Shown here in pieces: positions 1 through 63,323 of a stretch of 63,323 nt of DNA. The stretch lies in the IMG/VR virus record IMGVR_UViG_3300035661_000064, positions 1 through 63,323 of that record; one strand, written 5' to 3'. A model generated the notes under the pieces. It saw only the letters and a program-made list of their open reading frames with translations. It did not search any database and had not been told where the DNA came from. Within the stretch, counting starts at the first letter, position 1. Each line of letters opens with the position of its first letter. The stretch is from a virus (Duplodnaviria > Caudoviricetes). The position numbers and the translations under genes were made by a program.

Positions 1-197
1 AATTTAGAGTTAATTGAAATTAAACCGTCTGGTGCTGTCAGTTCTAAGTTTTTAGCATTCAAAACGATATCACAATTGTTAGAAGTGACAACAAAGAAGT
101 TGCCGAATTCATTCTTTACAAAAGTGAAATCTTCTCTATAGAGAAAACGATAAAGATGAATTACATTGTGAATGAGTTGACCGATTTTCTTAAACAT
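1..197 (-). CDS. Hypothetical protein, partial (runs off the window start), downstream of PAAR
   Basis: ATG at 197 (-) with AAGGAG RBS; open frame MFKKIGQLIHNVIHLYRFLY... to the window edge. Confidence 0.6.
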   Translation of the reverse strand, partial: MFKKIGQLIHNVIHLYRFLYREDFTFVKNEFGNFFVVTSNNCDIVLNAKNLELTAPDGLISINSK

Positions 198-219
198 GAA
201 TATTCTCCTTGATTTGAAA

Positions 220-501
220 TTATGCAAACGTATCTAAACTACATTGATATGCTTTGTCAGTACATGACAGTCTATCACCTTTACGGATCACAGATCTTCC
301 ATTAACATAGTAAGTTCGAGATCCCATTAAAGCAATAGGAACGTGGCAGCCTCTGTGGCAATGAAGAAAGAACCTATCTCCGGTTCGAACAACTCCTCTT
401 CCATTAACAAAAGTATCAGACGAACCGGATATAGCGGGAGTAGGATTAAAACCTGCGTGCCCTGCAGTAAAATCACCTCTTCGAACAATTCCTTTACTCA
501 T
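220..501 (-). CDS. PAAR-repeat spike tip protein (T4 gp5.4-like)
   Basis: RRGD..GH..F.PT.AISGS.DTFVNGRGVVRTGD..H.H...H...GS..YYVNGRSVIRKGD.LSC pattern; late promoter at 526-537. Confidence 0.9.
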   Translation of the reverse strand: MSKGIVRRGDFTAGHAGFNPTPAISGSSDTFVNGRGVVRTGDRFFLHCHRGCHVPIALMGSRTYYVNGRSVIRKGDRLSCTDKAYQCSLDTFA

Positions 502-543
502 TAATACATTTCCTCAAAATTGATTCAAATGGTTGTTCCTTTA

Positions 544-990
544 TCAGTCATCTTCAATATCTAAGCCTGTTTTAAGCTTGTATTGTGCTTTGTACATTTC
601 AAACAGCTTATCACCTACGTAACAGTTTGTATCTGAGAATAGGTCACTAGCAAGCCATTCAAAATAGTCAAGATCTTCTAACAGAATTTGTTTTAGGGTC
701 TTTCCTTTAAACTTTCCCATAGGCATTGAGAAGAAGAATTCAAGAGTTATAGGAGAATTTATCTTCTCCTTGTAACCTTGTGCATATTCAAAGACAAATC
801 CAGACTTGTTAAACAACCAATCAATGTAGAATGGGTCTTTAAGTTTAACAGCTAAAGGTCTTTGATTTTTGTACTTTCCAAACTGAAAGGAATAGCTAGA
901 GTTGACAAGAATCTTCTTCTTGTCTTTTGACTCTTTGTCTATCTCTTTCAGTTCTGAGAGAAAAAACTCCGCATACGACTCATCTTTCAT
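544..990 (-). CDS. Protein with two DUF3820/ExoX-C-terminal-like repeats
   Basis: Two copies of F/M-x-FGKY/FK-G...D..Y..WL (FQFGKYKNQ..DPFYIDWL; MPMGKFKGK..DLDYFEWL). Confidence 0.65.
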   Translation of the reverse strand: MKDESYAEFFLSELKEIDKESKDKKKILVNSSYSFQFGKYKNQRPLAVKLKDPFYIDWLFNKSGFVFEYAQGYKEKINSPITLEFFFSMPMGKFKGKTLKQILLEDLDYFEWLASDLFSDTNCYVGDKLFEMYKAQYKLKTGLDIEDD

Positions 991-1112
991 AACTCCTTTC
1001 CTTGTTTAAATGAATGTAGAATACACTTAATCAATATATACTTGTATAAGTCTTTGTTTAGTTTAAGGTCAAAAAAGAAAGACTGTAAACAGTCTTTCTT
1101 TTAATGCAGAGT

Positions 1113-2219
1113 TTAGTTGACTACGCCTTGTTTACGGATAAACTCCATATAAGGAAGTTCTAGATTAAGAAGACCTCCTTCGTTTTCTTTCTTGTCAAAC
1201 ATGTAAGATTCTAAGTTGTAGATAACACAAGCAATCTCTTTAGGAATGCGAATAAAAGAGTTTTGACATGCCGGATGCTGATGAATCTCAACACACTTAC
1301 GTGAGAACTTAATAGTGGTTAGCTTGAATTCATTTTGACGTTCAAGATTTATAGGAAGGATAGCTTCTTCAATTGAGTCATCAATGTCTACACTAGTTGA
1401 AAGAGCTTTTACATTCTTGCTAGTAGGAATTCTAGCTTTACCAAACGTCATTTCATGAGAGTAAACAATAGTTGGATGACCTACATACTCTGCTAAGTCT
1501 AATACTTTCTGCAGGGAAAGTATGCCTGCAAAATGATCTTTTAAGAATGCATGAGTATAGGTAGCTAAATGCTTTTCATCAGCATACGTGGGAATTGACT
1601 TAGGGAGTTGAATGTTAGAGTCAATTTTAGTTTCAAGAACTTCTACTTTAGCATTGCTTTCATTGAGAGCTTTAAAATTATTAGCTGCTTCAATTTCAAA
1701 AGCTTTAGCTTTCTTGTTTGCTTCAATCTTTCCTTTCTTAGCAGCAATAAATGCTTCGCCTATTCGAACGTCGTACTCATCTTGATCTTCACCGGGAAGG
1801 CGGTAGAATGGAGTTCCTAAAGAATTAGCCTTTTCCATAAAGACATCAACTACATGGTCGGTGAATTCCTTAGCAAAAGTAGTCTTAGCTTTAAGAGTCC
1901 ATTTAACTACTTCACGATCCTTAAGCCATATGCTCCTGCCAAGACTTCCAGTATCAGGAATTTCTAGAGTTTCGCAAAGATTCTTTTGAAAATCATCAAG
2001 ATTCGGCATACCCCCCCCTAGGGGGGGGTATGCTAAAATGTCAACTAATTTCACAGTTTTGATTTCATATGTATGACGACTTTTTTCGTCTTGCTGAATT
2101 TGCAAGAACGCAGCATATTGTTTGCAATTAGTATAGCGAACGTTATCAACGAAGATAGACGTAACTGCGTAAGTTTGGTTGTCTATGATTAGCGATGGTT
2201 GGATTGTGAGTTGTGACAT
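1113..2219 (-). CDS. Antirepressor-like DNA-binding protein (Bro-N-like N-terminus, coiled coil, C-terminal domain shared with the AntA-like ORF)
   Basis: VVKWTLKAKTTFAKEFTDHV resembles the Bro-N signature; early promoter at 2322-2337; internal 28-bp palindrome. Confidence 0.5.
   Translation of the reverse strand: MSQLTIQPSLIIDNQTYAVTSIFVDNVRYTNCKQYAAFLQIQQDEKSRHTYEIKTVKLVDILAYPPLGGGMPNLDDFQKNLCETLEIPDTGSLGRSIWLKDREVVKWTLKAKTTFAKEFTDHVVDVFMEKANSLGTPFYRLPGEDQDEYDVRIGEAFIAAKKGKIEANKKAKAFEIEAANNFKALNESNAKVEVLETKIDSNIQLPKSIPTYADEKHLATYTHAFLKDHFAGILSLQKVLDLAEYVGHPTIVYSHEMTFGKARIPTSKNVKALSTSVDIDDSIEEAILPINLERQNEFKLTTIKFSRKCVEIHQHPACQNSFIRIPKEIACVIYNLESYMFDKKENEGGLLNLELPYMEFIRKQGVVN
2006..2033. repeat. 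Perfect 28-bp palindrome GCATA-C8-TA-G8-TATGC inside a coding region
   Basis: Read directly; encodes AYPPLGGGM. Confidence 0.95.
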
Positions 2220-2383
2220 GTGCGAGATTCCTTTTACAAAACAATGGGTTTCGTTTTAGTCGTATATACAACTAAAACGAAGGTTTAAAAGTCTTAGAAG
2301 CCATCTTCTAAGACATCAAATAAATATATGTTTGAAACAGATATTGTTCCCTTGACACCATAACGATGTCAAGGGAATACTAA

Positions 2384-4615
2384 TCATTCTTCTAAAGAAG
2401 AAGACTCAATCATGTCAAGAAGTTCTTTCTCAGAAATAACAGAAATACCTAATGAGTTAGCTTTTCTTGTCTTGTTACTAGCTGAATCATCAGTATTGCA
2501 AACAAGGTAGTTAACTTCTTTAGAGATAGATGAGAGAACAGTGTGACCTTTCTCTTCAAGATAATTGATTAAACCTGAACGATTTCCTTCAAAGTTAACA
2601 CTGCCTGTAATGACAAACTTTAAGCTAGACTGTTTGAAATACTTGATTTCACGAACGTTTAAATTGGTATAGAAATAGTCTAAGATAGTTAGCATTTCTT
2701 CAGATTCAAACATCTTTAGAAACGAATCAATTGAGTTCTCTTTGATTTTAGGAATGTTAAGGTCTAACAAGAAACTTCTCATATTTTCTTGTTCGAGAAG
2801 CTCAGTCATAGAAACATGCTTTAGGATAGCTTTAGCTTTCTCTTTACCTATTCCTTCAAGCTTTAAAGCATGAATTATCTCATAGTCAAAACGATTAGAG
2901 AACTTAGCGATTGCATTTAGTAGGTTATCTGCTTTAGTGTCAGCAAAACCTTCAAACTCTTTAGCTTTGTTAAAGTCAATCTTCATAAACTCTTCAAAGC
3001 TATGAATACCGCTTTTAACAATAGCCTCAATGGTAGATACTGAAATTCCATTGATATTGAATCCTTCAAACAGACTTAAGAATGTACCTATGATGTTTCC
3101 TTCACATTTCTCATTCTTACAATAAGCATAAATCTGCTCACCTTTTCGGTTGATAGGTTTGACAAGCTTACTGTTACATAAAGGACAATGATCTATTTCT
3201 TTGAAAGGTGTTATAGCTTGATTTTCTTCAATGTCTAAAGGAGCAATATAACCTAAGCATTCATCTAACAGAGAAAACATAACTGTAGTATTCTTTCCTA
3301 GCTTAAGATCTCTAAACCTTTTAAAGTTAAACAACTGTACACGCTGATAAGTGTTACCTTTCATAATGACAGGTTCAAAGACAGCACATGGAGTAATCCT
3401 GCCTGAATTGTAACCAAAGTCGTATTCAACTCTCTTGATAGTAGTAAGAGCTTCTTCATCAGGAAATTTTAAAGCTTTGCTAAAGTTAGGAATAGGTAAT
3501 CCAGATGTGTCTGCATAATCAAGAATATCAATAAACTTCTGATCATAGAAAGACAATACAATTCCATCAATCATAGTATCAAATGAGAATTTCTTATCTA
3601 ACGCATAGTCATGAAACTCTTTGATCATGTTGATCATTTCATCAACGTTATCATAATTGTTAGCATCGAGAACAACTATTTCTTGTTCAATGAATAAAGG
3701 ATTGATTGTAGGCAATAATTCAATTAACTCTACTGCATCAGAACGTTTCATTCCTTTAGATTTAACATCTAAAGGAACAAACCGAAGATACTTACTTAAC
3801 TTAGCATAATCATCTGAACTAACAATTCCACCTACCATTGATCTAGGATTCTGATAAGCTAAACCATCTTTCTCTACAGCTTGGTTGAACAGTTTCCACG
3901 GAACTACCACTTCAACTTTGATTTCGACTGTTTCGTCTTTCCACTTAGGAGGAAGATCTAAACTAGTTAACTCCATTGAATGAATTACATCTAAGAATGG
4001 CATTCCATAAGTTCCATCACCACGAGTAATAGCTTGAATCAATGTATGAGACGAATCTAAGATGAGATTTCCTGAATTGCCATCTTGTTTTAATGACATA
4101 TCAAGAGAAGCTTTGTTTACTTTTAACTTACTGAAAGAGTCTTTAACCCATTTATCAACATCTCCTAACTTCAAGTTAAGTAATGTACACATAAACTGGT
4201 TTGATTGATGCTTAACTTTTCGTTCCTTTCTAGAAACTTGTTTAGATTGCTGTTTAAGCTTAACAGCTTTGATGAAATCATCCTCTTCTTCTGTTTCTAC
4301 AGACTGTATAGCTTGAGCTTTCTTAGGCTTCTTAGTGTACATTGAAGCTAAATCAGCTAATTCGTCTTCAACTACATTAGACCCTTTACGAAAGATCTCC
4401 ATCAAAACTCTCCAATCAGTTCCTCTAGGAAGATTTCTGTCTGAAAGAATTTGATTCATTTGATCAAACATTGAATTAGGAATTGATGGGTTTCCACGAT
4501 AGAACGATTCTTCACATTCACCGCGATAGTTAATCAATGTTTCAATGTCTGAGTCAGTCAGCTCTTCAGATGGTTTCTTTAAAAGAGTCATGAGAGATTT
4601 TAAGTTAAATGACAT
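2384..4615 (-). CDS. ligA: NAD-dependent DNA ligase
   Basis: KQDG motif I, TRGDGTYG, NPRS, IDGIV, ALKFP, SGRITP OB fold, CPLC..C...C zinc finger, HhH, C-terminal BRCT (FVITGS..R...); start moved to ATG 4615 (GGAG RBS, promoter at 4651-4662). Confidence 0.95.
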   Translation of the reverse strand: MSFNLKSLMTLLKKPSEELTDSDIETLINYRGECEESFYRGNPSIPNSMFDQMNQILSDRNLPRGTDWRVLMEIFRKGSNVVEDELADLASMYTKKPKKAQAIQSVETEEEDDFIKAVKLKQQSKQVSRKERKVKHQSNQFMCTLLNLKLGDVDKWVKDSFSKLKVNKASLDMSLKQDGNSGNLILDSSHTLIQAITRGDGTYGMPFLDVIHSMELTSLDLPPKWKDETVEIKVEVVVPWKLFNQAVEKDGLAYQNPRSMVGGIVSSDDYAKLSKYLRFVPLDVKSKGMKRSDAVELIELLPTINPLFIEQEIVVLDANNYDNVDEMINMIKEFHDYALDKKFSFDTMIDGIVLSFYDQKFIDILDYADTSGLPIPNFSKALKFPDEEALTTIKRVEYDFGYNSGRITPCAVFEPVIMKGNTYQRVQLFNFKRFRDLKLGKNTTVMFSLLDECLGYIAPLDIEENQAITPFKEIDHCPLCNSKLVKPINRKGEQIYAYCKNEKCEGNIIGTFLSLFEGFNINGISVSTIEAIVKSGIHSFEEFMKIDFNKAKEFEGFADTKADNLLNAIAKFSNRFDYEIIHALKLEGIGKEKAKAILKHVSMTELLEQENMRSFLLDLNIPKIKENSIDSFLKMFESEEMLTILDYFYTNLNVREIKYFKQSSLKFVITGSVNFEGNRSGLINYLEEKGHTVLSSISKEVNYLVCNTDDSASNKTRKANSLGISVISEKELLDMIESSSLEE

Positions 4616-4662
4616 TACATTCTCCATTTGTTTAAAGGTTGACACTGAATTAATATATGTTC

Positions 4663-5358
4663 TTAAGCGTAATAGATTTTCTGGCGGTTGGATTGTAGAT
4701 GCAAGCTCTCTTCCATTCGTTTGTATTCTTCTTCTTTAGCACTAATAGCATCATTCAAAACATCTAGGTTTAGATCAATTTGACCATATTCAGAGTTTAT
4801 AGTAGTGAAAAACCCCCTAGAACCTTTAATTAGCTCAGCTACATCACCTAATGCAATCTTTTCAACTGAAGAAATAAGACCGGGTTTTACTGTATTGAAG
4901 TCTCGATGTACAGTATTGACTTTCAAAATGAACCAAGACCAATGCAATGGTATATTAGGTTGAATTGATACTATATTAGGTGGTTCAAAGCTTCCTATGA
5001 ACTTTATAGTTTCAGGTTTTGACAAGTTGTTAATCAAGTCTCCTGCATACGATGTAGCAAAAGTATAACCGCTGCTGTAGTTGCCATTAGTGGGAGCAAA
5101 CACTTCACTTGTATTGATAATTTCACTACCATCAGGAGTAACAATGAAGAACCTAGACGTACCACCTTGATCTAAGTTTCTATGTTCCTCAACGTTTACT
5201 ACTACTTGGATTGGTCGCGGATAATAAACTGATAATTTGTAAAGTGTCTGTATTCTAAGAACTTTAATAATCTCTTCATCAGTTAGTTCAGGTAACTTGT
5301 TTATATAAGCACCTAGCTTTCCTTTTATATGAGACAGGAAATAGTTGAATGTAAGCAT
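4663..5358 (-). CDS. Putative virion head-completion/neck protein
   Basis: Late promoter (5376-5387), divergent from the prohead protease; function inferred from context only. Confidence 0.35.
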   Translation of the reverse strand: MLTFNYFLSHIKGKLGAYINKLPELTDEEIIKVLRIQTLYKLSVYYPRPIQVVVNVEEHRNLDQGGTSRFFIVTPDGSEIINTSEVFAPTNGNYSSGYTFATSYAGDLINNLSKPETIKFIGSFEPPNIVSIQPNIPLHWSWFILKVNTVHRDFNTVKPGLISSVEKIALGDVAELIKGSRGFFTTINSEYGQIDLNLDVLNDAISAKEEEYKRMEESLHLQSNRQKIYYA

Positions 5359-5491
5359 TTTAGCTCTCCTACGTTTAAATAACTGTTCAATTTAAATGTT
5401 AAATGGTTACAAATAAAGCAATGACCTATGAAACATTTCAATGAAATCGAATCTCTATTATTCTCCTACTGACAATAAAGGTAAATTGATC

Positions 5492-6283
5492 ATGAATCCT
5501 AAACGCGAAATAGACCTCGGTTATTTCATTGCAGAAGCTACATCTGATTTTCAGACAGTAAAGATTCAAAAAGAGAAGAAAAACTCAATTATATTTGAAA
5601 CAACTCTTCAAGACTTTGCTTTAAACCGGAACAAACGTCTTTACGACAAAGAAGTTTTAACAGAAGCACTAGATGCGCCTCATATCATAGAGCTAGTTAA
5701 ACGTAAAAGCTGGTATGGTGAAGCTGGGCATCCTATTACAACTGACATGAACCGTTTGAAAGAAGTAAAGCAAACAAACATCTCGCATATAATTCTTGAG
5801 AAGACGGTAGGTACAACTGTCGAAGGGTTAATTGAAACTGCTAACACTTCGGTAGGTCGTGACTTTATGGGTCTAATTGATCAAGGAAGTAAAGTAGCAT
5901 TTTCAATGCGTGGTTTTGGTAAGACTGTAGCACTTCGCGAATCTCCGGGTTCATCTGTTGTAACCCGTCCTATGAAGATCTTGACCTACGATTGGGTAGT
6001 ATTTCCTAGTCATGCGTCAGCAGTGATGAAAACTATTAAGGAATCTTCTTCTGAAATTTCATTCAAAGATTCAATGGTAAAACTAACTGAATCAGACGTG
6101 AAATCGTTCTTACGAGAAAACTCAGATCAATACTTAATCTTAGAGAGTTTCTTTGCTGAAATGGGCTATGAAGAAAAGTCTGTTCGGTTAGAAAGCAATC
6201 GCTTTGTAGTAGAACGAGATGGTGGAAGTCATATTCTACCGCTTCAAAAAACTCTTAAAGAATCACTTTACAGAATGTTTTAA
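5492..6283 (+). CDS. Prohead core protease (T4 gp21-like)
   Basis: NRNKRLY, YGEAGHP, FSMRGFG, TYDWVVFPSH motifs; late promoter 5432-5443 favours start 5492 over 5441. Confidence 0.9.
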   Translation: MNPKREIDLGYFIAEATSDFQTVKIQKEKKNSIIFETTLQDFALNRNKRLYDKEVLTEALDAPHIIELVKRKSWYGEAGHPITTDMNRLKEVKQTNISHIILEKTVGTTVEGLIETANTSVGRDFMGLIDQGSKVAFSMRGFGKTVALRESPGSSVVTRPMKILTYDWVVFPSHASAVMKTIKESSSEISFKDSMVKLTESDVKSFLRENSDQYLILESFFAEMGYEEKSVRLESNRFVVERDGGSHILPLQKTLKESLYRMF

Positions 6284-6334
6284 ATACAAATCTCCTGTTA
6301 GCATTATGCTAACAGGAGATAAGAACACTTTATT

Positions 6335-6346
6335 AAACATATATTA
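6335..6346 (+). promoter_or_regulatory. Early promoter class, consensus AAACATATATTA with variants (representative site)
   Basis: Also at 1032(-), 2322(-), 4651(-), 8917, 11430, 18211(-), 20478(-), 20551, 22048, 38466, 40002, 44045, 45746(-), 46162(-), 46716(-), 48395(-), 52535(-), 58675(-); always upstream of non-structural genes. Confidence 0.85.
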
Positions 6347-6379
6347 GTTTAATGTCCTTATCAATAACTGGAGACTCAA

Positions 6380-7690
6380 ATGAGTAAAGCCCTATCTCAA
6401 CCTATCTTAAAACAATGTGTTTCTTATGAAACGTTATTCACTTTTTATGAAGACTATCTTGTAGATAGTTATGTCATTGTGCGAAGCCTCTATACACAAA
6501 TTGATCCGTTCACTCCAATCAACATAATGGCAAGTCAGATCTATTCTAGTGGTTCAGTAGACCCTGAATCAGAACTAACTAGATTTATTACGTTTCAAGG
6601 AATAGTTAAAGAGCTAGACGCTCTGCTGAAATACTATCTGCCTTTTACAAATGGAATAATCTTCTACTATGACGGCATTACTTATCAGTATATCAAGCTA
6701 ATTGACGACTTGTTCTTGTTAGACTTAGTAAACTTTCCTAAAGACTTTATTAAGAAACCTACAAAGCCATTAGAATTAGTATCTGATTTAGTTCGCTATG
6801 GTGTGTATGAAATCTTCAACATAGATGACGGAGAGTTCACTATAGAAGAGGCAATCAGTTCACCTACATCAGTTTTAGTCAAAAAGCTCAGTCTTTTAGA
6901 TGGTGATCCATTCAACAAAACAATTCTTTACTTCAAGTTTCGGATTAATGATAATCAGCAATACACTAGCAGAAAAGAAGCATTTTTGATCGAAAAAGCT
7001 TCTTCAAGTTTTGTTCTCTTAAAGCGAATAGTTTCTAAAGACAAACAATTCTATAATTCTATCAACGCTGAAGCTGCTCGTTACTTCAAGCAAATGATCA
7101 TTGCAGAAAAACATGTTAAAGCTTTTGCTAAAATCATTCCTAAGCTTGATAATGTGTTTAAATCATTGGAATTTGAATTGAATGATTTCAATCGATCTCC
7201 TAAGCCATTAAAGAAAGGCAGAGTTGTCAGGTTTAGATCGCTTCAATCTTCTTTTGAACTACTGTTTATTAGCTTCAAAGAACTAAAACAGAACCTTAAG
7301 GCTACTTTAGAAATAACTAATTTCACTCAAGCTGAAGTACATTCTATAGTCTCTTATTTCTTTGATAATGCAACAATCTTAGAAACTGAAAAACGAATAG
7401 AGGGTTCTTTGCATTCAGTATTCTTTGAGTTTCTCAAAGACAGAAAAGAACAAACTTATTCAGTATTCGGAGCTAAAGGATACTTACCTCCTGAAATGAT
7501 TGAATACGAGTTTGACTTCTTTGCTTTACTTGAAATTAGTCGTTTTGCGCCTAGAGACGACATCAAAAAAGCTTTTAAAAGAGCTAGAGGAAGATTCCAT
7601 CCCGATCGTCCTACCGAATATGCTAGCGAGTCTAAATTCAAGTTCATTGTAGAAAAATACAATGACTGGGAAAGAGGATTTCCTGTTTGA
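6380..7690 (+). CDS. Protein with C-terminal DnaJ J-domain
   Basis: FFALLEI...DDIKKAFKRARGRFHPDR....KFKFIVEKY with intact HPD. Confidence 0.8.
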   Translation: MSKALSQPILKQCVSYETLFTFYEDYLVDSYVIVRSLYTQIDPFTPINIMASQIYSSGSVDPESELTRFITFQGIVKELDALLKYYLPFTNGIIFYYDGITYQYIKLIDDLFLLDLVNFPKDFIKKPTKPLELVSDLVRYGVYEIFNIDDGEFTIEEAISSPTSVLVKKLSLLDGDPFNKTILYFKFRINDNQQYTSRKEAFLIEKASSSFVLLKRIVSKDKQFYNSINAEAARYFKQMIIAEKHVKAFAKIIPKLDNVFKSLEFELNDFNRSPKPLKKGRVVRFRSLQSSFELLFISFKELKQNLKATLEITNFTQAEVHSIVSYFFDNATILETEKRIEGSLHSVFFEFLKDRKEQTYSVFGAKGYLPPEMIEYEFDFFALLEISRFAPRDDIKKAFKRARGRFHPDRPTEYASESKFKFIVEKYNDWERGFPV

Positions 7691-7740
7691 AACATGTACT
7701 AGTAATGTTTGCTAATTTAATGATTTTAGAGGTTTATAAA

Positions 7741-8163
7741 ATGTTTGACTTAATCTTCACTATATGTTTCTTGATTGTGCTTATTGCAAGCGGAATCTAC
7801 TTTTACCGTAAAGAGATTGCTTCTCGAAAAGCAAACAAAGAGTTCTTCAACAGTCTACGAAAAGAACTCAGTATAACTCCCGCTCCAATTAACAAACCTG
7901 TTAAACGAGAACCGTCTAAGCCATATTACAATGAAGTCTCAATTCAATCAGACCCTTACCCTGCAGCTCTAATTGATTCGCATAATCGCAATTTAGATTC
8001 ATCTTCTTCAAATTGTTATTTAGCAACTTCTCCAGTTTATGATGATTCATCTTCTTCAAATTGCGATTCAACAACTTCTTCATCTTCTTCAGATTGTGAT
8101 TCATCTTCATCTTCTTCAGATTATTCATCTTCTTCAGATTGTTATTCGTCTTCTTTTGACTGA
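7741..8163 (+). CDS. Membrane-anchored protein with Ser/Asp/Cys-rich repetitive tail
   Basis: N-terminal TM helix (LIFTICFLIVLIASGIYFY); repeated TCATCTTCTTCA units at ~7998-8150; GAGG RBS before ATG 7741. Confidence 0.7.
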   Translation: MFDLIFTICFLIVLIASGIYFYRKEIASRKANKEFFNSLRKELSITPAPINKPVKREPSKPYYNEVSIQSDPYPAALIDSHNRNLDSSSSNCYLATSPVYDDSSSSNCDSTTSSSSSDCDSSSSSSDYSSSSDCYSSSFD

Positions 8164-8176
8164 TTAAAACTGATTT

Positions 8177-8205
8177 CACCCTTAGCCCTGTAAAGGCTAA
8201 GGGTG
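8177..8205. terminator. Hairpin between convergent genes (CCCTTAGCC..GGCTAAGGG family)
   Basis: Inverted repeat; near-identical copies at 42277-42305 and 62686-62716. Confidence 0.7.
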
Positions 8206-8219
8206 CTACTCTGTCTTTT

Positions 8220-8804
8220 TTAGAAAGTTCCGCCATCACGAGAGGAAGAAGTTTTAGGTTTAGCCGATAAACTGATTTCGACTTCATTGAATTTAGAATA
8301 GTCTAGAACCAACTTGTTCTTGTCATCCATGACAAAAATGTCAGAAAGATCTTGTGAATCCAACAAACCTAAATCAGATGGAACGTATGCTTTCCATCCG
8401 AATTTAGACTCTTTTAACACAGCTGAAGAAAGACGGTTATTATTGTTGTTAGGATCAATTAAGACAAATTCATTGTCTTCATCAAGAGTATATACATAAA
8501 CGCTTCCTAGTTTGTTTACGATAAACATACCTACAAACAATCCTGTTTCAATATCCCACATTACACGAGAAACAGTAGGGGGATCAGTTCGTTCATGTTG
8601 AGGGAAGAAAACGTCTTTTGTAGTTTGTTCGTTTCCACAAGTTTCGTTAGAGCATTTGTGAAAGTAATTAGAACCTGAACTGCGTTCATAAACCACATTA
8701 AGAACACCGTCAGTGCATTTAGGACATTTCCAGTATAAATCACTTCGAACAGTTACAGCTCGAACAATTTCAAATGGTTCATTGACGTTAGTTTCGTTTT
8801 CCAT
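8220..8804 (-). CDS. Zinc-ribbon-containing hypothetical protein
   Basis: CPKC...CSNETC; late promoter at 8833-8844. Confidence 0.55.
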   Translation of the reverse strand: MENETNVNEPFEIVRAVTVRSDLYWKCPKCTDGVLNVVYERSSGSNYFHKCSNETCGNEQTTKDVFFPQHERTDPPTVSRVMWDIETGLFVGMFIVNKLGSVYVYTLDEDNEFVLIDPNNNNNRLSSAVLKESKFGWKAYVPSDLGLLDSQDLSDIFVMDDKNKLVLDYSKFNEVEISLSAKPKTSSSRDGGTF

Positions 8805-8961
8805 AAGGACACCTTTGTTTCTAGATTAAATACAAAGTAATGTTAGCATTGAGTTTAATTGGTTTGACCATAAGACCCTTCAAAGTTAACATTACTTTGT
8901 AAGTGAAAGCTTTTTCAGACATATATTATTTAACTGCCTATACTAAACAAGGAAAGAAGTC

Positions 8962-10110
8962 ATGCATCAAAGCACTTATTTAGGTTCTCCTACAGCAGCT
9001 GACAAAGATATTGGATCAGTCTTTTGGATGAACAACAATTCAAACATGATCTTGCATCCATTCTATCGTCCTGACAATGATACTCTGTTTGATGAATTAT
9101 ACAATAAGTCAAGAGCACAAGATTGGTCTCCTGCTGAGACTGATTTAACACAAGATAAATCTGACATTCAGGACTTAACTGAAGCTGAATTTAGAATGCT
9201 AATCTTGAATCTATCTTATCAAACATTCCTAGATGCAGCCCAACAAACTGAACCTGTAAAGATCCTTTCTATCTTTTGTTCTCAACCATCATTGCAAAGC
9301 TACATTGATGTATGGGGTTTATCTGAATCAGTTCATACAAATTCATACAATCAAATTGCTCAAACTATGCTTCCTGATAAAGATATACTTCTTGACACAG
9401 TCAGTAACAATGTTGAAATTCAAAAACGTGCTGCTACAATGGCTAGGTACTATGATGAAGCTTCTGTTAGAGCAGGACATTACTTAATTGATAAAACGTC
9501 AGGTCACTCTAACGAAACAATTGATGCACTTATCAGACTCTTATCTTCAGTTAACATTTTAGAAGGTTACAGATTCTATGTTACTTTCTTATGTCACTTT
9601 GCATTTGGTGGTGCATTAAGTGGAAAAAGACCTCGTTTAACGAAGATGCTTACACTAATGCAATCTATTGCAAGAGACGAATCAATTCATGTTGTAGGAA
9701 CACAGCATATGCTTAACCGAATTCGTTCAGGCAAAGAAGGTAAACTCTTTCAAGAACGTTATGAATATCTCTTACCTGAATTAATTGAAATGTTTCGCAA
9801 TGGTCTAAACGAAGAAAAGTCTTTTAGCGATTATCTATTCAACGGAGAATCAATCAACAATCTAACTTCAGCTAAAGTACATAAGTACATAGACCATATT
9901 GGATTGAAAAGAGCTTCAGTAATATTTGATAACCCATCTAAAATAGTTGATCGTGCGGTATATGCTAACCCTGAACAATGGGTAGATGATTTATACTTAA
10001 GTTCAAAAGGAAAGCAAACAGCTCAACAAGAAAAAGATGCTAACGCTTACATAAAGAATCTTGATTGTTCTAAAACACGATTAAATTTGTCAATGCTAAA
10101 TCGTCTGTAA
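8962..10110 (+). CDS. nrdB: Ribonucleotide reductase class Ia beta subunit
   Basis: WSPAE, D..Q, ESVHTNSY (radical Tyr), EGYRFYVTF, RDESIH di-iron ligands, C-terminal Y. Confidence 0.95.
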   Translation: MHQSTYLGSPTAADKDIGSVFWMNNNSNMILHPFYRPDNDTLFDELYNKSRAQDWSPAETDLTQDKSDIQDLTEAEFRMLILNLSYQTFLDAAQQTEPVKILSIFCSQPSLQSYIDVWGLSESVHTNSYNQIAQTMLPDKDILLDTVSNNVEIQKRAATMARYYDEASVRAGHYLIDKTSGHSNETIDALIRLLSSVNILEGYRFYVTFLCHFAFGGALSGKRPRLTKMLTLMQSIARDESIHVVGTQHMLNRIRSGKEGKLFQERYEYLLPELIEMFRNGLNEEKSFSDYLFNGESINNLTSAKVHKYIDHIGLKRASVIFDNPSKIVDRAVYANPEQWVDDLYLSSKGKQTAQQEKDANAYIKNLDCSKTRLNLSMLNRL

Positions 10111-10163
10111 ACCTTGTATATTGCTAGTTATAGGATTTATCATCCTATAACTAGCAATCTTTT

Positions 10164-10592
10164 TTACTTTCTCACTAAATGATATTCACTATCTTTATTC
10201 ACTTTAATGATTGTATTTAAACTTAAAGCGTTTTTCTGAAGTATCTTCATGTACTCATCAACAAGCTCAGGATCTAGAATAAACACGTTTGCTTGCATAA
10301 ACTCTTTATGGTTCTTACAACCATTTATGTGCAGTAAAATTGACCATAAATCAATAAAGCCGTATAAGTACAAAGAAAGATGTTCAGGTCTCTGTTTAAA
10401 TATATCAATCAAAGGGATTGATATTTTCTGTGAATCTATAAAAGCGTCTAAAACTGTAAGAGGACTTTGGATGATCATTCCATCTTCATTGATAAACACT
10501 TTTTGGGAGATAACTGAATACTCGAAAGTCAAAAACTTCTCATATCGCTTAGTAAACTCGTTAAACGTCTTAAACGCATTAGTCGCAGCCAT
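10164..10592 (-). CDS. Baseplate wedge protein (T4 gp53-like)
   Basis: RPEHLSLYLYG..DLWSILLHIN motif; follows the gp5-like gene. Confidence 0.65.
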   Translation of the reverse strand: MAATNAFKTFNEFTKRYEKFLTFEYSVISQKVFINEDGMIIQSPLTVLDAFIDSQKISIPLIDIFKQRPEHLSLYLYGFIDLWSILLHINGCKNHKEFMQANVFILDPELVDEYMKILQKNALSLNTIIKVNKDSEYHLVRK

Positions 10593-10603
10593 AAAACTAT
10601 CCT

Positions 10604-11395
10604 TTAGTTCATGTAGATCTTCTTAGCTTTTATGCTAAAGTTTCCGTCTGTTTTAGCTTCAATCCCTTTCTTAGCATATGCTTTTAATGTTCCTTCAGTT
10701 TCAATAGAAAGCGTCTTAGAAAGCTTATCAAGAACAATTTTGTTTGTTTCATTACTTATACGAATCTGTTGAGTCTCTTTGTTATCTTCAATTGATATTG
10801 TGCTACCTGAATCAAATGTGATTTCAAAGCTGTTAGTATCTTCATTGTAGTCAAAGCCTATAATGTTTCCGTTAGGTGTTTCAAAGAGCTTAACAACATT
10901 TCGGAACTTTTCAGGGTCTTCAAGATTCTTCTTATTTTGTGTTATTCGCATGTTCTTAAACAAGATTTCTTCGTCTTCTAAAGTAGGAGAGAACGGAAGC
11001 CAGTAAAGCTTTTGAGGGTCGTTGTCTTCAGCTATGCAATAAACTACTTGATTCTTTTTAGGAAGATAAAATTGCGATATTGCATCTTGACTGCTACCTA
11101 TGATAAAACTAGGCATTGCCCATATATAGTCAGCTACTTCTGCAGCAACTGGAGTCTTAATATCAGAAAGCTTGTCAAATATCTCTGGGTTTGAAGAAAC
11201 GTTTTGATCCATAGCATAGTAGCTTCGATAAGTACTTCCTACTCCAGAAGCTTTCTTGTTGTACTCATCCATCAAACGTGTTAACTTAACTCCTAACTTT
11301 CCTTTCTTTTCAGGGTCAACATCTTCTATTACAATTCCTCTTAAGAAACCATCTAACTTAATATCATCAACTAGTTTTTCGCCTAAAGGGTTCAT
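10604..11395 (-). CDS. Baseplate hub/central spike (gp5/VgrG OB-fold)
   Basis: RGIVIEDVDPEKKGKLGV..IWAMP..FYLPKKNQVV..EDNDPQKLYW, beta-rich C-terminus; GGAG RBS and late promoter 11417-11428 support start 11395. Confidence 0.8.
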   Translation of the reverse strand: MNPLGEKLVDDIKLDGFLRGIVIEDVDPEKKGKLGVKLTRLMDEYNKKASGVGSTYRSYYAMDQNVSSNPEIFDKLSDIKTPVAAEVADYIWAMPSFIIGSSQDAISQFYLPKKNQVVYCIAEDNDPQKLYWLPFSPTLEDEEILFKNMRITQNKKNLEDPEKFRNVVKLFETPNGNIIGFDYNEDTNSFEITFDSGSTISIEDNKETQQIRISNETNKIVLDKLSKTLSIETEGTLKAYAKKGIEAKTDGNFSIKAKKIYMN

Positions 11396-11505
11396 AGATC
11401 TTTCTCCGGATTTAATCAACAGATTGTTCAAACATATATTATTTAAGTACTCTTTACCTTTAAGAGTGCTTAAATAATTCAATCCACAATATGAGGAAAA
11501 TTAAG

Positions 11506-12189
11506 ATGTTAAATATGTTAATGATTACAGGCTTTTCAGGGTGTGGTAAGTCTTATCTTCAAGAAAGTCTAGTTAAAATCTATCCTAACATGTATACATT
11601 TCCTGATTATACAATCGTAGATCGTATTCTTAGACCAGACGACCCTGATTTCTATAAGTCATCTTTTGACATAGATGAATCTTTTAAGAAAGCAACTGCT
11701 CATATGAAGGTAGTTAACTTAACTTCTTTTGGAAATTCTGTTTACTATTCGCTAATTGATGAAAGTAGACTAGCAGAAGAAGGAAAAGTACTAGTTTTAG
11801 TTTCTACACCAGAAGCAATTCAAACACAATTAGCTTCTATGCTTTTAGACTCTTTTGAAACAAACCATCTTATCAATTCTTCACTTCACATTGTATCATA
11901 CTACACTTACTCAAATGCTCGTCTTGCAATGAGTCCTCGTTTTAAGCTAAGAAATCTCAATGAAGAACAATCTAAAGTCAAGCTATTGATTAATGAGTTC
12001 TCTTCAACTAAATTCTTTAAGCTGTTGACTAAGAAAGGAATAGCAAACTCGATCATTCACACTCCAGTGTTGCTAACAGCTAATAATCCATACGGGTTTC
12101 ATAGTACCAATGAAACTTTCTTCACATTAGATATAGTACATGATACTCAACTTGCTTTTAACGAACTCAACAGAGTAGATAACGTATGA
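11506..12189 (+). CDS. P-loop nucleotide kinase (guanylate-kinase-like)
   Basis: ITGFSGCGKS Walker A, R.LRP.D, FGNSVYY. Confidence 0.6.
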   Translation: MLNMLMITGFSGCGKSYLQESLVKIYPNMYTFPDYTIVDRILRPDDPDFYKSSFDIDESFKKATAHMKVVNLTSFGNSVYYSLIDESRLAEEGKVLVLVSTPEAIQTQLASMLLDSFETNHLINSSLHIVSYYTYSNARLAMSPRFKLRNLNEEQSKVKLLINEFSSTKFFKLLTKKGIANSIIHTPVLLTANNPYGFHSTNETFFTLDIVHDTQLAFNELNRVDNV

Positions 12190-13733
12190 CAGATGAAACT
12201 TTGACTGGTCTTGATGCTTTAAACTTAATTTCTGAAAGTGAGTTTCAAGCTAAAATAGGCTTTCCTAAAACAGCACTTTCTGACTCACAAACAAAACTCC
12301 TCTGTGAAATATTTGATTTTGTCATGGAGTTTGATAGCGATGAAACAAAAGACAAACGGATTTACTCAGTTTCAGGATATGCAGGATCAGGTAAATCTAC
12401 TATTATCAATGCACTGATTCTGTCTCTATTGAAAGTAGGTGGTTTGACTCATCGTTTCGATTATCATTTAATCACTCCGACAAACAAAGCAAAAAACGTT
12501 TTAAGACAGAAAGGTCATGAAACTGCAAATACAGTCTTTTCTGAATTCTTTATACCATTAGATCTTTCAGCAGACGAAGAGTTTGTGATTTCATTAACGC
12601 TATACTATTGCAACCGTTTAGGAATAGACGTTTCTAACTTTCAGGAAAGAAACATCATTGACATTATCAATGAAATAAACTCTCTCTTTAACCGTTTAAA
12701 CGTTACTGACCGTACAGCAGTTATACATGCTTCACCTTCTTTGATGAATAACTACTTTACACCGGGTCAGATCAAGAAGTATTTCAAACTAGGAAATACT
12801 GCAATTCCCGTTCCTCAGAATTTAGATATTACTGATCCATCTCAAACTAGTGAAACTATCATGTTTCTGTTCAATCAACCTGTAAATGTCTATTCAATTA
12901 TCATCATAGACGAAGCTTCAATGTTTGACGATTTCATTGTGAATACACTTCTAGAAAAGTTTCCTGATACACCTATTATTCAATTTGGAGATGTAGGGCA
13001 GTTAGACCCTGTTAAAAATCCTACTAACAAATATCTCAATCAGCCTAACTTCACATTAACTGAAAACAAAAGAATTCAGTTAGTTAACAATCAAACTGAA
13101 TCTAACATTCTTGCTTATGCGTTAGATATTCGAAAGAAAGTAAAGTATATTGATTCTGTAGGATCATTAGTTCTAGAAGACTTTTTACGTCTTCCAATTG
13201 AAGAACTATTTCAAGATAAAGAACTAATGTCTTTCTGCGTTCATGAAGTCGATCAATGTATTGCAGGAAAGAACAAGACTGTAAATGTAATGAACGATCT
13301 GTTTCGTAAAGAACTAGGTTTTAAAGGCTCTCTTCCATGTAAAGGCGACAAGTTAGTTGCTAAGAAAAACAATCGAGATCTAGGTATATTCAACTCAGAC
13401 TTGTTTAAAGTAACTGAAGTAGGAGACATTGACAAAAAGACAGGATGTATTTATCTTAGCTTAGTTAATCTTGATAGTGGACAAGAGAAACATTTTGTAC
13501 CTGTAAATCTAGCATACTTTGATCCACGTATTAAAGAGAAAGTCTTCTACAAAACTCTTCTTAAACATGCACAGTTAAATTTTGGTTATTGTATCACATG
13601 CCATGCTTCTCAAGGCTCAGAGTATGATAATGTCTTAGTCATTGAAGAACCTATAACTAATTCTCAAAAGTGGATATATACTGCTTGGACTAGACCTAAA
13701 AAGTTCTTAATCAGCTTGTATCACGAACGTTAA
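12186..13733 (+). CDS. dda: SF1B helicase (Dda/RecD-like)
   Basis: GYAGSGKST, TPTNKA, IIDEASM, GDVGQLDPV, YCITCHASQGSEY, YTAWTR. Confidence 0.9.
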   Translation: MTDETLTGLDALNLISESEFQAKIGFPKTALSDSQTKLLCEIFDFVMEFDSDETKDKRIYSVSGYAGSGKSTIINALILSLLKVGGLTHRFDYHLITPTNKAKNVLRQKGHETANTVFSEFFIPLDLSADEEFVISLTLYYCNRLGIDVSNFQERNIIDIINEINSLFNRLNVTDRTAVIHASPSLMNNYFTPGQIKKYFKLGNTAIPVPQNLDITDPSQTSETIMFLFNQPVNVYSIIIIDEASMFDDFIVNTLLEKFPDTPIIQFGDVGQLDPVKNPTNKYLNQPNFTLTENKRIQLVNNQTESNILAYALDIRKKVKYIDSVGSLVLEDFLRLPIEELFQDKELMSFCVHEVDQCIAGKNKTVNVMNDLFRKELGFKGSLPCKGDKLVAKKNNRDLGIFNSDLFKVTEVGDIDKKTGCIYLSLVNLDSGQEKHFVPVNLAYFDPRIKEKVFYKTLLKHAQLNFGYCITCHASQGSEYDNVLVIEEPITNSQKWIYTAWTRPKKFLISLYHER

Positions 13734-13785
13734 ATTTGAGACATTAACAGCCTATGGGAGTAATATCCCATAGGCTGTTTCTTTT

Positions 13786-14052
13786 TTAAGGAGGAGTCAA
13801 ATCAGGAAACCATGTATTGACTTCTTCTTCAATGCAAACACCGATGATATCAGCTGAATTGACATGTTCTGTAGCCCATTTCTTAGAACCTTGATCAAAT
13901 GCAGTAATTGAAATACGATCGTCTGCTTCGTTATACTGAACTTGGTCAGAAGACCTTACATACATAATGAAACCTGATTCAATGCGAAAGTAGCGAACAT
14001 CATTTAGGCGAGTTTTCAGCAAGTTGGCTAGGAATTCTGTAGAGGCTGCCAT
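13786..14052 (-). CDS. Hypothetical protein
   Basis: AAGGA RBS; last gene of the endolysin operon, followed by a terminator at ~13748-13785. Confidence 0.6.
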   Translation of the reverse strand: MAASTEFLANLLKTRLNDVRYFRIESGFIMYVRSSDQVQYNEADDRISITAFDQGSKKWATEHVNSADIIGVCIEEEVNTWFPDLTPP

Positions 14053-14461
14053 CGTTTAAATCCTTGTAGTCATTATTGAATGAAAGGAACTTTTGAAAGA
14101 ATTCCTTACGTTGTTTCGTAGAAATGAGATAAACAGTTTTACCGTCTTCTGCTTTTTGCATTTCAACTGGAATAGACGAGTTTATATTCCACATCATAAA
14201 TGTTTTGAATATCTCTTCCTCTTCTTTAGTTAGAGGAACATTCTCTCCATTATGATCAGAGAATGCAAAATATGCTTCAACTTTAGGTTTAAAACAACAT
14301 TCACTTAAAGTATCTGTTTTATTACTGCTTTCTACATTATACATAGAGAGATTTGTTTCATACTTTTTAAGTTGTGCATTGTTAGAAGGTAAAGAGCTAA
14401 TAAAAGTTGCAATAGATACTAGTAACACTGCTAAAATTGGATGAGTAAAATGAAGTTTCAT
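14000..14461 (-). CDS. Hypothetical secreted/membrane protein
   Basis: N-terminal hydrophobic segment (PILAVLLVSIATFIS); directly downstream of the lysozyme-like gene. Confidence 0.5.
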   Translation of the reverse strand: MKLHFTHPILAVLLVSIATFISSLPSNNAQLKKYETNLSMYNVESSNKTDTLSECCFKPKVEAYFAFSDHNGENVPLTKEEEEIFKTFMMWNINSSIPVEMQKAEDGKTVYLISTKQRKEFFQKFLSFNNDYKDLNDGSLYRIPSQLAENSPK

Positions 14462-14476
14462 AAAAAACAAACCCGT

Positions 14477-15316
14477 TTATTTAGCACTGAACATTTTAGA
14501 AATTGAAGCAATCAATGAAGAATGCTCAGTTATTTGTGTTTCTTGTTTAGTAGAAACTGGTGGAGTGATCGTAGGAGAATTACGTAAAGTAACGTTTTCT
14601 TGAGTTACACGATTTAATGCTTGCTGTAAATTGTAATTCTCAATACGAAGAACTTCCATCATTGCAAACTGAATCTTAATTGCTACACTAGAACACATTT
14701 TATCTACGTTAGTAGAACGACGAATCACATCATCGGGACGTTTCTTTCCCCATGCAGTGCCATTTTTCAGCATCAATACAGTACTATGATCAATGACAAC
14801 GTTGTTTTTAGCGTTCTCCTTAATCCAACCAAAAAGAGTACCCCCTATAGAGCTTCCGATTTGGTTCTGAAAGTCTGCAATAGCTACAAACCCTGTAAGT
14901 GTAATGTTTGTAACATTTGCAGCAGTTATAAACTTAATAACGTAAGAGTATAGTTCAGAGAAATGTTCAAAGTCAGCTTCGTCTATAGCTGCTCGACCTT
15001 CAGGAGTTTTAAGTTTAGCTTCTAACCCTCTAATTCGTTCTAGTGAAATAGATTGATCTCGAAGAGCAATGATTTCACTATCACTTAAACCTACTTTTCT
15101 CAATATGGTTCTTGCAGTGTTGAAGTTTGTATTCATGTCATATTGAGATCTTCCAAAAGTAGTACCACTTTTAGATTTGTTCCATCCATCTGCATCAGCA
15201 AAACCATAAATGTACTTTTCTAAGCCTGATACTTCGCTTTCTGTAATAGCAAGCATAATAGCTTCAGTGACTTGCTTCTTGTATAAAGCTAAGTCAGTCA
15301 TGTTAAGGATTATCAT
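14477..15316 (-). CDS. Putative endolysin/muramidase (pesticin-C/T4-lysozyme-like)
   Basis: E...SG...FADADG..KSGTTFGRSQYD, DFQNQIG, DVIRR motifs. Confidence 0.6.
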   Translation of the reverse strand: MIILNMTDLALYKKQVTEAIMLAITESEVSGLEKYIYGFADADGWNKSKSGTTFGRSQYDMNTNFNTARTILRKVGLSDSEIIALRDQSISLERIRGLEAKLKTPEGRAAIDEADFEHFSELYSYVIKFITAANVTNITLTGFVAIADFQNQIGSSIGGTLFGWIKENAKNNVVIDHSTVLMLKNGTAWGKKRPDDVIRRSTNVDKMCSSVAIKIQFAMMEVLRIENYNLQQALNRVTQENVTLRNSPTITPPVSTKQETQITEHSSLIASISKMFSAK

Positions 15317-15344
15317 AAATCAATCACCTTTCTTTAGTAGTTAA

Positions 15345-16592
15345 TCAAAGACTGTCAAGAAACTCCAGTAGTTTCGTATTGTATTCAAACGAGAAGTATA
15401 GACCTAATTCATAGTTGCTATTAGGGTCTGCATGAAATAGAGTAACCGCAAGTTGTTCTCTATCAAATACATAGTCTAACCCATCAGTTAAATCTACATC
15501 TCCATCTTTTATAAGCTCAACACTCACATTGCTCCCTTTGCTTACTACGTCGTTACTATCTATGAAACTGATTATGTTCTTGTTCAGAGCACTTTTTAGA
15601 TCAATCATTTCAACAGCAGTATTTGCATCTGAGATTACCGTGCTATTGAAGATCATTACTCTGTTTTCAAAATCTCGTGGCAAAACCTTCTTGAAAATCG
15701 ATATAGAAGCAAAGCTAGACCCTTCTCCTACAATCATTGGCTCTGTAGGAATTAGTTCTAATAAATCTACTTCATTTTGGGACAATGCAAATAGCATACT
15801 AGGTACAGCTAATTCACACCATCCTTGCAGATCAATGTAAGCTTTGTCAACTACAAAGTCTTTTTTAACCACTGTCATATTAGGTCTTTCAAATGAAACT
15901 AGTAAGTTCTTTACTAGATAAAACCCTATAGACAGTTTTCCTGTTGAATTATTAGTGAACAACTCAAACTTAGTAAGTCCAAAGCTGTTTAAGTACTTAA
16001 CAAAATCTTCAGTATTTTGATAATCAGATAAATGGAATCCACGATCTTTAGCTATGTAGTAAACAATTGTGTTAGGAATCTCATGAAGCATACGAACTTT
16101 GTTGTAATAAGCAGGACGTTCAAAGTTAAGAACGTTTATAAGATAATTGCTTACATTCCATCCTTGTTCTTCAGAGTCTAAATTGATTCTAGCTGAAAAT
16201 GTGAATTTTCTTCTACGTTCCTCAATAGCAATAGATTGGTTGTTAATGTCTGAAAAGAAGATTTTAGGTAAGTAATCTACATTTGGAAACATTCTAGTAG
16301 CCGGAGAAGTCATTAAATTATCAAACTCAAAAGGATGTCTACCTCCGAATTCAACATTGTCTAACTTAGGTTCAATCTTAAAAAACAAAGAAGGTCTTCT
16401 TGAGTTGAAGTACTCTTTTTGAGTTTTTAAAATAGCAGGAAGTAAAGCACCATCATTCAATATAGCAGTTGCTTTAAAGTAATCAGGTTTAAAACGCTTC
16501 TTTAAAAGAGCTATGATAGTTCCTGTTACTGAGCTAAATGAACTAGTAACAGAAAGAACGCTCTTATAGTGATAACGAAGATTTTCAGTCAT
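15345..16592 (-). CDS. Putative virion structural protein
   Basis: 415-aa ORF with GGGAG RBS; no catalytic motif recognised. Confidence 0.4.
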   Translation of the reverse strand: MTENLRYHYKSVLSVTSSFSSVTGTIIALLKKRFKPDYFKATAILNDGALLPAILKTQKEYFNSRRPSLFFKIEPKLDNVEFGGRHPFEFDNLMTSPATRMFPNVDYLPKIFFSDINNQSIAIEERRRKFTFSARINLDSEEQGWNVSNYLINVLNFERPAYYNKVRMLHEIPNTIVYYIAKDRGFHLSDYQNTEDFVKYLNSFGLTKFELFTNNSTGKLSIGFYLVKNLLVSFERPNMTVVKKDFVVDKAYIDLQGWCELAVPSMLFALSQNEVDLLELIPTEPMIVGEGSSFASISIFKKVLPRDFENRVMIFNSTVISDANTAVEMIDLKSALNKNIISFIDSNDVVSKGSNVSVELIKDGDVDLTDGLDYVFDREQLAVTLFHADPNSNYELGLYFSFEYNTKLLEFLDSL

Positions 16593-16665
16593 AGATCATT
16601 CTCCCTATAAAAAATAATGACCTAGGTTCCTTTAAGAAACCTAGGTCTAAGCAAACTTAATTCAA

Positions 16666-17250
16666 TCAATTGTTAGGAACAAACTCGTCTTTAATGATTC
16701 TGAGAATAAGTGTAAAGAAGTCTTCTTTCACAATATCAACATCTATCAACTTTGAAGTTGTAAACACCTCAGCAAATCTATCCCAAGGAGTTCCATCTAA
16801 TAAATTAGTAGACGCTCCTAAAACTGAGTTACTCTCTAATTGCATATAAAGAGTACTTGATTCTGCAAATGATACAATATCATCATAGAACGAACTGCAG
16901 ATTTTAGGTGTATTACTTAATACAACTGTAAGTGGATGAGGTTCAGAAACCACAATGATGTAGAACTCTTGAAAGTTTCTTACATCTGTTTCAGCATTAC
17001 TTGCATAATATAGATAGCCATTTTCAATAAGTACGTTTAATGCAAAATACTGATAATACAAATCATAGTCAGCTTTGCTTAAAGCATAAATAGCGTTTTC
17101 AATTGTCTTTGTTTTGTTTTCTACTTCAAAATTAATCCATGCAATAGGAGGAGCGTTAATTGTTTTATTGAAGATAGCGCTAAGAAGTTTACTTCTTGCA
17201 AAGCGAATAAACTCTTTAACTTTTTCAATGAAAGACATCTGATTTTCCAT
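16666..17250 (-). CDS. Hypothetical protein
   Basis: 194-aa ORF, AGGTG RBS. Confidence 0.6.
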   Translation of the reverse strand: MENQMSFIEKVKEFIRFARSKLLSAIFNKTINAPPIAWINFEVENKTKTIENAIYALSKADYDLYYQYFALNVLIENGYLYYASNAETDVRNFQEFYIIVVSEPHPLTVVLSNTPKICSSFYDDIVSFAESSTLYMQLESNSVLGASTNLLDGTPWDRFAEVFTTSKLIDVDIVKEDFFTLILRIIKDEFVPNN

Positions 17251-17286
17251 AAATATTACACCTTTAAGGGTTAGTTAACAAACAAC

Positions 17287-17490
17287 AAAAAAGATAAGCT
17301 TGAAGCTTATCTTAGGGAATAAGAAACTGTAATAGTCTAGTGACTTAAACTATTACAGAAAGGCGCACCATTAATGTTTTGAGGACTTTCTATCCTATGG
17401 TGCTTTTGGAGTATAAACGTGCTTTTAAAAGAGCCATCTTTTGGATGACAAGACTCTTTTAAAAGCAGTTTAAGGATTCTTAAACTGCTT
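17287..17490 (-). ncRNA. Candidate structured 3' UTR/small RNA with five hairpins ending in an intrinsic terminator
   Basis: Stems 17463-74/17479-90, 17421-33/17454-66, 17365-70/17398-403, 17327-36/17349-58, 17291-301/17303-13 followed by a U-tract on the - strand. Confidence 0.45.
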
Positions 17491-17503
17491 CGTTGTTTAG
17501 GTT

Positions 17504-18172
17504 TTAGACTTCAAAACCCAGTGTGAAGATTCTGTCTTTTTGGATGAGAGAAAATACCCGTTTTTGTTCATCAATTGGGTTGATGTTCCATACGTGTTTG
17601 CGGTTTTGAACAACAAAAGAACTTTTGTAGTTTATGGCATCGCTGATGAAGCCACTTAAAGAGTCATCTAAGAAGATAGACTCAACGTAGAAGATACCTA
17701 AACTTGATTCAGTTTCTTTAACTTCAAAAATTCCATCTTTGTTACTTTCAGTAACTTCGAGGTATTCTTCATTGTCTTTGCGGAAGAGAAGATTATCTTT
17801 GTCTTTGTTGATAGCATACTTTTCGCCATTGATTGAAAAGTACAATTTAGAAGAGCTTGCATCACTTGCTTCTTCATCTACAGCAAAGCCATAGGTATTA
17901 TCTACTAAAGAATCACTACTTGACTCAATCAAGAAGGGCATAGCGCTAGTTACATTAAAAGCTCGATTAAGAATTTTCCATTCTTTCAGTGACAGATTGT
18001 AATCAGGGAAAGAACGCTTTCCTGTCTGAAGATCTTTGATTGAAAAGTCAATTCGTTCGTCAAAAGGCTTTTCATAGACGTTCTTCCGAACAATGTGGAA
18101 CAGTACGTCTTCAGAAACGTATTGTTGAAGATTCTGACCTTTGTTCATTTTGATTTCAAAGATGCGTGACAT
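17504..18172 (-). CDS. Hypothetical early protein
   Basis: 222-aa ORF, GGAG RBS, early promoter 18211-18226. Confidence 0.65.
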   Translation of the reverse strand: MSRIFEIKMNKGQNLQQYVSEDVLFHIVRKNVYEKPFDERIDFSIKDLQTGKRSFPDYNLSLKEWKILNRAFNVTSAMPFLIESSSDSLVDNTYGFAVDEEASDASSSKLYFSINGEKYAINKDKDNLLFRKDNEEYLEVTESNKDGIFEVKETESSLGIFYVESIFLDDSLSGFISDAINYKSSFVVQNRKHVWNINPIDEQKRVFSLIQKDRIFTLGFEV

Positions 18173-18277
18173 ATACTTACTCCATAGATTAGTTGATTAA
18201 GGCATAGAAATAATATATGTTTGAAATATCAGTCAACAAACTGATAGGCACTATTTATGCCTATCAGTTTTGAGATG

Positions 18278-19522
18278 TTAGCCTTCTTCTTCGTCTACTG
18301 TATCAATGCCGCTCAATTCATCGGCTTTTAAATGAGGTAAGTATTCAATTAGACAGTTTTCTAAAGCTGTATAGAAGGCTGTTTGAAATGCTTGATCAGT
18401 TTCAAGAAGCTTTGGAATAGACGCTTTATAGAACTTAGGAGTATAACCGTCTATAGAGTACCATGCACCTGTCAATTTGATAAAGCCTTGTTGAATCAAG
18501 AATTCTAATTGAGAAGACACATCATCCCATACACCACCGTTGGTTCGATCAAATAGCATTTTGAATCGTAAACCCGTTTGGAACGTTCTCGCTTTAATAA
18601 TCTCAATTTCGCATAGAGTTGCATTAAGATTATCTTTGGCTTCAGACATAGTTTTAACTGGATGAATTCGAACATACCAGTCAGCATAGTATCTCCAACC
18701 ACTGCCACCAGACACACTTTCTTCAGGTTTAAGACCGGGAATAGGATTACGAGGTAAAGCAGTAATTCCAGTATTGATGTTAATAGTGATGTGGTTTATA
18801 CCAAATACAATGATATTAGCTGAAATGAGTTTGTCAAGAACGTTTTTGATGATCTTATTGCTGTAAATAGCATTTTGAGCACCTTCCATGTTACTGCCTA
18901 AATCAGCACTTTCAGACATCTTCTCTTTAGTTAAAGATGCAATAGAGTCAATGATCACTACAGTAGGCTGCATTACTGTAACCTTTTCACCATTGAAATC
19001 AACTTCAATTTGAAAACGATCAAGATTGTTCATTTTCATTTCATAGATTGAGTTAATCATCTTTAACAGAGATTCAAGATTAGTATTCTTGTTAACGTGT
19101 ATGATACGTTTATCGTTAGAGATTCCTGTAATCTGAGTTAAACGATTACGACGTTGTGCCTTTTCACCATCAAAATAATACATCTGACCAAGTGGGTAAG
19201 CTTTAATGATTCCAGCACCCACTTGAACAGCAAAAGTGGTCTTACCAATACCCGTAGCACCAATGATTTGGCACATACGTCCAGTGGGAAACCCGAAGTT
19301 TATCGTTTTTGACTTAGGATCATAGAATCCTGAGTTGTGGACATCTGCTAAAAGCATACCACTTTCGAAAAGAGCAAAGTTGTCATGAGTTGCAATAGCT
19401 CCGATCTCGTATAGACCATCAACTATTGAATTCAAAAAGTCTGAGTCTGAAAGAGAGCTTGCATCAAAGCTTCCATCTTCTTTAGCTTTCTTAGTAGGTT
19501 TCTTTAAAGGTGCTTTTGCCAT
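18278..19522 (-). CDS. recA: RecA/UvsX recombinase
   Basis: GFPTGR, GATGIGKTT Walker A, FDGEKA, VIIDSIASL Walker B, INH, SGGSGWRYYA, GAWYS. Confidence 0.9.
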   Translation of the reverse strand: MAKAPLKKPTKKAKEDGSFDASSLSDSDFLNSIVDGLYEIGAIATHDNFALFESGMLLADVHNSGFYDPKSKTINFGFPTGRMCQIIGATGIGKTTFAVQVGAGIIKAYPLGQMYYFDGEKAQRRNRLTQITGISNDKRIIHVNKNTNLESLLKMINSIYEMKMNNLDRFQIEVDFNGEKVTVMQPTVVIIDSIASLTKEKMSESADLGSNMEGAQNAIYSNKIIKNVLDKLISANIIVFGINHITININTGITALPRNPIPGLKPEESVSGGSGWRYYADWYVRIHPVKTMSEAKDNLNATLCEIEIIKARTFQTGLRFKMLFDRTNGGVWDDVSSQLEFLIQQGFIKLTGAWYSIDGYTPKFYKASIPKLLETDQAFQTAFYTALENCLIEYLPHLKADELSGIDTVDEEEG

Positions 19523-19569
19523 GATAAGTGTGTATCCTTAGGGTTAGTTTGAAAGGGAAAGTTGTCAAA

Positions 19570-19624
19570 AAGGGGTTTTCCCCCGTTTGGGGGAAAATCC
19601 TAAAGTCTTGATTTTCAACAAAAC
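19570..19624. repeat. ~55-bp intergenic copy of an internal segment of the AntA-like gene (20206-20261), containing palindrome TTCCCCC-GTTT-GGGGGAA
   Basis: AAGGGGTTTTCCCCCGTTTGGGGGAA..CCTAAAGTCTTGATTTTCAACAAAAC present at both sites. Confidence 0.95.
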
Positions 19625-19632
19625 TAAGCTAG

Positions 19633-20400
19633 TTATTCAAAATAAGCAATTGGAATGTTTAGAGTCATACCGGGAAGAGCTATATGGCGACATAGGAAGG
19701 TTTTACCACTTCGACTTAAGCTTTCTTTGATTAAGTCTTTTTCAAATTGCTCACGTATTGAAACAAGATCTTCACTATTGAAAACTTCTCGAACAATTTC
19801 ACCATATTGAAACAACAACATCTCGCATTTGTAGTAAGTTAGAACTAAAGTAACTCGATCAATAGAACCTAGCTCAGGAAAATAATTAGAGCGAATCTTC
19901 TTTCGTGATAAGTATTGTCCTGATTCAAATTCTGTTACATTGATATGCTTAGGAAAGTGAACATGGTTTTCAATAAACTCTTTGTTTGAATGCTGTTCTA
20001 AACGAAGTGCTTCAGCTTCGTCTTCTCTTTCAGCTAAATAACGAAACAAGTCTCCTTTAGACATTGATTCTAAGAAAGTCTTAAGTTGTTCCATGCAATC
20101 AATAAAGAAAAGTCTTGTTTCCTTTCCTTTAGGAGATTTAGAAACCATAGCTGATTGCATTGCCATGCTCAATGTCATGCAATAGTTTTTAGAGGGACGA
20201 CCATTAAGGGGTTTTCCCCCGTTTGGGGGAATATACCTAAAGTCTTGATTTTCAACAAAACCATATGACTCTACTAAATCTTGAAACCAAGTTGGATGGT
20301 CACGACCAATTTCTAACCATTCATGCAATAGTCTAGAATCTACTGGAAAAGATGTTTTGATGTTGATTGATAGAAAGTCACTTACAGTTTTTACTGTCAT
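19633..20400 (-). CDS. AntA/AntB-family antirepressor-like protein
   Basis: VDSRLLHEWLEIGRDHPTWF...YGFVENQDF...GRPSKNYCMTLSMA...S.KGKETRLFFIDCME; AAGGA RBS supports ATG 20400. Confidence 0.85.
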   Translation of the reverse strand: MTVKTVSDFLSINIKTSFPVDSRLLHEWLEIGRDHPTWFQDLVESYGFVENQDFRYIPPNGGKPLNGRPSKNYCMTLSMAMQSAMVSKSPKGKETRLFFIDCMEQLKTFLESMSKGDLFRYLAEREDEAEALRLEQHSNKEFIENHVHFPKHINVTEFESGQYLSRKKIRSNYFPELGSIDRVTLVLTYYKCEMLLFQYGEIVREVFNSEDLVSIREQFEKDLIKESLSRSGKTFLCRHIALPGMTLNIPIAYFE

Positions 20401-20601
20401 GATAAGTATATCCTTAGGGTTAACGAAATGAAACGAAACGAAATGAAACACATTGAAAGTTATGTATCTCATGTAATCAATATATGTTCAAAGATTGCTT
20501 TGTTATCCTCGATCATGAAAATGTTACAAACTGAATTTGAACGGAAAACTAAGCATATATTAATATCCTAGATCAATCGTTAATGGAGTCAAACAATTAT
20601 C

Positions 20602-21384
20602 ATGCACAAATCATCAATTGCGTATAAGCATCTTTACTTGAAAGAAGGTTTAGTGATTGGAAGATTGCTAGAATATGATGGTAAAGAAGCAGGATGGAAT
20701 CTAATCAAATCAAATAACTTAGTCCATCCAGTTCTCATAAACTATCTAAGTACCTTAACTAAACATCAAAGAACTATTGAAATAGGACGCTATAGAAAGA
20801 TTGACAAAGAGTTCTCTAAGCTCTTTTCAGATGCTATGCGTGAAACAGTTGCATCCTTTATTCATTCCAATAGAATAGAAGATGACGAAATTGTTTCAAT
20901 CCGAAATGATAGTGTTACGTTCAAGTACAAAACTACTCTAGTTGAAACTACTGTAAATGGAGTTGAATTTAGAATCAAAGGAAGCTTTTCATCATACGTT
21001 CGAATAGGAAAGATAGACGCATACTTCAATTCAAGTAAAAATGAACTACTAGTCAAAGGTATAACTGATTTTGTTTCAAACTACCCAGAGCTAGCTAACT
21101 TGTTAAAGCGAGTAATGTTCCTCCTAGAGAAGAAAGACTTTATTAACTCTTTCAGAGAAATCTCTAAGTTCTCTAACAAGTATAGAAGCTATGAAGCAGA
21201 TATTTCTTCTTACAGAAAGCTTCTAGGAAGATGTATGTATACTTATAAGAGTCCTATTACATTAGCTTCTGACAAAATGGAATCTATTGACTTCTTAGGA
21301 GACAATATTGAAGAACTTGACATATCTTACAACTATTTCTTCTTTGTACTTCCTTTGTATAGAATGATCTTTGAACTTATTTAA
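20602..21384 (+). CDS. Small divergent family-B DNA polymerase palm-like protein
   Basis: LEYDGKEAG (motif A-like), IEIG, IVSIRNDSV (motif C-like); early promoter 20551-20562. Confidence 0.55.
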   Translation: MHKSSIAYKHLYLKEGLVIGRLLEYDGKEAGWNLIKSNNLVHPVLINYLSTLTKHQRTIEIGRYRKIDKEFSKLFSDAMRETVASFIHSNRIEDDEIVSIRNDSVTFKYKTTLVETTVNGVEFRIKGSFSSYVRIGKIDAYFNSSKNELLVKGITDFVSNYPELANLLKRVMFLLEKKDFINSFREISKFSNKYRSYEADISSYRKLLGRCMYTYKSPITLASDKMESIDFLGDNIEELDISYNYFFFVLPLYRMIFELI

Positions 21385-21426
21385 TGCAAAACTTATTGAA
21401 CTTAATAGAATCAAAACTCGTTGATT

Positions 21427-21921
21427 CTATTTTTTTCCTAAGTTAAAAGAAGAAATAGCCTCAACAACCTTAAGTGTAATGATATTGGTTACAGCATCAT
21501 CAATTTCATTTGCATCAAAGTAAACAGTAAGTAAACCATAATAGTATACTGGAGAAAGACGTTTAACTGTTTGATTGAATATATTGGTTATAGCTACTTC
21601 AGCATCAGTAGTAGGAATCTTATACGATGGAGAAGTAACTTTGAATGGAGTATGATTTGATATGAAGTTAGAAATACTAAGATCGATCATTTCATTTAAG
21701 AATAAGATGTCTCTTTCATAATTGAAGCCTAACCGATTAATAAAATCCATAGCAGTCTGATAGTATTCCTCTCTTTGTTTCTCTTGAACTTTGACTATAA
21801 TCTCATTATAAGCTATTTGGTTATCTATAAACTCTCTTTCTTCACTTAACGAATTTCTAACTATTTCGTTCAATAAAGATTGATGCTTTTCATTAACTGA
21901 AACTTTGTAAGCTTTAAGCAT
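21427..21921 (-). CDS. Hypothetical late protein
   Basis: 164-aa ORF; late promoter 21962-21973. Confidence 0.55.
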   Translation of the reverse strand: MLKAYKVSVNEKHQSLLNEIVRNSLSEEREFIDNQIAYNEIIVKVQEKQREEYYQTAMDFINRLGFNYERDILFLNEMIDLSISNFISNHTPFKVTSPSYKIPTTDAEVAITNIFNQTVKRLSPVYYYGLLTVYFDANEIDDAVTNIITLKVVEAISSFNLGKK

Positions 21922-22094
21922 GGTTTTTGTACTCTTTAAAGTTGAATTGAAATTTCTCTTTCATTGAAATGTTATTTCCAGTTAAACCAATTTTCAGAAT
22001 TTTGATTTCCGCATTAACATTTTAATGAAAGTGAAGACAGTGATTTGAAGTATATATTAGTTCTATGCCTTAAATTAACTTATAGGAGTATCAT

Positions 22095-24788
22095 ATGTCA
22101 GCAATAGAAGATTACACTAACACTAAAACTAGAATGGTCTTAGACTCTTTAGCAGATATCAATTATGATGAAGAAATTCAATTAGACTTATCTGAAATCA
22201 CTAATCGATTCAATTCAAGAAAAATCATTACTTCTCAAAACTTCTCTTATGCAACTTCAATCTATGCAGCTATTTTAAGATCTCAAGAGATTAAACAGTT
22301 AATCATGAGAACAATCTTTAAAGATGCTAGACAGATTCAGTATAACTTCTTTCAACCTACAGACGATAAAGACTCTGTTTTCTTTCAAGTGAATGATTAC
22401 TTAATCAAATCAATCTTTGTTGAAATTGATATTCAACTAGTAGCTTTACTCTTAAAGAGCTTTAACCAAGAGAAAAAAGAACTTGAAGAAAATTCTGTAA
22501 TGGATAAACGTAGGAAGAAAAAGTTCTTAAACAAGATCACTCTTCAGATTGATATGTTTACTCATCACTTGTCTTTGTTAGAACGTTACCTTGTTTCAAA
22601 TTGTTATTCCACTTCAAATTACTATCTTCCTACATTGTACTTAACTAGGTTTAAGTACAATGTTTTATCAGAATCGTTTCCAGTTTTAAAAGTTCCTAAA
22701 AACTCTGACTCTAAAAGTGTCAATGAAATTAAATACCGTGAGTTTCGAATCAAGCCATTAAGAAACTTAATTGGTCAAGCAGTAGCAGTTTTCTTTGTAG
22801 AATCTTACAAACTGTTAGAAGGAATCTTTAAATCATCACCTTTAATCAGTAAGAAAGAGATTCATTCTGCGTTAGTAGTATCGCTCATTCCTAAATTCTT
22901 CTCTACTAAGTCTGTACGTCACTCACTAGTAGCTAACTTCAGTAATCCAGTCTTTCAAACTTATTTAGACAAGTATCAATCAGCAGACCCTGACATAATT
23001 GACAAGACAAATTACTTCACTTTGTTTATGAACAATACGCTAAATAAAGATGAAGATGCATTTAAAACTGATGTTTATGGAAGTCGAATGTTTATTGACT
23101 TCGATCTGTTGTTAAAGCGTACTATTGGAACTAAGCGTGACAATCAGGTATCGATTTCTAGCTATGTTCATGAGTATTCTAAGTTTACTTCAGTGATTGA
23201 AACCAATCAAGAGGAATATCCTTTCTCTGTAAAAGTCGATATTGAAAAGTTCTTTGCTTCAACTACTATCAAACATGTTATCTTAGCAATAACTGAAACG
23301 CTTTCAATCTCAACAAGTAACATTGACAAAGCAATGACAGTTAACTTACTAGCTGATTCGTTTGATTTTGAATACTTAAATGAATCTGGTAAGACTAAAA
23401 CTAACTGCAACTTAACAATTATGAGCCATCTTGAACATATCATGGCTAGATGGATAGGTGAGTTTTTAACTAAACAAATTAAAGCAAAGTTTGTTGAAAA
23501 CAATTTAGATGTTCAACTTAATCTTTACGTAGATGATTTCATTATACAAGCTAAAGATATAGCATCTCTGTCTGTTTCTAAAGAAATAGTAGAAAACACG
23601 ATTACCAACTTTGGTTATAAAGTCAGTTCTAAAACGTTAAAAGCAAACAAATCTCTTGTATATCTTCCTAATTTAGCAGACTATGTAGACTTTACTTCTA
23701 GTTATTTAGTAGAAACTGATTTTGAAATCAGTGAAAACACTCTTCGTTACTACGACTTAACTCCTGATACAAACCACACTGGAGAAGGACAAACCGATGA
23801 AGACAGAAGAACAGACTGTGCTGAAATACATGACGCTAAAAACATTTTAGATCTTAAATCCTTCTGCATAGCTTTTTACAAAGACATTGAAACTGTTTTA
23901 GCTGATCCGTTCAGCAATTCTACGCGACTAAGCTATTTTCAAATGGTGAAGCAAATGATTAGTTCGGATACAAAGCTTAGTAAAACATTTGCTCTAATTC
24001 TCAGTGAACAATCAACCTTACCAGATGCTGGTGCTCCATACTTAGGAAGCGACTCCGAATTCATAAATCGAACTGTCAGAGATCGTTGTACATCCCGAAC
24101 AGAACTGTTTATAAGCTTAAATCGCACTAAAAATCATAAACTGAACGAGCATCTTGAACACATAATGGATGCAATTCCTTTCATAACTAATTCAACAAAT
24201 TACTCATTGATCGTTCTGAAAAATCTATCGCTTCGTTTGTTCATGTACTTAAAGGAAATTGAGTACTATGTTATGTTTAGTCTTACTGACAGAGACTACA
24301 TTGAAAACTTAATCGATTCATCAGCATTCGAAATTGACAGCTTTGTAACAGAGTATCTGAACCAAGCAAACAATTCTACTTTAAATCTAACAAACATTGA
24401 GCTTGAATTGTTTAATGAAGTTAATGTTCTCAAGCTTTATCAATATTTGACTTTAAACACTACAAGAGGTTCTATGCGTTATAAAAGTATGATGTTTAAG
24501 CTTCTTTTAGTTCTTACAATCTTGTTTCCTCAAAAAGTAAAGTGGAATGTTTACTTGCTAAAGAAGCTTACTGACAACAGTGAACTACTGAATCGTTACT
24601 ACCCTGTACCAGTTAAAGAAGATATTTCATTGTTACAACGCGAAATGCTTTACTTCAATAAACGCTTTAACAATGAATACTACTTTCATGAATTGCAAAC
24701 AGGACGTTATGTATCTTACAGTTTAGCAAATTCTCAGTTAAACAGCTTGTTAAAAAATGAATTTGATTTTGGAATGAAAACCTCCTAA
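22095..24788 (+). CDS. Reverse transcriptase-like protein, 897 aa (Abi/UG-like architecture)
   Basis: YREFRIKPLRNLIGQ (block 2), VKVDIEKFFAS (motif A, D382), NLTIMSHLEHIMA (altered motif B), LYVDDFII (motif C, aa 478-481), FGYKVSSK (motif D); AGGAG RBS; early promoter 22048-22059 and late promoter 22016-22027. Confidence 0.85.
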   Translation: MSAIEDYTNTKTRMVLDSLADINYDEEIQLDLSEITNRFNSRKIITSQNFSYATSIYAAILRSQEIKQLIMRTIFKDARQIQYNFFQPTDDKDSVFFQVNDYLIKSIFVEIDIQLVALLLKSFNQEKKELEENSVMDKRRKKKFLNKITLQIDMFTHHLSLLERYLVSNCYSTSNYYLPTLYLTRFKYNVLSESFPVLKVPKNSDSKSVNEIKYREFRIKPLRNLIGQAVAVFFVESYKLLEGIFKSSPLISKKEIHSALVVSLIPKFFSTKSVRHSLVANFSNPVFQTYLDKYQSADPDIIDKTNYFTLFMNNTLNKDEDAFKTDVYGSRMFIDFDLLLKRTIGTKRDNQVSISSYVHEYSKFTSVIETNQEEYPFSVKVDIEKFFASTTIKHVILAITETLSISTSNIDKAMTVNLLADSFDFEYLNESGKTKTNCNLTIMSHLEHIMARWIGEFLTKQIKAKFVENNLDVQLNLYVDDFIIQAKDIASLSVSKEIVENTITNFGYKVSSKTLKANKSLVYLPNLADYVDFTSSYLVETDFEISENTLRYYDLTPDTNHTGEGQTDEDRRTDCAEIHDAKNILDLKSFCIAFYKDIETVLADPFSNSTRLSYFQMVKQMISSDTKLSKTFALILSEQSTLPDAGAPYLGSDSEFINRTVRDRCTSRTELFISLNRTKNHKLNEHLEHIMDAIPFITNSTNYSLIVLKNLSLRLFMYLKEIEYYVMFSLTDRDYIENLIDSSAFEIDSFVTEYLNQANNSTLNLTNIELELFNEVNVLKLYQYLTLNTTRGSMRYKSMMFKLLLVLTILFPQKVKWNVYLLKKLTDNSELLNRYYPVPVKEDISLLQREMLYFNKRFNNEYYFHELQTGRYVSYSLANSQLNSLLKNEFDFGMKTS

Positions 24789-24803
24789 TCCGGTTTAACT
24801 GAA

Positions 24804-24843
24804 AAGGGAAAGACTCGTTTGAGTCTTTCCTTCTTTCTTTTTT
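24804..24843 (+). terminator. Intrinsic terminator after the RT gene
   Basis: GGAAAGACTC-GTTT-GAGTCTTTCC followed by a T-rich tract. Confidence 0.8.
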
Positions 24844-24887
24844 AACACCAAATTGATCTAACTTCAAACTTTTTAAGGCAGAATATC

Positions 24888-26771
24888 GTGAATAACTTAA
24901 AGTACAATCGGTTTCGTAGTTACTTGCCTACATTACCTCAACCCCCTATATTTGATGAATTCATTGAACCTGAAGACATCTCAATACATCTTCAAACTAT
25001 TTGGAACAACCAGAATAGTTTGAACCATGCACTTTCGTCAATGGTTGCAAATCGAGCTGATCTTGCAGAGACTTACTTTGAGAAGTACTCTAACCCAATC
25101 TTTAAGAAAGTAATTGCAATAGACAACATCAACTCTCACAAGTACGATCAAAAGTTTCACAATGATGGAAACATAGCAACTATGAATGCTACATGGCTTA
25201 CAGGAGCTTATGTATTTTTCATCAATGACTTTTATGATTATGAGCCATTAGATCATTTTGTTTTAGTCTTTGATAATTTTACAGGAGAACTAATTCCTCA
25301 GAAAGACATAGTTCTTCATAAATCTGTAGGTGGTGCTAGACTATTCATTAGATGGAATAACGCTTATGTTCCGTTGAAGAAAAATTTCACTGCGGGAAAT
25401 TCAATCTCTATCGTTGTCTTCCGTAAAATGATCTATTCAACTACACCTTTATATGCTAAACATACTTTAGGCACTGGTATAAGTGTTGGAAACAGCGTTC
25501 AGTATAACTTTGTAATTCAAGACGCTACTGAAACAGTCGGGTTGTTAACTTCTAGTAATGACTATTATGTTGTAGCTAAAACACAAACCGGATCATGGAT
25601 TAAGTTTCAAAAGAGTGAATACTCCATTCAAGTAGATCAAGGTGGAAATAGATTGCTAGTTAGCATGTTTCCTTTGTCATATGCAACAAACCTAACGTTC
25701 TATGTCGTAAACAAGAACAACGCTGCAGAAATTTCGTTTGACTACGTATCTATGGAATGCGCTATTAACGTAAACGAAGTTAATTACTCAAATGGTTTAA
25801 CTCTATCTAGTAACGGAGTTGTTGAGTCTAAGATATTTGCATCAGACCCATACAAATTCATAGAACTTTACTTTCATGATAAAGTAATGAACGAACGGAT
25901 TCCAGTTATATTTGACGAAAACGACTTAAACCACACATTTGTATTCTTCAATGGAGTTAAGCTTTCACCCGGAACTCAAGAGTTTTACTTTGACAGAACG
26001 TTAAATCTCTTTGCTATTCTTAATTCAGCATTCCCATCAGGAGAAGAGCTTAAATGGATGAGAATCATATTTAATGGAATTTCACCTAATGTAGGAATTT
26101 ACAAAACAATGTACGACTTGAATGATGGTTCTACTGCTTTGTCTTGTCAATATTTACCTAACGTAATATTTCATTCACAGGAAACAATCTCACATGTCAT
26201 TAGAAAGAAAGCATTGTTTTTTGTTAACAACCATTACATTGAAGCAACTCCTGAAGTAATTACAGATAATGACTTTCATGTTCCTGAAATAGACAGTCAA
26301 AGCAACGTTGAACTCTATTCTTTCTTTTTTAGAGATGCTGTAACACAAGCTTTCTTAGATGATTTCAACAATAGAACAACTGAAATTCAACGTTATCTTC
26401 AACTGAATGGAGTAAACAACACGCTAATTCAAAATTGGATTGATGCAAATAGTGGTTCAATTGGAATATTTGAAGATGTTGATTTTAGACAAACTGGATG
26501 GTTTGGTAATTCGTACAATTACTATGAGCCTTTGTCAAAAGGTTTTACAGACTTGTTTAACATAGAAACTGAAGCTACTGTAGAAAACAATGTTTCTATG
26601 ACTAAAATTACTTCAATCCACTCTAACGCAGGAGTCAGTTCCGATTTACTAGTCACACCAGACGAAAGTAGTTTTGTTGCAGGTGATAAATACAGCACTA
26701 CAGCGTTTATTTTAGACTCAAACGTTACATCTGAAGCATGTTCTTGTTTGTTGTTTGACATGATGACCTAA
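24888..26771 (+). CDS. Virion structural protein (tail/baseplate region)
   Basis: 627 aa, beta-rich; late promoter 24844-24855. Confidence 0.5.
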   Translation: MNNLKYNRFRSYLPTLPQPPIFDEFIEPEDISIHLQTIWNNQNSLNHALSSMVANRADLAETYFEKYSNPIFKKVIAIDNINSHKYDQKFHNDGNIATMNATWLTGAYVFFINDFYDYEPLDHFVLVFDNFTGELIPQKDIVLHKSVGGARLFIRWNNAYVPLKKNFTAGNSISIVVFRKMIYSTTPLYAKHTLGTGISVGNSVQYNFVIQDATETVGLLTSSNDYYVVAKTQTGSWIKFQKSEYSIQVDQGGNRLLVSMFPLSYATNLTFYVVNKNNAAEISFDYVSMECAINVNEVNYSNGLTLSSNGVVESKIFASDPYKFIELYFHDKVMNERIPVIFDENDLNHTFVFFNGVKLSPGTQEFYFDRTLNLFAILNSAFPSGEELKWMRIIFNGISPNVGIYKTMYDLNDGSTALSCQYLPNVIFHSQETISHVIRKKALFFVNNHYIEATPEVITDNDFHVPEIDSQSNVELYSFFFRDAVTQAFLDDFNNRTTEIQRYLQLNGVNNTLIQNWIDANSGSIGIFEDVDFRQTGWFGNSYNYYEPLSKGFTDLFNIETEATVENNVSMTKITSIHSNAGVSSDLLVTPDESSFVAGDKYSTTAFILDSNVTSEACSCLLFDMMT

Positions 26772-26792
26772 CTAGATAATTTACAAAGTCCG

Positions 26793-26804
26793 AACAATGA
26801 AATG
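26793..26804 (+). promoter_or_regulatory. Late promoter class AACA-N6-TG/TA (representative site)
   Basis: Also at 526(-), 5376(-), 5432, 6324, 8833(-), 8888, 11417(-), 20514(-), 21962(-), 22016, 24844, 34059, 38069, 43633(-), 43662, 44590, 47936(-), 52553, 63090(-); mostly upstream of structural genes. Confidence 0.8.
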
Positions 26805-26857
26805 AGAAAATTCATTGTTCGGACTTAATTTGTTCAACCCTCATGAGGATTTGATTT

Positions 26858-29800
26858 ATGCCTATTAAACTTGCAGCTCGATATATTCTTCCCGTTGTTG
26901 ATATGACACGAAGAAACGAGTTTAACATTTTTGACAGAGAAATGTTTATTTCTTCTGACAATCGAGTCTTTGTTCGTTTTGAGAATAGAGACATTGAAAT
27001 CCCTGAAGCGTCTAGCGATTTAAAAGAAGTTTCAGGTAAATACTTCTATACAGTAAACGATGAAGAGTTTGAAATCATCTTTCCTGAATCAAATAGAGTT
27101 ACTTCTGGATTGAAACTAGTAGGTAAACCTATTCTAAGCTTTATGTCTGGTTCTGGAGTAAACAATGTTAATCATCCAAATGGTTCAATTGTTATTGTTA
27201 GAGTAGACGCTTTAGAAGATTCACTTTACACGTTAGAAGATGTTTCGTTTCAGTACAAAGTAAACGGATACAGTTGGGTAGATGACATTGAAGCATTTCA
27301 CATTTTTGAAGGAGCAGAAGGAGCAATGTCAGGTTGTGCTAAAACCTACGTTGTTAGAGCTGTTAGTCCTGATGGGTTTCACTACTCAGCTGAAACAACT
27401 ATCACAGCTAGACGCGTAACTTTAGAATCTGAAGTTCCATCATTGGACACAATCTTTTCACTGCCATCATCTGAAGAAAACACTTTAGTTTCGTATTCAT
27501 TCTATCCAAACTACATCTCAACAAATCTATTTTGCAGTGGTCACAAAACTCATTTAACGCTTTATCAGAAGGTAAATGGAGTTTATACTAGTGACTATCA
27601 GGCAAATGGAATTCGCTTCGCACGAGTGGCTGGAGCACCTCCTGAATACTTTCAAGGGTCTCCTCAAACTTTGATTGAAGACTATCTCCCATCTTACCCG
27701 TACAATGATTGGACTATGTGGAACAAAATAGAAATTCAATCAGTTCCTAATGAGAACATTGAGTTTTACTTTGAAGTTGAAATCGTTCCTAACGACCCAT
27801 CTGAATATTCAATGGTAAACAACAATCCGAAGAAGAAGTTTCATTATATTGCAACAAATACAGACTTAGCACCTGACTTAAGCAATTTGAAGCTTTTTAA
27901 GGATGTGTTTGAATGGACTGCAATGAACCAACTGAGTGAAAATTCAAATGTTACAGGTTTTTCAATTCAGGGAATGGATACTACTAAGAACTCATATAGC
28001 ATAGTTTCTTCAACTATTGCAGGTGTAGCAGGACAACCTCCTACAGGTTTTTCAATCTTAACTCCTTCTGTGGTAGGCTCAGCTGAAGCAACTTTTTCAC
28101 TGACGGTTCAGGGAACTAACAATGTAAGTGGTCTTTTTTCAACTAAGACATTCTCTATTAGAGTAGTGAACTTAGCTGTCAATGATGCTTCTACAATAAC
28201 GTTGAATCAAATAGCTAATTCAGAGCGTTACAATGACTCTTCTATCTTTGAGTTTGTTTTTAGCATTGCAGGTGGAACAACTGAAAGTGGTAACAAGCGG
28301 TATAGTTTAAGTGATCTAAACGTAGCTAATATGTTAAGATTTGAAGTTTCAGGTCAAACACCATTAATAGGTTCTGGTGTTGTAAACTATACTACATTGA
28401 AATTTGCAGCTGGTGTTCCTATAACTATTCAGTATCAAACCTCTTATGTTGAAACTAATCTTGGAATTCCTTCAATGACAGTCACTCTGTATGATGACTC
28501 ATACAGTTATTTAGCTACTTCGTCTAAAATTCTTAGTATACGGGCACACACATTAGCCCAAGTACAAGGTCTACTAATTAATCCCGATATTACAACTACT
28601 ACAATCGGCGGTATTATACAGCCTAACACGTATTTTCGAGAAGCTGATGTAGGAATCATGTACAAACGTCTAAACTCGTCAGTTACCCTGCCAACTGATA
28701 CTAAATGGAGAATCAATGAATCTTTTCCTGCAAACTTTATTGAATATTTAGGAGCTTTAACTTCAACAACTGGTTTAGACACTACTTCTAACAATTATTA
28801 TCTACCTACAATTGTTGAACGTGGTGGAAAAACAGGTTACTTTGGAACTGATGGTCTTGCTGATTCAATTAAATTAGATTCTGCTTCATGGATAGCTAAA
28901 TCAAGATTTGTTACTTGGATTGGTGCTACAGTATTAGTTGAGATTCCATCAACAAGACAAACATTCATGATTAACACTGGTCTATATTTGTTAGATCAAA
29001 ACAACAATGAATTAAATGACAACAACAATCCGATTCAAGAATCATCTATGGTTCAAACAGACGGGACGGAGTTTATAACTTGTACAGATACAGGTTGGAA
29101 AAACTATTGGAAAGACCGTTTAAACACAGCTCCTAATGCTCCTACTATAGTCGAAAGTGAAGAAAATGGTGTACGTTATTACACTGTTACTTCTAAGTTT
29201 AGATTACGAATAAACAATTCAGACCCTTCCTATTCTACGATAATTGTACCTTCTAGCTATTCAGGAAGGCTATTGTCATCTTATGCAAACGATGACTTAA
29301 CTGCTAACAATGTTTCTTCTAATATCTCATTCACTTCTCAGACTAATTCAGTTTTAAACCGCAGATTCTTAAGCTTTAACTTTATCCCGTACAATCAGGA
29401 TTTGACCTTAACTATCAAGATTCGTAAAAGTGTGTTTATAGACAACTCTACAGAATCAACAATTCCTATTATCTTCATGGTCAAGGAGAACTTTGAGTAT
29501 ATTGATCAAACTCCATCAGTGACTCCTCGTGTATATCAGTTCTTTATGAATGTCCCTAACCCATACTTCAATATCATCAAAATAGACGAAGAGTTTTCTT
29601 ACTATAAAATTCCCACTCAAGGAGAACCGTCGATTTTAGTGATTAACCCTTCATTAGATGGAATTGCAACAGCTGGTTTAGGTAAAGGAAACGTCTACAA
29701 TTTCATCTTTACTCCTACTTATCAATTACCTTGGTGTCCGGGTCAAGATCTTGCAGAACTTTCTATGACCATGACTGGAAACGATGGTTCAGGAAGTACT

Positions 29801-32800
29801 ACGTTTTATCCAACAGCATTCAATTCAACTATCTATAACGTTTACCGCCTTCAATGTAACGAATCTGAGACTAGTTCGCTTATTACTTTAAACTACACTA
29901 AGAAGATCTATTTCAACTCTTTAGTTCAAAGCCCATTTCCTCCTGAGTTTAAGCTTTACACTAAAACTATTCAGTTTACACCGTACAGCACACTTCCGTC
30001 TCCTGTTAACTTAGGAAATCTTGCTTTAGATATTCAATTTCAACGTGGTAGTAGTTTAACATGGAATCTAACTACAGGTGGCTCTGCTAGAAAAGTTAAA
30101 AACTCTCTAAACCAAACGTTCACAGGAGCACCTACAGTTCAGTACGTTGTAGGTCATACAATCAAATTAGTTCCTTACGTTTCTGATCCTGCAAACATAG
30201 CAGGTGGAACTGATTTAGACCGTTCTACTCCTCAAACAACTTATCAAACAGTCTATGAATTCAGGAATTCAGATAGTTCTGCACCTATTACTTCCTCTAA
30301 TCCATATGGTTTTGTAGGTGGTTCAGATTCAGCAAATTCTAGAACTCAATTAGGTGGAAGTGCTCAAGAGTTTGCTTACATTCCAGCTTCTACACCAGCA
30401 CAGAAAATAGGAATCATTCGTGTTTACTTTATGTATGCTAACAGAACATACGACACTGTAACTGGTTTACCTAATGATGGAAGTGACTATAAGTGGATAG
30501 ACTTTAAGTTTGAATTCTTTGATGAAGTCTTTTACTTCGCAACAGTAGAAGGAAATATAGAACGTTTTGATCCTAACACATTAACATACCCTTCTACAGG
30601 AAGCTTTCCTATTTATACGATTGGAGTAACAAATAACCCAACGTTTAGTGTATTTCAAACAGCAACGAGTGTGTTCAAAAGTGTATTGCTAGATTCTCCG
30701 TCAATGACATCTAAAACAGTAACAGTTCTTCCTGCACCAAACCCGTTTCATTCCGATAGTGGCTCATATACACGGTATGGAAAAAATGCGTCAAACGTTG
30801 ATTTCTACAGTGCTTCAGGTATTTATCCTGATTGGAGTTTCACTAATGGAATGACATTCAAGTTTGATACAACTAAGATTCAAACCGACTTTGACATTGC
30901 TCCTCAGTACAACGACAATAGTTTAACACAGTATAGTTTCTTTGGTTTGTACGGAACAATCTCATATCGTGGAGTAAACTACTCATTTTACTTCATGGAT
31001 AACACTAGTACATGGATTCATCTAGGCTATTTTAATCTTCAAGCAAGACCTGTTCCTGCTGATAACCGTGTTTTAACTAAAGATGCTAATAGCGGTTATG
31101 TTCCTCCTTACGACCGTCTTCAAACTAAATTTATCATCAACGCTCTTAAAGACAAACCCGAATATCGTTTAGGTGAAGAGATTGAACTAACTTGTGGCAG
31201 TTCACAAATCTATGGGAACACAAGTTGTTATATTTCAGGAGACTATTACGACACAATCTTCACTACTGGAAATAGTTACACGATAGGCGATTCAACTACT
31301 TTGACTTATGTTAAAGGTAAACTTGCAGATGGAACAGTTATAGAGTTTAATAGTTCTTCAACTGTTTATCCTATTTCAACTTATCAAACCGAAGTAGTTC
31401 TGAACAATTTGTTCAATGTAATACTAATCGAGATTCCCCCCGTTATTGAATTGTCATTAGACAATGGAGTAACATTTACATTTACTCCTGAAGAATTTGG
31501 TTTTAGTATGGGAATCTTTGCAACAGGCGATTTAGTAAATCCTATCAAAATTGAAAGTTTCGTCTTCTACATAACCCCTAACACTGCAGCAGGTCAAACG
31601 CTTTCTATCTCTAGCGATCCCACAAGTACTCCAGACATTCCGGGTGTATCATCTTACACTGCTGACTTAATCTCAGTTCCAAATCAACCATTTTGGAGTA
31701 GCAGTCCCAGTAGAATCTTTAATGGCTCATATGCTACAAGTCTAGATTCTATGAGTGTTGTTACTGAAACAGCAGGAGCGTATGTTCCCCCGTTTACTTC
31801 GCCTGTTGAAAATCTTTATACTAAACATTCAAGATACTTTACATTCAAGAAACTATGGCACAGCGAAATCTATTCTCATCTAAACTATGAACCTACAAAC
31901 TTGATTGATTATCACTACTTCATTCGTCCTGATAATCTTGTCTACATTAGAGGGTTTAATACATCTACTAATGCAGATGTTACTTCAGTATTAGCGTTTA
32001 ACGCAGGTCAATACATTCCTAGAGATAGTAGACTCAAAGTAACAAGTGCTGCCTTGATTGTTTATCCTGAAAAGGAAAATCAATCAAACACTGCTCGGAA
32101 TTACGGTTGTATAGTAGTATCGTTAATGGACTTTACTCGTTCATCAGGGTCTGATATTAAAGGCTTTATAGACTTCTGCTACATTCCTGTCTTAATTCCT
32201 ATTACAACAAACCAAAGTCTTTCAATAACAGTTGTAATGGATTCAGCTCAAACTTCTTCTGGATTAATTTCAGTAAAACCAATTTATCGAGTAGTGCACA
32301 AAACACTTGATCTCAATCCATCTTTGCTTTCTAATTGGAACTTAATATCTGGTGACAGTCTTGATACTAACGCTGTTTCAACTACATTTGCAATGAGTTT
32401 AACTGCTGTAAATAGCACAAAATTTGATATCACTGCAGCCGATAATCTTATCAACTTTCCTCTTTATAAGTTTATGGAACTTGTTAACGTTGATATTGCA
32501 TACATGCAAACAACACTAGGCGATGTTCAATCTGATTTGTATGGAAGATCATCAGTTCTAGTAGTTGGTTACAACACTGTCTTTATTCCATCAACAGTTA
32601 ATACAAGTACAACTTACTTCGGAAAGTCTTATTACAGTGGCTTCCTTACTACAATGAAAATTCGGTATGGTATTATTCCGGGAACGCTCACTCTCTTTAC
32701 AACTATGCAAGACCATTTGACAATTGATGCTTCAGAAACACAGCATAAGTACAAGCTTTACTTTACAGGAAACGTTGATTTCTCTATTGATGCTATGCCG

Positions 32801-34009
32801 TCTAAACATAACAAGCTTACAGGAACTGACGTTTTATACAGCTTTGAAGCGAAAGTAGCTTTGGATTATATGGAATCTACAAATGGTAAGTTATTACAAC
32901 CTTTCTTCTTTGATGGTTTTACACGTTTAGTCCCGTCTAGCATTTCAAACTTAGTTAGCTATGATAATAAGATGCTTTCTAACTGGTCTTTACATACTTC
33001 TTTCAAACGAGAAATTCCGGGTTCTATAAACTCTACTGCAGACTCTACTTTAAACTTTGCAGTTAGGTTGAAAGCACCTAGTGCAGCTTGGAATGGTACG
33101 TCGCAAGTAAATGATTATGTATGCCTATCTGATACACTTGTCGAAAGATGGCATCAGATGTCAGTCAATGGAGCATACTCTAGTACTACATTCGCTAACA
33201 CATTTGGAAACTACTTCCTTGGCTCTAGTGCAACATCGTCTGATCGTTTTGTGTTTAAAGCTCTTTCATCACACAGAACATCATGCTTTACATATAGTGT
33301 AGATGAATACTTAGACGAAGGCGGTGATACTAAGTTAGCTATTGAAACTCGGTTAATGAAATCTCTCACGTTAGGCGTTATTTATCCTGAAGCTAAGAAT
33401 GATATCACTAACACAAGACTAGCAAAGTTCTTTATAACTTCAAATGCTGGAGCATCAACTGCTTATGATTCGATTATCTTAACTCAACCCACAATTGAGA
33501 ATCTCTACGTTGTTAAACAGTATCCATTTAAAGGAACTATTGAAGGATTCCTTGAAAAAGCCTCTCCAACATTTGCTGTTATTAAGTCTAAAGACACTAG
33601 ACATTATTTAATGCTAGTAATGGTAGGTTCAATTCTGCGTATCTATGCTACAAATACAGAAATTCCATACAGGTATTATTCTGACATCAATAATACTTAC
33701 ATCTTCCGCGAAATGGATAAGTTTACATTTGTCAAAGAAATAGATCTATGGCTTGAATTAGCAATTCAAACAAAGAATCTTTTCTGGCGTTCTGAAACTA
33801 ATTCAGCATGGACAGGTGTTACTCCTAATCTTACTGGATTTAGAAACGTAATTGTTCAAACTGAAAAAGGCTATGTAGACTTAATTTCTACGGCTGTTTA
33901 TGGTGGAACTAGTTTAGGTAATCCTACTATAAAAGTCAAACGAGTTCGCTTTCCACTCATTAATTCTTATTCTTCTTCTTCTAATGTAGGAGCGCCTGCA
34001 AGCAACTAA
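26858..34009 (+). CDS. Giant tail fibre/adhesin-like virion protein (2383 aa)
   Basis: Ser/Thr/Asn-rich, Ig-like beta composition; late promoter 26793-26804; hairpin at 34021-34047. Confidence 0.6.
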   Translation: MPIKLAARYILPVVDMTRRNEFNIFDREMFISSDNRVFVRFENRDIEIPEASSDLKEVSGKYFYTVNDEEFEIIFPESNRVTSGLKLVGKPILSFMSGSGVNNVNHPNGSIVIVRVDALEDSLYTLEDVSFQYKVNGYSWVDDIEAFHIFEGAEGAMSGCAKTYVVRAVSPDGFHYSAETTITARRVTLESEVPSLDTIFSLPSSEENTLVSYSFYPNYISTNLFCSGHKTHLTLYQKVNGVYTSDYQANGIRFARVAGAPPEYFQGSPQTLIEDYLPSYPYNDWTMWNKIEIQSVPNENIEFYFEVEIVPNDPSEYSMVNNNPKKKFHYIATNTDLAPDLSNLKLFKDVFEWTAMNQLSENSNVTGFSIQGMDTTKNSYSIVSSTIAGVAGQPPTGFSILTPSVVGSAEATFSLTVQGTNNVSGLFSTKTFSIRVVNLAVNDASTITLNQIANSERYNDSSIFEFVFSIAGGTTESGNKRYSLSDLNVANMLRFEVSGQTPLIGSGVVNYTTLKFAAGVPITIQYQTSYVETNLGIPSMTVTLYDDSYSYLATSSKILSIRAHTLAQVQGLLINPDITTTTIGGIIQPNTYFREADVGIMYKRLNSSVTLPTDTKWRINESFPANFIEYLGALTSTTGLDTTSNNYYLPTIVERGGKTGYFGTDGLADSIKLDSASWIAKSRFVTWIGATVLVEIPSTRQTFMINTGLYLLDQNNNELNDNNNPIQESSMVQTDGTEFITCTDTGWKNYWKDRLNTAPNAPTIVESEENGVRYYTVTSKFRLRINNSDPSYSTIIVPSSYSGRLLSSYANDDLTANNVSSNISFTSQTNSVLNRRFLSFNFIPYNQDLTLTIKIRKSVFIDNSTESTIPIIFMVKENFEYIDQTPSVTPRVYQFFMNVPNPYFNIIKIDEEFSYYKIPTQGEPSILVINPSLDGIATAGLGKGNVYNFIFTPTYQLPWCPGQDLAELSMTMTGNDGSGSTTFYPTAFNSTIYNVYRLQCNESETSSLITLNYTKKIYFNSLVQSPFPPEFKLYTKTIQFTPYSTLPSPVNLGNLALDIQFQRGSSLTWNLTTGGSARKVKNSLNQTFTGAPTVQYVVGHTIKLVPYVSDPANIAGGTDLDRSTPQTTYQTVYEFRNSDSSAPITSSNPYGFVGGSDSANSRTQLGGSAQEFAYIPASTPAQKIGIIRVYFMYANRTYDTVTGLPNDGSDYKWIDFKFEFFDEVFYFATVEGNIERFDPNTLTYPSTGSFPIYTIGVTNNPTFSVFQTATSVFKSVLLDSPSMTSKTVTVLPAPNPFHSDSGSYTRYGKNASNVDFYSASGIYPDWSFTNGMTFKFDTTKIQTDFDIAPQYNDNSLTQYSFFGLYGTISYRGVNYSFYFMDNTSTWIHLGYFNLQARPVPADNRVLTKDANSGYVPPYDRLQTKFIINALKDKPEYRLGEEIELTCGSSQIYGNTSCYISGDYYDTIFTTGNSYTIGDSTTLTYVKGKLADGTVIEFNSSSTVYPISTYQTEVVLNNLFNVILIEIPPVIELSLDNGVTFTFTPEEFGFSMGIFATGDLVNPIKIESFVFYITPNTAAGQTLSISSDPTSTPDIPGVSSYTADLISVPNQPFWSSSPSRIFNGSYATSLDSMSVVTETAGAYVPPFTSPVENLYTKHSRYFTFKKLWHSEIYSHLNYEPTNLIDYHYFIRPDNLVYIRGFNTSTNADVTSVLAFNAGQYIPRDSRLKVTSAALIVYPEKENQSNTARNYGCIVVSLMDFTRSSGSDIKGFIDFCYIPVLIPITTNQSLSITVVMDSAQTSSGLISVKPIYRVVHKTLDLNPSLLSNWNLISGDSLDTNAVSTTFAMSLTAVNSTKFDITAADNLINFPLYKFMELVNVDIAYMQTTLGDVQSDLYGRSSVLVVGYNTVFIPSTVNTSTTYFGKSYYSGFLTTMKIRYGIIPGTLTLFTTMQDHLTIDASETQHKYKLYFTGNVDFSIDAMPSKHNKLTGTDVLYSFEAKVALDYMESTNGKLLQPFFFDGFTRLVPSSISNLVSYDNKMLSNWSLHTSFKREIPGSINSTADSTLNFAVRLKAPSAAWNGTSQVNDYVCLSDTLVERWHQMSVNGAYSSTTFANTFGNYFLGSSATSSDRFVFKALSSHRTSCFTYSVDEYLDEGGDTKLAIETRLMKSLTLGVIYPEAKNDITNTRLAKFFITSNAGASTAYDSIILTQPTIENLYVVKQYPFKGTIEGFLEKASPTFAVIKSKDTRHYLMLVMVGSILRIYATNTEIPYRYYSDINNTYIFREMDKFTFVKEIDLWLELAIQTKNLFWRSETNSAWTGVTPNLTGFRNVIVQTEKGYVDLISTAVYGGTSLGNPTIKVKRVRFPLINSYSSSSNVGAPASN

Positions 34010-34101
34010 ATAACTAGTCTAGTCACTGCCTTTACAGGGCAGTGACTTAGGCTGTTGCAACAAATATTTGAAATTTTCAGTTCCGAAAAAGGTTTTTACT
34101 A

Positions 34102-35256
34102 ATGACAAACATGTACAAGAATCTAGAGCTTCCTCTAGTCACGCAATCGTCTACTGAACAAGCCGACTTTACGTCTATAATGAATGGTGAAATGTTTTTA
34201 CTGAGAAACAGTGAAGACGATTCACATAAGCTTTGTTATAAACATCGTTTAACAGGTCAAGTTCTAACACTTAATAAGTCTCCATTTGATTCAAGTGGAG
34301 ACTTTGTTTCTGTTACGTTAAACGATGGAACAACTAAAGCTATTTCAAAAGACGAATCGTTGGGAGACACTAACTTTGATGATCTTACAATCTTAGCTAG
34401 TTCTCATTACAACTACAATACCTTTCCTAAATCGCTTTCATACTCGTTTGACAATTATTCTTCTGGAAGCAGACCACATTACACTTTCAGTGGATATCTG
34501 AGAGGTGCATATGACGCAATGGAATGGATCTATTACAATCCGGGTCGCATTCACTTCATGCGTGGTTTAAGTTTAAACGACAAAGCTGCGATCAAAGAAG
34601 GAAACTATGAACAACTATTTCGCTCTAGGACGTTGTTACAATACAAGTCACCTTTGACTTTTGCAAAAGAGTATCAATACGGGGAATCAGCTGGAGACAT
34701 CAACCGATTAGGTGCAGATCAAGCTTACTTTAATGCTTTACTAAGTGGAAGATCAATTGAGTTCTTTTCTCCAGAAACGTCTCACGATATAGAACTAACA
34801 GCAGATCACATTGATTGCTTTGGTAATCAGGGGAAAACTGCAATAAACACGATTCAGCTAACTTCAACGTGGTCATACAACGAAAGTCTTACATACTCAG
34901 CTGAAGTAGTTAACAAACCAGACGAAACTTTGACTTTCACTATTTCAAAGAACTCTTTCCCTTTAAAGTTTATCATCGACCCATCTCTTCCATCAACTAC
35001 TCCTATAGCATATGAACTGCGTTTTGAGTCGTTTATCTTCAGTTTGAATGGAGAAAACACGGTTTATTTTTCAAACGAAAATGTTCTACATTTTCCAGAA
35101 TGGAGTCTCTCAGTAAAACCTCATATTAATCTAGCTAAACCAATAAGAACACGATTAGCTGTAAGAATATTTAATCCAGGTCGTCCATCAAGGTATGCTT
35201 TCTTTTCAATTCCTATTACAATTGATAAAAGCTTTCTTACCAGCATTATTAACTGA
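34102..35256 (+). CDS. Tail fibre-associated protein
   Basis: N-terminal NGEMFL segment like neighbouring fibre genes; late promoter 34059-34070. Confidence 0.45.
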   Translation: MTNMYKNLELPLVTQSSTEQADFTSIMNGEMFLLRNSEDDSHKLCYKHRLTGQVLTLNKSPFDSSGDFVSVTLNDGTTKAISKDESLGDTNFDDLTILASSHYNYNTFPKSLSYSFDNYSSGSRPHYTFSGYLRGAYDAMEWIYYNPGRIHFMRGLSLNDKAAIKEGNYEQLFRSRTLLQYKSPLTFAKEYQYGESAGDINRLGADQAYFNALLSGRSIEFFSPETSHDIELTADHIDCFGNQGKTAINTIQLTSTWSYNESLTYSAEVVNKPDETLTFTISKNSFPLKFIIDPSLPSTTPIAYELRFESFIFSLNGENTVYFSNENVLHFPEWSLSVKPHINLAKPIRTRLAVRIFNPGRPSRYAFFSIPITIDKSFLTSIIN

Positions 35257-35276
35257 ACTGCAGGAAACAACTAATC

Positions 35277-36428
35277 ATGAAACCATTACTAGCTGAACCT
35301 TTAACAGCAAATAACGCAGTAATTCCTAGCAACCTTAAGAACGGTAGGTTTGTCTTAAAGCAAAGAGTCTTTACAGACAAAACTCTTTTCATTACTACAG
35401 GCGACTACATCTATAAGCCTATTAAAATGAATCGTACTTTAACTTTTGATTTCTTTGATAGAACAAATCCTAAGATCTATTTAAGGATAACAAACCCATT
35501 AGCAAACAAGCTTTCATTCAAGCTTATGACAAATGAAAACTTGTTTAAGAATGTGAACAGCAACATTGTGTACATTTCAGATGAAGAAGGTAATCACATT
35601 CCTATTGGTAGGGTTGATGAAGCTAAAAATCAACTTGTGATCAAATCATCTAATTTCAACGTAATCATTCCACCTGTCATAAAGTACCAGCCGCAAAATA
35701 ATGATTCTAATGCTAGTCTTTCAGCTATTGTTCTTAGAAAAGCCATATTTTCATCAGCTGTAAAAAGAGTAACAAATCTCAATCGGTTGAAGTACAAAAT
35801 TACTTATCCTAACGGACAAGTAGGCTTAACTATGGATTATACATCATTGTCGTATCTAACTAATGCATCAGTTCACTTAGGTACTTCTAAGATTGAAATC
35901 TATGCTTATGATGAACATTCAAACAAATCAGATACAATAGTAATCAATTCTAGATGTCTTCCTTTTGATACATTCTTAGAATCTACAAAGTATCAAAACT
36001 ATCCTTTTTGGAAGGTTAGTGATTCAGCTGCACCTGACAATACTCATGGCTCATACAGAGACGTATTAGTTGAAATAGAACTAACTGATTACAATTCTAG
36101 TTTCACGTATGATGTTAGTTTACCAGATCCTACATGCCCTTTCATTATTGACGATGTTTCTATTGTGTATGCTTATTCAAAACGTCTCATGCAAATCAGA
36201 GGAAGGTTTCTAGCATTTCGTGAATTTGTCATGGTAGCAGGAACATCTAACAACTTATTAGACCCTAACGATCAAGCAATTGAAGCAGGTCTTCAATATA
36301 TTCCTTCAGATGGCACATATTCAGATGTAGAAAATCAGATCATCTTTTTGATTAAGACAACAATTTCTCCTGATATAGCTTATCATTCATACACAAGTTT
36401 ACGCTATTGGAACTATCCAGTTGCTTAA
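35277..36428 (+). CDS. Tail-associated hypothetical protein
   Basis: Operon context, AGGA RBS. Confidence 0.45.
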   Translation: MKPLLAEPLTANNAVIPSNLKNGRFVLKQRVFTDKTLFITTGDYIYKPIKMNRTLTFDFFDRTNPKIYLRITNPLANKLSFKLMTNENLFKNVNSNIVYISDEEGNHIPIGRVDEAKNQLVIKSSNFNVIIPPVIKYQPQNNDSNASLSAIVLRKAIFSSAVKRVTNLNRLKYKITYPNGQVGLTMDYTSLSYLTNASVHLGTSKIEIYAYDEHSNKSDTIVINSRCLPFDTFLESTKYQNYPFWKVSDSAAPDNTHGSYRDVLVEIELTDYNSSFTYDVSLPDPTCPFIIDDVSIVYAYSKRLMQIRGRFLAFREFVMVAGTSNNLLDPNDQAIEAGLQYIPSDGTYSDVENQIIFLIKTTISPDIAYHSYTSLRYWNYPVA

Positions 36429-36456
36429 CTTTAACATTCAAAGGAATCTAATCACA

Positions 36457-37086
36457 ATGGCAATTCAAAACAACGTTCAAGCTTTCATAGACTCTGTTTT
36501 TCAGATGGCACAGCCTGCTGTATTAGTGTCTATTACTAATGAAGTCAAAGAAGTAGCTTCTGTTATTTTTGATCTTTCTATTAAAGTTCCGGCATTAGAA
36601 TCATTTGGTGGAACTACTTATGAAATTTACAAAATAACACCTATCTACACATTTAATCCTATTACGTCTGTTTACTCAGGATATGATCTTTCAATAAATG
36701 ACGATAAACAAGTCACAATGTTTATCAAAGGAGTGAAGATTCCAAACCAGTTGTTATTGAAATCAGTTGCAGCAAACTCGAATAAGTACTTAGTAGATCA
36801 AGTTAAAACAAAGCTTTCTTCTTCTTTGTTTGTATACCTTCTTCCACCTGTCTCACAGGCTAGCATATTTGAGATTTTTGCATGGGTACGAATGGTTAAC
36901 TTTGACGGTCAATATGATTCTGACTCAGCTAAAGTTCAATCATTGATTCCATTATTCATTTCGCATGTAAATGTAATTCGGTCATTTGAATCTGAAAAAG
37001 ATGATGCAGTGCTAGCAGAAAAGATAAACGAAGCTGTTTCAACATTTACAATGGCAGTCAATCAAAAATTGTCTGAAGAAGGGTAA
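36457..37086 (+). CDS. Hypothetical protein (tail cluster)
   Basis: AAGGA RBS before ATG 36457. Confidence 0.5.
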   Translation: MAIQNNVQAFIDSVFQMAQPAVLVSITNEVKEVASVIFDLSIKVPALESFGGTTYEIYKITPIYTFNPITSVYSGYDLSINDDKQVTMFIKGVKIPNQLLLKSVAANSNKYLVDQVKTKLSSSLFVYLLPPVSQASIFEIFAWVRMVNFDGQYDSDSAKVQSLIPLFISHVNVIRSFESEKDDAVLAEKINEAVSTFTMAVNQKLSEEG

Positions 37087-37091
37087 TTCTT

Positions 37092-38066
37092 ATGGCAACT
37101 CCCCAATCAAACAAGTTTAATCCGCTCTATGTTAAACGTGGTGGATATGAGGATTCTAAAGAGATTGTATTTGGTGAAGGTGAGCTGATCTGGCTTACTG
37201 ATAGAAGCAAACTGAAAATGGGGAATTCTCAGACTAAAGGTGGAGTTGATTTTGTAACAGAAGAAATCACTAGGCGTTTAGTTGACTTAAAGATTCCTCT
37301 TAACAATAGAGAGTTTCGTTATACAAACTCTGAAGTTGAAATGGTTACACCAACAACACTAGAACTCTATACAATTTCATTTAGACGAGATATTGACAAA
37401 GTCTTTGTTCTTCTTAAGTATCCGTCAAACAATATCAACAATTGGTATGAGCTAGATTCACTTCTTCTGTACGGAAAGGAATCAATCTTCAAACCTTCAA
37501 TTACAGGAAATAGTTGGTATAGGGTTGCTAATCTACCATACGGCAGTGGTTCATGCACAGTTAGACTCTTTTCAAATAGTCCGTTAAATCGTTTTAGCAT
37601 CACTGCTTCTTTCTCTGTTTTTAACTCAAGAAAGATTATCTTGAACAAAATACTAGAGTCAGACATTTCTGAAACTATTACTATCTCATCTATCAAGTTA
37701 ACAAATAATCAAATGATATCTCAAGAAGGAGCTAACATAGAAATCTTCTTCAAAAACGATGCTTATGAAGTTTTCTGCATAGTTGAAACAGATGATGTTC
37801 TTCCTACATGGAATATCAAAAGCTTTGAAACTGCCTATACTACATTCAGCGACTCAACTGAAATAGTTGTTACGCCTAATGTGGGATTTGTTTCAACTTC
37901 AAATATTGTAGAAGGAAACAAAATGCTTAGTGAGAAGTATGTTTCATCTTCTTATGTAAACTTTGACACTGACAAGTTCAAAGAAAATCTAGCTCTTAAA
38001 GGTTTAGCAGTTGACAACCAAGGTAGACTTACTTTAAACGGACAAGTTGTTTTTACTCCTGTCTAA
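37092..38066 (+). CDS. Tail fibre protein with Mtd-N/hyaluronidase-like N-terminal anchor
   Basis: VKRG...GEGELIWLTDRSKLKMGNSQTKGG. Confidence 0.65.
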   Translation: MATPQSNKFNPLYVKRGGYEDSKEIVFGEGELIWLTDRSKLKMGNSQTKGGVDFVTEEITRRLVDLKIPLNNREFRYTNSEVEMVTPTTLELYTISFRRDIDKVFVLLKYPSNNINNWYELDSLLLYGKESIFKPSITGNSWYRVANLPYGSGSCTVRLFSNSPLNRFSITASFSVFNSRKIILNKILESDISETITISSIKLTNNQMISQEGANIEIFFKNDAYEVFCIVETDDVLPTWNIKSFETAYTTFSDSTEIVVTPNVGFVSTSNIVEGNKMLSEKYVSSSYVNFDTDKFKENLALKGLAVDNQGRLTLNGQVVFTPV

Positions 38067-38110
38067 AAAACAATGAATTGAAACCCCCTTTAAAGTACAG
38101 GTAACTTCCT

Positions 38111-38413
38111 ATGTTTAAACCTATGAATTTGTCAAACGCTAATGATGAAGGCGTTAGAGTAGCTAAAGCTAAAGTTGGTTTAGAAGTTGATAGAATCTCG
38201 TTTGTTCCTGAAGCAGGCGTTCTTCTTTATACATCTGATAACAAGAATCTCTATATTGGTGATGGGGTAACTCCGGGTGGAATCCTATACAAAGGTGATT
38301 TAGACGAACACTTTCTAGATTCTGTTTTGAATGACCCAGATCTAATTAATCAAATTGCAAATGCTATTAACATCAGCCTCAAAATAGGTAATATTGATGG
38401 TGGTAGGTTTTAA
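38111..38413 (+). CDS. Small Mtd-N-like tail protein
   Basis: PEAGVLLYTSDNKNLYIGDGVTPGG and C-terminal IDGGRF; late promoter 38069-38080. Confidence 0.65.
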   Translation: MFKPMNLSNANDEGVRVAKAKVGLEVDRISFVPEAGVLLYTSDNKNLYIGDGVTPGGILYKGDLDEHFLDSVLNDPDLINQIANAINISLKIGNIDGGRF

Positions 38414-38542
38414 TTGTATAGTGGTAGCCCTTAAACAAGGCTATCACTTTTTTGCTAGAAATTTCAAACATATATAAATTGAATAGTGAAATACTTAATT
38501 CACTAAACCCCCTTATTAACTGTGATCCAAGAGGTATATCAC

Positions 38543-39094
38543 ATGGCTACTATTACAATCACTTCTACTCAAAATGCTCGCGCCACTGCTTTGGTAAACA
38601 GCGTTGGTTCCTCTGTTGCTAGTGTTGCAACAGAGCTGAACATCTCAGAACGTACCCTGATGGGAACCGTAACAGAGTTGCGGAAATTAGGCTTCGTCTT
38701 CACTCGTGAAAGTGGCTTAATCTCTGTTGCAAAATGGGGTGATGGTGTTGAGGTGGTAATCGCTACCACTGCAACCACTACCACTGCAGTCGCAGCTCCT
38801 GTCTCTGGTGCAGCTCCTGTAGAAGCAGCGGCAGTACTGAATTGGAATCTTTACAGTAAGCGTCAAGGAACGCTTATTACATTCTCATCGACGAACAAGT
38901 TAGGAGATATCCTTACTGCAATCAGTCTCAAGCTTGCCGTCTTCAGCGGCACGGCGGCAACTGTGAGTCGTAAAGCTCTCAACGAGAACAACTTCGTTCA
39001 GATCAACATGACTAATGTTGATTTAAATGAAGTCATCCCAGTAGGAACAACCTTTCAATACGATATTGCAGGCAAACAAGTGTCTGGTGGCTAA
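38543..39094 (+). CDS. HTH-ubiquitin-like fusion protein ending in Gly-Gly
   Basis: N-terminal wHTH (SVASVATELNISERTLMGTVTELRKLGF), Thr/Ala/Pro linker, ~85-aa C-terminal domain ending KQVSGG-stop; GAGGT RBS supports ATG 38543; early promoter 38466-38477. Confidence 0.7.
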   Translation: MATITITSTQNARATALVNSVGSSVASVATELNISERTLMGTVTELRKLGFVFTRESGLISVAKWGDGVEVVIATTATTTTAVAAPVSGAAPVEAAAVLNWNLYSKRQGTLITFSSTNKLGDILTAISLKLAVFSGTAATVSRKALNENNFVQINMTNVDLNEVIPVGTTFQYDIAGKQVSGG

Positions 39095-39166
39095 ACTATA
39101 GCCTTAAACGGGACAGGGGAGTAATCTCCTGTCCCAAACTATTTAATAATTTTTGGAGTACATCTT

Positions 39167-39916
39167 ATGCGCAACGGTTCTGGTTTGAAAGAAGTAGTAG
39201 TTAGAATCCCTGAAAGCTTCCATGAAGCGTTCAGCTTAATTGGGAAGACTACTCAGAACGAATACGCCATGTTCTACAACTACAGTGTTACACATACTGT
39301 AACAAATAATATTGGGCTAGACCCTAATAAAGTCGATTTAGACCGAGACAATGCTATCATCATTGACATTCACGAAGATTTTGCGTTCCCCAAACAAACT
39401 TCTTCCGTGGGTGTATTCTACATCGATGAAAGTGAAAATCAAAACATCATGGAAAACTACAACGGTGCGATACACCGTCATCCGAAAGGTGTAAGAACCT
39501 TTTCAAATCATGACTACAAAGTAGTTAACACGGCATTTCAACTTTCTCTCATTGGAATTCCTGAAGAAAACTATTACTACGGCGAACTAAGCTTGAAGCT
39601 TGAAGGCTTTCCATTTGCCATTCCAGTTAAAGTAACACGTTTTGAAATTTCTAAAGAAACTGAAAAGACAGTTTACTTTAATGGAACGTGGTTGCTTGAA
39701 TCGGAATTCAACCAAGAGGTATCAGATCGACTTAAACCCATAGTTCTTCATGTTAATCCTGTAGTTCATGCTAACGGAGTAGATGGAAGCAAAAAATCAG
39801 CTTTCTTAGGAAAAGTCAAAAGGGGGAGAGTAGCAGCGTCAGACCCCAATTACTATTTTGAACCGTATGATGATGCCGAACTTTCTCTGCTTGAACAATC
39901 AAAGAATCTCAAGTAA
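39167..39916 (+). CDS. JAB/MPN+ (JAMM) metallopeptidase
   Basis: E32 (QNEYAM) and H103-R-H105-x7-S113-x2-D116 (HRHPKGVRTFSNHD). Confidence 0.85.
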   Translation: MRNGSGLKEVVVRIPESFHEAFSLIGKTTQNEYAMFYNYSVTHTVTNNIGLDPNKVDLDRDNAIIIDIHEDFAFPKQTSSVGVFYIDESENQNIMENYNGAIHRHPKGVRTFSNHDYKVVNTAFQLSLIGIPEENYYYGELSLKLEGFPFAIPVKVTRFEISKETEKTVYFNGTWLLESEFNQEVSDRLKPIVLHVNPVVHANGVDGSKKSAFLGKVKRGRVAASDPNYYFEPYDDAELSLLEQSKNLK

Positions 39917-39933
39917 TTTAATTAAGGGGAACT

Positions 39934-39961
39934 AATCAATCAACTTTAAAGTTGATTGATT
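39934..39961. repeat. Perfect 28-bp palindrome between the JAB and E2-like genes
   Basis: AATCAATCAACTTT|AAAGTTGATTGATT; followed by a terminator hairpin at 39964-40001. Confidence 0.85.
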
Positions 39962-40056
39962 TTAAGCAGGTAAGTATCATTACTTATCTGCTTCTTTTTT
40001 TAAGCATATATTATTTATCTGACCCTATTAAATAATCTAACACCGGAGTAAAACTG

Positions 40057-42261
40057 ATGACATCTTCAACTGATAGCTTTTTTACAAACTATGTAAAAAG
40101 TCAATATGAAACTAATCTTCCTCCATTTAATTCAACTTCGTCATCTGCTATAAATCTGTTTATTAGAAATAGTTTGCTAGCAGATTCCAACAATTCCGTA
40201 TTTGACAAATTTGAAGAACTCGATATTCGTGATCGCTATCAATTACTTGCGCACCATTCCAGTTTAGCAATGATTAAACGTAAACAAATGGCAGATTTAT
40301 TCAACCAATTGAGACTTGAATTTGAAAATGACTTTAACGTGTATCATTTCATAGATGAGCTTTTTGAATTCTTTGCTAAAGGTGAAATTCTGACAGTTGA
40401 TGAAATACGAAACGAAATCAGTTCGTTCAGCCATGTCAATAACAATTCTGAAAACGAACTGATTGACATGCTAAACGAATTGAACGAAACAAAGCAGACT
40501 TCAAATGATCTATCAAACAGCATTCAAGGAACAATCAACGAAGCAGCCTCTTCAGTTAAAGAAAATGCTAAGAAGTTGAATGAACGAAATCTTAAGCATT
40601 ACCGTTTAAACAAACTTAACAAGCTTGCTCTTCAACCTATGGCAACTTTAAAGAAAGCTGCATCTTCAACAATCTTAGAAACATTTCTTCAAGAGAACAT
40701 CTCTAACGTTTTAATTGCACAATCTTCTGTTTTATCTGACTCTTCAAACCCATCTGATACTGTAAAGAAACTAACTTCATCTGTTGCATTAGGATTGACT
40801 TTTCAATTCAAGAAACGTTTTGAAGAAGACCCTTTAAATTCTCCTGAGCTAATGTACCAAAGCAAGTATGGAGACTCTTCATGGCATTTTATGTTAAAAC
40901 TGTCACCTAACTTTGCAGGTAAACCTGTTAGAAAAATTCGAGTTCAAATTAATCCGTTATCAGGAGTAAACGAATCTGAACTGAACATTCTCATTCCTGA
41001 GTCTTTAATACCTGATGAATCTATTATGTGGCATAAGCCTACTTATGTTCTGTTTGAATTAAACAACGTTTTTATGAGCAAGAAGAAAAACATTTCTTTC
41101 AAGTTCTTACCTAAAGAAGCGTTAGGAGGCACAGGTGAAAATCTTCCTTACATCAATGCTTTGGTTTCAGTGTTCACTTCTTATTCAGAAGAGGATAGAC
41201 TGAAAGTTCTTGCTATCTTCTACTCATTTCAATTCTATTCATCGTTTGCCAGTAAAGAGTTTAGAACTCATCTATTCACCGTTAACAACTTTATACTATT
41301 CTTAGATCAAGTAACTGAAGGCAACTCATTTCGTTATTCATTCGGAAAAATGGATGAAGTCTTCAATAAATACTTTAATCGAGACTCTAAAGAGTTTGTC
41401 ACGCTTTTAAATGACTTCTTTAATGTCAAAGTTAGAAATTACTTGCATTATCCTGCAAACATTATGAACGTAAACCGTTACACAGATGAAGCTACATGCA
41501 TCGATGACAACTATTTGCTTTCACTAGCAGATAGGGCGCACGCTCCATTGAAGAAATTTGGTGTAGGTGTTGAGTTTGATGAATTTGTTACAGCAACTAA
41601 CTCTGAAAGTTTGTTTAAATCTACTGTTCTAACTCATTTTGATAGACTAGGAAAAATCTACTCCAATCCACATATTTTCAGAACTGGCATGTATAGTGAT
41701 CCTGAAAAGTTCAAAACTTCATTAGACACGCTGATTGAACGTTGTTTAAACGATGACTATCGAGGAACATCTGGTCTGTTTGGAAGCGGAGTTTGTAATG
41801 GTACGTTAGACCTTACTAACTTAGAATTAGCATCAAAGAAGATGAAGATATCAGGAATGTTAGAACAGAACTTTGGTGTCGGATACCTTAACTCTTTAGC
41901 CACTCCTATCAAACTCATAAACGCTTATCCGCCTTTAATAAATCTTCTTTACGACTTTATTCTTGAACAATTCTTAATTGCTTCTAATGTAGATGAATTT
42001 AAACACTACATGCTAAATGAGTTTGGTTGGAATGAGTTAAAACATCAAGGAATCGATGTAGCTGTTCGGTTCAATTACTATATCTCAGATACGCTAATTA
42101 ACAATCTTGTATCAAGTTCAAATGGAATTCCAAATGCTCATCTTCAATCGTTTCAAGCGTTTACAAAGTTCTTTGATAGTAGAGAAAGTTCGCTTCAAGG
42201 TTTAATTCTACACTACTTGTATGAAGAAAGTAAAGAAACTGGAAACGCAGTAATCTTGTAA
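40057..42261 (+). CDS. Coiled-coil protein with putative C-terminal E2 (UBC-like) domain
   Basis: NPHIF (aa 537-541)...GSGVCNG (C580)...LEQNFGVGY resembles the HP(N/H)I...G.iC.G...N pattern of prokaryotic E2s; adjacent to Ubl and JAB; early promoter 40002-40013. Confidence 0.5.
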   Translation: MTSSTDSFFTNYVKSQYETNLPPFNSTSSSAINLFIRNSLLADSNNSVFDKFEELDIRDRYQLLAHHSSLAMIKRKQMADLFNQLRLEFENDFNVYHFIDELFEFFAKGEILTVDEIRNEISSFSHVNNNSENELIDMLNELNETKQTSNDLSNSIQGTINEAASSVKENAKKLNERNLKHYRLNKLNKLALQPMATLKKAASSTILETFLQENISNVLIAQSSVLSDSSNPSDTVKKLTSSVALGLTFQFKKRFEEDPLNSPELMYQSKYGDSSWHFMLKLSPNFAGKPVRKIRVQINPLSGVNESELNILIPESLIPDESIMWHKPTYVLFELNNVFMSKKKNISFKFLPKEALGGTGENLPYINALVSVFTSYSEEDRLKVLAIFYSFQFYSSFASKEFRTHLFTVNNFILFLDQVTEGNSFRYSFGKMDEVFNKYFNRDSKEFVTLLNDFFNVKVRNYLHYPANIMNVNRYTDEATCIDDNYLLSLADRAHAPLKKFGVGVEFDEFVTATNSESLFKSTVLTHFDRLGKIYSNPHIFRTGMYSDPEKFKTSLDTLIERCLNDDYRGTSGLFGSGVCNGTLDLTNLELASKKMKISGMLEQNFGVGYLNSLATPIKLINAYPPLINLLYDFILEQFLIASNVDEFKHYMLNEFGWNELKHQGIDVAVRFNYYISDTLINNLVSSSNGIPNAHLQSFQAFTKFFDSRESSLQGLILHYLYEESKETGNAVIL

Positions 42262-42276
42262 AAGTATGCATTGAAC

Positions 42277-42305
42277 TTCCCTTAGCCTTCATAGGGCTAA
42301 GGGAA
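42277..42305. terminator. Bidirectional hairpin (CCCTTAGCC family)
   Basis: TTCCCTTAGCC-TTCATAG-GGCTAAGGGAA between convergent genes. Confidence 0.7.
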
Positions 42306-42314
42306 TACAGTGTT

Positions 42315-43604
42315 CTATTTTTTACCTATTGTCAGTTTAATAGGTTTAAAGCTTGTTAGAATGTCAATCTTGCTTGTTTTAACACTCATGTCATGAAACG
42401 ACTTCAAAGAAGTATTCAAAACAGCAGAACCGATTTTAGTAGAGAGAGACCCTGCTAACTTGCTACCAAACTCATACATAGCATCACCTGCACACATGTT
42501 ACAGATTTTGTCACTAGTGCAGAAGAGAGGAGAACGAATCTCAATTGTCTGACCGACTAAAGAATCTAGAACGTCTTTCTTTAAGAGAACTAATTTATTG
42601 CTAATCTTAGCAAATCTAAGATGATACAACATTGCATCTTTCTTAGTCAAGTTAACTTTATAGAGTCTCTTTGTTCCACAATCAGACTTCCTTTCGTCTA
42701 GTACTACATGACCTAAAGAAGCATTAAGAGACTTAACAATATAACCACCTATCTGCGTTCCTACAGCTCGGTTGAAGCTAGCTGTAGTAAGCATATCATT
42801 ATATTTCCACAAGTCTTCTTTAGGTACTCCATCAACTAAATTAGCAGTAGAAATGTTCATTTGAGAAAAGTCATTACTTCTAGGAATCGCTCCTCTAGCC
42901 ATAGACGTATTCTTGTAATTGTTACCAAAGCCTTTAGAAGCTCCACTGTTATAGATAGCCATACCCGGAGTGTCCATCTTAGTTAAAGTAGTTTCAGCTA
43001 AGTTAACTAAGTCTTTTTCAACAGCTATGTAAGCATTCACGTCATTAGAAGATATAGTTTCAGCATGTTTCTTGAATGCTGCTTTTTTAGCAGCTTCAAC
43101 TTCTTTCAATGGTCTGATGGTATCAATATCAAGACTGAGACTCATGAAGCTAGCTATACCAAATCCTAACCAATGCCATCTATCAATGAACTCATGCATA
43201 ATCTTATTGTCTATTTCATCTTCAACATAAGCTAATGCAATCCTATCTTCAATAAACCCTTTAGTAGATTTATCAAAAGGTTTGTTGATGTAACCAAATA
43301 TTCGTTTAAGGACAGGATCAAAGAAAGAAAAGTAGTTAAAGACTATTCGCCCTAAGGTTGTTTCAATCTTAGTTTCAGCTATTGTAAAGCCTAAGGAAGC
43401 TAATTCTTCTTTGGTAAAAAAGATAGGATACTCGTTGTTGTACTTTTGCTTATCAGATTCAGAATATGAGAAGCTGTCAAGAAGAAATTGAAGAGTAATC
43501 TTATGAGTAGGATCTGGATTTCCTTCATCGGGAAGTATAGATTTGATAAACTCTTGTTTCTGTGCTTCAGTCACAGGAGTTTTATTTCGAATATCAGTTG
43601 CCAT
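42315..43604 (-). CDS. Phage multisubunit RNA polymerase beta' C-terminal fragment (probably virion RNAP)
   Basis: TTLGRIVFN, SGASKG, TQIGGYIVKSL (bridge helix), DCGT, IRSPLFC...ICNMCAG, LKSFH (trigger loop); a late promoter at 43633-43644 suggests the virion-packaged enzyme. Confidence 0.9.
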   Translation of the reverse strand: MATDIRNKTPVTEAQKQEFIKSILPDEGNPDPTHKITLQFLLDSFSYSESDKQKYNNEYPIFFTKEELASLGFTIAETKIETTLGRIVFNYFSFFDPVLKRIFGYINKPFDKSTKGFIEDRIALAYVEDEIDNKIMHEFIDRWHWLGFGIASFMSLSLDIDTIRPLKEVEAAKKAAFKKHAETISSNDVNAYIAVEKDLVNLAETTLTKMDTPGMAIYNSGASKGFGNNYKNTSMARGAIPRSNDFSQMNISTANLVDGVPKEDLWKYNDMLTTASFNRAVGTQIGGYIVKSLNASLGHVVLDERKSDCGTKRLYKVNLTKKDAMLYHLRFAKISNKLVLLKKDVLDSLVGQTIEIRSPLFCTSDKICNMCAGDAMYEFGSKLAGSLSTKIGSAVLNTSLKSFHDMSVKTSKIDILTSFKPIKLTIGKK

Positions 43605-43672
43605 TGGAGTTTTGCCTTTTTAGAACTTGAATCATACTTGTGTTTTTAGGTGTTTTTGCTAAACATAACTAT

Positions 43673-44035
43673 GTAGACAAAAATGCTTCTAAACTGAAGT
43701 AATTGAACGATGTACTTGATGATACGCACAGTAAACTTGTAGAACCATATTGCTTGGTAAGGGCGGTTGTTCGCCACCGAACGTCTAAACGTATCATCAC
43801 AACGAGAAAGTCTTGTTCCAAGAGCAATTAAGCTGAAACACCGGAACTTACATACTGGAACTAAGTCATCCCAATTATATTGAAACGAAGTAACAATAGC
43901 GTTTACACACCACCTGTTTTTGAAGATTGTTTCCCATGATAGGATATCCGTTCATACCTTATTCAGCTTAAACGCTGATGCTGTGCATATCACTTTACAG
44001 TGGTATGCTAGAGGGTAGCGCGAAGGTAATAATTT
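43673..44035 (+). ncRNA. Candidate large structured ncRNA (~360 nt) with possible pseudoknot
   Basis: No ORF >=60 aa in 43605-44053; own late promoter AACA-TAACTA-TG (43662-43673); helices 43717-26/43790-99, 43749-57/43818-28 (crossing), 43828-37/43962-71; hairpins 43762-75, 43801-17, 43985-44008. Confidence 0.65.
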
Positions 44036-44120
44036 TTAAAGATCAAACATATATTAATTCTCTGAATGAAACAATGTTTCGTTTAAACCCATTTTAACTT
44101 TTATAAAGGAATTTACTATT

Positions 44121-44570
44121 ATGTACAACAAACAACGTATTGCAGACACTCTGTTGATTTTAGCAAGTAACAACGCATCGGTGGTAATGTCAGGGTCAGC
44201 GGCATTAGTGTTAAAGGATATCATTCCGTACGCGAATGACCTAGATATGTTTACGTTTGATAATTTTTCATTTTGGAAAGTCGTAGAGCTTTTCAAACTG
44301 AAAATCATTGAAAACACGGATATCACGACAAAGTCGTCCCTGTACGCGCATATCGAAACTAAAGATACCGACATCGAGATTTCATTTAACGATGAAACTT
44401 CGACCGATCCAATCGGTCTATTCTTAGAACAGTTTGCAAAACCGGAGAGACCTTACGTCACCTCCTTAGAGGAGACTATTAAGTTCTACGAGGAGGTCAT
44501 CAAGACTACTCGGAAAGACCCTACCAAGTTTGAAAATCGAATTCAGTTAATTAAAGACCATCTGAAATAA
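44121..44570 (+). CDS. Minimal Pol-beta-superfamily nucleotidyltransferase
   Basis: VVMSGSAAL...NDLDMF (GS-x-DxD) and later DIEIS; early promoter 44045-44056. Confidence 0.7.
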   Translation: MYNKQRIADTLLILASNNASVVMSGSAALVLKDIIPYANDLDMFTFDNFSFWKVVELFKLKIIENTDITTKSSLYAHIETKDTDIEISFNDETSTDPIGLFLEQFAKPERPYVTSLEETIKFYEEVIKTTRKDPTKFENRIQLIKDHLK

Positions 44571-44600
44571 GTCGGTTTACGTGGTGGGAAACAATGAATT

Positions 44601-44697
44601 GTATATAGTCAGTACGACCTTGTCACCAAAGGCGAATTTAACGAAGTAGCGGTTTTACTTCAATACATAAACCTTCTTAGGAGGTTTATGTTTTTTT
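44601..44697 (+). ncRNA. Candidate small RNA (~95 nt)
   Basis: Late promoter AACA-ATGAAT-TG (44590-44601), three small hairpins, then terminator ACATAAACCTTC-TTA-GGAGGTTTATGT with T-tract; no ORF. Confidence 0.4.
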
Positions 44698-44719
44698 CAT
44701 TCATGAGGACGAAACACTA

Positions 44720-45061
44720 ATGAAACTAGCCATAATTATTAAAGGCAATGCCAATATTATCTCTCTTCCTAGGTGGAGATCAAAAGCTAACAAATTCTAC
44801 TCTGAAATTGAAGAAATTCTAATCAAACGGGGTTATTCGGTTGAATTTGATCCGGGTTTAGATTTCACTAAACCAAAAGAAGCCGATTTATACGTTGCAC
44901 ATTCTCGCGGGATGAGTCGTTTGCAATACACTGATCCTAACGTACCGAGAATATATGTTGACGATTTCCTTCCAAAAGATCACCTAGATCTTTACGGTAA
45001 ACCACAAGATGCACATTTTATAGTAAGTGACAGTTTACGAGCTGAATTAGAACGGTGTTAG
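44720..45061 (+). CDS. Small hypothetical protein (possible alpha/beta-hydrolase-like)
   Basis: GAGG RBS; VAHSRG nucleophile-elbow-like motif and C-terminal DAHF. Confidence 0.45.
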   Translation: MKLAIIIKGNANIISLPRWRSKANKFYSEIEEILIKRGYSVEFDPGLDFTKPKEADLYVAHSRGMSRLQYTDPNVPRIYVDDFLPKDHLDLYGKPQDAHFIVSDSLRAELERC

Positions 45062-45125
45062 GGGATATTCATCTCTTTACGCTCACATCGAAACTTTTGA
45101 AAACCTTATAAAGACCATCTGAAAA
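45055..45125 (+). pseudogene. Collapsed relic of a nucleotidyltransferase paralog
   Basis: 45072-45095 encodes SLYAHIET like 44337-44360 with only synonymous differences; TAAAGACCATCTGAAA also matches 44552-44567. Confidence 0.6.
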
Positions 45126-45219
45126 AATAACATTGAAAAGTAGCTAGAGATAGCTACTTTTTTTAAGTTGAGTAATGTTAGCAAAAAAATGAAGCCTATT
45201 AAGGCTTCATTTAAAAGGT

Positions 45220-45684
45220 TTACACGATTGGTTGATCTACAAAATCTACAGCATAAACAATTGAAGTTTTTTGGTTTGTACAAGAAGCATAACGAACAAG
45301 CTCTTTTTCTTGCTGACTAACAAGTTTAGACATGCAACCACCAATGTCAAGTTGATCCGTTCCTTCGCTAGGATACAAGAACGAATGAATTTCACAATAA
45401 TCAATATCATAGAATTTTACAAGTGTCATATTAGACATTACGGGTCTTAGAAACATTTGCTTGTCAGCTGGTGTTGCTGAATCAGTAAAACAGTTTTCAA
45501 TTCCTAACCATTGTTCAAATGATGATTTAAACAGCTTCAAATGGCTTTCTAAGTAGGCTAACTCTAACGAAGAAGGTTCACTTCTAAGCTTCGTTGGATA
45601 CTGGTCTACTGCTGCTTTTGCTGATACTAGACCTTCTAGACTTTTTCTAACTAGACTGATTGTCATTTCATCTTCCTTAAACAT
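45220..45684 (-). CDS. Hypothetical early protein
   Basis: 154-aa ORF; early promoter 45746-45757. Confidence 0.6.
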   Translation of the reverse strand: MFKEDEMTISLVRKSLEGLVSAKAAVDQYPTKLRSEPSSLELAYLESHLKLFKSSFEQWLGIENCFTDSATPADKQMFLRPVMSNMTLVKFYDIDYCEIHSFLYPSEGTDQLDIGGCMSKLVSQQEKELVRYASCTNQKTSIVYAVDFVDQPIV

Positions 45685-45802
45685 GTTAATTACAAGGGTT
45701 TAGGTTAAGAAATAATCAGTGATTTATTGCTTGAACCTATTCAATTAATATATGTTTGAAAAAAAGAAGAACCCTAAGGCTCTTCTTCTCCAATAAGTAC
45801 GG

Positions 45803-46093
45803 CTACCAACCGTACTTGTTTACCCCCACCTGTTTGAGGAAGAATTCTTCCACGTCCTGATATCCGTCAATATCAGCGGCTGTCCAATCACCAGCGTAGG
45901 CGAAATAGAGGAGTTCTTGGTGGCCTTCTTGCCCAACGTCGATTTTCACAGTGGCGACTAAGTAGCCATTGATTGTATCGGCAAAACCACTCATCAACTT
46001 CTGCATTTCCCCCCAACTCGAAATCTCGACTGGTAGGGTTGCTCTCAAAGCTCCAATTGCAATGTGGATCTTGCGAACGGTAGAAGTAGTCAT
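45803..46093 (-). CDS. Small early protein, paralog A
   Basis: GGAGG RBS; MTTSTVRKIHI...EEFFLKQVGVNKYGW. Confidence 0.8.
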   Translation of the reverse strand: MTTSTVRKIHIAIGALRATLPVEISSWGEMQKLMSGFADTINGYLVATVKIDVGQEGHQELLYFAYAGDWTAADIDGYQDVEEFFLKQVGVNKYGW

Positions 46094-46175
46094 GATACAC
46101 CTCCATTAAATGAATGAAGTCTTACATCTCGAAAGGAACGCTCCTGTATGTATCACCTAAATAATATATGTTTGA
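46091..46175 (-). promoter_or_regulatory. Early promoter plus structured 5' leader, copy 1 of 3
   Basis: CAAACATATATTATTTAGGTGATACATACAGGAGCGTTCCTTTCGAGATGTAAGACTTCATTCATTTAATGGAGGTGTATCATG (- strand). Confidence 0.8.
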
Positions 46176-46196
46176 TTTCAGAGGGTTCGTAGAAGT

Positions 46197-46300
46197 TTAG
46201 CTACACTGAATGCCATGTAAAGTAATAGCGCTTTACGATAACGAAGATTAACACTCTCTTTAACATCATCTCCATACTGTAAACGAATGAAGTATTCAAG
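46197..46300 (-). pseudogene. Duplicated 3' fragment of the 384-aa gene with a 16-bp deletion
   Basis: Matches 46751-46870; deletion lies between ACTGAA direct repeats. Confidence 0.85.
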
Positions 46301-46357
46301 TAATGTATGCTTGAAAAAAAGAAGAACCCTAAGGTTCTTCTTCTCCAATAAGTACGG

Positions 46358-46648
46358 CTACCAACCGTACTTATTGATCCCAACCTGTTTGAGGAAGAAC
46401 TCCTCTACAGTTTGGAAACCTTCAATGTTAGCAGCGCACCAAGCGCCGCCATAACTGAAGAATAACAGCTCACGATGGGGTTCTTGTTTGAACCCCACGT
46501 CCATCTTTACAGTGGACACTGACGACCCATCGATTGACGAATTGTTCAACAGGGTCTGCAATGCAGACCAACTGGCGATTTCAATCGGCAATTCAATCGT
46601 CATTGAACCACTGTTGATGTGGATCTTGCGAACGGTAGAAGTAGTCAT
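46358..46648 (-). CDS. Small early protein, paralog B
   Basis: GGAGG RBS; MTTSTVRKIHI...EEFFLKQVGINKYGW. Confidence 0.8.
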   Translation of the reverse strand: MTTSTVRKIHINSGSMTIELPIEIASWSALQTLLNNSSIDGSSVSTVKMDVGFKQEPHRELLFFSYGGAWCAANIEGFQTVEEFFLKQVGINKYGW

Positions 46649-46729
46649 GATACACCTCCATAAATGAATGAAGTCTTACATCTCGAAAGGAAAGCTTCTA
46701 TATGTATCACCTAAATAATATATGTTTGA
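46646..46729 (-). promoter_or_regulatory. Early promoter plus structured 5' leader, copy 2 of 3
   Basis: Near-identical to 46091-46175. Confidence 0.8.
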
Positions 46730-46750
46730 TTTCAGAGGGTTCGTAGAAGT

Positions 46751-47905
46751 TTAGCTACACTGAAACTCTTGAATACTGAATGTCATGTACAGTAATAGTG
46801 CTTTACGATAACGAAGATTAACACTCTCTTTAACATCATCTCCATACTGTAAACGAATGAAGTATTCAAGACCATCTCTGATAGATACGATGTTACTGTC
46901 AGTTATGTTGATTTTGTTAAATGTAGAAATTGCAAAAGCTACAAATTGATCACTGCACATAATTCGAGTATCTGAAGTTCCATTCTTTTCTAACACTGCC
47001 CCTAACATTCCTGCTACTACAAATTCTAAATGATCTGAATTGTCCTCTTTAACAATTTCAATCAAACGCATTAAGTTTGATTCACTTGCTAAAGGTTCAA
47101 ACTCATGAGCTAATCTAAGACCCTTTTTGTTTATTGCAGCTGAAGTAAACCAAAGTCTAAAGTTTTGAGCAAATCTAGCAATTGTATTACTCCTAGTCTC
47201 TCGCTCAATTTCAAACTCACCTTCTTCACCTGTAGCAGTAGACGAATCAACTTTCATGTAAAGATTGTGAGTATAGTTGTGCTTAAATTCATCATACACA
47301 TTCTTAATGAACGAGTTAACACGAGTTCTAAAACCTTCCATGTATTCAAACATGTCATTATCTACGTTTGAGAGAAGTCTCGGTTTGTAGTTCTCTAATA
47401 CTGATTCAGATAACTTGCTTAAAGCTCTTTGAAGTGTTCCTAGACGTTTAATATCATACTTGTTAGAGAGATTATTTACTGTATAGTCCATTACTTCAAC
47501 TTTAGCACTGCCATGTGTAAAGTATGTAAGGTACAAAAGAGAATAAAGCTTTAAGACTGTATATGCTAGTACAGCGTTTAGCATCTTTTCATTTTTAGTT
47601 TCTAAGTAGTATTTAGCTGCAAGAATTAACCTCAAATAGAATGACTCACTCTTAAATGACTTTGCTACAGGTTTCATATCTGTCGACAGCTCCATTACAC
47701 TAGTGTATTCAGATTCAATTCCACTAGTTAATTGGTAGATAGGCGTATTACTTAGTAGTGGTCTTTGATACAATCCTGCTGCTGAAAGTATTGTATGGTT
47801 TTGATGAAAAATCTCTGTTAGCTCAGAAACAAATTTATCTTGAGCGGATTTGTTTGCAAGATTACTCTTTATTCTGTTGTAAAGAGGTAAGAATTCTTTT
47901 GACAT
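46751..47905 (-). CDS. Putative virion protein (late)
   Basis: 384-aa helical ORF; late promoter 47936-47947. Confidence 0.5.
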   Translation of the reverse strand: MSKEFLPLYNRIKSNLANKSAQDKFVSELTEIFHQNHTILSAAGLYQRPLLSNTPIYQLTSGIESEYTSVMELSTDMKPVAKSFKSESFYLRLILAAKYYLETKNEKMLNAVLAYTVLKLYSLLYLTYFTHGSAKVEVMDYTVNNLSNKYDIKRLGTLQRALSKLSESVLENYKPRLLSNVDNDMFEYMEGFRTRVNSFIKNVYDEFKHNYTHNLYMKVDSSTATGEEGEFEIERETRSNTIARFAQNFRLWFTSAAINKKGLRLAHEFEPLASESNLMRLIEIVKEDNSDHLEFVVAGMLGAVLEKNGTSDTRIMCSDQFVAFAISTFNKINITDSNIVSIRDGLEYFIRLQYGDDVKESVNLRYRKALLLYMTFSIQEFQCS

Positions 47906-47986
47906 TATGTTTCAGTCCTTGATTGTGGATAAGATCATTACTGTGTTGCTGCTATAAAAAAGAGAGGATTGCTCCTCTCTTAATTT

Positions 47987-48217
47987 CTACACGACTTTGT
48001 TAGTCATGTAGAAGTCGAATGCTGCTTGAGCGTTCGATTCATTTAGTTCGCGATGTTCATTAAGTGAACTAATGCCGTAACCCAAGCGGGCTACTGCATT
48101 AGTGTATCCGCTCCAAATCCCTTTTTCAGGGATTGTTACTTTTCCACCTGACGGCATCATAACTGTGTAGCAAGCTTTTTTAGAGCCTGCTACTTTGATG
48201 AATACTTTCTTTGCCAT
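47987..48217 (-). CDS. Small hypothetical protein (76 aa, MAKKVFIKV...)
   Basis: AGGAG RBS before ATG 48217; the longer 111-aa ORF call is unlikely. Confidence 0.7.
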   Translation of the reverse strand: MAKKVFIKVAGSKKACYTVMMPSGGKVTIPEKGIWSGYTNAVARLGYGISSLNEHRELNESNAQAAFDFYMTNKVV

Positions 48218-48257
48218 TTGTATAATACTCCTATGATATAAAGGGGGGGAAAGAGAA

Positions 48258-48326
48258 TTAGCAGCGTTTCCAGCTGCGTATGATTTGCGTGGTTGGCATA
48301 GGGGGTAATCTAGGAAATCCAAACAT
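48258..48326 (-). CDS. 22-aa micropeptide MFGFPRLPPMPTTQIIRSWKRC
   Basis: Starts at the ATG of leader copy 3 (GGAGGTGTATCATG). Confidence 0.5.
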   Translation of the reverse strand: MFGFPRLPPMPTTQIIRSWKRC

Positions 48327-48407
48327 GATACACCTCCATTAAATGAATGAAGTCTTACATCTCGAAAGGAACGCTTCTGTATGTATCACCTAAATAATGT
48401 ATGTTTG
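48324..48407 (-). promoter_or_regulatory. Early promoter (variant) plus structured 5' leader, copy 3 of 3
   Basis: Near-identical to 46091-46175 but in front of an unrelated ORF. Confidence 0.8.
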
Positions 48408-48475
48408 TTTCTAACAAAACCGTAAAATAACAATAGTCTTGTTTAGGGACTATTGTTATTCAAGTTAAATAAACA

Positions 48476-49291
48476 TTAAACTAATTCATCTGTATGTTTG
48501 ATGAACTTAACAAGTAAATCTTCTTTAGCTTGTTTAGCAGCATTATTATTATAGTACTTTGTGGAGATATAATTGTTACGTCTGTCAAACTGAGACTCGA
48601 TTAAATCAGATAACTGAGTAGATGTTTCAACTCTCGCTTTAGCTGAAAGTTCTTTAATGATAGTTAGAAGCAGAGATTCTACATCTTTAACTAAACCAAA
48701 GAAAGCAGGTTTGTTAAGCTTAATAACGTCTAATTCAGAAACTCCCATAAACTTATGAGGCTTCATGTTTGTAAACTCATTCAATGTTTTCATTGCAAGA
48801 TTCTTAATGTCATACACTAAGAATCCTAGATGAAACAAAAATTCATTACTGATATAGTCAACTTTATCATTAAGACGATCACGATCAGTTTGATAGAAAG
48901 AAGATGGTTCTTTTAAGTGTAAGATCTTTAAGAACTCGTATTCACTAAACACTTCAGGATTTTCAAACATCATTACTCTAAATGCAATACTTAAGGATCT
49001 CAGATAAAACAGACAGTCAAAGAACTCAGATACTACATCTTCTTTAGACAATGATAATTGAGCTTCAAACTGATGCAAATCAACTGAATCGTCTAGTTGA
49101 CTGTCATCGTAATCAAGCGTTACTGATTCTAATGCTAGATCAAACTCTAACAACTCTACAGCTAAACGTGTAGCAGTCTCTTTGATTGGATTAACTATAA
49201 CTGAATCACTGTTGAACAAGTTAGAGATGACCATCTTTCGATGATTTTCTGAAAAGAATGTAAGTTGTTTTAGTTCTTTAGGCGTAGTCAT
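48476..49291 (-). CDS. Putative all-alpha NTP pyrophosphatase (MazG/dimeric dUTPase-like)
   Basis: AVELLEF...VVSEFFDCLFYL (E..E...E..D pattern) and NEF.NMKPHK. Confidence 0.45.
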   Translation of the reverse strand: MTTPKELKQLTFFSENHRKMVISNLFNSDSVIVNPIKETATRLAVELLEFDLALESVTLDYDDSQLDDSVDLHQFEAQLSLSKEDVVSEFFDCLFYLRSLSIAFRVMMFENPEVFSEYEFLKILHLKEPSSFYQTDRDRLNDKVDYISNEFLFHLGFLVYDIKNLAMKTLNEFTNMKPHKFMGVSELDVIKLNKPAFFGLVKDVESLLLTIIKELSAKARVETSTQLSDLIESQFDRRNNYISTKYYNNNAAKQAKEDLLVKFIKHTDELV

Positions 49292-49479
49292 TTATAAACT
49301 CCTTGTCAATGTTAATTAGACTTTTAAGGTTTTCGTTCCACTGAGCTGCCGATCTTTTTCGATCGTCAGCTTAAAGTTCAATTTTAATACTCATGATATG
49401 TTTCTCGTAAAAAGGTTAATAAAACGGTTTATGCCTTAGAAGATATCTCCTAAGGCATAGAATAAGTATATGCTTAAAA

Positions 49480-51222
49480 CTAAAACTCATCTTCTTCAGA
49501 TGTTTCTGTTATAGGATTTGTTTTAGCATGTTTACGAAAAGTGTTCAAAGACTTTTTAATAGCAGAGCGCCTATCAACATTCTCTTTAACAGAAGGTTCA
49601 GCTTTAGGATTAAACTCAGTTGAAGAAGGTTTAGCTGCTTCATTCATATGAAGATCGTCAAGAAGATCTCCTATGTTTAATACACCTATAGGAGCTTTCT
49701 CATTAATGTCATCTATCAAATGAGGAGTCTGTTTCCAGTTAGCAAAAGGTTGTGCAAAATAAATAGGTGCAGTGGGGTTAGGTTTACCACGGGACTTAAT
49801 TAGTTTGATTGTTTGAAACGACTTATGAAGAACTTTACTTAGCTCAATATAGATCAAGAACAAGAAATCGGTATTCTCTACCATTAGCTTCGATTCACCT
49901 ACAGACTTAGTACCAATCTTTTCAAGAACGTTTAAATTGCCTTTTTCAATACCTTCTTCAAGAGCAGCGATTGCTTCACTGTTAAGCTGAACAGCTGATG
50001 CAAGCATCACATTCTTAACTTTAGCAATAGTAGCAAATTCGTCAACTACTGCACCTAAGTCTAAACGGATGTCATTTCGTTTGTCAACTGGATTAATCCG
50101 TTTAGTGTAATCTTGAACAATTGCTTTAACACAGTAACCTAAGTTATTGTAGTAGTCAATGATGTTTTCAAGATCTTTGGTGTTAATAGATTTGTTACGA
50201 CGATATAAGAAAGCTAGAGCAAAACTATTGTCATTGTTGAAGCCTTCACTGTGAAACAAATCCATTACTTGCTTAGGAGTTTGTTTCTTAAACGGATTAG
50301 AAAGAACATACTCTTCTGGAAAGAAGAGTTCATAAATTCGTTGAGCAGTTTCAACTTGAGAGTTTTCACCTGAGATGTAAATAGCAATGTTGCGTTTACC
50401 TGTTGTTTGGTCTAAACGTTCAGGATTGTATTTCCAAATCCAAAACATGATTCTCATGAGGAATAAAGATTTACCTGAACCTGCTGGCCCACCAAACAAA
50501 TATTCTCTTCCTAACTCTAAACCACCTACTTCACCTAGTTGTCTATTCAATAATTGAAGTCCTGTCTTTAATACGTTAGTAGGGTCGTTTAACTTCTTAA
50601 TAGACTTTTCAAAGACAGCTTCAGCTCTATAGCTTTCTTCGTCAACTCCTAAGATGAAATCTTCTGCTTCGTCGTCGGAAAGAGTGGGAGATAGAGTCTT
50701 TCTAGTAACATCTAATGTTTCACAAAACTCTTGAACAAACTCTTCTAGGTCTCCCCCGAAGTCATTATTTTCAATTCGGCTTACTAGATCAATTAGCTCA
50801 TCTTTGTGCTTAAATAGACCAATGTAGTTTTTTCGGTTCTTGATGTATTTGACAATTAGACTATAGTCAATTTCATCATTAGCAGCTTTATCTTCAGCAC
50901 TAGCAAATTCATCTTCAACTACTTCAAGCTCATCTTCATTTGCAAAGTTAGATGTAATGACTGCTACTATATCATCAAGGCTCATTTCAGGATGTTCAAT
51001 AAATGTCTTACTTAGAAAGATGATTAAACTATAAAGCGTTTTAAGCCTAAATTCTTTAAACGATGAGATAATATCAAAGTCTAGACTTATAAGATCATTA
51101 CATAAAATTCGTTTTTCAAAAGGATTGATTTCTGCAAAGACTAAGCAGGCTAATATGCTGTTCAACATGTTAACATCTAAGTCAATTAAGACTTTCTTTT
51201 TTTGATTACCGTTATAACTCAT
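49480..51222 (-). CDS. dnaB: Replicative DnaB-like helicase
   Basis: LKTG, GGPAGSGKS, YISGEN, IVQDY, AVQLN, GES, KSR. Confidence 0.9.
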   Translation of the reverse strand: MSYNGNQKKKVLIDLDVNMLNSILACLVFAEINPFEKRILCNDLISLDFDIISSFKEFRLKTLYSLIIFLSKTFIEHPEMSLDDIVAVITSNFANEDELEVVEDEFASAEDKAANDEIDYSLIVKYIKNRKNYIGLFKHKDELIDLVSRIENNDFGGDLEEFVQEFCETLDVTRKTLSPTLSDDEAEDFILGVDEESYRAEAVFEKSIKKLNDPTNVLKTGLQLLNRQLGEVGGLELGREYLFGGPAGSGKSLFLMRIMFWIWKYNPERLDQTTGKRNIAIYISGENSQVETAQRIYELFFPEEYVLSNPFKKQTPKQVMDLFHSEGFNNDNSFALAFLYRRNKSINTKDLENIIDYYNNLGYCVKAIVQDYTKRINPVDKRNDIRLDLGAVVDEFATIAKVKNVMLASAVQLNSEAIAALEEGIEKGNLNVLEKIGTKSVGESKLMVENTDFLFLIYIELSKVLHKSFQTIKLIKSRGKPNPTAPIYFAQPFANWKQTPHLIDDINEKAPIGVLNIGDLLDDLHMNEAAKPSSTEFNPKAEPSVKENVDRRSAIKKSLNTFRKHAKTNPITETSEEDEF

Positions 51223-52502
51223 TGATCACCTTCTTTACCATCATCTAACCACTCGTTGATGTCATCAATTGTTACAGTTGTTTCACTCTTAGTAAATTCA
51301 GATAGAAATAGTGAAACTGCTTCACTTAGTTGATTGTTAGTTACTAACGCAGACAGTCTCATAGGAAGCTCAAACTCAGTTTGATTGTTTTCACTAGTGG
51401 TTTTAATCATTTCTTGAAGAGTTTCATGCTTAGACTTATTCACAGTGTCAACTACAATTCCTTTAGAAGTGTCAGTTAAGTAGATTTGTTCATCAATTGC
51501 TTTCTTGGTAGGTTGCAATGTAATATAGTCGTAATATTTAGATGACTTTAAGAGCTGAATGTAAGTATTAAACTGAGCAACTTGTTCGTCCTTAAACTTT
51601 TGTGTATAGAAGATTCGTAAGAAGTTAATAGGAGAGCTTTCAGATTGAAATAGGCTTTCAACTACAGGAATAAACTCGTTTGGAGATGAACAGCTTTTCA
51701 GAATGTGCTCTAGCGTAAATGACTGATACACTGGCGCTAGGTTGTTTTCAATTAACTTGTAAGACCATTTTTGAGGATTTTCAAGATTGATTGTGTAATG
51801 AAGAAAACCCTTTTTCTCAACTTCAAGATGAGAGTTTCGACTAAACGCACCATGATAGATTAACGAACCTATTGTAATTGAATGAGTATGAATGTGACCA
51901 CACCCTACAAACGTTGAACTGATTCGCTTTAATTCTTTCTCATCAAAGACTACATGGTTAGGATGATCTTTCTCAGTTTCAATGATCTTAGACAAGAATG
52001 CTTTTGACTTAATTGTGCCATGCATGAATACAGCAAAGTAAGTATTATCAGGAACATCGTAAATTAACTTAGAATAGTAAGCTTTCTCATCTGAAGGATA
52101 TTCTTCAGGAAGAAGTAAGAACTTAAAACCTTCTCCTAGCTCTACAGCTTGAGCTTTGTTTGCAAATACAAATAACTCAGAAGGAATGATTTCCTGAATC
52201 AACGGAACTATCTTTTCAAGCTGATCAAAATCGTGTGTATACGTTCCTCTCATTAAGAAGAATACAATCTCTTTTTCTTTACAGATGTTAGCTAGTTCAA
52301 TGAAGAACTTAATTGAGTTTTCTACTACTTTAGAATTGAACTCTAATCGATAATCAAAGAAATCTCCATCTAATACTAAGATGTCTACTTCGTTATTTCG
52401 CAAATAACTAGTTAGCAGAGAGAGTTCTTTAAAGATATCATGTTTTCTCTTTTTAACATGAACATCACCGAACTGAATAATAGACAATATATTTTCACTC
52501 AT
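51219..52502 (-). CDS. sbcD: SbcD/Mre11-like nuclease
   Basis: GDVH, GDFFD, RGTYTHD, MHGT, GHIH metallophosphoesterase motifs; early promoter 52535-52546. Confidence 0.85.
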   Translation of the reverse strand: MSENILSIIQFGDVHVKKRKHDIFKELSLLTSYLRNNEVDILVLDGDFFDYRLEFNSKVVENSIKFFIELANICKEKEIVFFLMRGTYTHDFDQLEKIVPLIQEIIPSELFVFANKAQAVELGEGFKFLLLPEEYPSDEKAYYSKLIYDVPDNTYFAVFMHGTIKSKAFLSKIIETEKDHPNHVVFDEKELKRISSTFVGCGHIHTHSITIGSLIYHGAFSRNSHLEVEKKGFLHYTINLENPQKWSYKLIENNLAPVYQSFTLEHILKSCSSPNEFIPVVESLFQSESSPINFLRIFYTQKFKDEQVAQFNTYIQLLKSSKYYDYITLQPTKKAIDEQIYLTDTSKGIVVDTVNKSKHETLQEMIKTTSENNQTEFELPMRLSALVTNNQLSEAVSLFLSEFTKSETTVTIDDINEWLDDGKEGDQ

Positions 52503-52635
52503 AACATTCTAACTCCTGATTAGTCTCTTAACATTAATATATACTTGAAATGAACATAAATTTGAACTTTTCGAATTCCGAAATCATTTTTTCACTACCT
52601 ATCAAATTGTTGAAATTAGCAAAAGGACAAAGATT

Positions 52636-53571
52636 ATGCGTAGTCTACGTGATACTAAATTCTTTGGGTTGGCATATGAGTCGTACCCTAAACACTTGAA
52701 AACAGAAGTCGACCCAAAGAACATTTTTCACAACAAACGTCTAAGTGAATCTCTTTATGACGTACTAAATCGAAACAAAAGCCTTTACAGCAGGATCATA
52801 GAACTTTCAGTAAAACCAAACGAAGACACTTTCTTTGTGTGTGGTAAAGGCTTTGAGTCAAATGTTACATGGTTTCCAGTATGGATGAATGCTGTAGATG
52901 GGAAACTGATGACATACATAAATGTGTCACATTATTCAAAATGTAATGAAGATAGTCAAGTTCGTCAAAGCATTTTACTAGGATTGTTATTAGGTGCAGC
53001 AGTTCTTCGTCTCTCAGTGATTAAGCAAGATATGATGAAAAAGAGTCTTAGTTTATTGAAAGAAACAGCTGCAGTATATTCTAAATTAGCAATCAAAGTA
53101 CTAGATCGTCAATTTGGTTTGTCACTTAACAAGAATGACGTTACTAAAACAAGATTTCTGTTAGCAAAGTTTTACCTTGTTTACCAATTAGGTCTAGATT
53201 CAAAAAGTGAGAGAACTGATCAAATTGCAGTAAACGTTCTAAATAGAGATGAATCAGTTTTAGCTATTACAGGAGTTGATTCATTATTTTCAGATGAAGA
53301 CTATCATGACCCTGTAAGGTTCTTCCACATATTAGGACAAGTTGTTTCTAAAATGAATGGTCTTTCATTCAAAGTATTCTTGCTTAATTCAACTCAGATG
53401 TACGGTGAAATGGTAGCTTTGTCGCTAGAGTATTTTCCTTACTTCTTGTTTTTGATTGTTTCAGTTTCAGCAGGAGCTAGTTTGTTTAACTCATTTGCTA
53501 CTGAACAATACGTTGCTCAGCATGAAGCAGCTATCATTGCAGCTATCCTGCAGATTGCTGAAACTCATTAA
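52636..53571 (+). CDS. Putative virion protein
   Basis: Late promoter 52553-52564; first gene of a structural operon. Confidence 0.45.
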   Translation: MRSLRDTKFFGLAYESYPKHLKTEVDPKNIFHNKRLSESLYDVLNRNKSLYSRIIELSVKPNEDTFFVCGKGFESNVTWFPVWMNAVDGKLMTYINVSHYSKCNEDSQVRQSILLGLLLGAAVLRLSVIKQDMMKKSLSLLKETAAVYSKLAIKVLDRQFGLSLNKNDVTKTRFLLAKFYLVYQLGLDSKSERTDQIAVNVLNRDESVLAITGVDSLFSDEDYHDPVRFFHILGQVVSKMNGLSFKVFLLNSTQMYGEMVALSLEYFPYFLFLIVSVSAGASLFNSFATEQYVAQHEAAIIAAILQIAETH

Positions 53572-53590
53572 TTGATGGAGCAAATGAATT

Positions 53591-55687
53591 ATGTCAGGAA
53601 AAGTATTAGACTACTATTCGGCTGAAGAAATCAATCGTATCTTAAAGTATTCTTCAAATCTTGTAGTAAAGCAAAAGCAGAAGTCTAACAAGTACGAAAC
53701 TAGCAAAAGTGTTGAAACTGGAAACATCTTAAAGATAATTGGAATGGGATACCCTATATCATTCCTATCTACAAATGATTTAACTCTTAAACTGTCAGAA
53801 GCTGAAATTCAGCTGTTTATAGATGACTATCATTTAAACACTTCTGACATTTATTCAATGTACAAAACCTATACAGATAACGCAGGAAACTCATTTACAG
53901 AACTTCAAGAGATGCCTGTCAAAAAGTCTAGTTCAAGTACTACAATATCTTCTAGGTCTCATTCGTTTTTTGAATCTAACTTGTATTATGTAAAGCTCTT
54001 TCTAACTAAAGGAGTTAATATTCTAACAGCTAGAAATGGAAGAGACTATGACATTATTCATGAAACAGATCTTTCTTCATTAGATACTAATACAAGAAAG
54101 ATTTTCTATGAAACGTTTCAAGCTAATAGAGACTACTACGTTAGAAATCTGTTTAATCCTTCTTTTATGTTTGAGAAAGAGTACGATAATTTCAACTGTT
54201 TCTTTATTACAATCATGACTTTGATAGAAGTATTAGGAGATAAAGTTACTGACTTGTTTAATGTTGATACTCTTAACAGCTATCACATCTCAAATCTGTT
54301 GTACTCTTACGACATAACGTTTATGGATGAAGTTCCACTTCACTATAAACGTAAGCTTTTAAGAAACCTTAACTTTCTTATTAACAATAAAGGCAGTAAC
54401 GTTATATTCACTACAGTGCTAAGTATTTTTGGCTTTAAGAACTCAAAAGTGTTTAAATACTACTTAGCTAAAACATTTAAGAAAGGCGATGACGGGTTTT
54501 ACGATTTTACTGATCCAGACCTAGTATTCTACAAAGTTCCTATTGAAAGTCTATCTATTGAAGAAGCATTTAAGAAGAACGAAATTGATGAATTGACATT
54601 TGAATCAGTTATAGCTGGTGATAAGTATTGGAAAGCTAGTAAAGCTGAAGTCTTGCAGAAAGAGTTCAACCATGCAAACAGCAAGTATTATGACATTGTA
54701 ACAGCAATTGACATGCAACGCGTTTCAACTAATTTGTCATACTTCTATGATGCGTTAAGCAATGTAGAATACAATTTCAAAGATGCTCCTTTTGAAGTAA
54801 TGGAGTTCAATTCTAGGTTTTCTAAAAATGGAAACAATACATCATTGTTTGACTTGTTCATAGCTGTAAATATCTTGAGTCTTTTCATGATTGGTTTTGA
54901 GTCTAATATTTACAAGACTCCTTCTGATGTCAGAGCTATTGCTTTAGGAGAAATACAAATCTATTCTGAAACACCTCAAATAGGTAATAGTTTTCCTGAA
55001 ACAATTGATCTATCTAGACTAACCAAACCGACTCGTGATCTGTTAGGTTCTGACTTGATATATTCTATGTCACAGTTAAAGTCAATAACTAACAAAACTA
55101 CGTTTGTAGAAATGTTTGATGCTAACCTTAAATTAAAAGAAGCAATTGAAGAAGCTATAAAACTATCTTCTGACTATGACGAAGTTCAAATGCTTGAAGA
55201 AGACTATAAGTACTTGTTTTTTAGTACTCTAAATCGTTTGATCTTTAAAGAACACACAACTTATTTAAGCTATTTGTACGAATCTTCTCCGGGTCTTGCA
55301 GATGAAATAAGTATAGCAATAAACTCTGATTTTGCAAAACAAGAAGGAGAAAATCTTCTTATTGAAGTACTATCAGTAATTGAAAAGCTGCTAGATAGTG
55401 AGAACATCAACTTCTTTGCTATAAGTCAACGTTACATTATCAACTATGCAAGAAAGCTCATTGAGTATTTCAAGTCATACACTATTCAATTGCGATCTTT
55501 TTCAGTCTTTTATCGTTTTGATACGTATGATGAATACTTGAAAATACTAGACAAACCATTTTATGATGGAAATACAGATGTGACTGATAGTCCTATTCTG
55601 TTTGATAGTTTTACACCGCACGGAAGCTATCAGAAATCATCAAAACTAAATATGTTATCCGATCAATTCCGACTAAAGGTGATTTAG
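53591..55687 (+). CDS. Putative baseplate wedge protein
   Basis: KRKLLRNLNFLINNKGS...LSIFGF segment typical of gp7/P2-I-like wedge proteins. Confidence 0.55.
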   Translation: MSGKVLDYYSAEEINRILKYSSNLVVKQKQKSNKYETSKSVETGNILKIIGMGYPISFLSTNDLTLKLSEAEIQLFIDDYHLNTSDIYSMYKTYTDNAGNSFTELQEMPVKKSSSSTTISSRSHSFFESNLYYVKLFLTKGVNILTARNGRDYDIIHETDLSSLDTNTRKIFYETFQANRDYYVRNLFNPSFMFEKEYDNFNCFFITIMTLIEVLGDKVTDLFNVDTLNSYHISNLLYSYDITFMDEVPLHYKRKLLRNLNFLINNKGSNVIFTTVLSIFGFKNSKVFKYYLAKTFKKGDDGFYDFTDPDLVFYKVPIESLSIEEAFKKNEIDELTFESVIAGDKYWKASKAEVLQKEFNHANSKYYDIVTAIDMQRVSTNLSYFYDALSNVEYNFKDAPFEVMEFNSRFSKNGNNTSLFDLFIAVNILSLFMIGFESNIYKTPSDVRAIALGEIQIYSETPQIGNSFPETIDLSRLTKPTRDLLGSDLIYSMSQLKSITNKTTFVEMFDANLKLKEAIEEAIKLSSDYDEVQMLEEDYKYLFFSTLNRLIFKEHTTYLSYLYESSPGLADEISIAINSDFAKQEGENLLIEVLSVIEKLLDSENINFFAISQRYIINYARKLIEYFKSYTIQLRSFSVFYRFDTYDEYLKILDKPFYDGNTDVTDSPILFDSFTPHGSYQKSSKLNMLSDQFRLKVI

Positions 55688-55688
55688 A

Positions 55689-56408
55689 ATGCCATTTGAA
55701 ACATTAACTGTTGAAGACTTTCTTCGAACATCTGATTACCATGATTCTAATTCTGTAAGCACGACATTAGAATTTATGAATGACTCTGACAACTTAAAAG
55801 AGGGTCTTAACGGAGTCTTAAACTTTATAAACCCTGCAAATGGACAACTTTTGTTTCGTAAATCAAACAAAGTAGTTTTACGTGGAAGAACATTTGCTAT
55901 CGAAAACGTCTTTAAGAAGATGGTAAACCCTCAAGTTGCAACAAACTACCTAGCAAACCTTAATCGGAAAGTAAACTTTTTCAAAGTAGGAAAAGGCGGA
56001 ACACCGATTAACGATCTATTTGCACCTTTAACTATTTCGCCTATTTCTGAAATGCTAAATAGTGAAATTCCATTTCAATCTATTCCATCAAATGCACAAC
56101 TTCTAGCAACTGATCCAACTACGTACATTCTTCCAGTAGTTGAAGGTGCTAAAACGTCTTATTACGGAAAGCAGTTTGACAATCGTGATCCTGAATTCAT
56201 TTTCAGTAAAGAAGACAATCGAGTCGCTATTCGAATGGAACTTAGTATTTCTGAGTATGATTTGCGTGATCGTTATATCAATGAGCTAGGTTTGTATTTC
56301 AGCACTACTTCATTTGCACAACCCGAACTTTATTCAAAAGTACATTTTCCATCAGAATCATTTACAGGTACAAAAGGACTATTAGTCGAATACTGGGCTT
56401 TTGCTTAA
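55689..56408 (+). CDS. Putative baseplate/tail-collar protein
   Basis: NKVVLRGR.F, FKVGKGG, INELGLY...LYSKVHFP pattern. Confidence 0.55.
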   Translation: MPFETLTVEDFLRTSDYHDSNSVSTTLEFMNDSDNLKEGLNGVLNFINPANGQLLFRKSNKVVLRGRTFAIENVFKKMVNPQVATNYLANLNRKVNFFKVGKGGTPINDLFAPLTISPISEMLNSEIPFQSIPSNAQLLATDPTTYILPVVEGAKTSYYGKQFDNRDPEFIFSKEDNRVAIRMELSISEYDLRDRYINELGLYFSTTSFAQPELYSKVHFPSESFTGTKGLLVEYWAFA

Positions 56409-56453
56409 AAATAAATAGGAATAGGACTTAAAGTCCTATTCCTATTGCGTATC

Positions 56454-58637
56454 TTAAAACAAGTCTATTACAAATTCAGCTGTTTGCTTATGAACAATCT
56501 CCATTAGTTTATCAGTGTTAATTGCAATTGCAGAAGTTTCAGCTTCTGTATCGTTCACTGTATTATAGTAAGTATCAGAATCGCTTAAGAAACCTACTGC
56601 GTCGTTTTCATAAACTTCTTCATAGACTTCAAAATCAACAAACATCATAAAGTAGCTTACTAACTTGTCTAAGTCGTTTTCTTCAAAGTAGTCTGTAAAC
56701 AATTCAACTGCTTTTTCTTCAGACAAGACTATTTTAGAGAGTAGATTTAAGTATTCTAACGGAATGTAATTAGGTTGTAAGATTTCTTTAGCTGAAGGAA
56801 GATTCATACTGGCTTTAGCTAAATCAAGTGTTTGCCGTAGTTTTAAGATTCCTATGTCATATCTTCCTTGAATGTTTTCACTATGTAAAAGTCTTTGCGT
56901 AGCAGTGAAAACTGAAGTTTTTGGAATTTTACCCCCAAACATTTGAACATTGAAGTACGAAGAAAGAAAGTTGTTTGTTCGCACAATTGATTGGTCTATA
57001 GCTTTAATAACAGGTGAATTCGCTAAGTCATAGCTAGAAGAAAAGGCTGACTCACAAAGACCAGACTTTGCATTTTTGTCTAGCAAGAGAGGGACAATTA
57101 ATTTAAACGGGTTTGCCGTATACAAAATAGATTCGCTATATTTGCTATCATCTAAGATTTCAATAGGACTATGTTGAATGGGACTAAAGAACTCTTTGAT
57201 GTTTCTAAACTCTGAACTTGGTCGTTTAATGAGTGAAGATGTATAAGGAGACATTGTTTCAATTGCTTTGTCGAGATACAGGTCAAACTCGTTAGCTGCA
57301 TATTCAATTTGGATAAGACCCTTTTTACGTTTCATTACAGAGTAAGAAGTGTCTTTAACTAAATCATCAACAAATTGGTTTGAAGCTTTTTCAAAGGAAT
57401 TAAGCAATTCAGATTTTATACGCGTATTACTGGTTAGTGTTGCAAGGTCTTTGCTCTTACTATTGTTGCGACTAAAATTAACAGGACATGCTATAAATCC
57501 ACCGCCTAAGCGTGTTAAGTCTTTCTTTGAAAGAAGCTTGTTAATATAAACATGTTGTCCGTTTCTACTAGAAGCCTTTAAAATGCTATCTTTAGTAATT
57601 TTAGCAATAGAAAGAGTGAGAGTGTCTATATCTTCTTTAGATGACATAAAGTTTGTATCGTTGAACAAGTCTGAAACAATGACTACAGAATCTATAATCA
57701 CGTTAACTGCTGACATTGGAATGAGGAAAGTTAAGTTGTTTAAGTCAACTTTGTTATTAAATAACGAAGCTGATTCGTCATTTGCACGTTTTTGATAAAA
57801 CAGTCTAGTAGGAAAATAGACTTCATTCATATTAGCTATTTCAATTCTTGATTTAAACGAAATAGCTTCTTCAAGTGAAGAAGGAGTATTGATAATTGAA
57901 TGAACGCGACTAATCTCTTCAGTGCAGCTTATGTAAGTCCTCCAAAGCTCTTTGTAATAGTCTGATTCAGTATCTAAACCATCTAAGGCTATATAAAGCT
58001 TACGCGACCTTTCAGTTACATCTTTCTTGTAAATTTTGTACATACTGTCTAGTACAACAGCAGGTAGCTCATTAAAGAGACTTCTATTACATAAAGTCTT
58101 TGAATCAACGTAAGCTACAATTTGAGTTTTTACAGATTTGTCAAATGAAACGTTTTTGATTTCATCTACAATTTCAGAAGGAAGAAAGACATTTCTAGTT
58201 GTTACTGAATCAAGTTTGAATGCAAGAGAAGTAAGAGGTTCTGAACGTTTCTTAATCTTGAATGAGTAGTCTACTCCTAATAGATTAGGAGCATAATAAA
58301 AGAATAGTTCTAAGTACTTTTTACTCAATGTAAAGTCTAGTAATTCATCTTTTGAAAGACTGTTTAGAAAGTTACTTGAAAAGATGAATTCAATTACGTC
58401 ATGACTGAAAGCACGCATAGCAGCGTCTATTTCAGGCGTGACTCCTAACAGTTCGTTAGTGTAAGCTGAATTGAACGAATTAGACGGGAAGAAAGTTTGA
58501 ATTATGCCTTCATTGAAAAAGCTTCCTTTCAAAACAGTTTCTAACAAATTTAACACTTCTTTAAGAGTTTTGTTTTCTAGGATCAAAGGTTTTTTGATTA
58601 CTGCTTTTGCAGTTTTGTTTGACAATTTAATAGCCAT
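56454..58637 (-). CDS. Large hypothetical early protein
   Basis: GGAG RBS before ATG 58637; early promoter 58675-58686. Confidence 0.6.
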   Translation of the reverse strand: MAIKLSNKTAKAVIKKPLILENKTLKEVLNLLETVLKGSFFNEGIIQTFFPSNSFNSAYTNELLGVTPEIDAAMRAFSHDVIEFIFSSNFLNSLSKDELLDFTLSKKYLELFFYYAPNLLGVDYSFKIKKRSEPLTSLAFKLDSVTTRNVFLPSEIVDEIKNVSFDKSVKTQIVAYVDSKTLCNRSLFNELPAVVLDSMYKIYKKDVTERSRKLYIALDGLDTESDYYKELWRTYISCTEEISRVHSIINTPSSLEEAISFKSRIEIANMNEVYFPTRLFYQKRANDESASLFNNKVDLNNLTFLIPMSAVNVIIDSVVIVSDLFNDTNFMSSKEDIDTLTLSIAKITKDSILKASSRNGQHVYINKLLSKKDLTRLGGGFIACPVNFSRNNSKSKDLATLTSNTRIKSELLNSFEKASNQFVDDLVKDTSYSVMKRKKGLIQIEYAANEFDLYLDKAIETMSPYTSSLIKRPSSEFRNIKEFFSPIQHSPIEILDDSKYSESILYTANPFKLIVPLLLDKNAKSGLCESAFSSSYDLANSPVIKAIDQSIVRTNNFLSSYFNVQMFGGKIPKTSVFTATQRLLHSENIQGRYDIGILKLRQTLDLAKASMNLPSAKEILQPNYIPLEYLNLLSKIVLSEEKAVELFTDYFEENDLDKLVSYFMMFVDFEVYEEVYENDAVGFLSDSDTYYNTVNDTEAETSAIAINTDKLMEIVHKQTAEFVIDLF

Positions 58638-58735
58638 GATGAATACTCCGTGTTTATTAGGTTGAACATGTAATTTATATATGTTTGAAAAAGAAAACAA
58701 ACAGTGGAGACAATCTCCACTGTTTGCATGTTTTG

Positions 58736-58828
58736 TTAGAAAACTGATAGTCTACAATCTTTGATAAATTGCTTAACTTGTTTTAAGAATGTCAAACTGA
58801 AAACAACGATTAGTTTAATGATATTCAT
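58736..58828 (-). CDS. Possible 30-aa hydrophobic peptide
   Basis: MNIIKLIVVFSLTFLKQVKQFIKDCRLSVF between two hairpins; weak RBS. Confidence 0.25.
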   Translation of the reverse strand: MNIIKLIVVFSLTFLKQVKQFIKDCRLSVF

Positions 58829-58890
58829 AATGTAATATTCCATGCAATGTTAAAGAATGGTTAGCTTACATAAGCTAACCATTTGTAGTG

Positions 58891-61800
58891 TTAAAAGTTC
58901 TCTGATATGTTGAACGTGTCTTCTGAATAAACAGATTCTAACAGTTCATGAAGCTCTACGACAATTTGACTTGATGCAGCAACTTTTCCGTTTAAAGCAG
59001 ATTCAATGAAACCCGGATAAGTCATAAGAGCTTCGTTTATCAAACCTATTACGCGAGGAGGAGTATAATAAGACGGAATAACATTGTAACCGTTTCCTTC
59101 AGACGTATTAAACACACTTCCTAAATTTACAAATGGATTGAATGTGATTGCAATTTCACGACCATCGTAATTGTACTTTACGTTGGCATGGATAGTTGTG
59201 TCACGCGTGATTGAATCAATTGTATCAACAACAAAATACTTTTTAGTCAAATCATAATAGATTCCAGCCATGGTATATTGAGCAGCAGCAACTAAATAAG
59301 CACTTGTTTCAGAAGCTTCTAGTGTCTCTGATTGAAATGGACTAGCTTTAAAGATGTCACTAGACTGAATTAACTCTTTTAGTTCAAGCGGGATATCTGA
59401 GCTAACTTCAAGATCATTAGTATCTAACACATTTGCCAAATTGATATGTTTGAAAGCCTTTGTTTTTGCTTTCAAACTCATAGTTACAGCAGGTTTTGTA
59501 TGAGCACGTTCAGTCTTTGCAAACTTAGTAATTTCATTAAAAACTGCAGTGTTCAAACGACACTTGAAAGCAGTTATGTTGATAGTTGGATTAGATATAG
59601 TGAAATGATTGAAGTTGAAAGAAGGATTTAACGCTGAAGAATCATATTGAAACGGTTCTGTTTGATAGCTACTGAGACGTTCTAAGTTCTTTAGTTTTTC
59701 AGCATACGGAACTGATGCAAATCTCCAATGATCTTTGTTAGACGGGATAACAAAATCAACCATTGAAGGATCGGAACTAAAAGCTTTGACAGTAGGAGCA
59801 TAGAAAACTTGTTCATCTCTGAATGGAGAGTTTTTGCTTTTAAATCGACTGAGAGGTTTAAACGGATTGTTTTCTTCAAGCATAAAGAGATCATGCGATT
59901 CGTTAGAATAGAGTAATGCTGCATGAGAAAAGCAAAGCCTTCTGAGACATCCATTAACACTTTCTCTGTTGTCACGAGCATGTTTGTACATCTGGTTGAG
60001 TGAATTAACAAGAGAACTAGATTGAATGGAAAAGCTTTCAAGCTTACTTGTACTAGCATCTTTTATAACAGGAAGCTGAAGGTTAGCATTAGAGGACAAC
60101 ATGAATTTCTCTATGTAAGATGACACGAAAAACGTTTCGTGATCAACATCACGGTAGCTTCGGTTTGAAGATGGAATGGTATTTTCAGAGAAACTGACAA
60201 TTACATCAGAAGTATCATCGTCGTAAGAAGAAACTAAACTATGCAAATCGGTATTGTTATTTTGAATTTCAAAAGATGCAATACCATTAACAGCAAACAA
60301 ACTAGCTAACTCTTTATTTTGAGAAGCTTTAGGATCAGAGAGAATACTGCGAAAGATTAAGTTTGTTACTGGTTTGATGTGAGATGGAATAGTTTCGTTG
60401 TTTGAAGCTAAAGTGTTTGGAACGGTTTTATTTAAAACAACAGCTGTTTCAATTTTGTCGAGACATTTAGGACTTGCGTTGAACGCTAGTCTAGGCGAAA
60501 GATGCGAAGAACTTACGTATCTAGAAGTAGTAGCAGATTCAAACATCATGTCAAGCTTCCACTTAAACTTGTTAGCAGTGGACGCTAGAAAAGGAAGTCT
60601 GGAAAGATTGTGTGTTTCAATCTTGTCATCATCAAACACTACAAATTTCCATTTTCGATTGATGTCGTGGCGACGACCTTGAAACATGTTTCCATTGTTG
60701 CTAGCATCAATAAACGCAGCATTTTGATTGATGGAATTATAGGGAAGAAATGGGTACATTACATGAGTGCCTATTCCCCCGAAACCACGGACAAGAACAG
60801 AGTGTTCAGTATGTTCAAATTCAATATTGAACTCGTTATGTTCTTCTAACTCATCCAAAGAAGAATCAAACAAAGAAAATGGAATAACTGAAGGTCTCGC
60901 TTCTTGAAACAAACGCTCTGTAAAGAAACTGATAGAGAAGTAATCATTTGGGTTTGTCTTTACTTTAGCAAGAATTAGCTTTTCAGGAGAAACACGATCA
61001 GAGCTTAACTCATTTAAACCTGCTGCAACTAATGCAACGTTTGTTTGGTTTGTTATCTTAGCATAGTCAAAGATCTTATTGACAATCAAGCAACGATGAA
61101 TTACTCTTGAAATCAGTTCAATTTCGTTTTGAAACCACAATATACTAGCACTAGTAGAATTGTCAATTGCGTCACATTCAGCTCTTGTTAAAGGAGTTCC
61201 ATCTAGTCTAATGTAACGTTTTTCAGAGTCATGCATGAAAGAGTTACCATACTCGTTAGTCAGCATTTGTTGATAAAGATGGTTAAAGAATGCGCTGTAG
61301 TCATTACCATAAGAAGTTGCAAACTGTTGGTAAGTATCTATTATGAAAAGATAAAGTGCTACAGCTTTATTATGATGTAGATTAGTGTTGCTAACAGCAT
61401 TAATTCGACTATCTATTAAAACACGTTCAGATATTAGCATACTGCTAAGAATGTTTAACGCTTTGATAGGAGCAAAGGCTTCACAAACTTTATCAAACAG
61501 CCAGTCATTTCCATCAAACAGTGTCTCAACGTTTTCAGTTGTTACAAGTTTGATTCCTGAGTAGTCTACGATGATTGTTTCATTTGAAGCAAACAAAGTT
61601 TTATGAAGAGAAATAGGTGTATAATCTTGTTTGATAGCTTTGAACGTAGTGAAATTCAAGATGACATCAAAAGGACTTGCAAAGTCTTTTGTTAGTTCAT
61701 GATGAGTTTCACTAACAATAGGATCATCGCCTAGATGAAAATCCCATCCTGAGATATTGTTCAAAAACTGAGGTTTAAATGTAATTTCACAGTCAGGTCT

Positions 61801-62142
61801 GAGTTCGTTTAATTTGAGAATTTCGCTTTCAAAGATGTTATATTCAAACAAGCTACCTAGATAGTCATCATCATAATTTTTGTGAGCCATGTGAAAGCAT
61901 GTAGTATGATTCGTTAAGAGCAAAAACGTAATTCGAATCTTTTTGAAGTCTAGCATTAAGCAGGATCTCAGAAATTCAAAAATGGATTTGAAATCAAAGA
62001 ACCAATCGTCACTTTTGCTTAATTGCTGACCTGCTGTAATTGAATTACTTGAGAAAGCAATACCAACATATAGTTCATCTTTCACGATAGTTACTAGCGA
62101 ACTTGATCTTTTTCTTTTAGGTGTAATATGCAGAACAGTCAT
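58891..62142 (-). CDS. Giant ThiF/MoeB/E1-like adenylyltransferase (1083 aa)
   Basis: VLVRGFGGIG, VVFDDDKIETHNLSRLP, NKFK, then after a long insert VVDTIDS and YNYDG; GGAG RBS supports ATG 62142. Confidence 0.8.
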   Translation of the reverse strand: MTVLHITPKRKRSSSLVTIVKDELYVGIAFSSNSITAGQQLSKSDDWFFDFKSIFEFLRSCLMLDFKKIRITFLLLTNHTTCFHMAHKNYDDDYLGSLFEYNIFESEILKLNELRPDCEITFKPQFLNNISGWDFHLGDDPIVSETHHELTKDFASPFDVILNFTTFKAIKQDYTPISLHKTLFASNETIIVDYSGIKLVTTENVETLFDGNDWLFDKVCEAFAPIKALNILSSMLISERVLIDSRINAVSNTNLHHNKAVALYLFIIDTYQQFATSYGNDYSAFFNHLYQQMLTNEYGNSFMHDSEKRYIRLDGTPLTRAECDAIDNSTSASILWFQNEIELISRVIHRCLIVNKIFDYAKITNQTNVALVAAGLNELSSDRVSPEKLILAKVKTNPNDYFSISFFTERLFQEARPSVIPFSLFDSSLDELEEHNEFNIEFEHTEHSVLVRGFGGIGTHVMYPFLPYNSINQNAAFIDASNNGNMFQGRRHDINRKWKFVVFDDDKIETHNLSRLPFLASTANKFKWKLDMMFESATTSRYVSSSHLSPRLAFNASPKCLDKIETAVVLNKTVPNTLASNNETIPSHIKPVTNLIFRSILSDPKASQNKELASLFAVNGIASFEIQNNNTDLHSLVSSYDDDTSDVIVSFSENTIPSSNRSYRDVDHETFFVSSYIEKFMLSSNANLQLPVIKDASTSKLESFSIQSSSLVNSLNQMYKHARDNRESVNGCLRRLCFSHAALLYSNESHDLFMLEENNPFKPLSRFKSKNSPFRDEQVFYAPTVKAFSSDPSMVDFVIPSNKDHWRFASVPYAEKLKNLERLSSYQTEPFQYDSSALNPSFNFNHFTISNPTINITAFKCRLNTAVFNEITKFAKTERAHTKPAVTMSLKAKTKAFKHINLANVLDTNDLEVSSDIPLELKELIQSSDIFKASPFQSETLEASETSAYLVAAAQYTMAGIYYDLTKKYFVVDTIDSITRDTTIHANVKYNYDGREIAITFNPFVNLGSVFNTSEGNGYNVIPSYYTPPRVIGLINEALMTYPGFIESALNGKVAASSQIVVELHELLESVYSEDTFNISENF

Positions 62143-62186
62143 AATGTTTACTCCATTGTTTAAAATAAGACAGTTAATACCTAAAA

Positions 62187-62200
62187 TAAATATATATTTA
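62187..62200. promoter_or_regulatory. Palindromic early-promoter-like site TAAATATATATTTA between divergent genes
   Basis: Contains the ATATATT core on both strands. Confidence 0.5.
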
Positions 62201-62246
62201 TTCTTTGTACGAGTTAAATGAGTACTAACCTTAAAGGAGAAAGACA

Positions 62247-62678
62247 ATGAATGACTTTAACAGCTTTGCTGCACTAGATCAGTTTGTACATCTTACAGAA
62301 CAGTTTACTGAAAAAACAACACTGTCTGAAATAGAAAACGCTATAGAAGTATTCAATTCTATATGGGTAAATGCGTTTCAAAATGGACTGTGGGATGATC
62401 AGTCGTTTGGAATCACAGGGAAAAATCTATCAATTCGATTACTTGATCGTTCGTCATCTTTATCGTTTGAAAACCTTTCGTTTGAAGTAATGTCTGATAC
62501 AGAGACTAACGATTTCATTGAATGGGACTTAAACGAATTCTGGGGTATTTTACCTTACTCTCTTGACATGCATAAGCTCAGAAAGATCGAAGCTGGCTTT
62601 GTTAAGTGTTATGAGCTTTACATTAAAACTGACTATACGCAAGAAGATCAGAAAGTATCTAACCGCTTAGGAAATTAA
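62247..62678 (+). CDS. Hypothetical protein
   Basis: AAGGAG RBS, 143 aa. Confidence 0.65.
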   Translation: MNDFNSFAALDQFVHLTEQFTEKTTLSEIENAIEVFNSIWVNAFQNGLWDDQSFGITGKNLSIRLLDRSSSLSFENLSFEVMSDTETNDFIEWDLNEFWGILPYSLDMHKLRKIEAGFVKCYELYIKTDYTQEDQKVSNRLGN

Positions 62679-62685
62679 GAAAGAC

Positions 62686-62716
62686 TTCCCCTTAGCCTTT
62701 GTAGGGCTAAGGGGAA
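62686..62716. terminator. Bidirectional hairpin (CCCTTAGCC family)
   Basis: TTCCCCTTAGCC-TTTGTAG-GGCTAAGGGGAA. Confidence 0.7.
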
Positions 62717-62729
62717 ACTTTACACACGA

Positions 62730-63041
62730 TTAACCTGCAGCAAGCTGGAAGCTGCGTTTAGCGTCAGACAAAGCACGACTGCCATATTTCTGCATAATTG
62801 TTGAACGAATTTCACGCAAACGTGTAGCCATGTCAACATAGCGTTGAAAAAGAGGATCCGAATTAGCTTTTGCCATCATAATTGCACGCTTAGCAGCTTG
62901 ACGGCGAATGATCACTTCTTTCTTAACACGAAACTTACCATTCTCTTGAAGAATAGCCGCTTCTTTAGCTACTTCTTTGTCCATGTCGTCCATGTGTTCC
63001 AGAATAGATTTCATTCCGGGATTGTTGTCTTGAGAAAACAT
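62730..63041 (-). CDS. Small basic late protein (possible virion/head protein)
   Basis: Late promoter 63090-63101 places the start near 63041-63050. Confidence 0.55.
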   Translation of the reverse strand: MFSQDNNPGMKSILEHMDDMDKEVAKEAAILQENGKFRVKKEVIIRRQAAKRAIMMAKANSDPLFQRYVDMATRLREIRSTIMQKYGSRALSDAKRSFQLAAG

Positions 63042-63174
63042 ATGCTTCATTCCTGTAAAATAGTTAAACACGAGGTAAATTAAAAACTTCAATACATTGT
63101 TTAAATGCTCAAGCAAACAAACATAACTTACATAACCGTAACCTTACTTAACCCTATATGAGAAATACATATCC

Positions 63175-63323
63175 ATGAATCAATCATTCAACCCCGCTGA
63201 GTTTGTTTTTCATCAAAACTATTTGTCAGAGCTGCGAAACTTAATGACTAGTCTTGGTGTACAAACTGAAAATCTGTCTGATGACTTCTTAATAGCAAAT
63301 TTCATCCCTGTAGATCGAAAGGA
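63175..63323 (+). CDS. Hypothetical protein, partial
   Basis: MNQSFNPAEFVFHQNYLSELRNLM... open to the window end. Confidence 0.5.
   Translation, partial: MNQSFNPAEFVFHQNYLSELRNLMTSLGVQTENLSDDFLIANFIPVDRK

Follow-up and report, generated by a model that had tools for sequence, protein, structure and literature searches.

A predicted winged-helix ubiquitin-like protein encoded beside a predicted JAMM/JAB peptidase in a jumbo phage related to AR9

Our analysis of a 63,323-nucleotide stretch of phage DNA (the window, by which we mean the whole stretch analysed) points to an accessory cassette of two genes in an AR9-like jumbo phage, comprising a winged helix-turn-helix (wHTH) and ubiquitin-like (Ubl) modifier with a free Gly-Gly (GG) end and a zinc JAMM/JAB isopeptidase, with the E1 supplied from elsewhere. 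We put this reading forward tentatively, at a little short of even confidence. According to this proposal, the first gene would encode a winged helix, a flexible T/A/P linker, a beta-grasp Ubl domain and a flexible tail bearing the free GG, and the second gene the zinc JAMM/JAB isopeptidase. An E1-type enzyme, acting alone or together with an E2, would adenylate the free GG and transfer it; this enzyme would be encoded outside the cassette, by the host or by the three quarters of the phage genome that lie beyond the window. Target lysines would in this way receive the whole wHTH-Ubl protein, the winged helix bringing DNA contact or protein contact to the target, and the JAB would remove the modifier or edit its conjugates, with no maturation step needed. 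A stable hairpin between the genes would probably reduce JAB output compared to that of the Ubl, whether because some transcripts end there or because the hairpin shields the 3′ end of a shorter one. The features of the locus are as follows.

38420..38454, + strand: terminator-like hairpin (stem 38420-38448) followed by T6, closing the upstream gene block (-14 kcal/mol, z -2.36)
38466..38485, + strand: promoter-like motif AAACATATATAAA-(6N)-A, a variant form of both the AR9 early promoter and the 13-mer that recurs in the window (motif count, AR9 consensus)
38521..38543, + strand: inverted repeat TGTGAT/ATCACA around the Shine-Dalgarno (SD) sequence (-5.7 kcal/mol, z +0.22)
38543..39094, + strand: predicted wHTH-linker-Ubl gene, 183 aa, ending SGG (ATG 38543, stop 39092-39094)
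38582..38743, + strand: predicted winged helix-turn-helix, residues ~14-67 (profile matches, four libraries)
38762..38833, + strand: T/A/P-rich linker, residues 74-97 (sequence reading)
38834..39091, + strand: probable beta-grasp (ubiquitin-like) domain with the 8-residue tail AGKQVSGG, residues 98-183 (ESM Atlas model; AlphaFold low confidence)
39110..39135, + strand: intergenic GC-rich hairpin, 11-bp stem, GUAA loop, no U-tract (-21.8 kcal/mol, z -4.87)
39167..39916, + strand: predicted JAB/JAMM metallopeptidase gene, 249 aa, SD GGAG at 39155-39158 (JAMM motif, PADLOC JAB, Atlas neighbours)
39934..39961, + strand: AT-rich perfect 12-bp hairpin or palindrome, unique in the window (z -3.45)
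39964..40001, + strand: intrinsic-terminator-like hairpin (39964-39993) followed by a T-run, closing the cassette (terminator scan)
40002..40021, + strand: next promoter-like copy, AAGCATATATTAT-6N-G, before the 734-aa gene (motif search)

Source of the stretch and borders of the cassette

The window represents about 25% of the genome of a jumbo phage that is a distant relative of AR9, PBS1 and phiR1-37, and the stretch was present in four metagenomes (runs X1-X4), none of them listed as an RNA data set. No tRNA genes were found in the window, a megablast of 8 kb against phages gave no match, and an IMG/VR scan with the neighbouring RNAP protein recovered no relatives. The neighbouring proteins of 734, 2383 and 324 aa had no phage match, and AR9 gp258 and gp259 resembled neither the JAB nor the 734-aa protein. 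Upstream of the cassette lies a block of large orphan ORFs, one of them of 2383 aa; this block had no PHROG or phage match, and the flanking genes carry no tail annotation. The ORF just upstream of the cassette gave a weak Pfam match to Mtd_N (E 7e-4), and a weak RVT_1 match was also present in the window. Since no TR/VR-type repeat was found in the window, these two weak matches do not show a diversity-generating retroelement.

The hairpin that closes the upstream block (38420-38448) was matched in folding by 6 of 200 shuffles; it has a 9-nt loop and was missed by the terminator scan. The promoter-like motif that follows is a copy of a 13-mer found at 17 sites in the window compared to 3.3 expected, a number that none of 100 shuffles reached. 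This recurrent motif matches the AR9 early promoter, reported in part of the AR9 transcription study as AAATATATATTAT-(6N)-G (PMC5312081), a consensus also obtained from the AR9 annotation, and it offers a first transcription map for this uncultured phage. A G follows the six-nucleotide spacer at 13 of the 17 sites; the cassette copy has an A at this position as well as one mismatch in the core, and excerpts of the same study describe the AR9 virion polymerase as sensitive to deviations like these (PMC5312081). On the downstream side, the palindrome at 39934-39961 directly abuts the terminator; its half-site does not recur in the window at fewer than 1 mismatch, and no repeated operator was seen. 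Because the two genes are set between a terminator-like hairpin with an AR9-early-type motif upstream and a terminator downstream, they probably form a separate accessory unit that would be expressed early. An Rfam search of 38300-40100 returned nothing above the gathering score.

Two hairpins within the cassette had been proposed in a sequence-only reading of this DNA. The first was said to enclose the ribosome-binding site of the wHTH-Ubl gene: the inverted repeat exists, but its fold is no better than chance, with 108 of 200 shuffles folding as well. The second, the GUAA hairpin between the genes, is real and does lack a U-tract (0 of 200 shuffles as good), and it may plausibly give an excess of Ubl over JAB. 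Gene ends in this phage commonly carry hairpins that lack a U-tract.

The winged-helix ubiquitin-like protein

The first gene starts at ATG 38543; an SD sequence (AAGAGG, 38529-38534) lies 8 nt upstream of it, whereas the alternative GTG at 38522 has none. The overall architecture that the sequence-only reading had described, namely a helix-turn-helix, a T/A/P linker and a Ubl-like domain with a free GG, followed by a JAB gene, holds up. At the N-terminus, where a helix-turn-helix had been claimed, matches from four libraries fall on a single segment, the best of them being the PADLOC CARF/Csa3-type wHTH model PDLC01850 (residues 14-67, E 2.9e-6), with CasR at 1e-3. NCBIfam models for Sul12a (1e-3) and Csa3 (TIGR01884, 4e-3) cover the same segment, as do Pfam CggR_N, TrmB, HTH_11 and others, all below cut-off, and a PDB sequence search returned Csa3 at E~1 and 2wte, 6w11 and 6wxq weakly, all PDB rows having E of at least 0.1. 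The AlphaFold model, which is of low confidence, orders the elements as helices at 13-19, 25-31 and 36-47 and strands at 62-65 and 69-78. By these profile matches, residues ~14-67 are a predicted winged helix-turn-helix. Residues 1-73 contain 6 K/R and 6 D/E and thus carry no net positive charge. The claimed linker is present at residues 74-97, and the only variants of this protein among the differences listed for other samples are S88T and A90V, both within it.

The remaining 86 residues correspond to the ~85-aa domain ending in SGG that had been noticed earlier; the protein ends ...AGKQVSGG and is followed directly by the stop codon. Among the 90 ORFs of at least 60 aa in the window, this is the only one with a GG C-terminus. 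In the ESM Atlas model of residues 95-183, all 10 of the 10 neighbours listed carry beta-grasp domains (TM 0.54-0.66), including Ubiquitin_3, RA, UBX, Rad60-SLD, DIX, the Crinkler N-terminus, TGS and others, and the closest Pfam-named Atlas feature clusters are Rad60-SLD/ubiquitin and TmoB. AlphaFold2 run without an alignment had a pLDDT of 33.5 over the full length and 43.0 over residues 92-183, with the low-confidence element order strand-strand-helix-strand-strand-strand. A Foldseek search of PDB with the model of residues 92-183 gave nothing at E <= 0.001, and the handful of beta-grasp entries in its rows at E 1-3 carry no weight. No sequence match to the domain was found in Pfam, PADLOC, NCBIfam or PDB. 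The Atlas model suggests that the C-terminal domain is probably a ubiquitin-like beta-grasp.

The wHTH-Ubl ORF had also been described as richer in GC than its neighbours, which it is (0.46 compared to 0.32-0.37 in 22 other genes). Its GC3 of 0.40 exceeds the pooled value of 0.282 (binomial P 2.8e-4), as does that of the JAB gene (0.35), but it ranks 4th among 52 ORFs, three scoring higher and several similarly, so it is not unique. The five highest-GC3 ORFs, this one included, all come after a promoter-like motif. High GC3 had been taken as a sign of foreign origin on the basis of the 22 genes, and this idea was dropped once all 52 ORFs had been scored; high GC3 need not mean foreign origin because it is common to other small motif-preceded genes.

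The JAB gene, its relatives and alternative readings

The second ORF is co-directional and lies 72 nt downstream of the first. It contains HRHPKGVRTFSNHD at residues 103-116, the only strict JAMM motif (HxHx7SxxD; H.H.{7}S..D) in the six frames of the window, with H103, H105, S113 and D116 encoded at nt 39473-39514, in agreement with the JAB neighbour that had been claimed. A candidate catalytic Glu32 was assigned by reading within the upstream NEYAMF. PADLOC JAB models covered the motif at E 0.02 and 0.006 only, Pfam JAB and Prok-JAB gave no match to the 249-aa protein even at E 10, and a PDB sequence search with the JAB found nothing. The Atlas model of the JAB (pLDDT 0.63) had TM values of 0.55-0.61 to viral clusters, one of which qualified for the name Prok-JAB, and its feature neighbours were viral clusters of 185-301 aa (scores 0.94-0.96), some of them Prok-JAB and one named ubiquitin family protein. 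A predicted complex of the JAB, residues 95-183 and Zn scored 0.07, which speaks neither for nor against binding. The motif, the below-threshold profile matches and the Atlas neighbours together lead us to predict that ORF 39167-39916 is a JAMM/JAB peptidase.

Neither protein has detectable relatives in the databases searched. Both were without a match by tblastn in 50,697 phage records (the JAB core even at E 10), each returned only itself from a word-index search of 5.8 G proteins, and IMG/VR scans and two metagenome scans found no homologs. A phmmer search of 1.84 G representatives with the 183-aa protein returned the protein itself and two repeat proteins, which were discarded as repeat-inflated. 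A JAB profile that does recover the 249-aa JAB in its own record matched none of five related jumbo phages (AR9, phiR1-37, Madawaska, LPJP1 and JD-Fnp4). Among the differences listed for contigs from three other samples, none alters the folded domains encoded by the Ubl gene or the Ubl C-terminus, which is covered by contigs from runs X2 and X3, and the JAB core (residues 79-144) had 6 synonymous changes compared to one changed codon, V81; 24 further differences exist beyond those listed. Neither an E1 (ThiF) nor an E2 (UQ_con, Prok-E2_A, Prok-E2_B) was matched in the six frames of the 63 kb (~25% of the genome), and Pfam found none in the 42 ORFs scanned. Our literature search found no paper on a phage-encoded wHTH-Ubl or on a phage Ubl or JAB acting against Bil or CBASS, and JAB, Ubl and beta-grasp occur 0 times in the main text of a jumbo-phage survey (PMC7824862).

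A cassette that holds a Ubl and a JAB but no E1 or E2 would also suit a counter-defence role, in which the phage carries the Ubl and deconjugase half of a Bil-, Bub- or CBASS-type pathway, the JAB stripping host Ubl or cGAS-like conjugates and an abundant phage Ubl with its ready GG competing as a decoy for host E1 and E2 enzymes. The early-type promoter motif and the cassette's own terminators are moron-like, the JAB is unmatched in 5 of 5 related jumbo phages, GC3 is above the pooled value in both genes, and host Bil systems attach Ubl to phage tail proteins, as parts of one report describe (10.1101/2023.09.04.556158). However, no similarity to Bil, Bub or Cap3 proteins was found beyond the weak PADLOC JAB matches (E 0.02), the elevated GC3 is shared with other small genes that follow the motif, and the literature search yielded no precedent against Bil or CBASS, and we consider this role unlikely.

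Of the domains, only the wHTH is backed by sequence matches; no Ubl-family sequence model matches the protein, and its wHTH segment weakly matches the model of the chromatin protein Sul12a. This raises the possibility that the C-terminal domain is not a modifier at all and that the protein serves early on as a transcription or DNA-organising factor, its wHTH joined to an unrelated oligomerisation or binding domain, with the GG and the JAB coincidental or the JAB having another substrate. In a sub-case, the domain would be an Fn3-like beta-sandwich, as the best non-self phmmer match to the 183-aa protein is a T9SS protein with 98-aa Fn3-like repeats (E 7e-9). Residues 80-136 align to the first 57 of the 98 repeat positions, but the second half fails to align (-0.8 bits); this match is inflated by 8 near-identical repeats, a single-repeat profile giving 20.9 bits, or about E 36 when scaled to 1.8e9 proteins, and kinship with the repeat was rejected. 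In addition, a 15-residue helix is present in both AlphaFold runs at a position where a beta-sandwich lacks one, the Atlas structural neighbours listed are all beta-grasp, and a GG end beside the only JAMM gene is unlikely to be a chance coincidence. We therefore regard a non-modifier as distinctly unlikely.

A tail-assembly pair like gpI (Ubl) and gpK (JAB) of lambda and T1, working at tail-tip assembly without an E1, would be in keeping with the known occurrence of a Ubl with a C-terminal Gly and a JAB, without an E1, in phage tail clusters, as parts of a survey report (PMC1779556). The cassette comes after the large orphan ORFs, including that of 2383 aa, the weak Mtd_N match lies just upstream, and residues 125-175 weakly match a PHROG 'tail assembly protein' (E 0.026). 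Nevertheless, the domain order is reversed compared to TAPI, Pfam found no NlpC/P60 domain in the cassette proteins, and the flanks give no sign of a tail context, being without tail annotation and, in the upstream block, without any match to PHROG or to phages. A terminator separates that block from the cassette, which has its own early-type motif, and no JAB match was found in the five related phages, making a tail-assembly role very unlikely.

In the CysO-Mec+ system, a JAB releases the adduct from a sulfur-carrier protein. A corresponding reading, in which a ThiS/MoaD-like GG protein would be thiocarboxylated by an E1-like enzyme and its adduct released by the JAB, could draw on the Atlas feature neighbours, which include TmoB and other small beta-grasp proteins, and on the GG end with a JAB as a signature of sulfur-carrier-type pathways (PMC1779556, in part), but it is hardly credible given that the window showed no gene for ThiF/MoeB, a rhodanese or sulfur metabolism, that a pathway of this type has no place for a fused wHTH and that no ThiS or MoaD model matches.

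Significance and comparison with known systems

Parts of the same survey describe Ubl-JAB pairs as functional units in bacteria and phages (PMC1779556), and the pairing is already known from bacteria and lambda-like phages; what the sequence searches indicate to be new here is a form without detectable relatives in the databases searched and without an activating enzyme in the window. Until now, bacterial ubiquitin-like conjugation has been interpreted either as weaponry of the host (Bil, type II CBASS) or as a curiosity of lambda-type tail assembly. If our favoured reading of a conjugated wHTH-Ubl with its own JAB is true, a ready-to-activate Ubl-winged helix and a stand-alone JAB would show this chemistry in use on the phage side as well, the more so if expressed early. 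An early phage Ubl with its own winged-helix module, using a conjugation enzyme absent from the cassette, might either jam or reverse host antiviral conjugation, as a decoy together with a deconjugase, or tether targets to a winged-helix, possibly DNA-binding, handle. We judge this to be improbable; if true, in either the decoy or the tether form, it would be the first case of a phage using ubiquitin-like conjugation other than in tail assembly. The small size of the two-protein system (183 and 249 aa) leaves it open to direct in vitro work.

Among phage systems, TAPI (Ubl) and TAPK (JAB with NlpC/P60) of lambda and T1 resemble the predicted cassette products in that a phage Ubl with a C-terminal Gly adjoins a JAB with no E1 or E2 nearby, as described in parts of Iyer, Burroughs and Aravind (2006; PMC1779556). 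In TAPI, however, the Ubl is N-terminal and is followed by a Gly-rich linker and TAPI-C, whereas the predicted Ubl of the cassette is C-terminal with a free GG and is preceded by the wHTH. Likewise, TAPK is fused to NlpC/P60 and the genes lie inside the tail operon by the central tail fibre gene, whereas the cassette has a stand-alone JAB and its own early-type motif.

The best sequence match to residues 14-67 is the Csa3/CasR-type wHTH of CARF regulators, in which the wHTH lies C-terminal to a CARF sensor; in the cassette protein it is N-terminal, and no CARF is present. Cap3 of type II CBASS, like the proposed activity of the cassette JAB, is a JAB that reverses conjugation through a protein C-terminus, although CBASS conjugates a CD-NTase rather than a beta-grasp Ubl, and neither Cap2 nor a CD-NTase was seen with the cassette.

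Bacterial Ubls carry varied N-terminal domains, as reported in parts of a study of Bil and Bub systems (10.1101/2024.11.21.623966). Some Bil and Bub Ubls resemble the architecture predicted for the cassette protein in having one beta-grasp domain after a different N-terminal domain; those reported are disordered N/G-rich, coiled-coil or DUF1508 domains, whereas the cassette has a wHTH. The main text of that study has 0 occurrences of the terms 'helix-turn-helix', 'winged' or 'DNA-binding', and the supplementary tables of the Bil and Bub papers may list HTH-fused Ubls.

Type II Bil (BilA Ubl, BilB E2, BilC JAB, BilD E1) resembles the predicted cassette products in pairing one beta-grasp Ubl, which has a reactive Gly, with a JAMM peptidase, as parts of its description show (10.1101/2023.09.26.559546). 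Bil is nevertheless a four-gene bacterial operon, whereas the cassette consists of a phage Ubl and JAB only, without an E1 or E2 and without sequence similarity to Bil. The catalytic Glu33 and Asp106 of BilC are placed similarly to the candidate catalytic Glu32 and to Asp116 of the cassette JAB. In the type II Bil Ubl, as many as nine residues lie beyond the conserved Gly and have to be cut off by the BilC JAB (10.1101/2023.09.26.559546, in part). Because the GG of the cassette protein is already exposed, its JAB would act as an isopeptidase rather than a maturase, and this deconjugase role, as proposed in the sequence-only reading, fits the logic of type II Bil, in which residues beyond the Gly make BilC necessary.

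Genomic setting and borders of the cassette

The 63,323-base window (GC 34.5%; estimated at 25% completeness in its IMG/VR record) carries on the minus strand a split RNA-polymerase beta' fragment (42315-43604) with 40% identity to Bacillus phages AR9 and PBS1 and 33-37% identity to Yersinia phiR1-37 and Staphylococcus jumbo phages. This identity, together with two phiKZ-type virion proteins and the other recognised genes (NAD-ligase, RNR small subunit, a divergent DnaB, a RecA-like ATPase, an SF1 helicase and a prohead protease), indicates that the window comes from an uncultured AR9/phiKZ-like jumbo phage, of which it is a fragment. Searches of IMG/VR, JGI metagenomes and GenBank phages yielded no close relative. 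The cassette consists of a predicted winged helix-turn-helix (wHTH)-ubiquitin-like (Ubl) ORF and a JAB-type metallopeptidase ORF, with these borders:

38420-38448, then T6, plus strand: upstream border hairpin, which ends the preceding gene block
38466-38485, plus strand: promoter-like motif, AAACATATATAAA-(6N)-A
38543 (ATG) to 39092-39094 (stop), plus strand: Ubl ORF, 183 aa, with the SD AAGAGG 8 nt 5' of the ATG
39167-39916, plus strand: JAB ORF, the next ORF after Ubl, 249 aa, motif H.H.{7}S..D
39934-39961, plus strand: AT-rich hairpin, unique in the window, part of the downstream border
39964-40001, plus strand: terminator-like hairpin and T-run, which closes the cassette
40003, plus strand: next motif copy, which starts a 734-aa gene

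The motif core, AACATATATTA, occurs 17 times in the window at no more than one mismatch, where 3.3 copies would be expected (0 of 100 shuffles), with copies including those at 6336, 8918, 11431, 18211, 38467, 40003, 44046, 45746, 46162, 46716 and 48395. By our reading, all but two copies (44949 and 58675) lie just upstream of an ORF and point at it (15/17). The recurrent 13-mer has the layout AAACATATATTAT-(6N)-G, with G as the seventh base after it in 13 of the 17. The AR9 early promoter, AAATATATATTAT-(6N)-G, is laid out in the same way; the virion RNA polymerase reads it (PMC5312081), and its annotated sites in AR9 were also compared. The motif therefore offers an initial transcription map for this phage. 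The genes behind it (RNR, ligase, the helicase operon, an AntA-like gene and several small unknowns) fit an early class. The cassette copy departs from the motif twice: its core has one mismatch, common only to the copy at 58675, and its start point is A where the motif has G. According to PMC5312081, one deviation in the promoter can be enough to affect the AR9 virion polymerase; we nevertheless lean towards this copy being active. With its own borders and a putative promoter, the cassette would form a separate transcription unit.

Two minus-strand copies (4651-4661 and 20478-20488) leave just 6 nt between their end and the listed start codons (GTG 4645 and ATG 20472), the predicted +1 G being the G of the codon; for the ligase and AntA-like genes, translation probably begins further downstream than listed. 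A 16-kb co-directional block (22095-38413) holds large orphan ORFs, one of 2383 aa, with no PHROG, Pfam or phage match beyond weak ones to RVT_1 (E = 0.0055) and Mtd_N (E = 7e-4); a search for a TR/VR-type repeat found none, and that these are tail-fibre genes is a guess. Elsewhere, a degenerate tandem repeat of 48-nt and shorter units (7996-8169), within the overlapping ORFs 7687-8163 (plus) and 7916-8287 (minus), codes for a Ser/Asp-rich low-complexity stretch.

The GUAA-loop hairpin without a U-tract that the sequence-only reading had described at 39110-39135 is real (11-bp stem, -21.8 kcal/mol, z -4.87). The window has about a dozen hairpins at gene ends, this one included, and since several of the others also lack a U-tract, this absence is not special. 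The proposal that the RBS lies inside a hairpin was abandoned, as shuffled sequence folds just as well as the inverted repeat that spans the SD (38521-38543; -5.7 kcal/mol, z +0.22). Rfam gave nothing above threshold in the cassette region. One further hairpin, CCCTTAGCC-N7-GGCTAAGGG, recurs at 8179-8203, 42279-42303 and 62689-62713 (0 expected by shuffling). Each copy lies where a gene ends or where convergent genes meet, and the element may act as a common terminator or in RNA processing.

The predicted wHTH-Ubl and JAB proteins

The winged HTH of the Ubl ORF (residues ~14-67) is best matched by a PADLOC CARF/Csa3-type wHTH (E = 2.9e-6), with two CasR models at about 1e-3. Nine Pfam HTH families match the segment below cut-off; they include HTH_11, in keeping with the HTH_11-like domain proposed from sequence. 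NCBIfam Sul12a and Csa3 and, weakly, PDB Csa3 chains match as well. The T/A/P linker is also present (residues 74-97). The wHTH lacks basic character, and a search of the window for a repeated operator found none; conjugation of the wHTH-Ubl as a DNA tether for targets is a candidate role.

Residues 98-183 had zero sequence-family matches in PADLOC, Pfam and NCBIfam. The ESM Atlas includes a model for exactly this protein (mean pLDDT 0.69), and for residues 95-183 all 10 listed structural neighbours carry a beta-grasp domain (USP Ubiquitin_3, RA, UBX, Rad60-SLD, DIX, Crinkler N-terminus, TGS and similar; TM by query 0.54-0.66), while the nearest feature clusters bearing a Pfam name are Rad60-SLD/ubiquitin and TmoB; we count both as a single source of evidence. 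AlphaFold2, run twice with no alignment, gave poor models (pLDDT 33.5 and 43.0). Both models have the order strand, strand, long helix, strands, which fits a beta-grasp and is no proof of one, and Foldseek on the second found no match at E <= 0.001. That the domain is not a Ubl at all is quite unlikely. The predicted SGG end was confirmed: the protein finishes AGKQVSGG, then stop, the only GG end among the 90 ORFs with a length of 60 aa or more.

The reading of the neighbouring gene as JAB was likewise supported. H.H.{7}S..D is found once in all six frames of the window (HRHPKGVRTFSNHD), within this ORF, and PADLOC JAB models match across it weakly (E = 0.02; 0.006 in the six-frame search), without a match from the Pfam JAB models. 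Its Atlas neighbours are viral clusters of 185-301 aa (feature scores 0.94-0.96), some with Prok-JAB.

Composition and sequence variation

The Ubl ORF is GC-richer than its surroundings, as had been proposed, with a GC3 of 0.40 (JAB ORF, 0.35) versus 0.282 pooled for the remaining 50 ORFs, but it is not unique, as three other small ORFs exceed it. The five highest-GC3 ORFs, the Ubl ORF among them, all lie behind the promoter-like motif; high GC3 therefore marks the small genes driven by the motif as a class and is not in itself a sign of foreign origin. The top values (0.54-0.58) belong to paralogous 96-aa ORFs (45803-46093 and 46358-46648) in a tandem duplication of ~555 bp (45738-46870) with near-identical leaders, a third copy of which lies 5' of 47987-48322. 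A 149-aa ORF behind a perfect motif copy (44121-44570; GC3 0.48) has no Pfam match and contains a GS...DLD stretch that, we presume, resembles minimal nucleotidyltransferases.

The stretch was traced to four metagenomic DNA runs of mat and sediment, one of which may be the source sample. In their contigs the Ubl gene has two listed changes, S88T and A90V, both in the linker, and none in the wHTH or C-terminal domain. The JAB core (residues 79-144) has six synonymous changes versus one altered codon (V81), and the C-terminal part of JAB has eight amino-acid changes. Because depth is low and 24 further differences lie beyond those listed, this gives mild support for constraint on both genes.

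Possible roles and known systems

ThiF-type E1, UQ_con, Prok-E2_A and Prok-E2_B had no match in six frames of the window (about a quarter of the genome), and Pfam scans of 42 ORFs found no E1/E2 family. No homolog of either protein was found in any collection searched. The best non-self match of the Ubl protein, a type IX-secreted protein that contains eight nearly identical repeats of 98 aa (E = 7e-9), was rejected as chance inflated by repeats: a single-repeat profile gives 20.9 bits over residues 80-136, by our arithmetic E of about 36 once scaled to 1.8e9 proteins, with no alignment over the repeat's second half. Five of five related jumbo phages had no match to the JAB model that detects the JAB protein in its own record, and the cassette is therefore accessory, not core.

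Our best, though tentative, reading, which we rate slightly below an even chance, is a conjugation-competent wHTH-Ubl with a cognate JAMM isopeptidase in a probably early accessory cassette. The GG would be activated by an E1-type enzyme encoded outside the cassette, and the wHTH-Ubl would be conjugated, with the isopeptidase as its partner. The most interesting of the readings is anti-defence, in which host E1/E2 are hijacked or jammed and JAB strips host conjugates; the lack of E1/E2 in the cassette agrees with it, but we rate it as unlikely. A lambda-type tail-assembly role has the closest phage precedent in print (PMC1779556), yet the domain order differs, the NlpC/P60 domain is missing, the cassette has its own promoter-like motif and terminator, and tail context is unproven, making this role very unlikely. 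A sulfur carrier is highly improbable.

Ubl-JAB pairs in phages (PMC1779556) and N-terminally extended bacterial Ubls (10.1101/2024.11.21.623966) have been published. A literature search at the level of listings found no jumbo-phage early-type cassette in which a wHTH-Ubl fusion with a free GG is paired with a stand-alone JAB, and the main text of a jumbo-phage survey (PMC7824862) mentions JAB or Ubl 0 times. The finding is real and testable, but is based on one predicted fold and two motifs, without relatives. Under the conjugation reading, JAB would have no maturation role because the GG is already exposed, and the argument of the sequence-only reading on this point is retained. In type II Bil, by contrast, up to nine residues follow the Gly and are removed by BilC (10.1101/2023.09.26.559546), whereas here the GG is already terminal.

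Follow-up and report, generated by a model that had tools for sequence, protein, structure and literature searches.

Giant phages related to AR9 and phiKZ have their genomes transcribed by their own multisubunit RNA polymerases. GOLLD and ROOL are large structured RNAs associated with phages, whose function is not known. The put RNAs of HK022 (about 70 nt, two stem-loops) occur twice in the genome, in each case immediately behind a promoter, and act in cis on the host polymerase as a folded leader RNA; in type III toxin-antitoxin systems, ToxI-like, a non-coding RNA built of tandemly repeated short antitoxin units precedes the gene of the toxin. Neither structured leaders nor orphan RNAs of phages are thus new in kind. 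A 2026 review mentions non-coding RNAs of phiKZ that may have a regulatory function (PMC13282480). For AR9, Lavysh et al. (2017) give the late promoter consensus AACA-(6N)-T(A/G), whose last base is the start, and the early consensus AAATATATATTAT-(6N)-G, and describe continuously expressed genes that are each preceded by promoters of the two types (PMC5312081).

The element presented here (43662–44026, 365 nt) is a real non-coding stretch. We tentatively read it as a conserved non-coding module, best explained as a plus-strand RNA and late-only leader of the downstream gene, a preference that we hold somewhat short of probable. By sequence comparison the element appears to belong to no described family, and to depart from the arrangement in which late and early promoters usually stand close together. 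As in the AR9 genes with both promoter types, a late and an early motif precede one gene; the element, however, puts 373 nt of conserved, foldable sequence between them, against 1–26 nt at four other loci of the window. It resembles GOLLD and ROOL as a large phage non-coding RNA candidate with a conserved core and a variable region, but it is smaller, known in one lineage and not beside tRNA genes (0 tRNAs in the window, i.e. the whole 63,323-base stretch analysed), and gave no plausible match, even at E ≤ 10, to covariance models among which we assume both families to be. With HK022 put it shares two copies, a position close to the promoter and a candidate folded leader, a likeness that we take as analogy only. 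Like ToxI, the candidate RNA stands directly before the gene of a small enzyme, and toxins are found in the fold group of that enzyme (AbiEii-like nucleotidyltransferases); on the other hand the gene has a separate promoter before it, its product is not an endoribonuclease, and the element is devoid of tandem repeats, so that a type III toxin-antitoxin RNA was rejected. A single direct repeat was detected, a 12-nt pair at 43612–43649, and it falls outside the element.

A long divergent spacer in a distant relative of AR9

The window is a virus record judged about 25% complete. The phage is a distant relative of AR9, a uracil-DNA jumbo phage, because the product of 42315–43604 is 40.4% identical to AR9/PBS1 proteins (tblastn, GenBank phages) and its AR9 counterpart is g264, annotated as the C-terminal portion of the beta subunit of the virion polymerase. 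This product matches phrog_2962 (RNA polymerase beta subunit) with an E value of 2.6e-64, from residue 58 of the protein on, which is consistent with a complete gene. The phage is isolated: among 14 matches in a large protein collection one fragment reaches 70% identity and the others at most 38%, and the 65 IMG/VR polymerase loci collected with a profile built on 13 homologs range from 26 to 44%. The element sits in the 516-nt divergent spacer 43605–44120, while the spacer before the homologous polymerase gene of AR9 measures only about 115 nt. The genes, promoter motifs and terminator-like site around it are the following:

42315–43604, minus strand: left neighbour, virion RNA polymerase beta gene, C-terminal part, homolog of AR9 g264
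43633–43644, minus strand: mirror-image motif of late-promoter type, AACACAAGTATG, from which transcription of the polymerase gene would start at G43633 (29 nt upstream of the ATG)
43662–43673, plus strand: motif of late-promoter type, AACATAACTATG, with G43673 as predicted start; the second copy is homologous from 43662 on
44045–44064, plus strand: motif of early-promoter type, AAACATATATTAATTCTCTG, with G44064 as predicted start (57 nt upstream of the ATG)
44121–44570, plus strand: right neighbour, whose product of 149 aa has a GS...DLD motif and, by predicted structure match, a minimal nucleotidyltransferase fold
44665–44691, plus strand: first strong terminator-like site downstream, a 12-bp stem followed by six T (TTTTTTCATT)

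The first-pass annotation had called the right neighbour a nucleotidyltransferase. The predicted structure agrees: the Atlas model of the 149-aa protein matches DUF6036, DUF2204, AbiEii and aminoglycoside adenylyltransferase clusters with TM scores of 0.62–0.69, so that the minimal fold provides a lead as to its function. The sequence itself is solitary, with zero Pfam matches at E ≤ 1, no match in GenBank phages at E ≤ 0.01 (tblastn), and itself as the sole match among 29 candidates of a word-index search; locus searches with the single protein of each neighbour of the element found nothing.

Some other genes deserve mention. The window's polymerase gene is in one piece; in the Staphylococcus jumbo phages Machias, AH12 and LY01 (GenBank) the polymerase homologs match in two separated pieces, which suggests an insertion, e.g. 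an intron or intein. On the minus strand, 49480–51222 matches a divergent DnaB-like ATPase (PF20307, E 2.4e-28) and overlaps by 4 nt the adjoining 51219–52502, which matches a calcineurin-like phosphoesterase (PF00149, E 1.3e-4).

Promoter motifs and terminators

AACA-N6-TR as a whole is not enriched in the window (117 found, 133 expected). The form AACA-N6-TG is found 16 times in 5306 nt of spacers and 24 times in 58017 nt of genes, i.e. 3.02 against 0.41 per kb, a 7-fold difference, and 14 of the 16 spacer copies lie 25–72 nt upstream of a gene start on the same strand; the exceptions are those ending at 44601 (119 nt from the gene) and at 43673 (448 nt). This spacer enrichment together with the usual spacing suggests that the AR9 late-promoter rule holds in this distant relative. 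The late promoter proposed at the start of the element is credible: AACATAACTATG fits the AR9 late consensus and would place the start at G43673.

The early-type 15-mer AACATATATTAATTC is matched 24 times with at most 3 mismatches in the window, against 7.5 expected. Twelve of the 16 strict copies are in spacers, most of them 16–113 nt upstream of a gene, and in many of the copies TG occupies the place where AR9 starts. As it recurs before genes the motif reads tcaAACATATATTAWT-N4-TG, which resembles the early promoter of AR9 down to the G at its start; strict sites include 4661(-), 6336(+), 18221(-), 38467(+), 40003(+), 44046(+), 45756(-), 46172(-) and 46726(-). Two tandem minus-strand ORFs of 96 aa (45803–46093 and 46358–46648), paralogs 60% identical (E 5e-44), have one early-type promoter apiece; neither belongs to a Pfam or PHROG family, and their GC content (0.46–0.51, for 0.345 in the window) is unusually rich for this phage.

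On the minus strand, no late- or early-type promoter facing the element was found from 43644 to 44959. On the plus strand the early motif comes after the element in both copies known (see below), and in both the element exactly fills the gap between the late and the early motif.

Strong hairpin-plus-T-run sites follow several genes (39964–39993, 44665–44691, 45212–45187 and 47981–47960). Terminators in this phage have 9–13-bp stems with the T-run directly after, and the terminator scan found no such site at the 3' end of the element. This goes against the initial proposal of a discrete RNA of about 360 nt, since strong terminators end other genes.

The element does not look like a gene

The spacer was described from the outset as the longest ORF-free stretch and as richer in GC than the other spacers, and both hold: counting ORFs of at least 60 aa it extends over 449 nt, for 253 nt in the runner-up, and the GC content of 43662–44026 is 0.397, compared with 0.345 for the window and 0.26–0.35 across nine other listed gaps.

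The only long stop-free frame across the element is on the minus strand, 43951–43649, and counts 101 codons. It has no ATG, GTG or TTG until its last 43 codons, it is rich in W and C, and its codon score of 0.013 is about 4 standard deviations below that of the phage genes (0.346 ± 0.081 in 100-codon windows). Nine frame fragments of the element had no Pfam or PHROG match at E 0.08 or better, and tblastn of its frames against the window and 81 loci gave nothing under E 0.27. A full HMMER pass of the frame through 1.84 billion representatives returned only 3 matches; the two that were inspected are unrelated repeat proteins, with a score inflated by the repeats. The element as a coding region was rejected on the codon score, the absence of start codons and the similarity searches. 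An antisense ORF next to it, 44054–44374, overlaps the gene whose product has a confident predicted fold.

Inverted repeats and predicted folding

The two perfect 10-bp inverted repeats and the three local hairpins announced by the first-pass annotation are present, as sequences, where it placed them. Both arms of the crossing pair that it proposed as a possible pseudoknot are in place too; they would pair only with a 2-nt bulge.

43717–43726 / 43790–43799, plus strand: arms of helix A, TGATGATACG / CGTATCATCA, perfect 10-bp inverted repeat
43717–43799, plus strand: predicted helix A domain, enclosing small hairpins, folding z -1.64
43749–43757 / 43818–43828, plus strand: arms of the proposed pseudoknot, ATTGCTTGG / CCAAGAGCAAT, by eye, with a 2-nt bulge
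43762–43775, plus strand: hairpin GGCG-GTTGTT-CGCC, with the G-C pair 43763–43774
43801–43817, plus strand: hairpin AACGAGA-AAG-TCTTGTT, with a G-T wobble, pairing on the plus strand only
43828–43837 / 43962–43971, plus strand: arms of helix B, TTAAGCTGAA / TTCAGCTTAA, perfect 10-bp inverted repeat
43828–43971, plus strand: predicted helix B domain, bounded by this perfect repeat
43985–44008, plus strand: 10-bp hairpin GCATATCACT-TTAC-AGTGGTATGC, inside conserved block 2

Helix B competes with a local hairpin, TCAGC-TTAAAC-GCTGA. Three of the proposed hairpins hold G-T wobbles, which are able to pair on the plus strand alone. At least two perfect 10-bp inverted repeats are found in 1.2% of 1000 dinucleotide shuffles (mean 0.187) and in 12.3% of 487 sliding 516-nt windows of the same contig (mean 0.62). 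The folding z of the whole element is -1.52 for the plus strand, where 6 of 100 shuffles fold equally well, and -2.09 for the minus strand, where 3 of 100 do; plus-strand sub-domains range from -1.39 to -2.94. The beyond-chance support given by the window alone is thus modest for both repeats and folding, and a structured RNA is not established from it.

A second copy with two conserved blocks

DNA contigs of four metagenome runs (X1–X4) were aligned to 42300–45100. In 4/4 runs a second copy of the element was found in another contig, whose flanks are unlike those of the window. It matches 43662–43757 and 43951–44026, in the same order and orientation, with 178 other letters in place of the 193-nt centre; in run X1 the first matching piece is visible only from 43717. 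The homology between the copies starts exactly at the late-type AACA (43662) and stops at 44026, 19 nt before the early promoter motif. The read depths of the second-copy and window contigs are 17.4/17.3, 7.09/6.2, 5.09/6.56 and 3.5/2.6 in the four runs. Because these depths track those of the window's contig in all four, the second copy probably belongs to the phage genome of the window itself, beyond the 25% covered here, or to that of a very close phage. In X1, moreover, a 25-mer from the early promoter region of the window recurs unchanged on the 9.7-kb second-copy contig.

The comparison divides the element as follows:

43674–43716, plus strand: poorly conserved 5' segment
43717–43757, plus strand: conserved block 1, 40/41 identical, holding the 5' arms of helix A and of the proposed pseudoknot
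43758–43950, plus strand: variable centre, 193 nt
43951–44026, plus strand: conserved block 2, 71/76 identical, including the hairpin 43985–44008

Outside the two blocks identity between the copies is below 80%. The piece matching 43662–43757 has 11 mismatches and 9 deleted bases; differences were listed only far from the ends of a matching piece, and those listed are all at 43678–43716. Behind block 1, a 30-letter loose end diverges by about a third (hand alignment). Counted net, the copies differ in length by 9 nt and by 15 nt, each a multiple of three, as would also be the case in a coding region. Such uneven conservation would not be expected of uniform neutral decay, and the comparison supports a non-uniform constraint on the element.

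Two differences bear on pairing in this one other copy. In the hairpin 43762–43775 the G-C pair 43763–43774 of the window becomes A-T (GACG...CGTC), both sides having changed, as read by eye from the loose end behind 43757. In block 2, G43983A turns the G-T wobble with T44009 into an A-T pair. The structural support from the second copy consists of this double change and this wobble-to-pair change.

No relatives found in the phages and RNA families searched

A search of the whole window with Rfam 15 (4227 models) gave zero matches at gathering thresholds, in agreement with the view of the element as unclassified; we assume these models to include group I and II introns, RNase P, tmRNA, 6S, GOLLD, ROOL, HEARO, OLE and the riboswitches. 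Relaxing the search of 43400–44300 to E ≤ 10 yielded 4 matches with E ≥ 3.2, at 15.9–18 bits for gathering scores of 30–67, to implausible families, e.g. snoRNA and miRNA, which we took as noise. The element had also been said to lack tmRNA ends, and ARAGORN indeed reported 0 tRNA or tmRNA genes in the window.

The 516-nt spacer had no match in GenBank phages, and two of its sub-regions only 25–28-nt chance matches there (E 1–10). Exact and gapped patterns of the element, one of them built only from positions identical in the second copy, retrieved nothing or chance matches from viral, metagenome and genome contig collections; the loci brought up by patterns (L002–L006, L007, L008 and L087) were checked, found unrelated and dropped. 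Of the 65 polymerase loci 45 were taken further, and all but two of these (L016 and L019) gave whole records of related jumbo phages, 43 in total, where BLAST found nothing longer than 46 nt, the best E value being 0.0038 over 29 nt. Covariance models of 43715–43830 and 43951–44026, built on the window sequence alone, scored at E ≤ 1 in 2/43 and 1/43 records respectively, with at best 15.8 and 14 bits, which were counted as noise. At the polymerase loci themselves no comparable long spacer was seen directly upstream, save a 376-nt gap in L049, and no other copy of the element was found within the 63-kb window. As the GenBank, collection and 43-record searches found no credible homolog, the element is to be regarded as known from this one phage lineage only.

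Other kinds of elements were considered. A group I or II intron was rejected: the element lies between divergent genes and does not interrupt a gene. A miniature inverted-repeat transposable element was rejected as well, since no inverted repeat joins the ends and the element has just one further copy; for a target duplication the check was by eye.

A proposed late-only leader and the competing readings

The late-only 5' leader is the simpler reading because no terminator follows the element and an early promoter precedes the gene: with no terminator in the way, a late transcript would most simply continue through the 149-aa gene to 44691. We infer the transcription of the element, its strand, the read-through and any regulatory effect. 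The late (non-virion) RNA polymerase of the phage would start at G43673 from AACATAACTATG and produce, on the plus strand, about 355 nt of folded RNA; it would then run on over the early promoter 44045–44064 into 44121–44570, as far as the terminator 44665–44691. Late messages of the 149-aa gene would so carry a 448-nt structured leader, and early messages from G44064 a leader of only 57 nt. With its two sequence-constrained blocks (43717–43757 and 43951–44026) around a variable centre, the leader would then be cis-acting, whether it influences how the late transcript is stabilised, processed or translated or influences the polymerase that produces it. A masking of the ribosome site by the leader was not used as evidence: the predicted probability that the site is unpaired is 0.39 in the late and 0.61 in the early transcript, a slight difference, which moreover involves the variable centre.

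Several points speak against a leader. The folding is unremarkable and slightly better on the minus strand; the block pattern could come from patchy recombination, which is common in phages; and the T-run 44034–44038 after the window's element hints at a 3' end, but is missing behind the second copy. If the reading is true, the position of a conserved, folded and late-only leader between a late and an early promoter would give a concrete handle on how these phages keep the early and late versions of one message distinct. The element should be taken as a lead, coming from one uncultured lineage with one further copy and one compensatory pair.

The element might instead be a non-functional remnant, either a decayed gene (e.g. 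a homing endonuclease gene) or a recombination patch moved between promoter cassettes, its repeats being fortuitous; we consider this rather unlikely. In its favour, the GC content of 0.397 resembles that of coding DNA and not of spacers, the minus strand offers its 101-codon stop-free frame, the copies differ by multiples of three, neither the inverted-repeat counts nor the folding z are unusual, a homing endonuclease gene adjoins the homologous polymerase gene in AR9, and none of the 43 related records searched has the element. Against a former gene, however, no frame retains protein similarity and the codon score is far below that of phage genes; and neutral decay would hardly leave a 40/41 block adjoining sequence diverged by about a third, or make the one visible stem change a compensatory one.

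A stand-alone late non-coding RNA of about 355 nt, ended or cut near 44026–44038 and acting in trans, perhaps with the nucleotidyltransferase, seems unlikely to us. It can claim the promoter, the conservation and the compensatory evidence on exactly the same terms as the leader, as well as the neighbouring protein with its nucleotidyltransferase fold. It would also explain a bounded module, the homology with the second copy stopping at 44026, before the early promoter; and in the window ACCTT (43956–43960) can pair by eye with AAGGT (44023–44027) and close a 3' domain, with the T-run six bases later. Nevertheless the terminator scan is empty at this 3' end, the T-run does not recur behind the second copy, and the latter is probably not beside a like gene, because the nucleotidyltransferase-fold protein has no detectable paralog. 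The orphan reverse transcriptase suggested as another partner finds no support: it is 20 kb away, and its RVT_1 score of 18.3 bits is below the 29.6-bit cut-off. A retron or RT-associated RNA was rejected, the only RVT_1-like match being that far from the element and not adjacent; the weak match (23208–23633) is in an 897-aa ORF, 22095–24788 on the plus strand, which has no Pfam match at E ≤ 0.001.

To a bolder version we give little credence: a new family of large structured RNA that the genome keeps in two or more copies, that is transcribed exclusively late by the non-canonical RNA polymerase of the phage and that acts as an RNA machine or decoy. Such an RNA could modify the transcribing phage polymerase in cis, as put does, or alternatively be the substrate or the antidote of the adjacent AbiEii/DUF6036-like nucleotidyltransferase. 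Should the RNA act on its own, a new family would be added to the few large phage RNAs known.

That the inverted repeats act as DNA, e.g. in a region binding a replication or transcription factor, is improbable. The position between divergent promoters in both copies, the conservation of the blocks in sequence and not in pairing alone, and a folding signal roughly equal on the two strands would suit it; but with 41 and 76 nt the blocks exceed what one expects of binding sites, no short motif is reiterated (the lone 12-nt direct repeat being outside the element), and the element is richer in GC than its surroundings, unlike typical origins.

Finally, a small minus-strand protein gene with an unusual start codon, in the frame 43951–43649, is scarcely credible: the 101 stop-free codons in a 35% GC genome and the length differences in multiples of three are outweighed by the lack of ATG, GTG or TTG before the last 43 codons, a codon score far below that of the phage genes, a W- and C-rich composition, the absence of any promoter motif facing the frame, and inspected matches that are repeat-protein artefacts only.

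A late-type motif behind the 149-aa gene

A further observation concerns the region 44590–44697, plus strand. After the stop of the 149-aa gene lies a late-promoter-like AACAATGAATTG, with its start at G44601; the terminator-like hairpin 44665–44691 comes 64 nt later, before the gene at 44720. By its motifs this region could be a small RNA of about 95 nt, or simply the terminator of the upstream gene.
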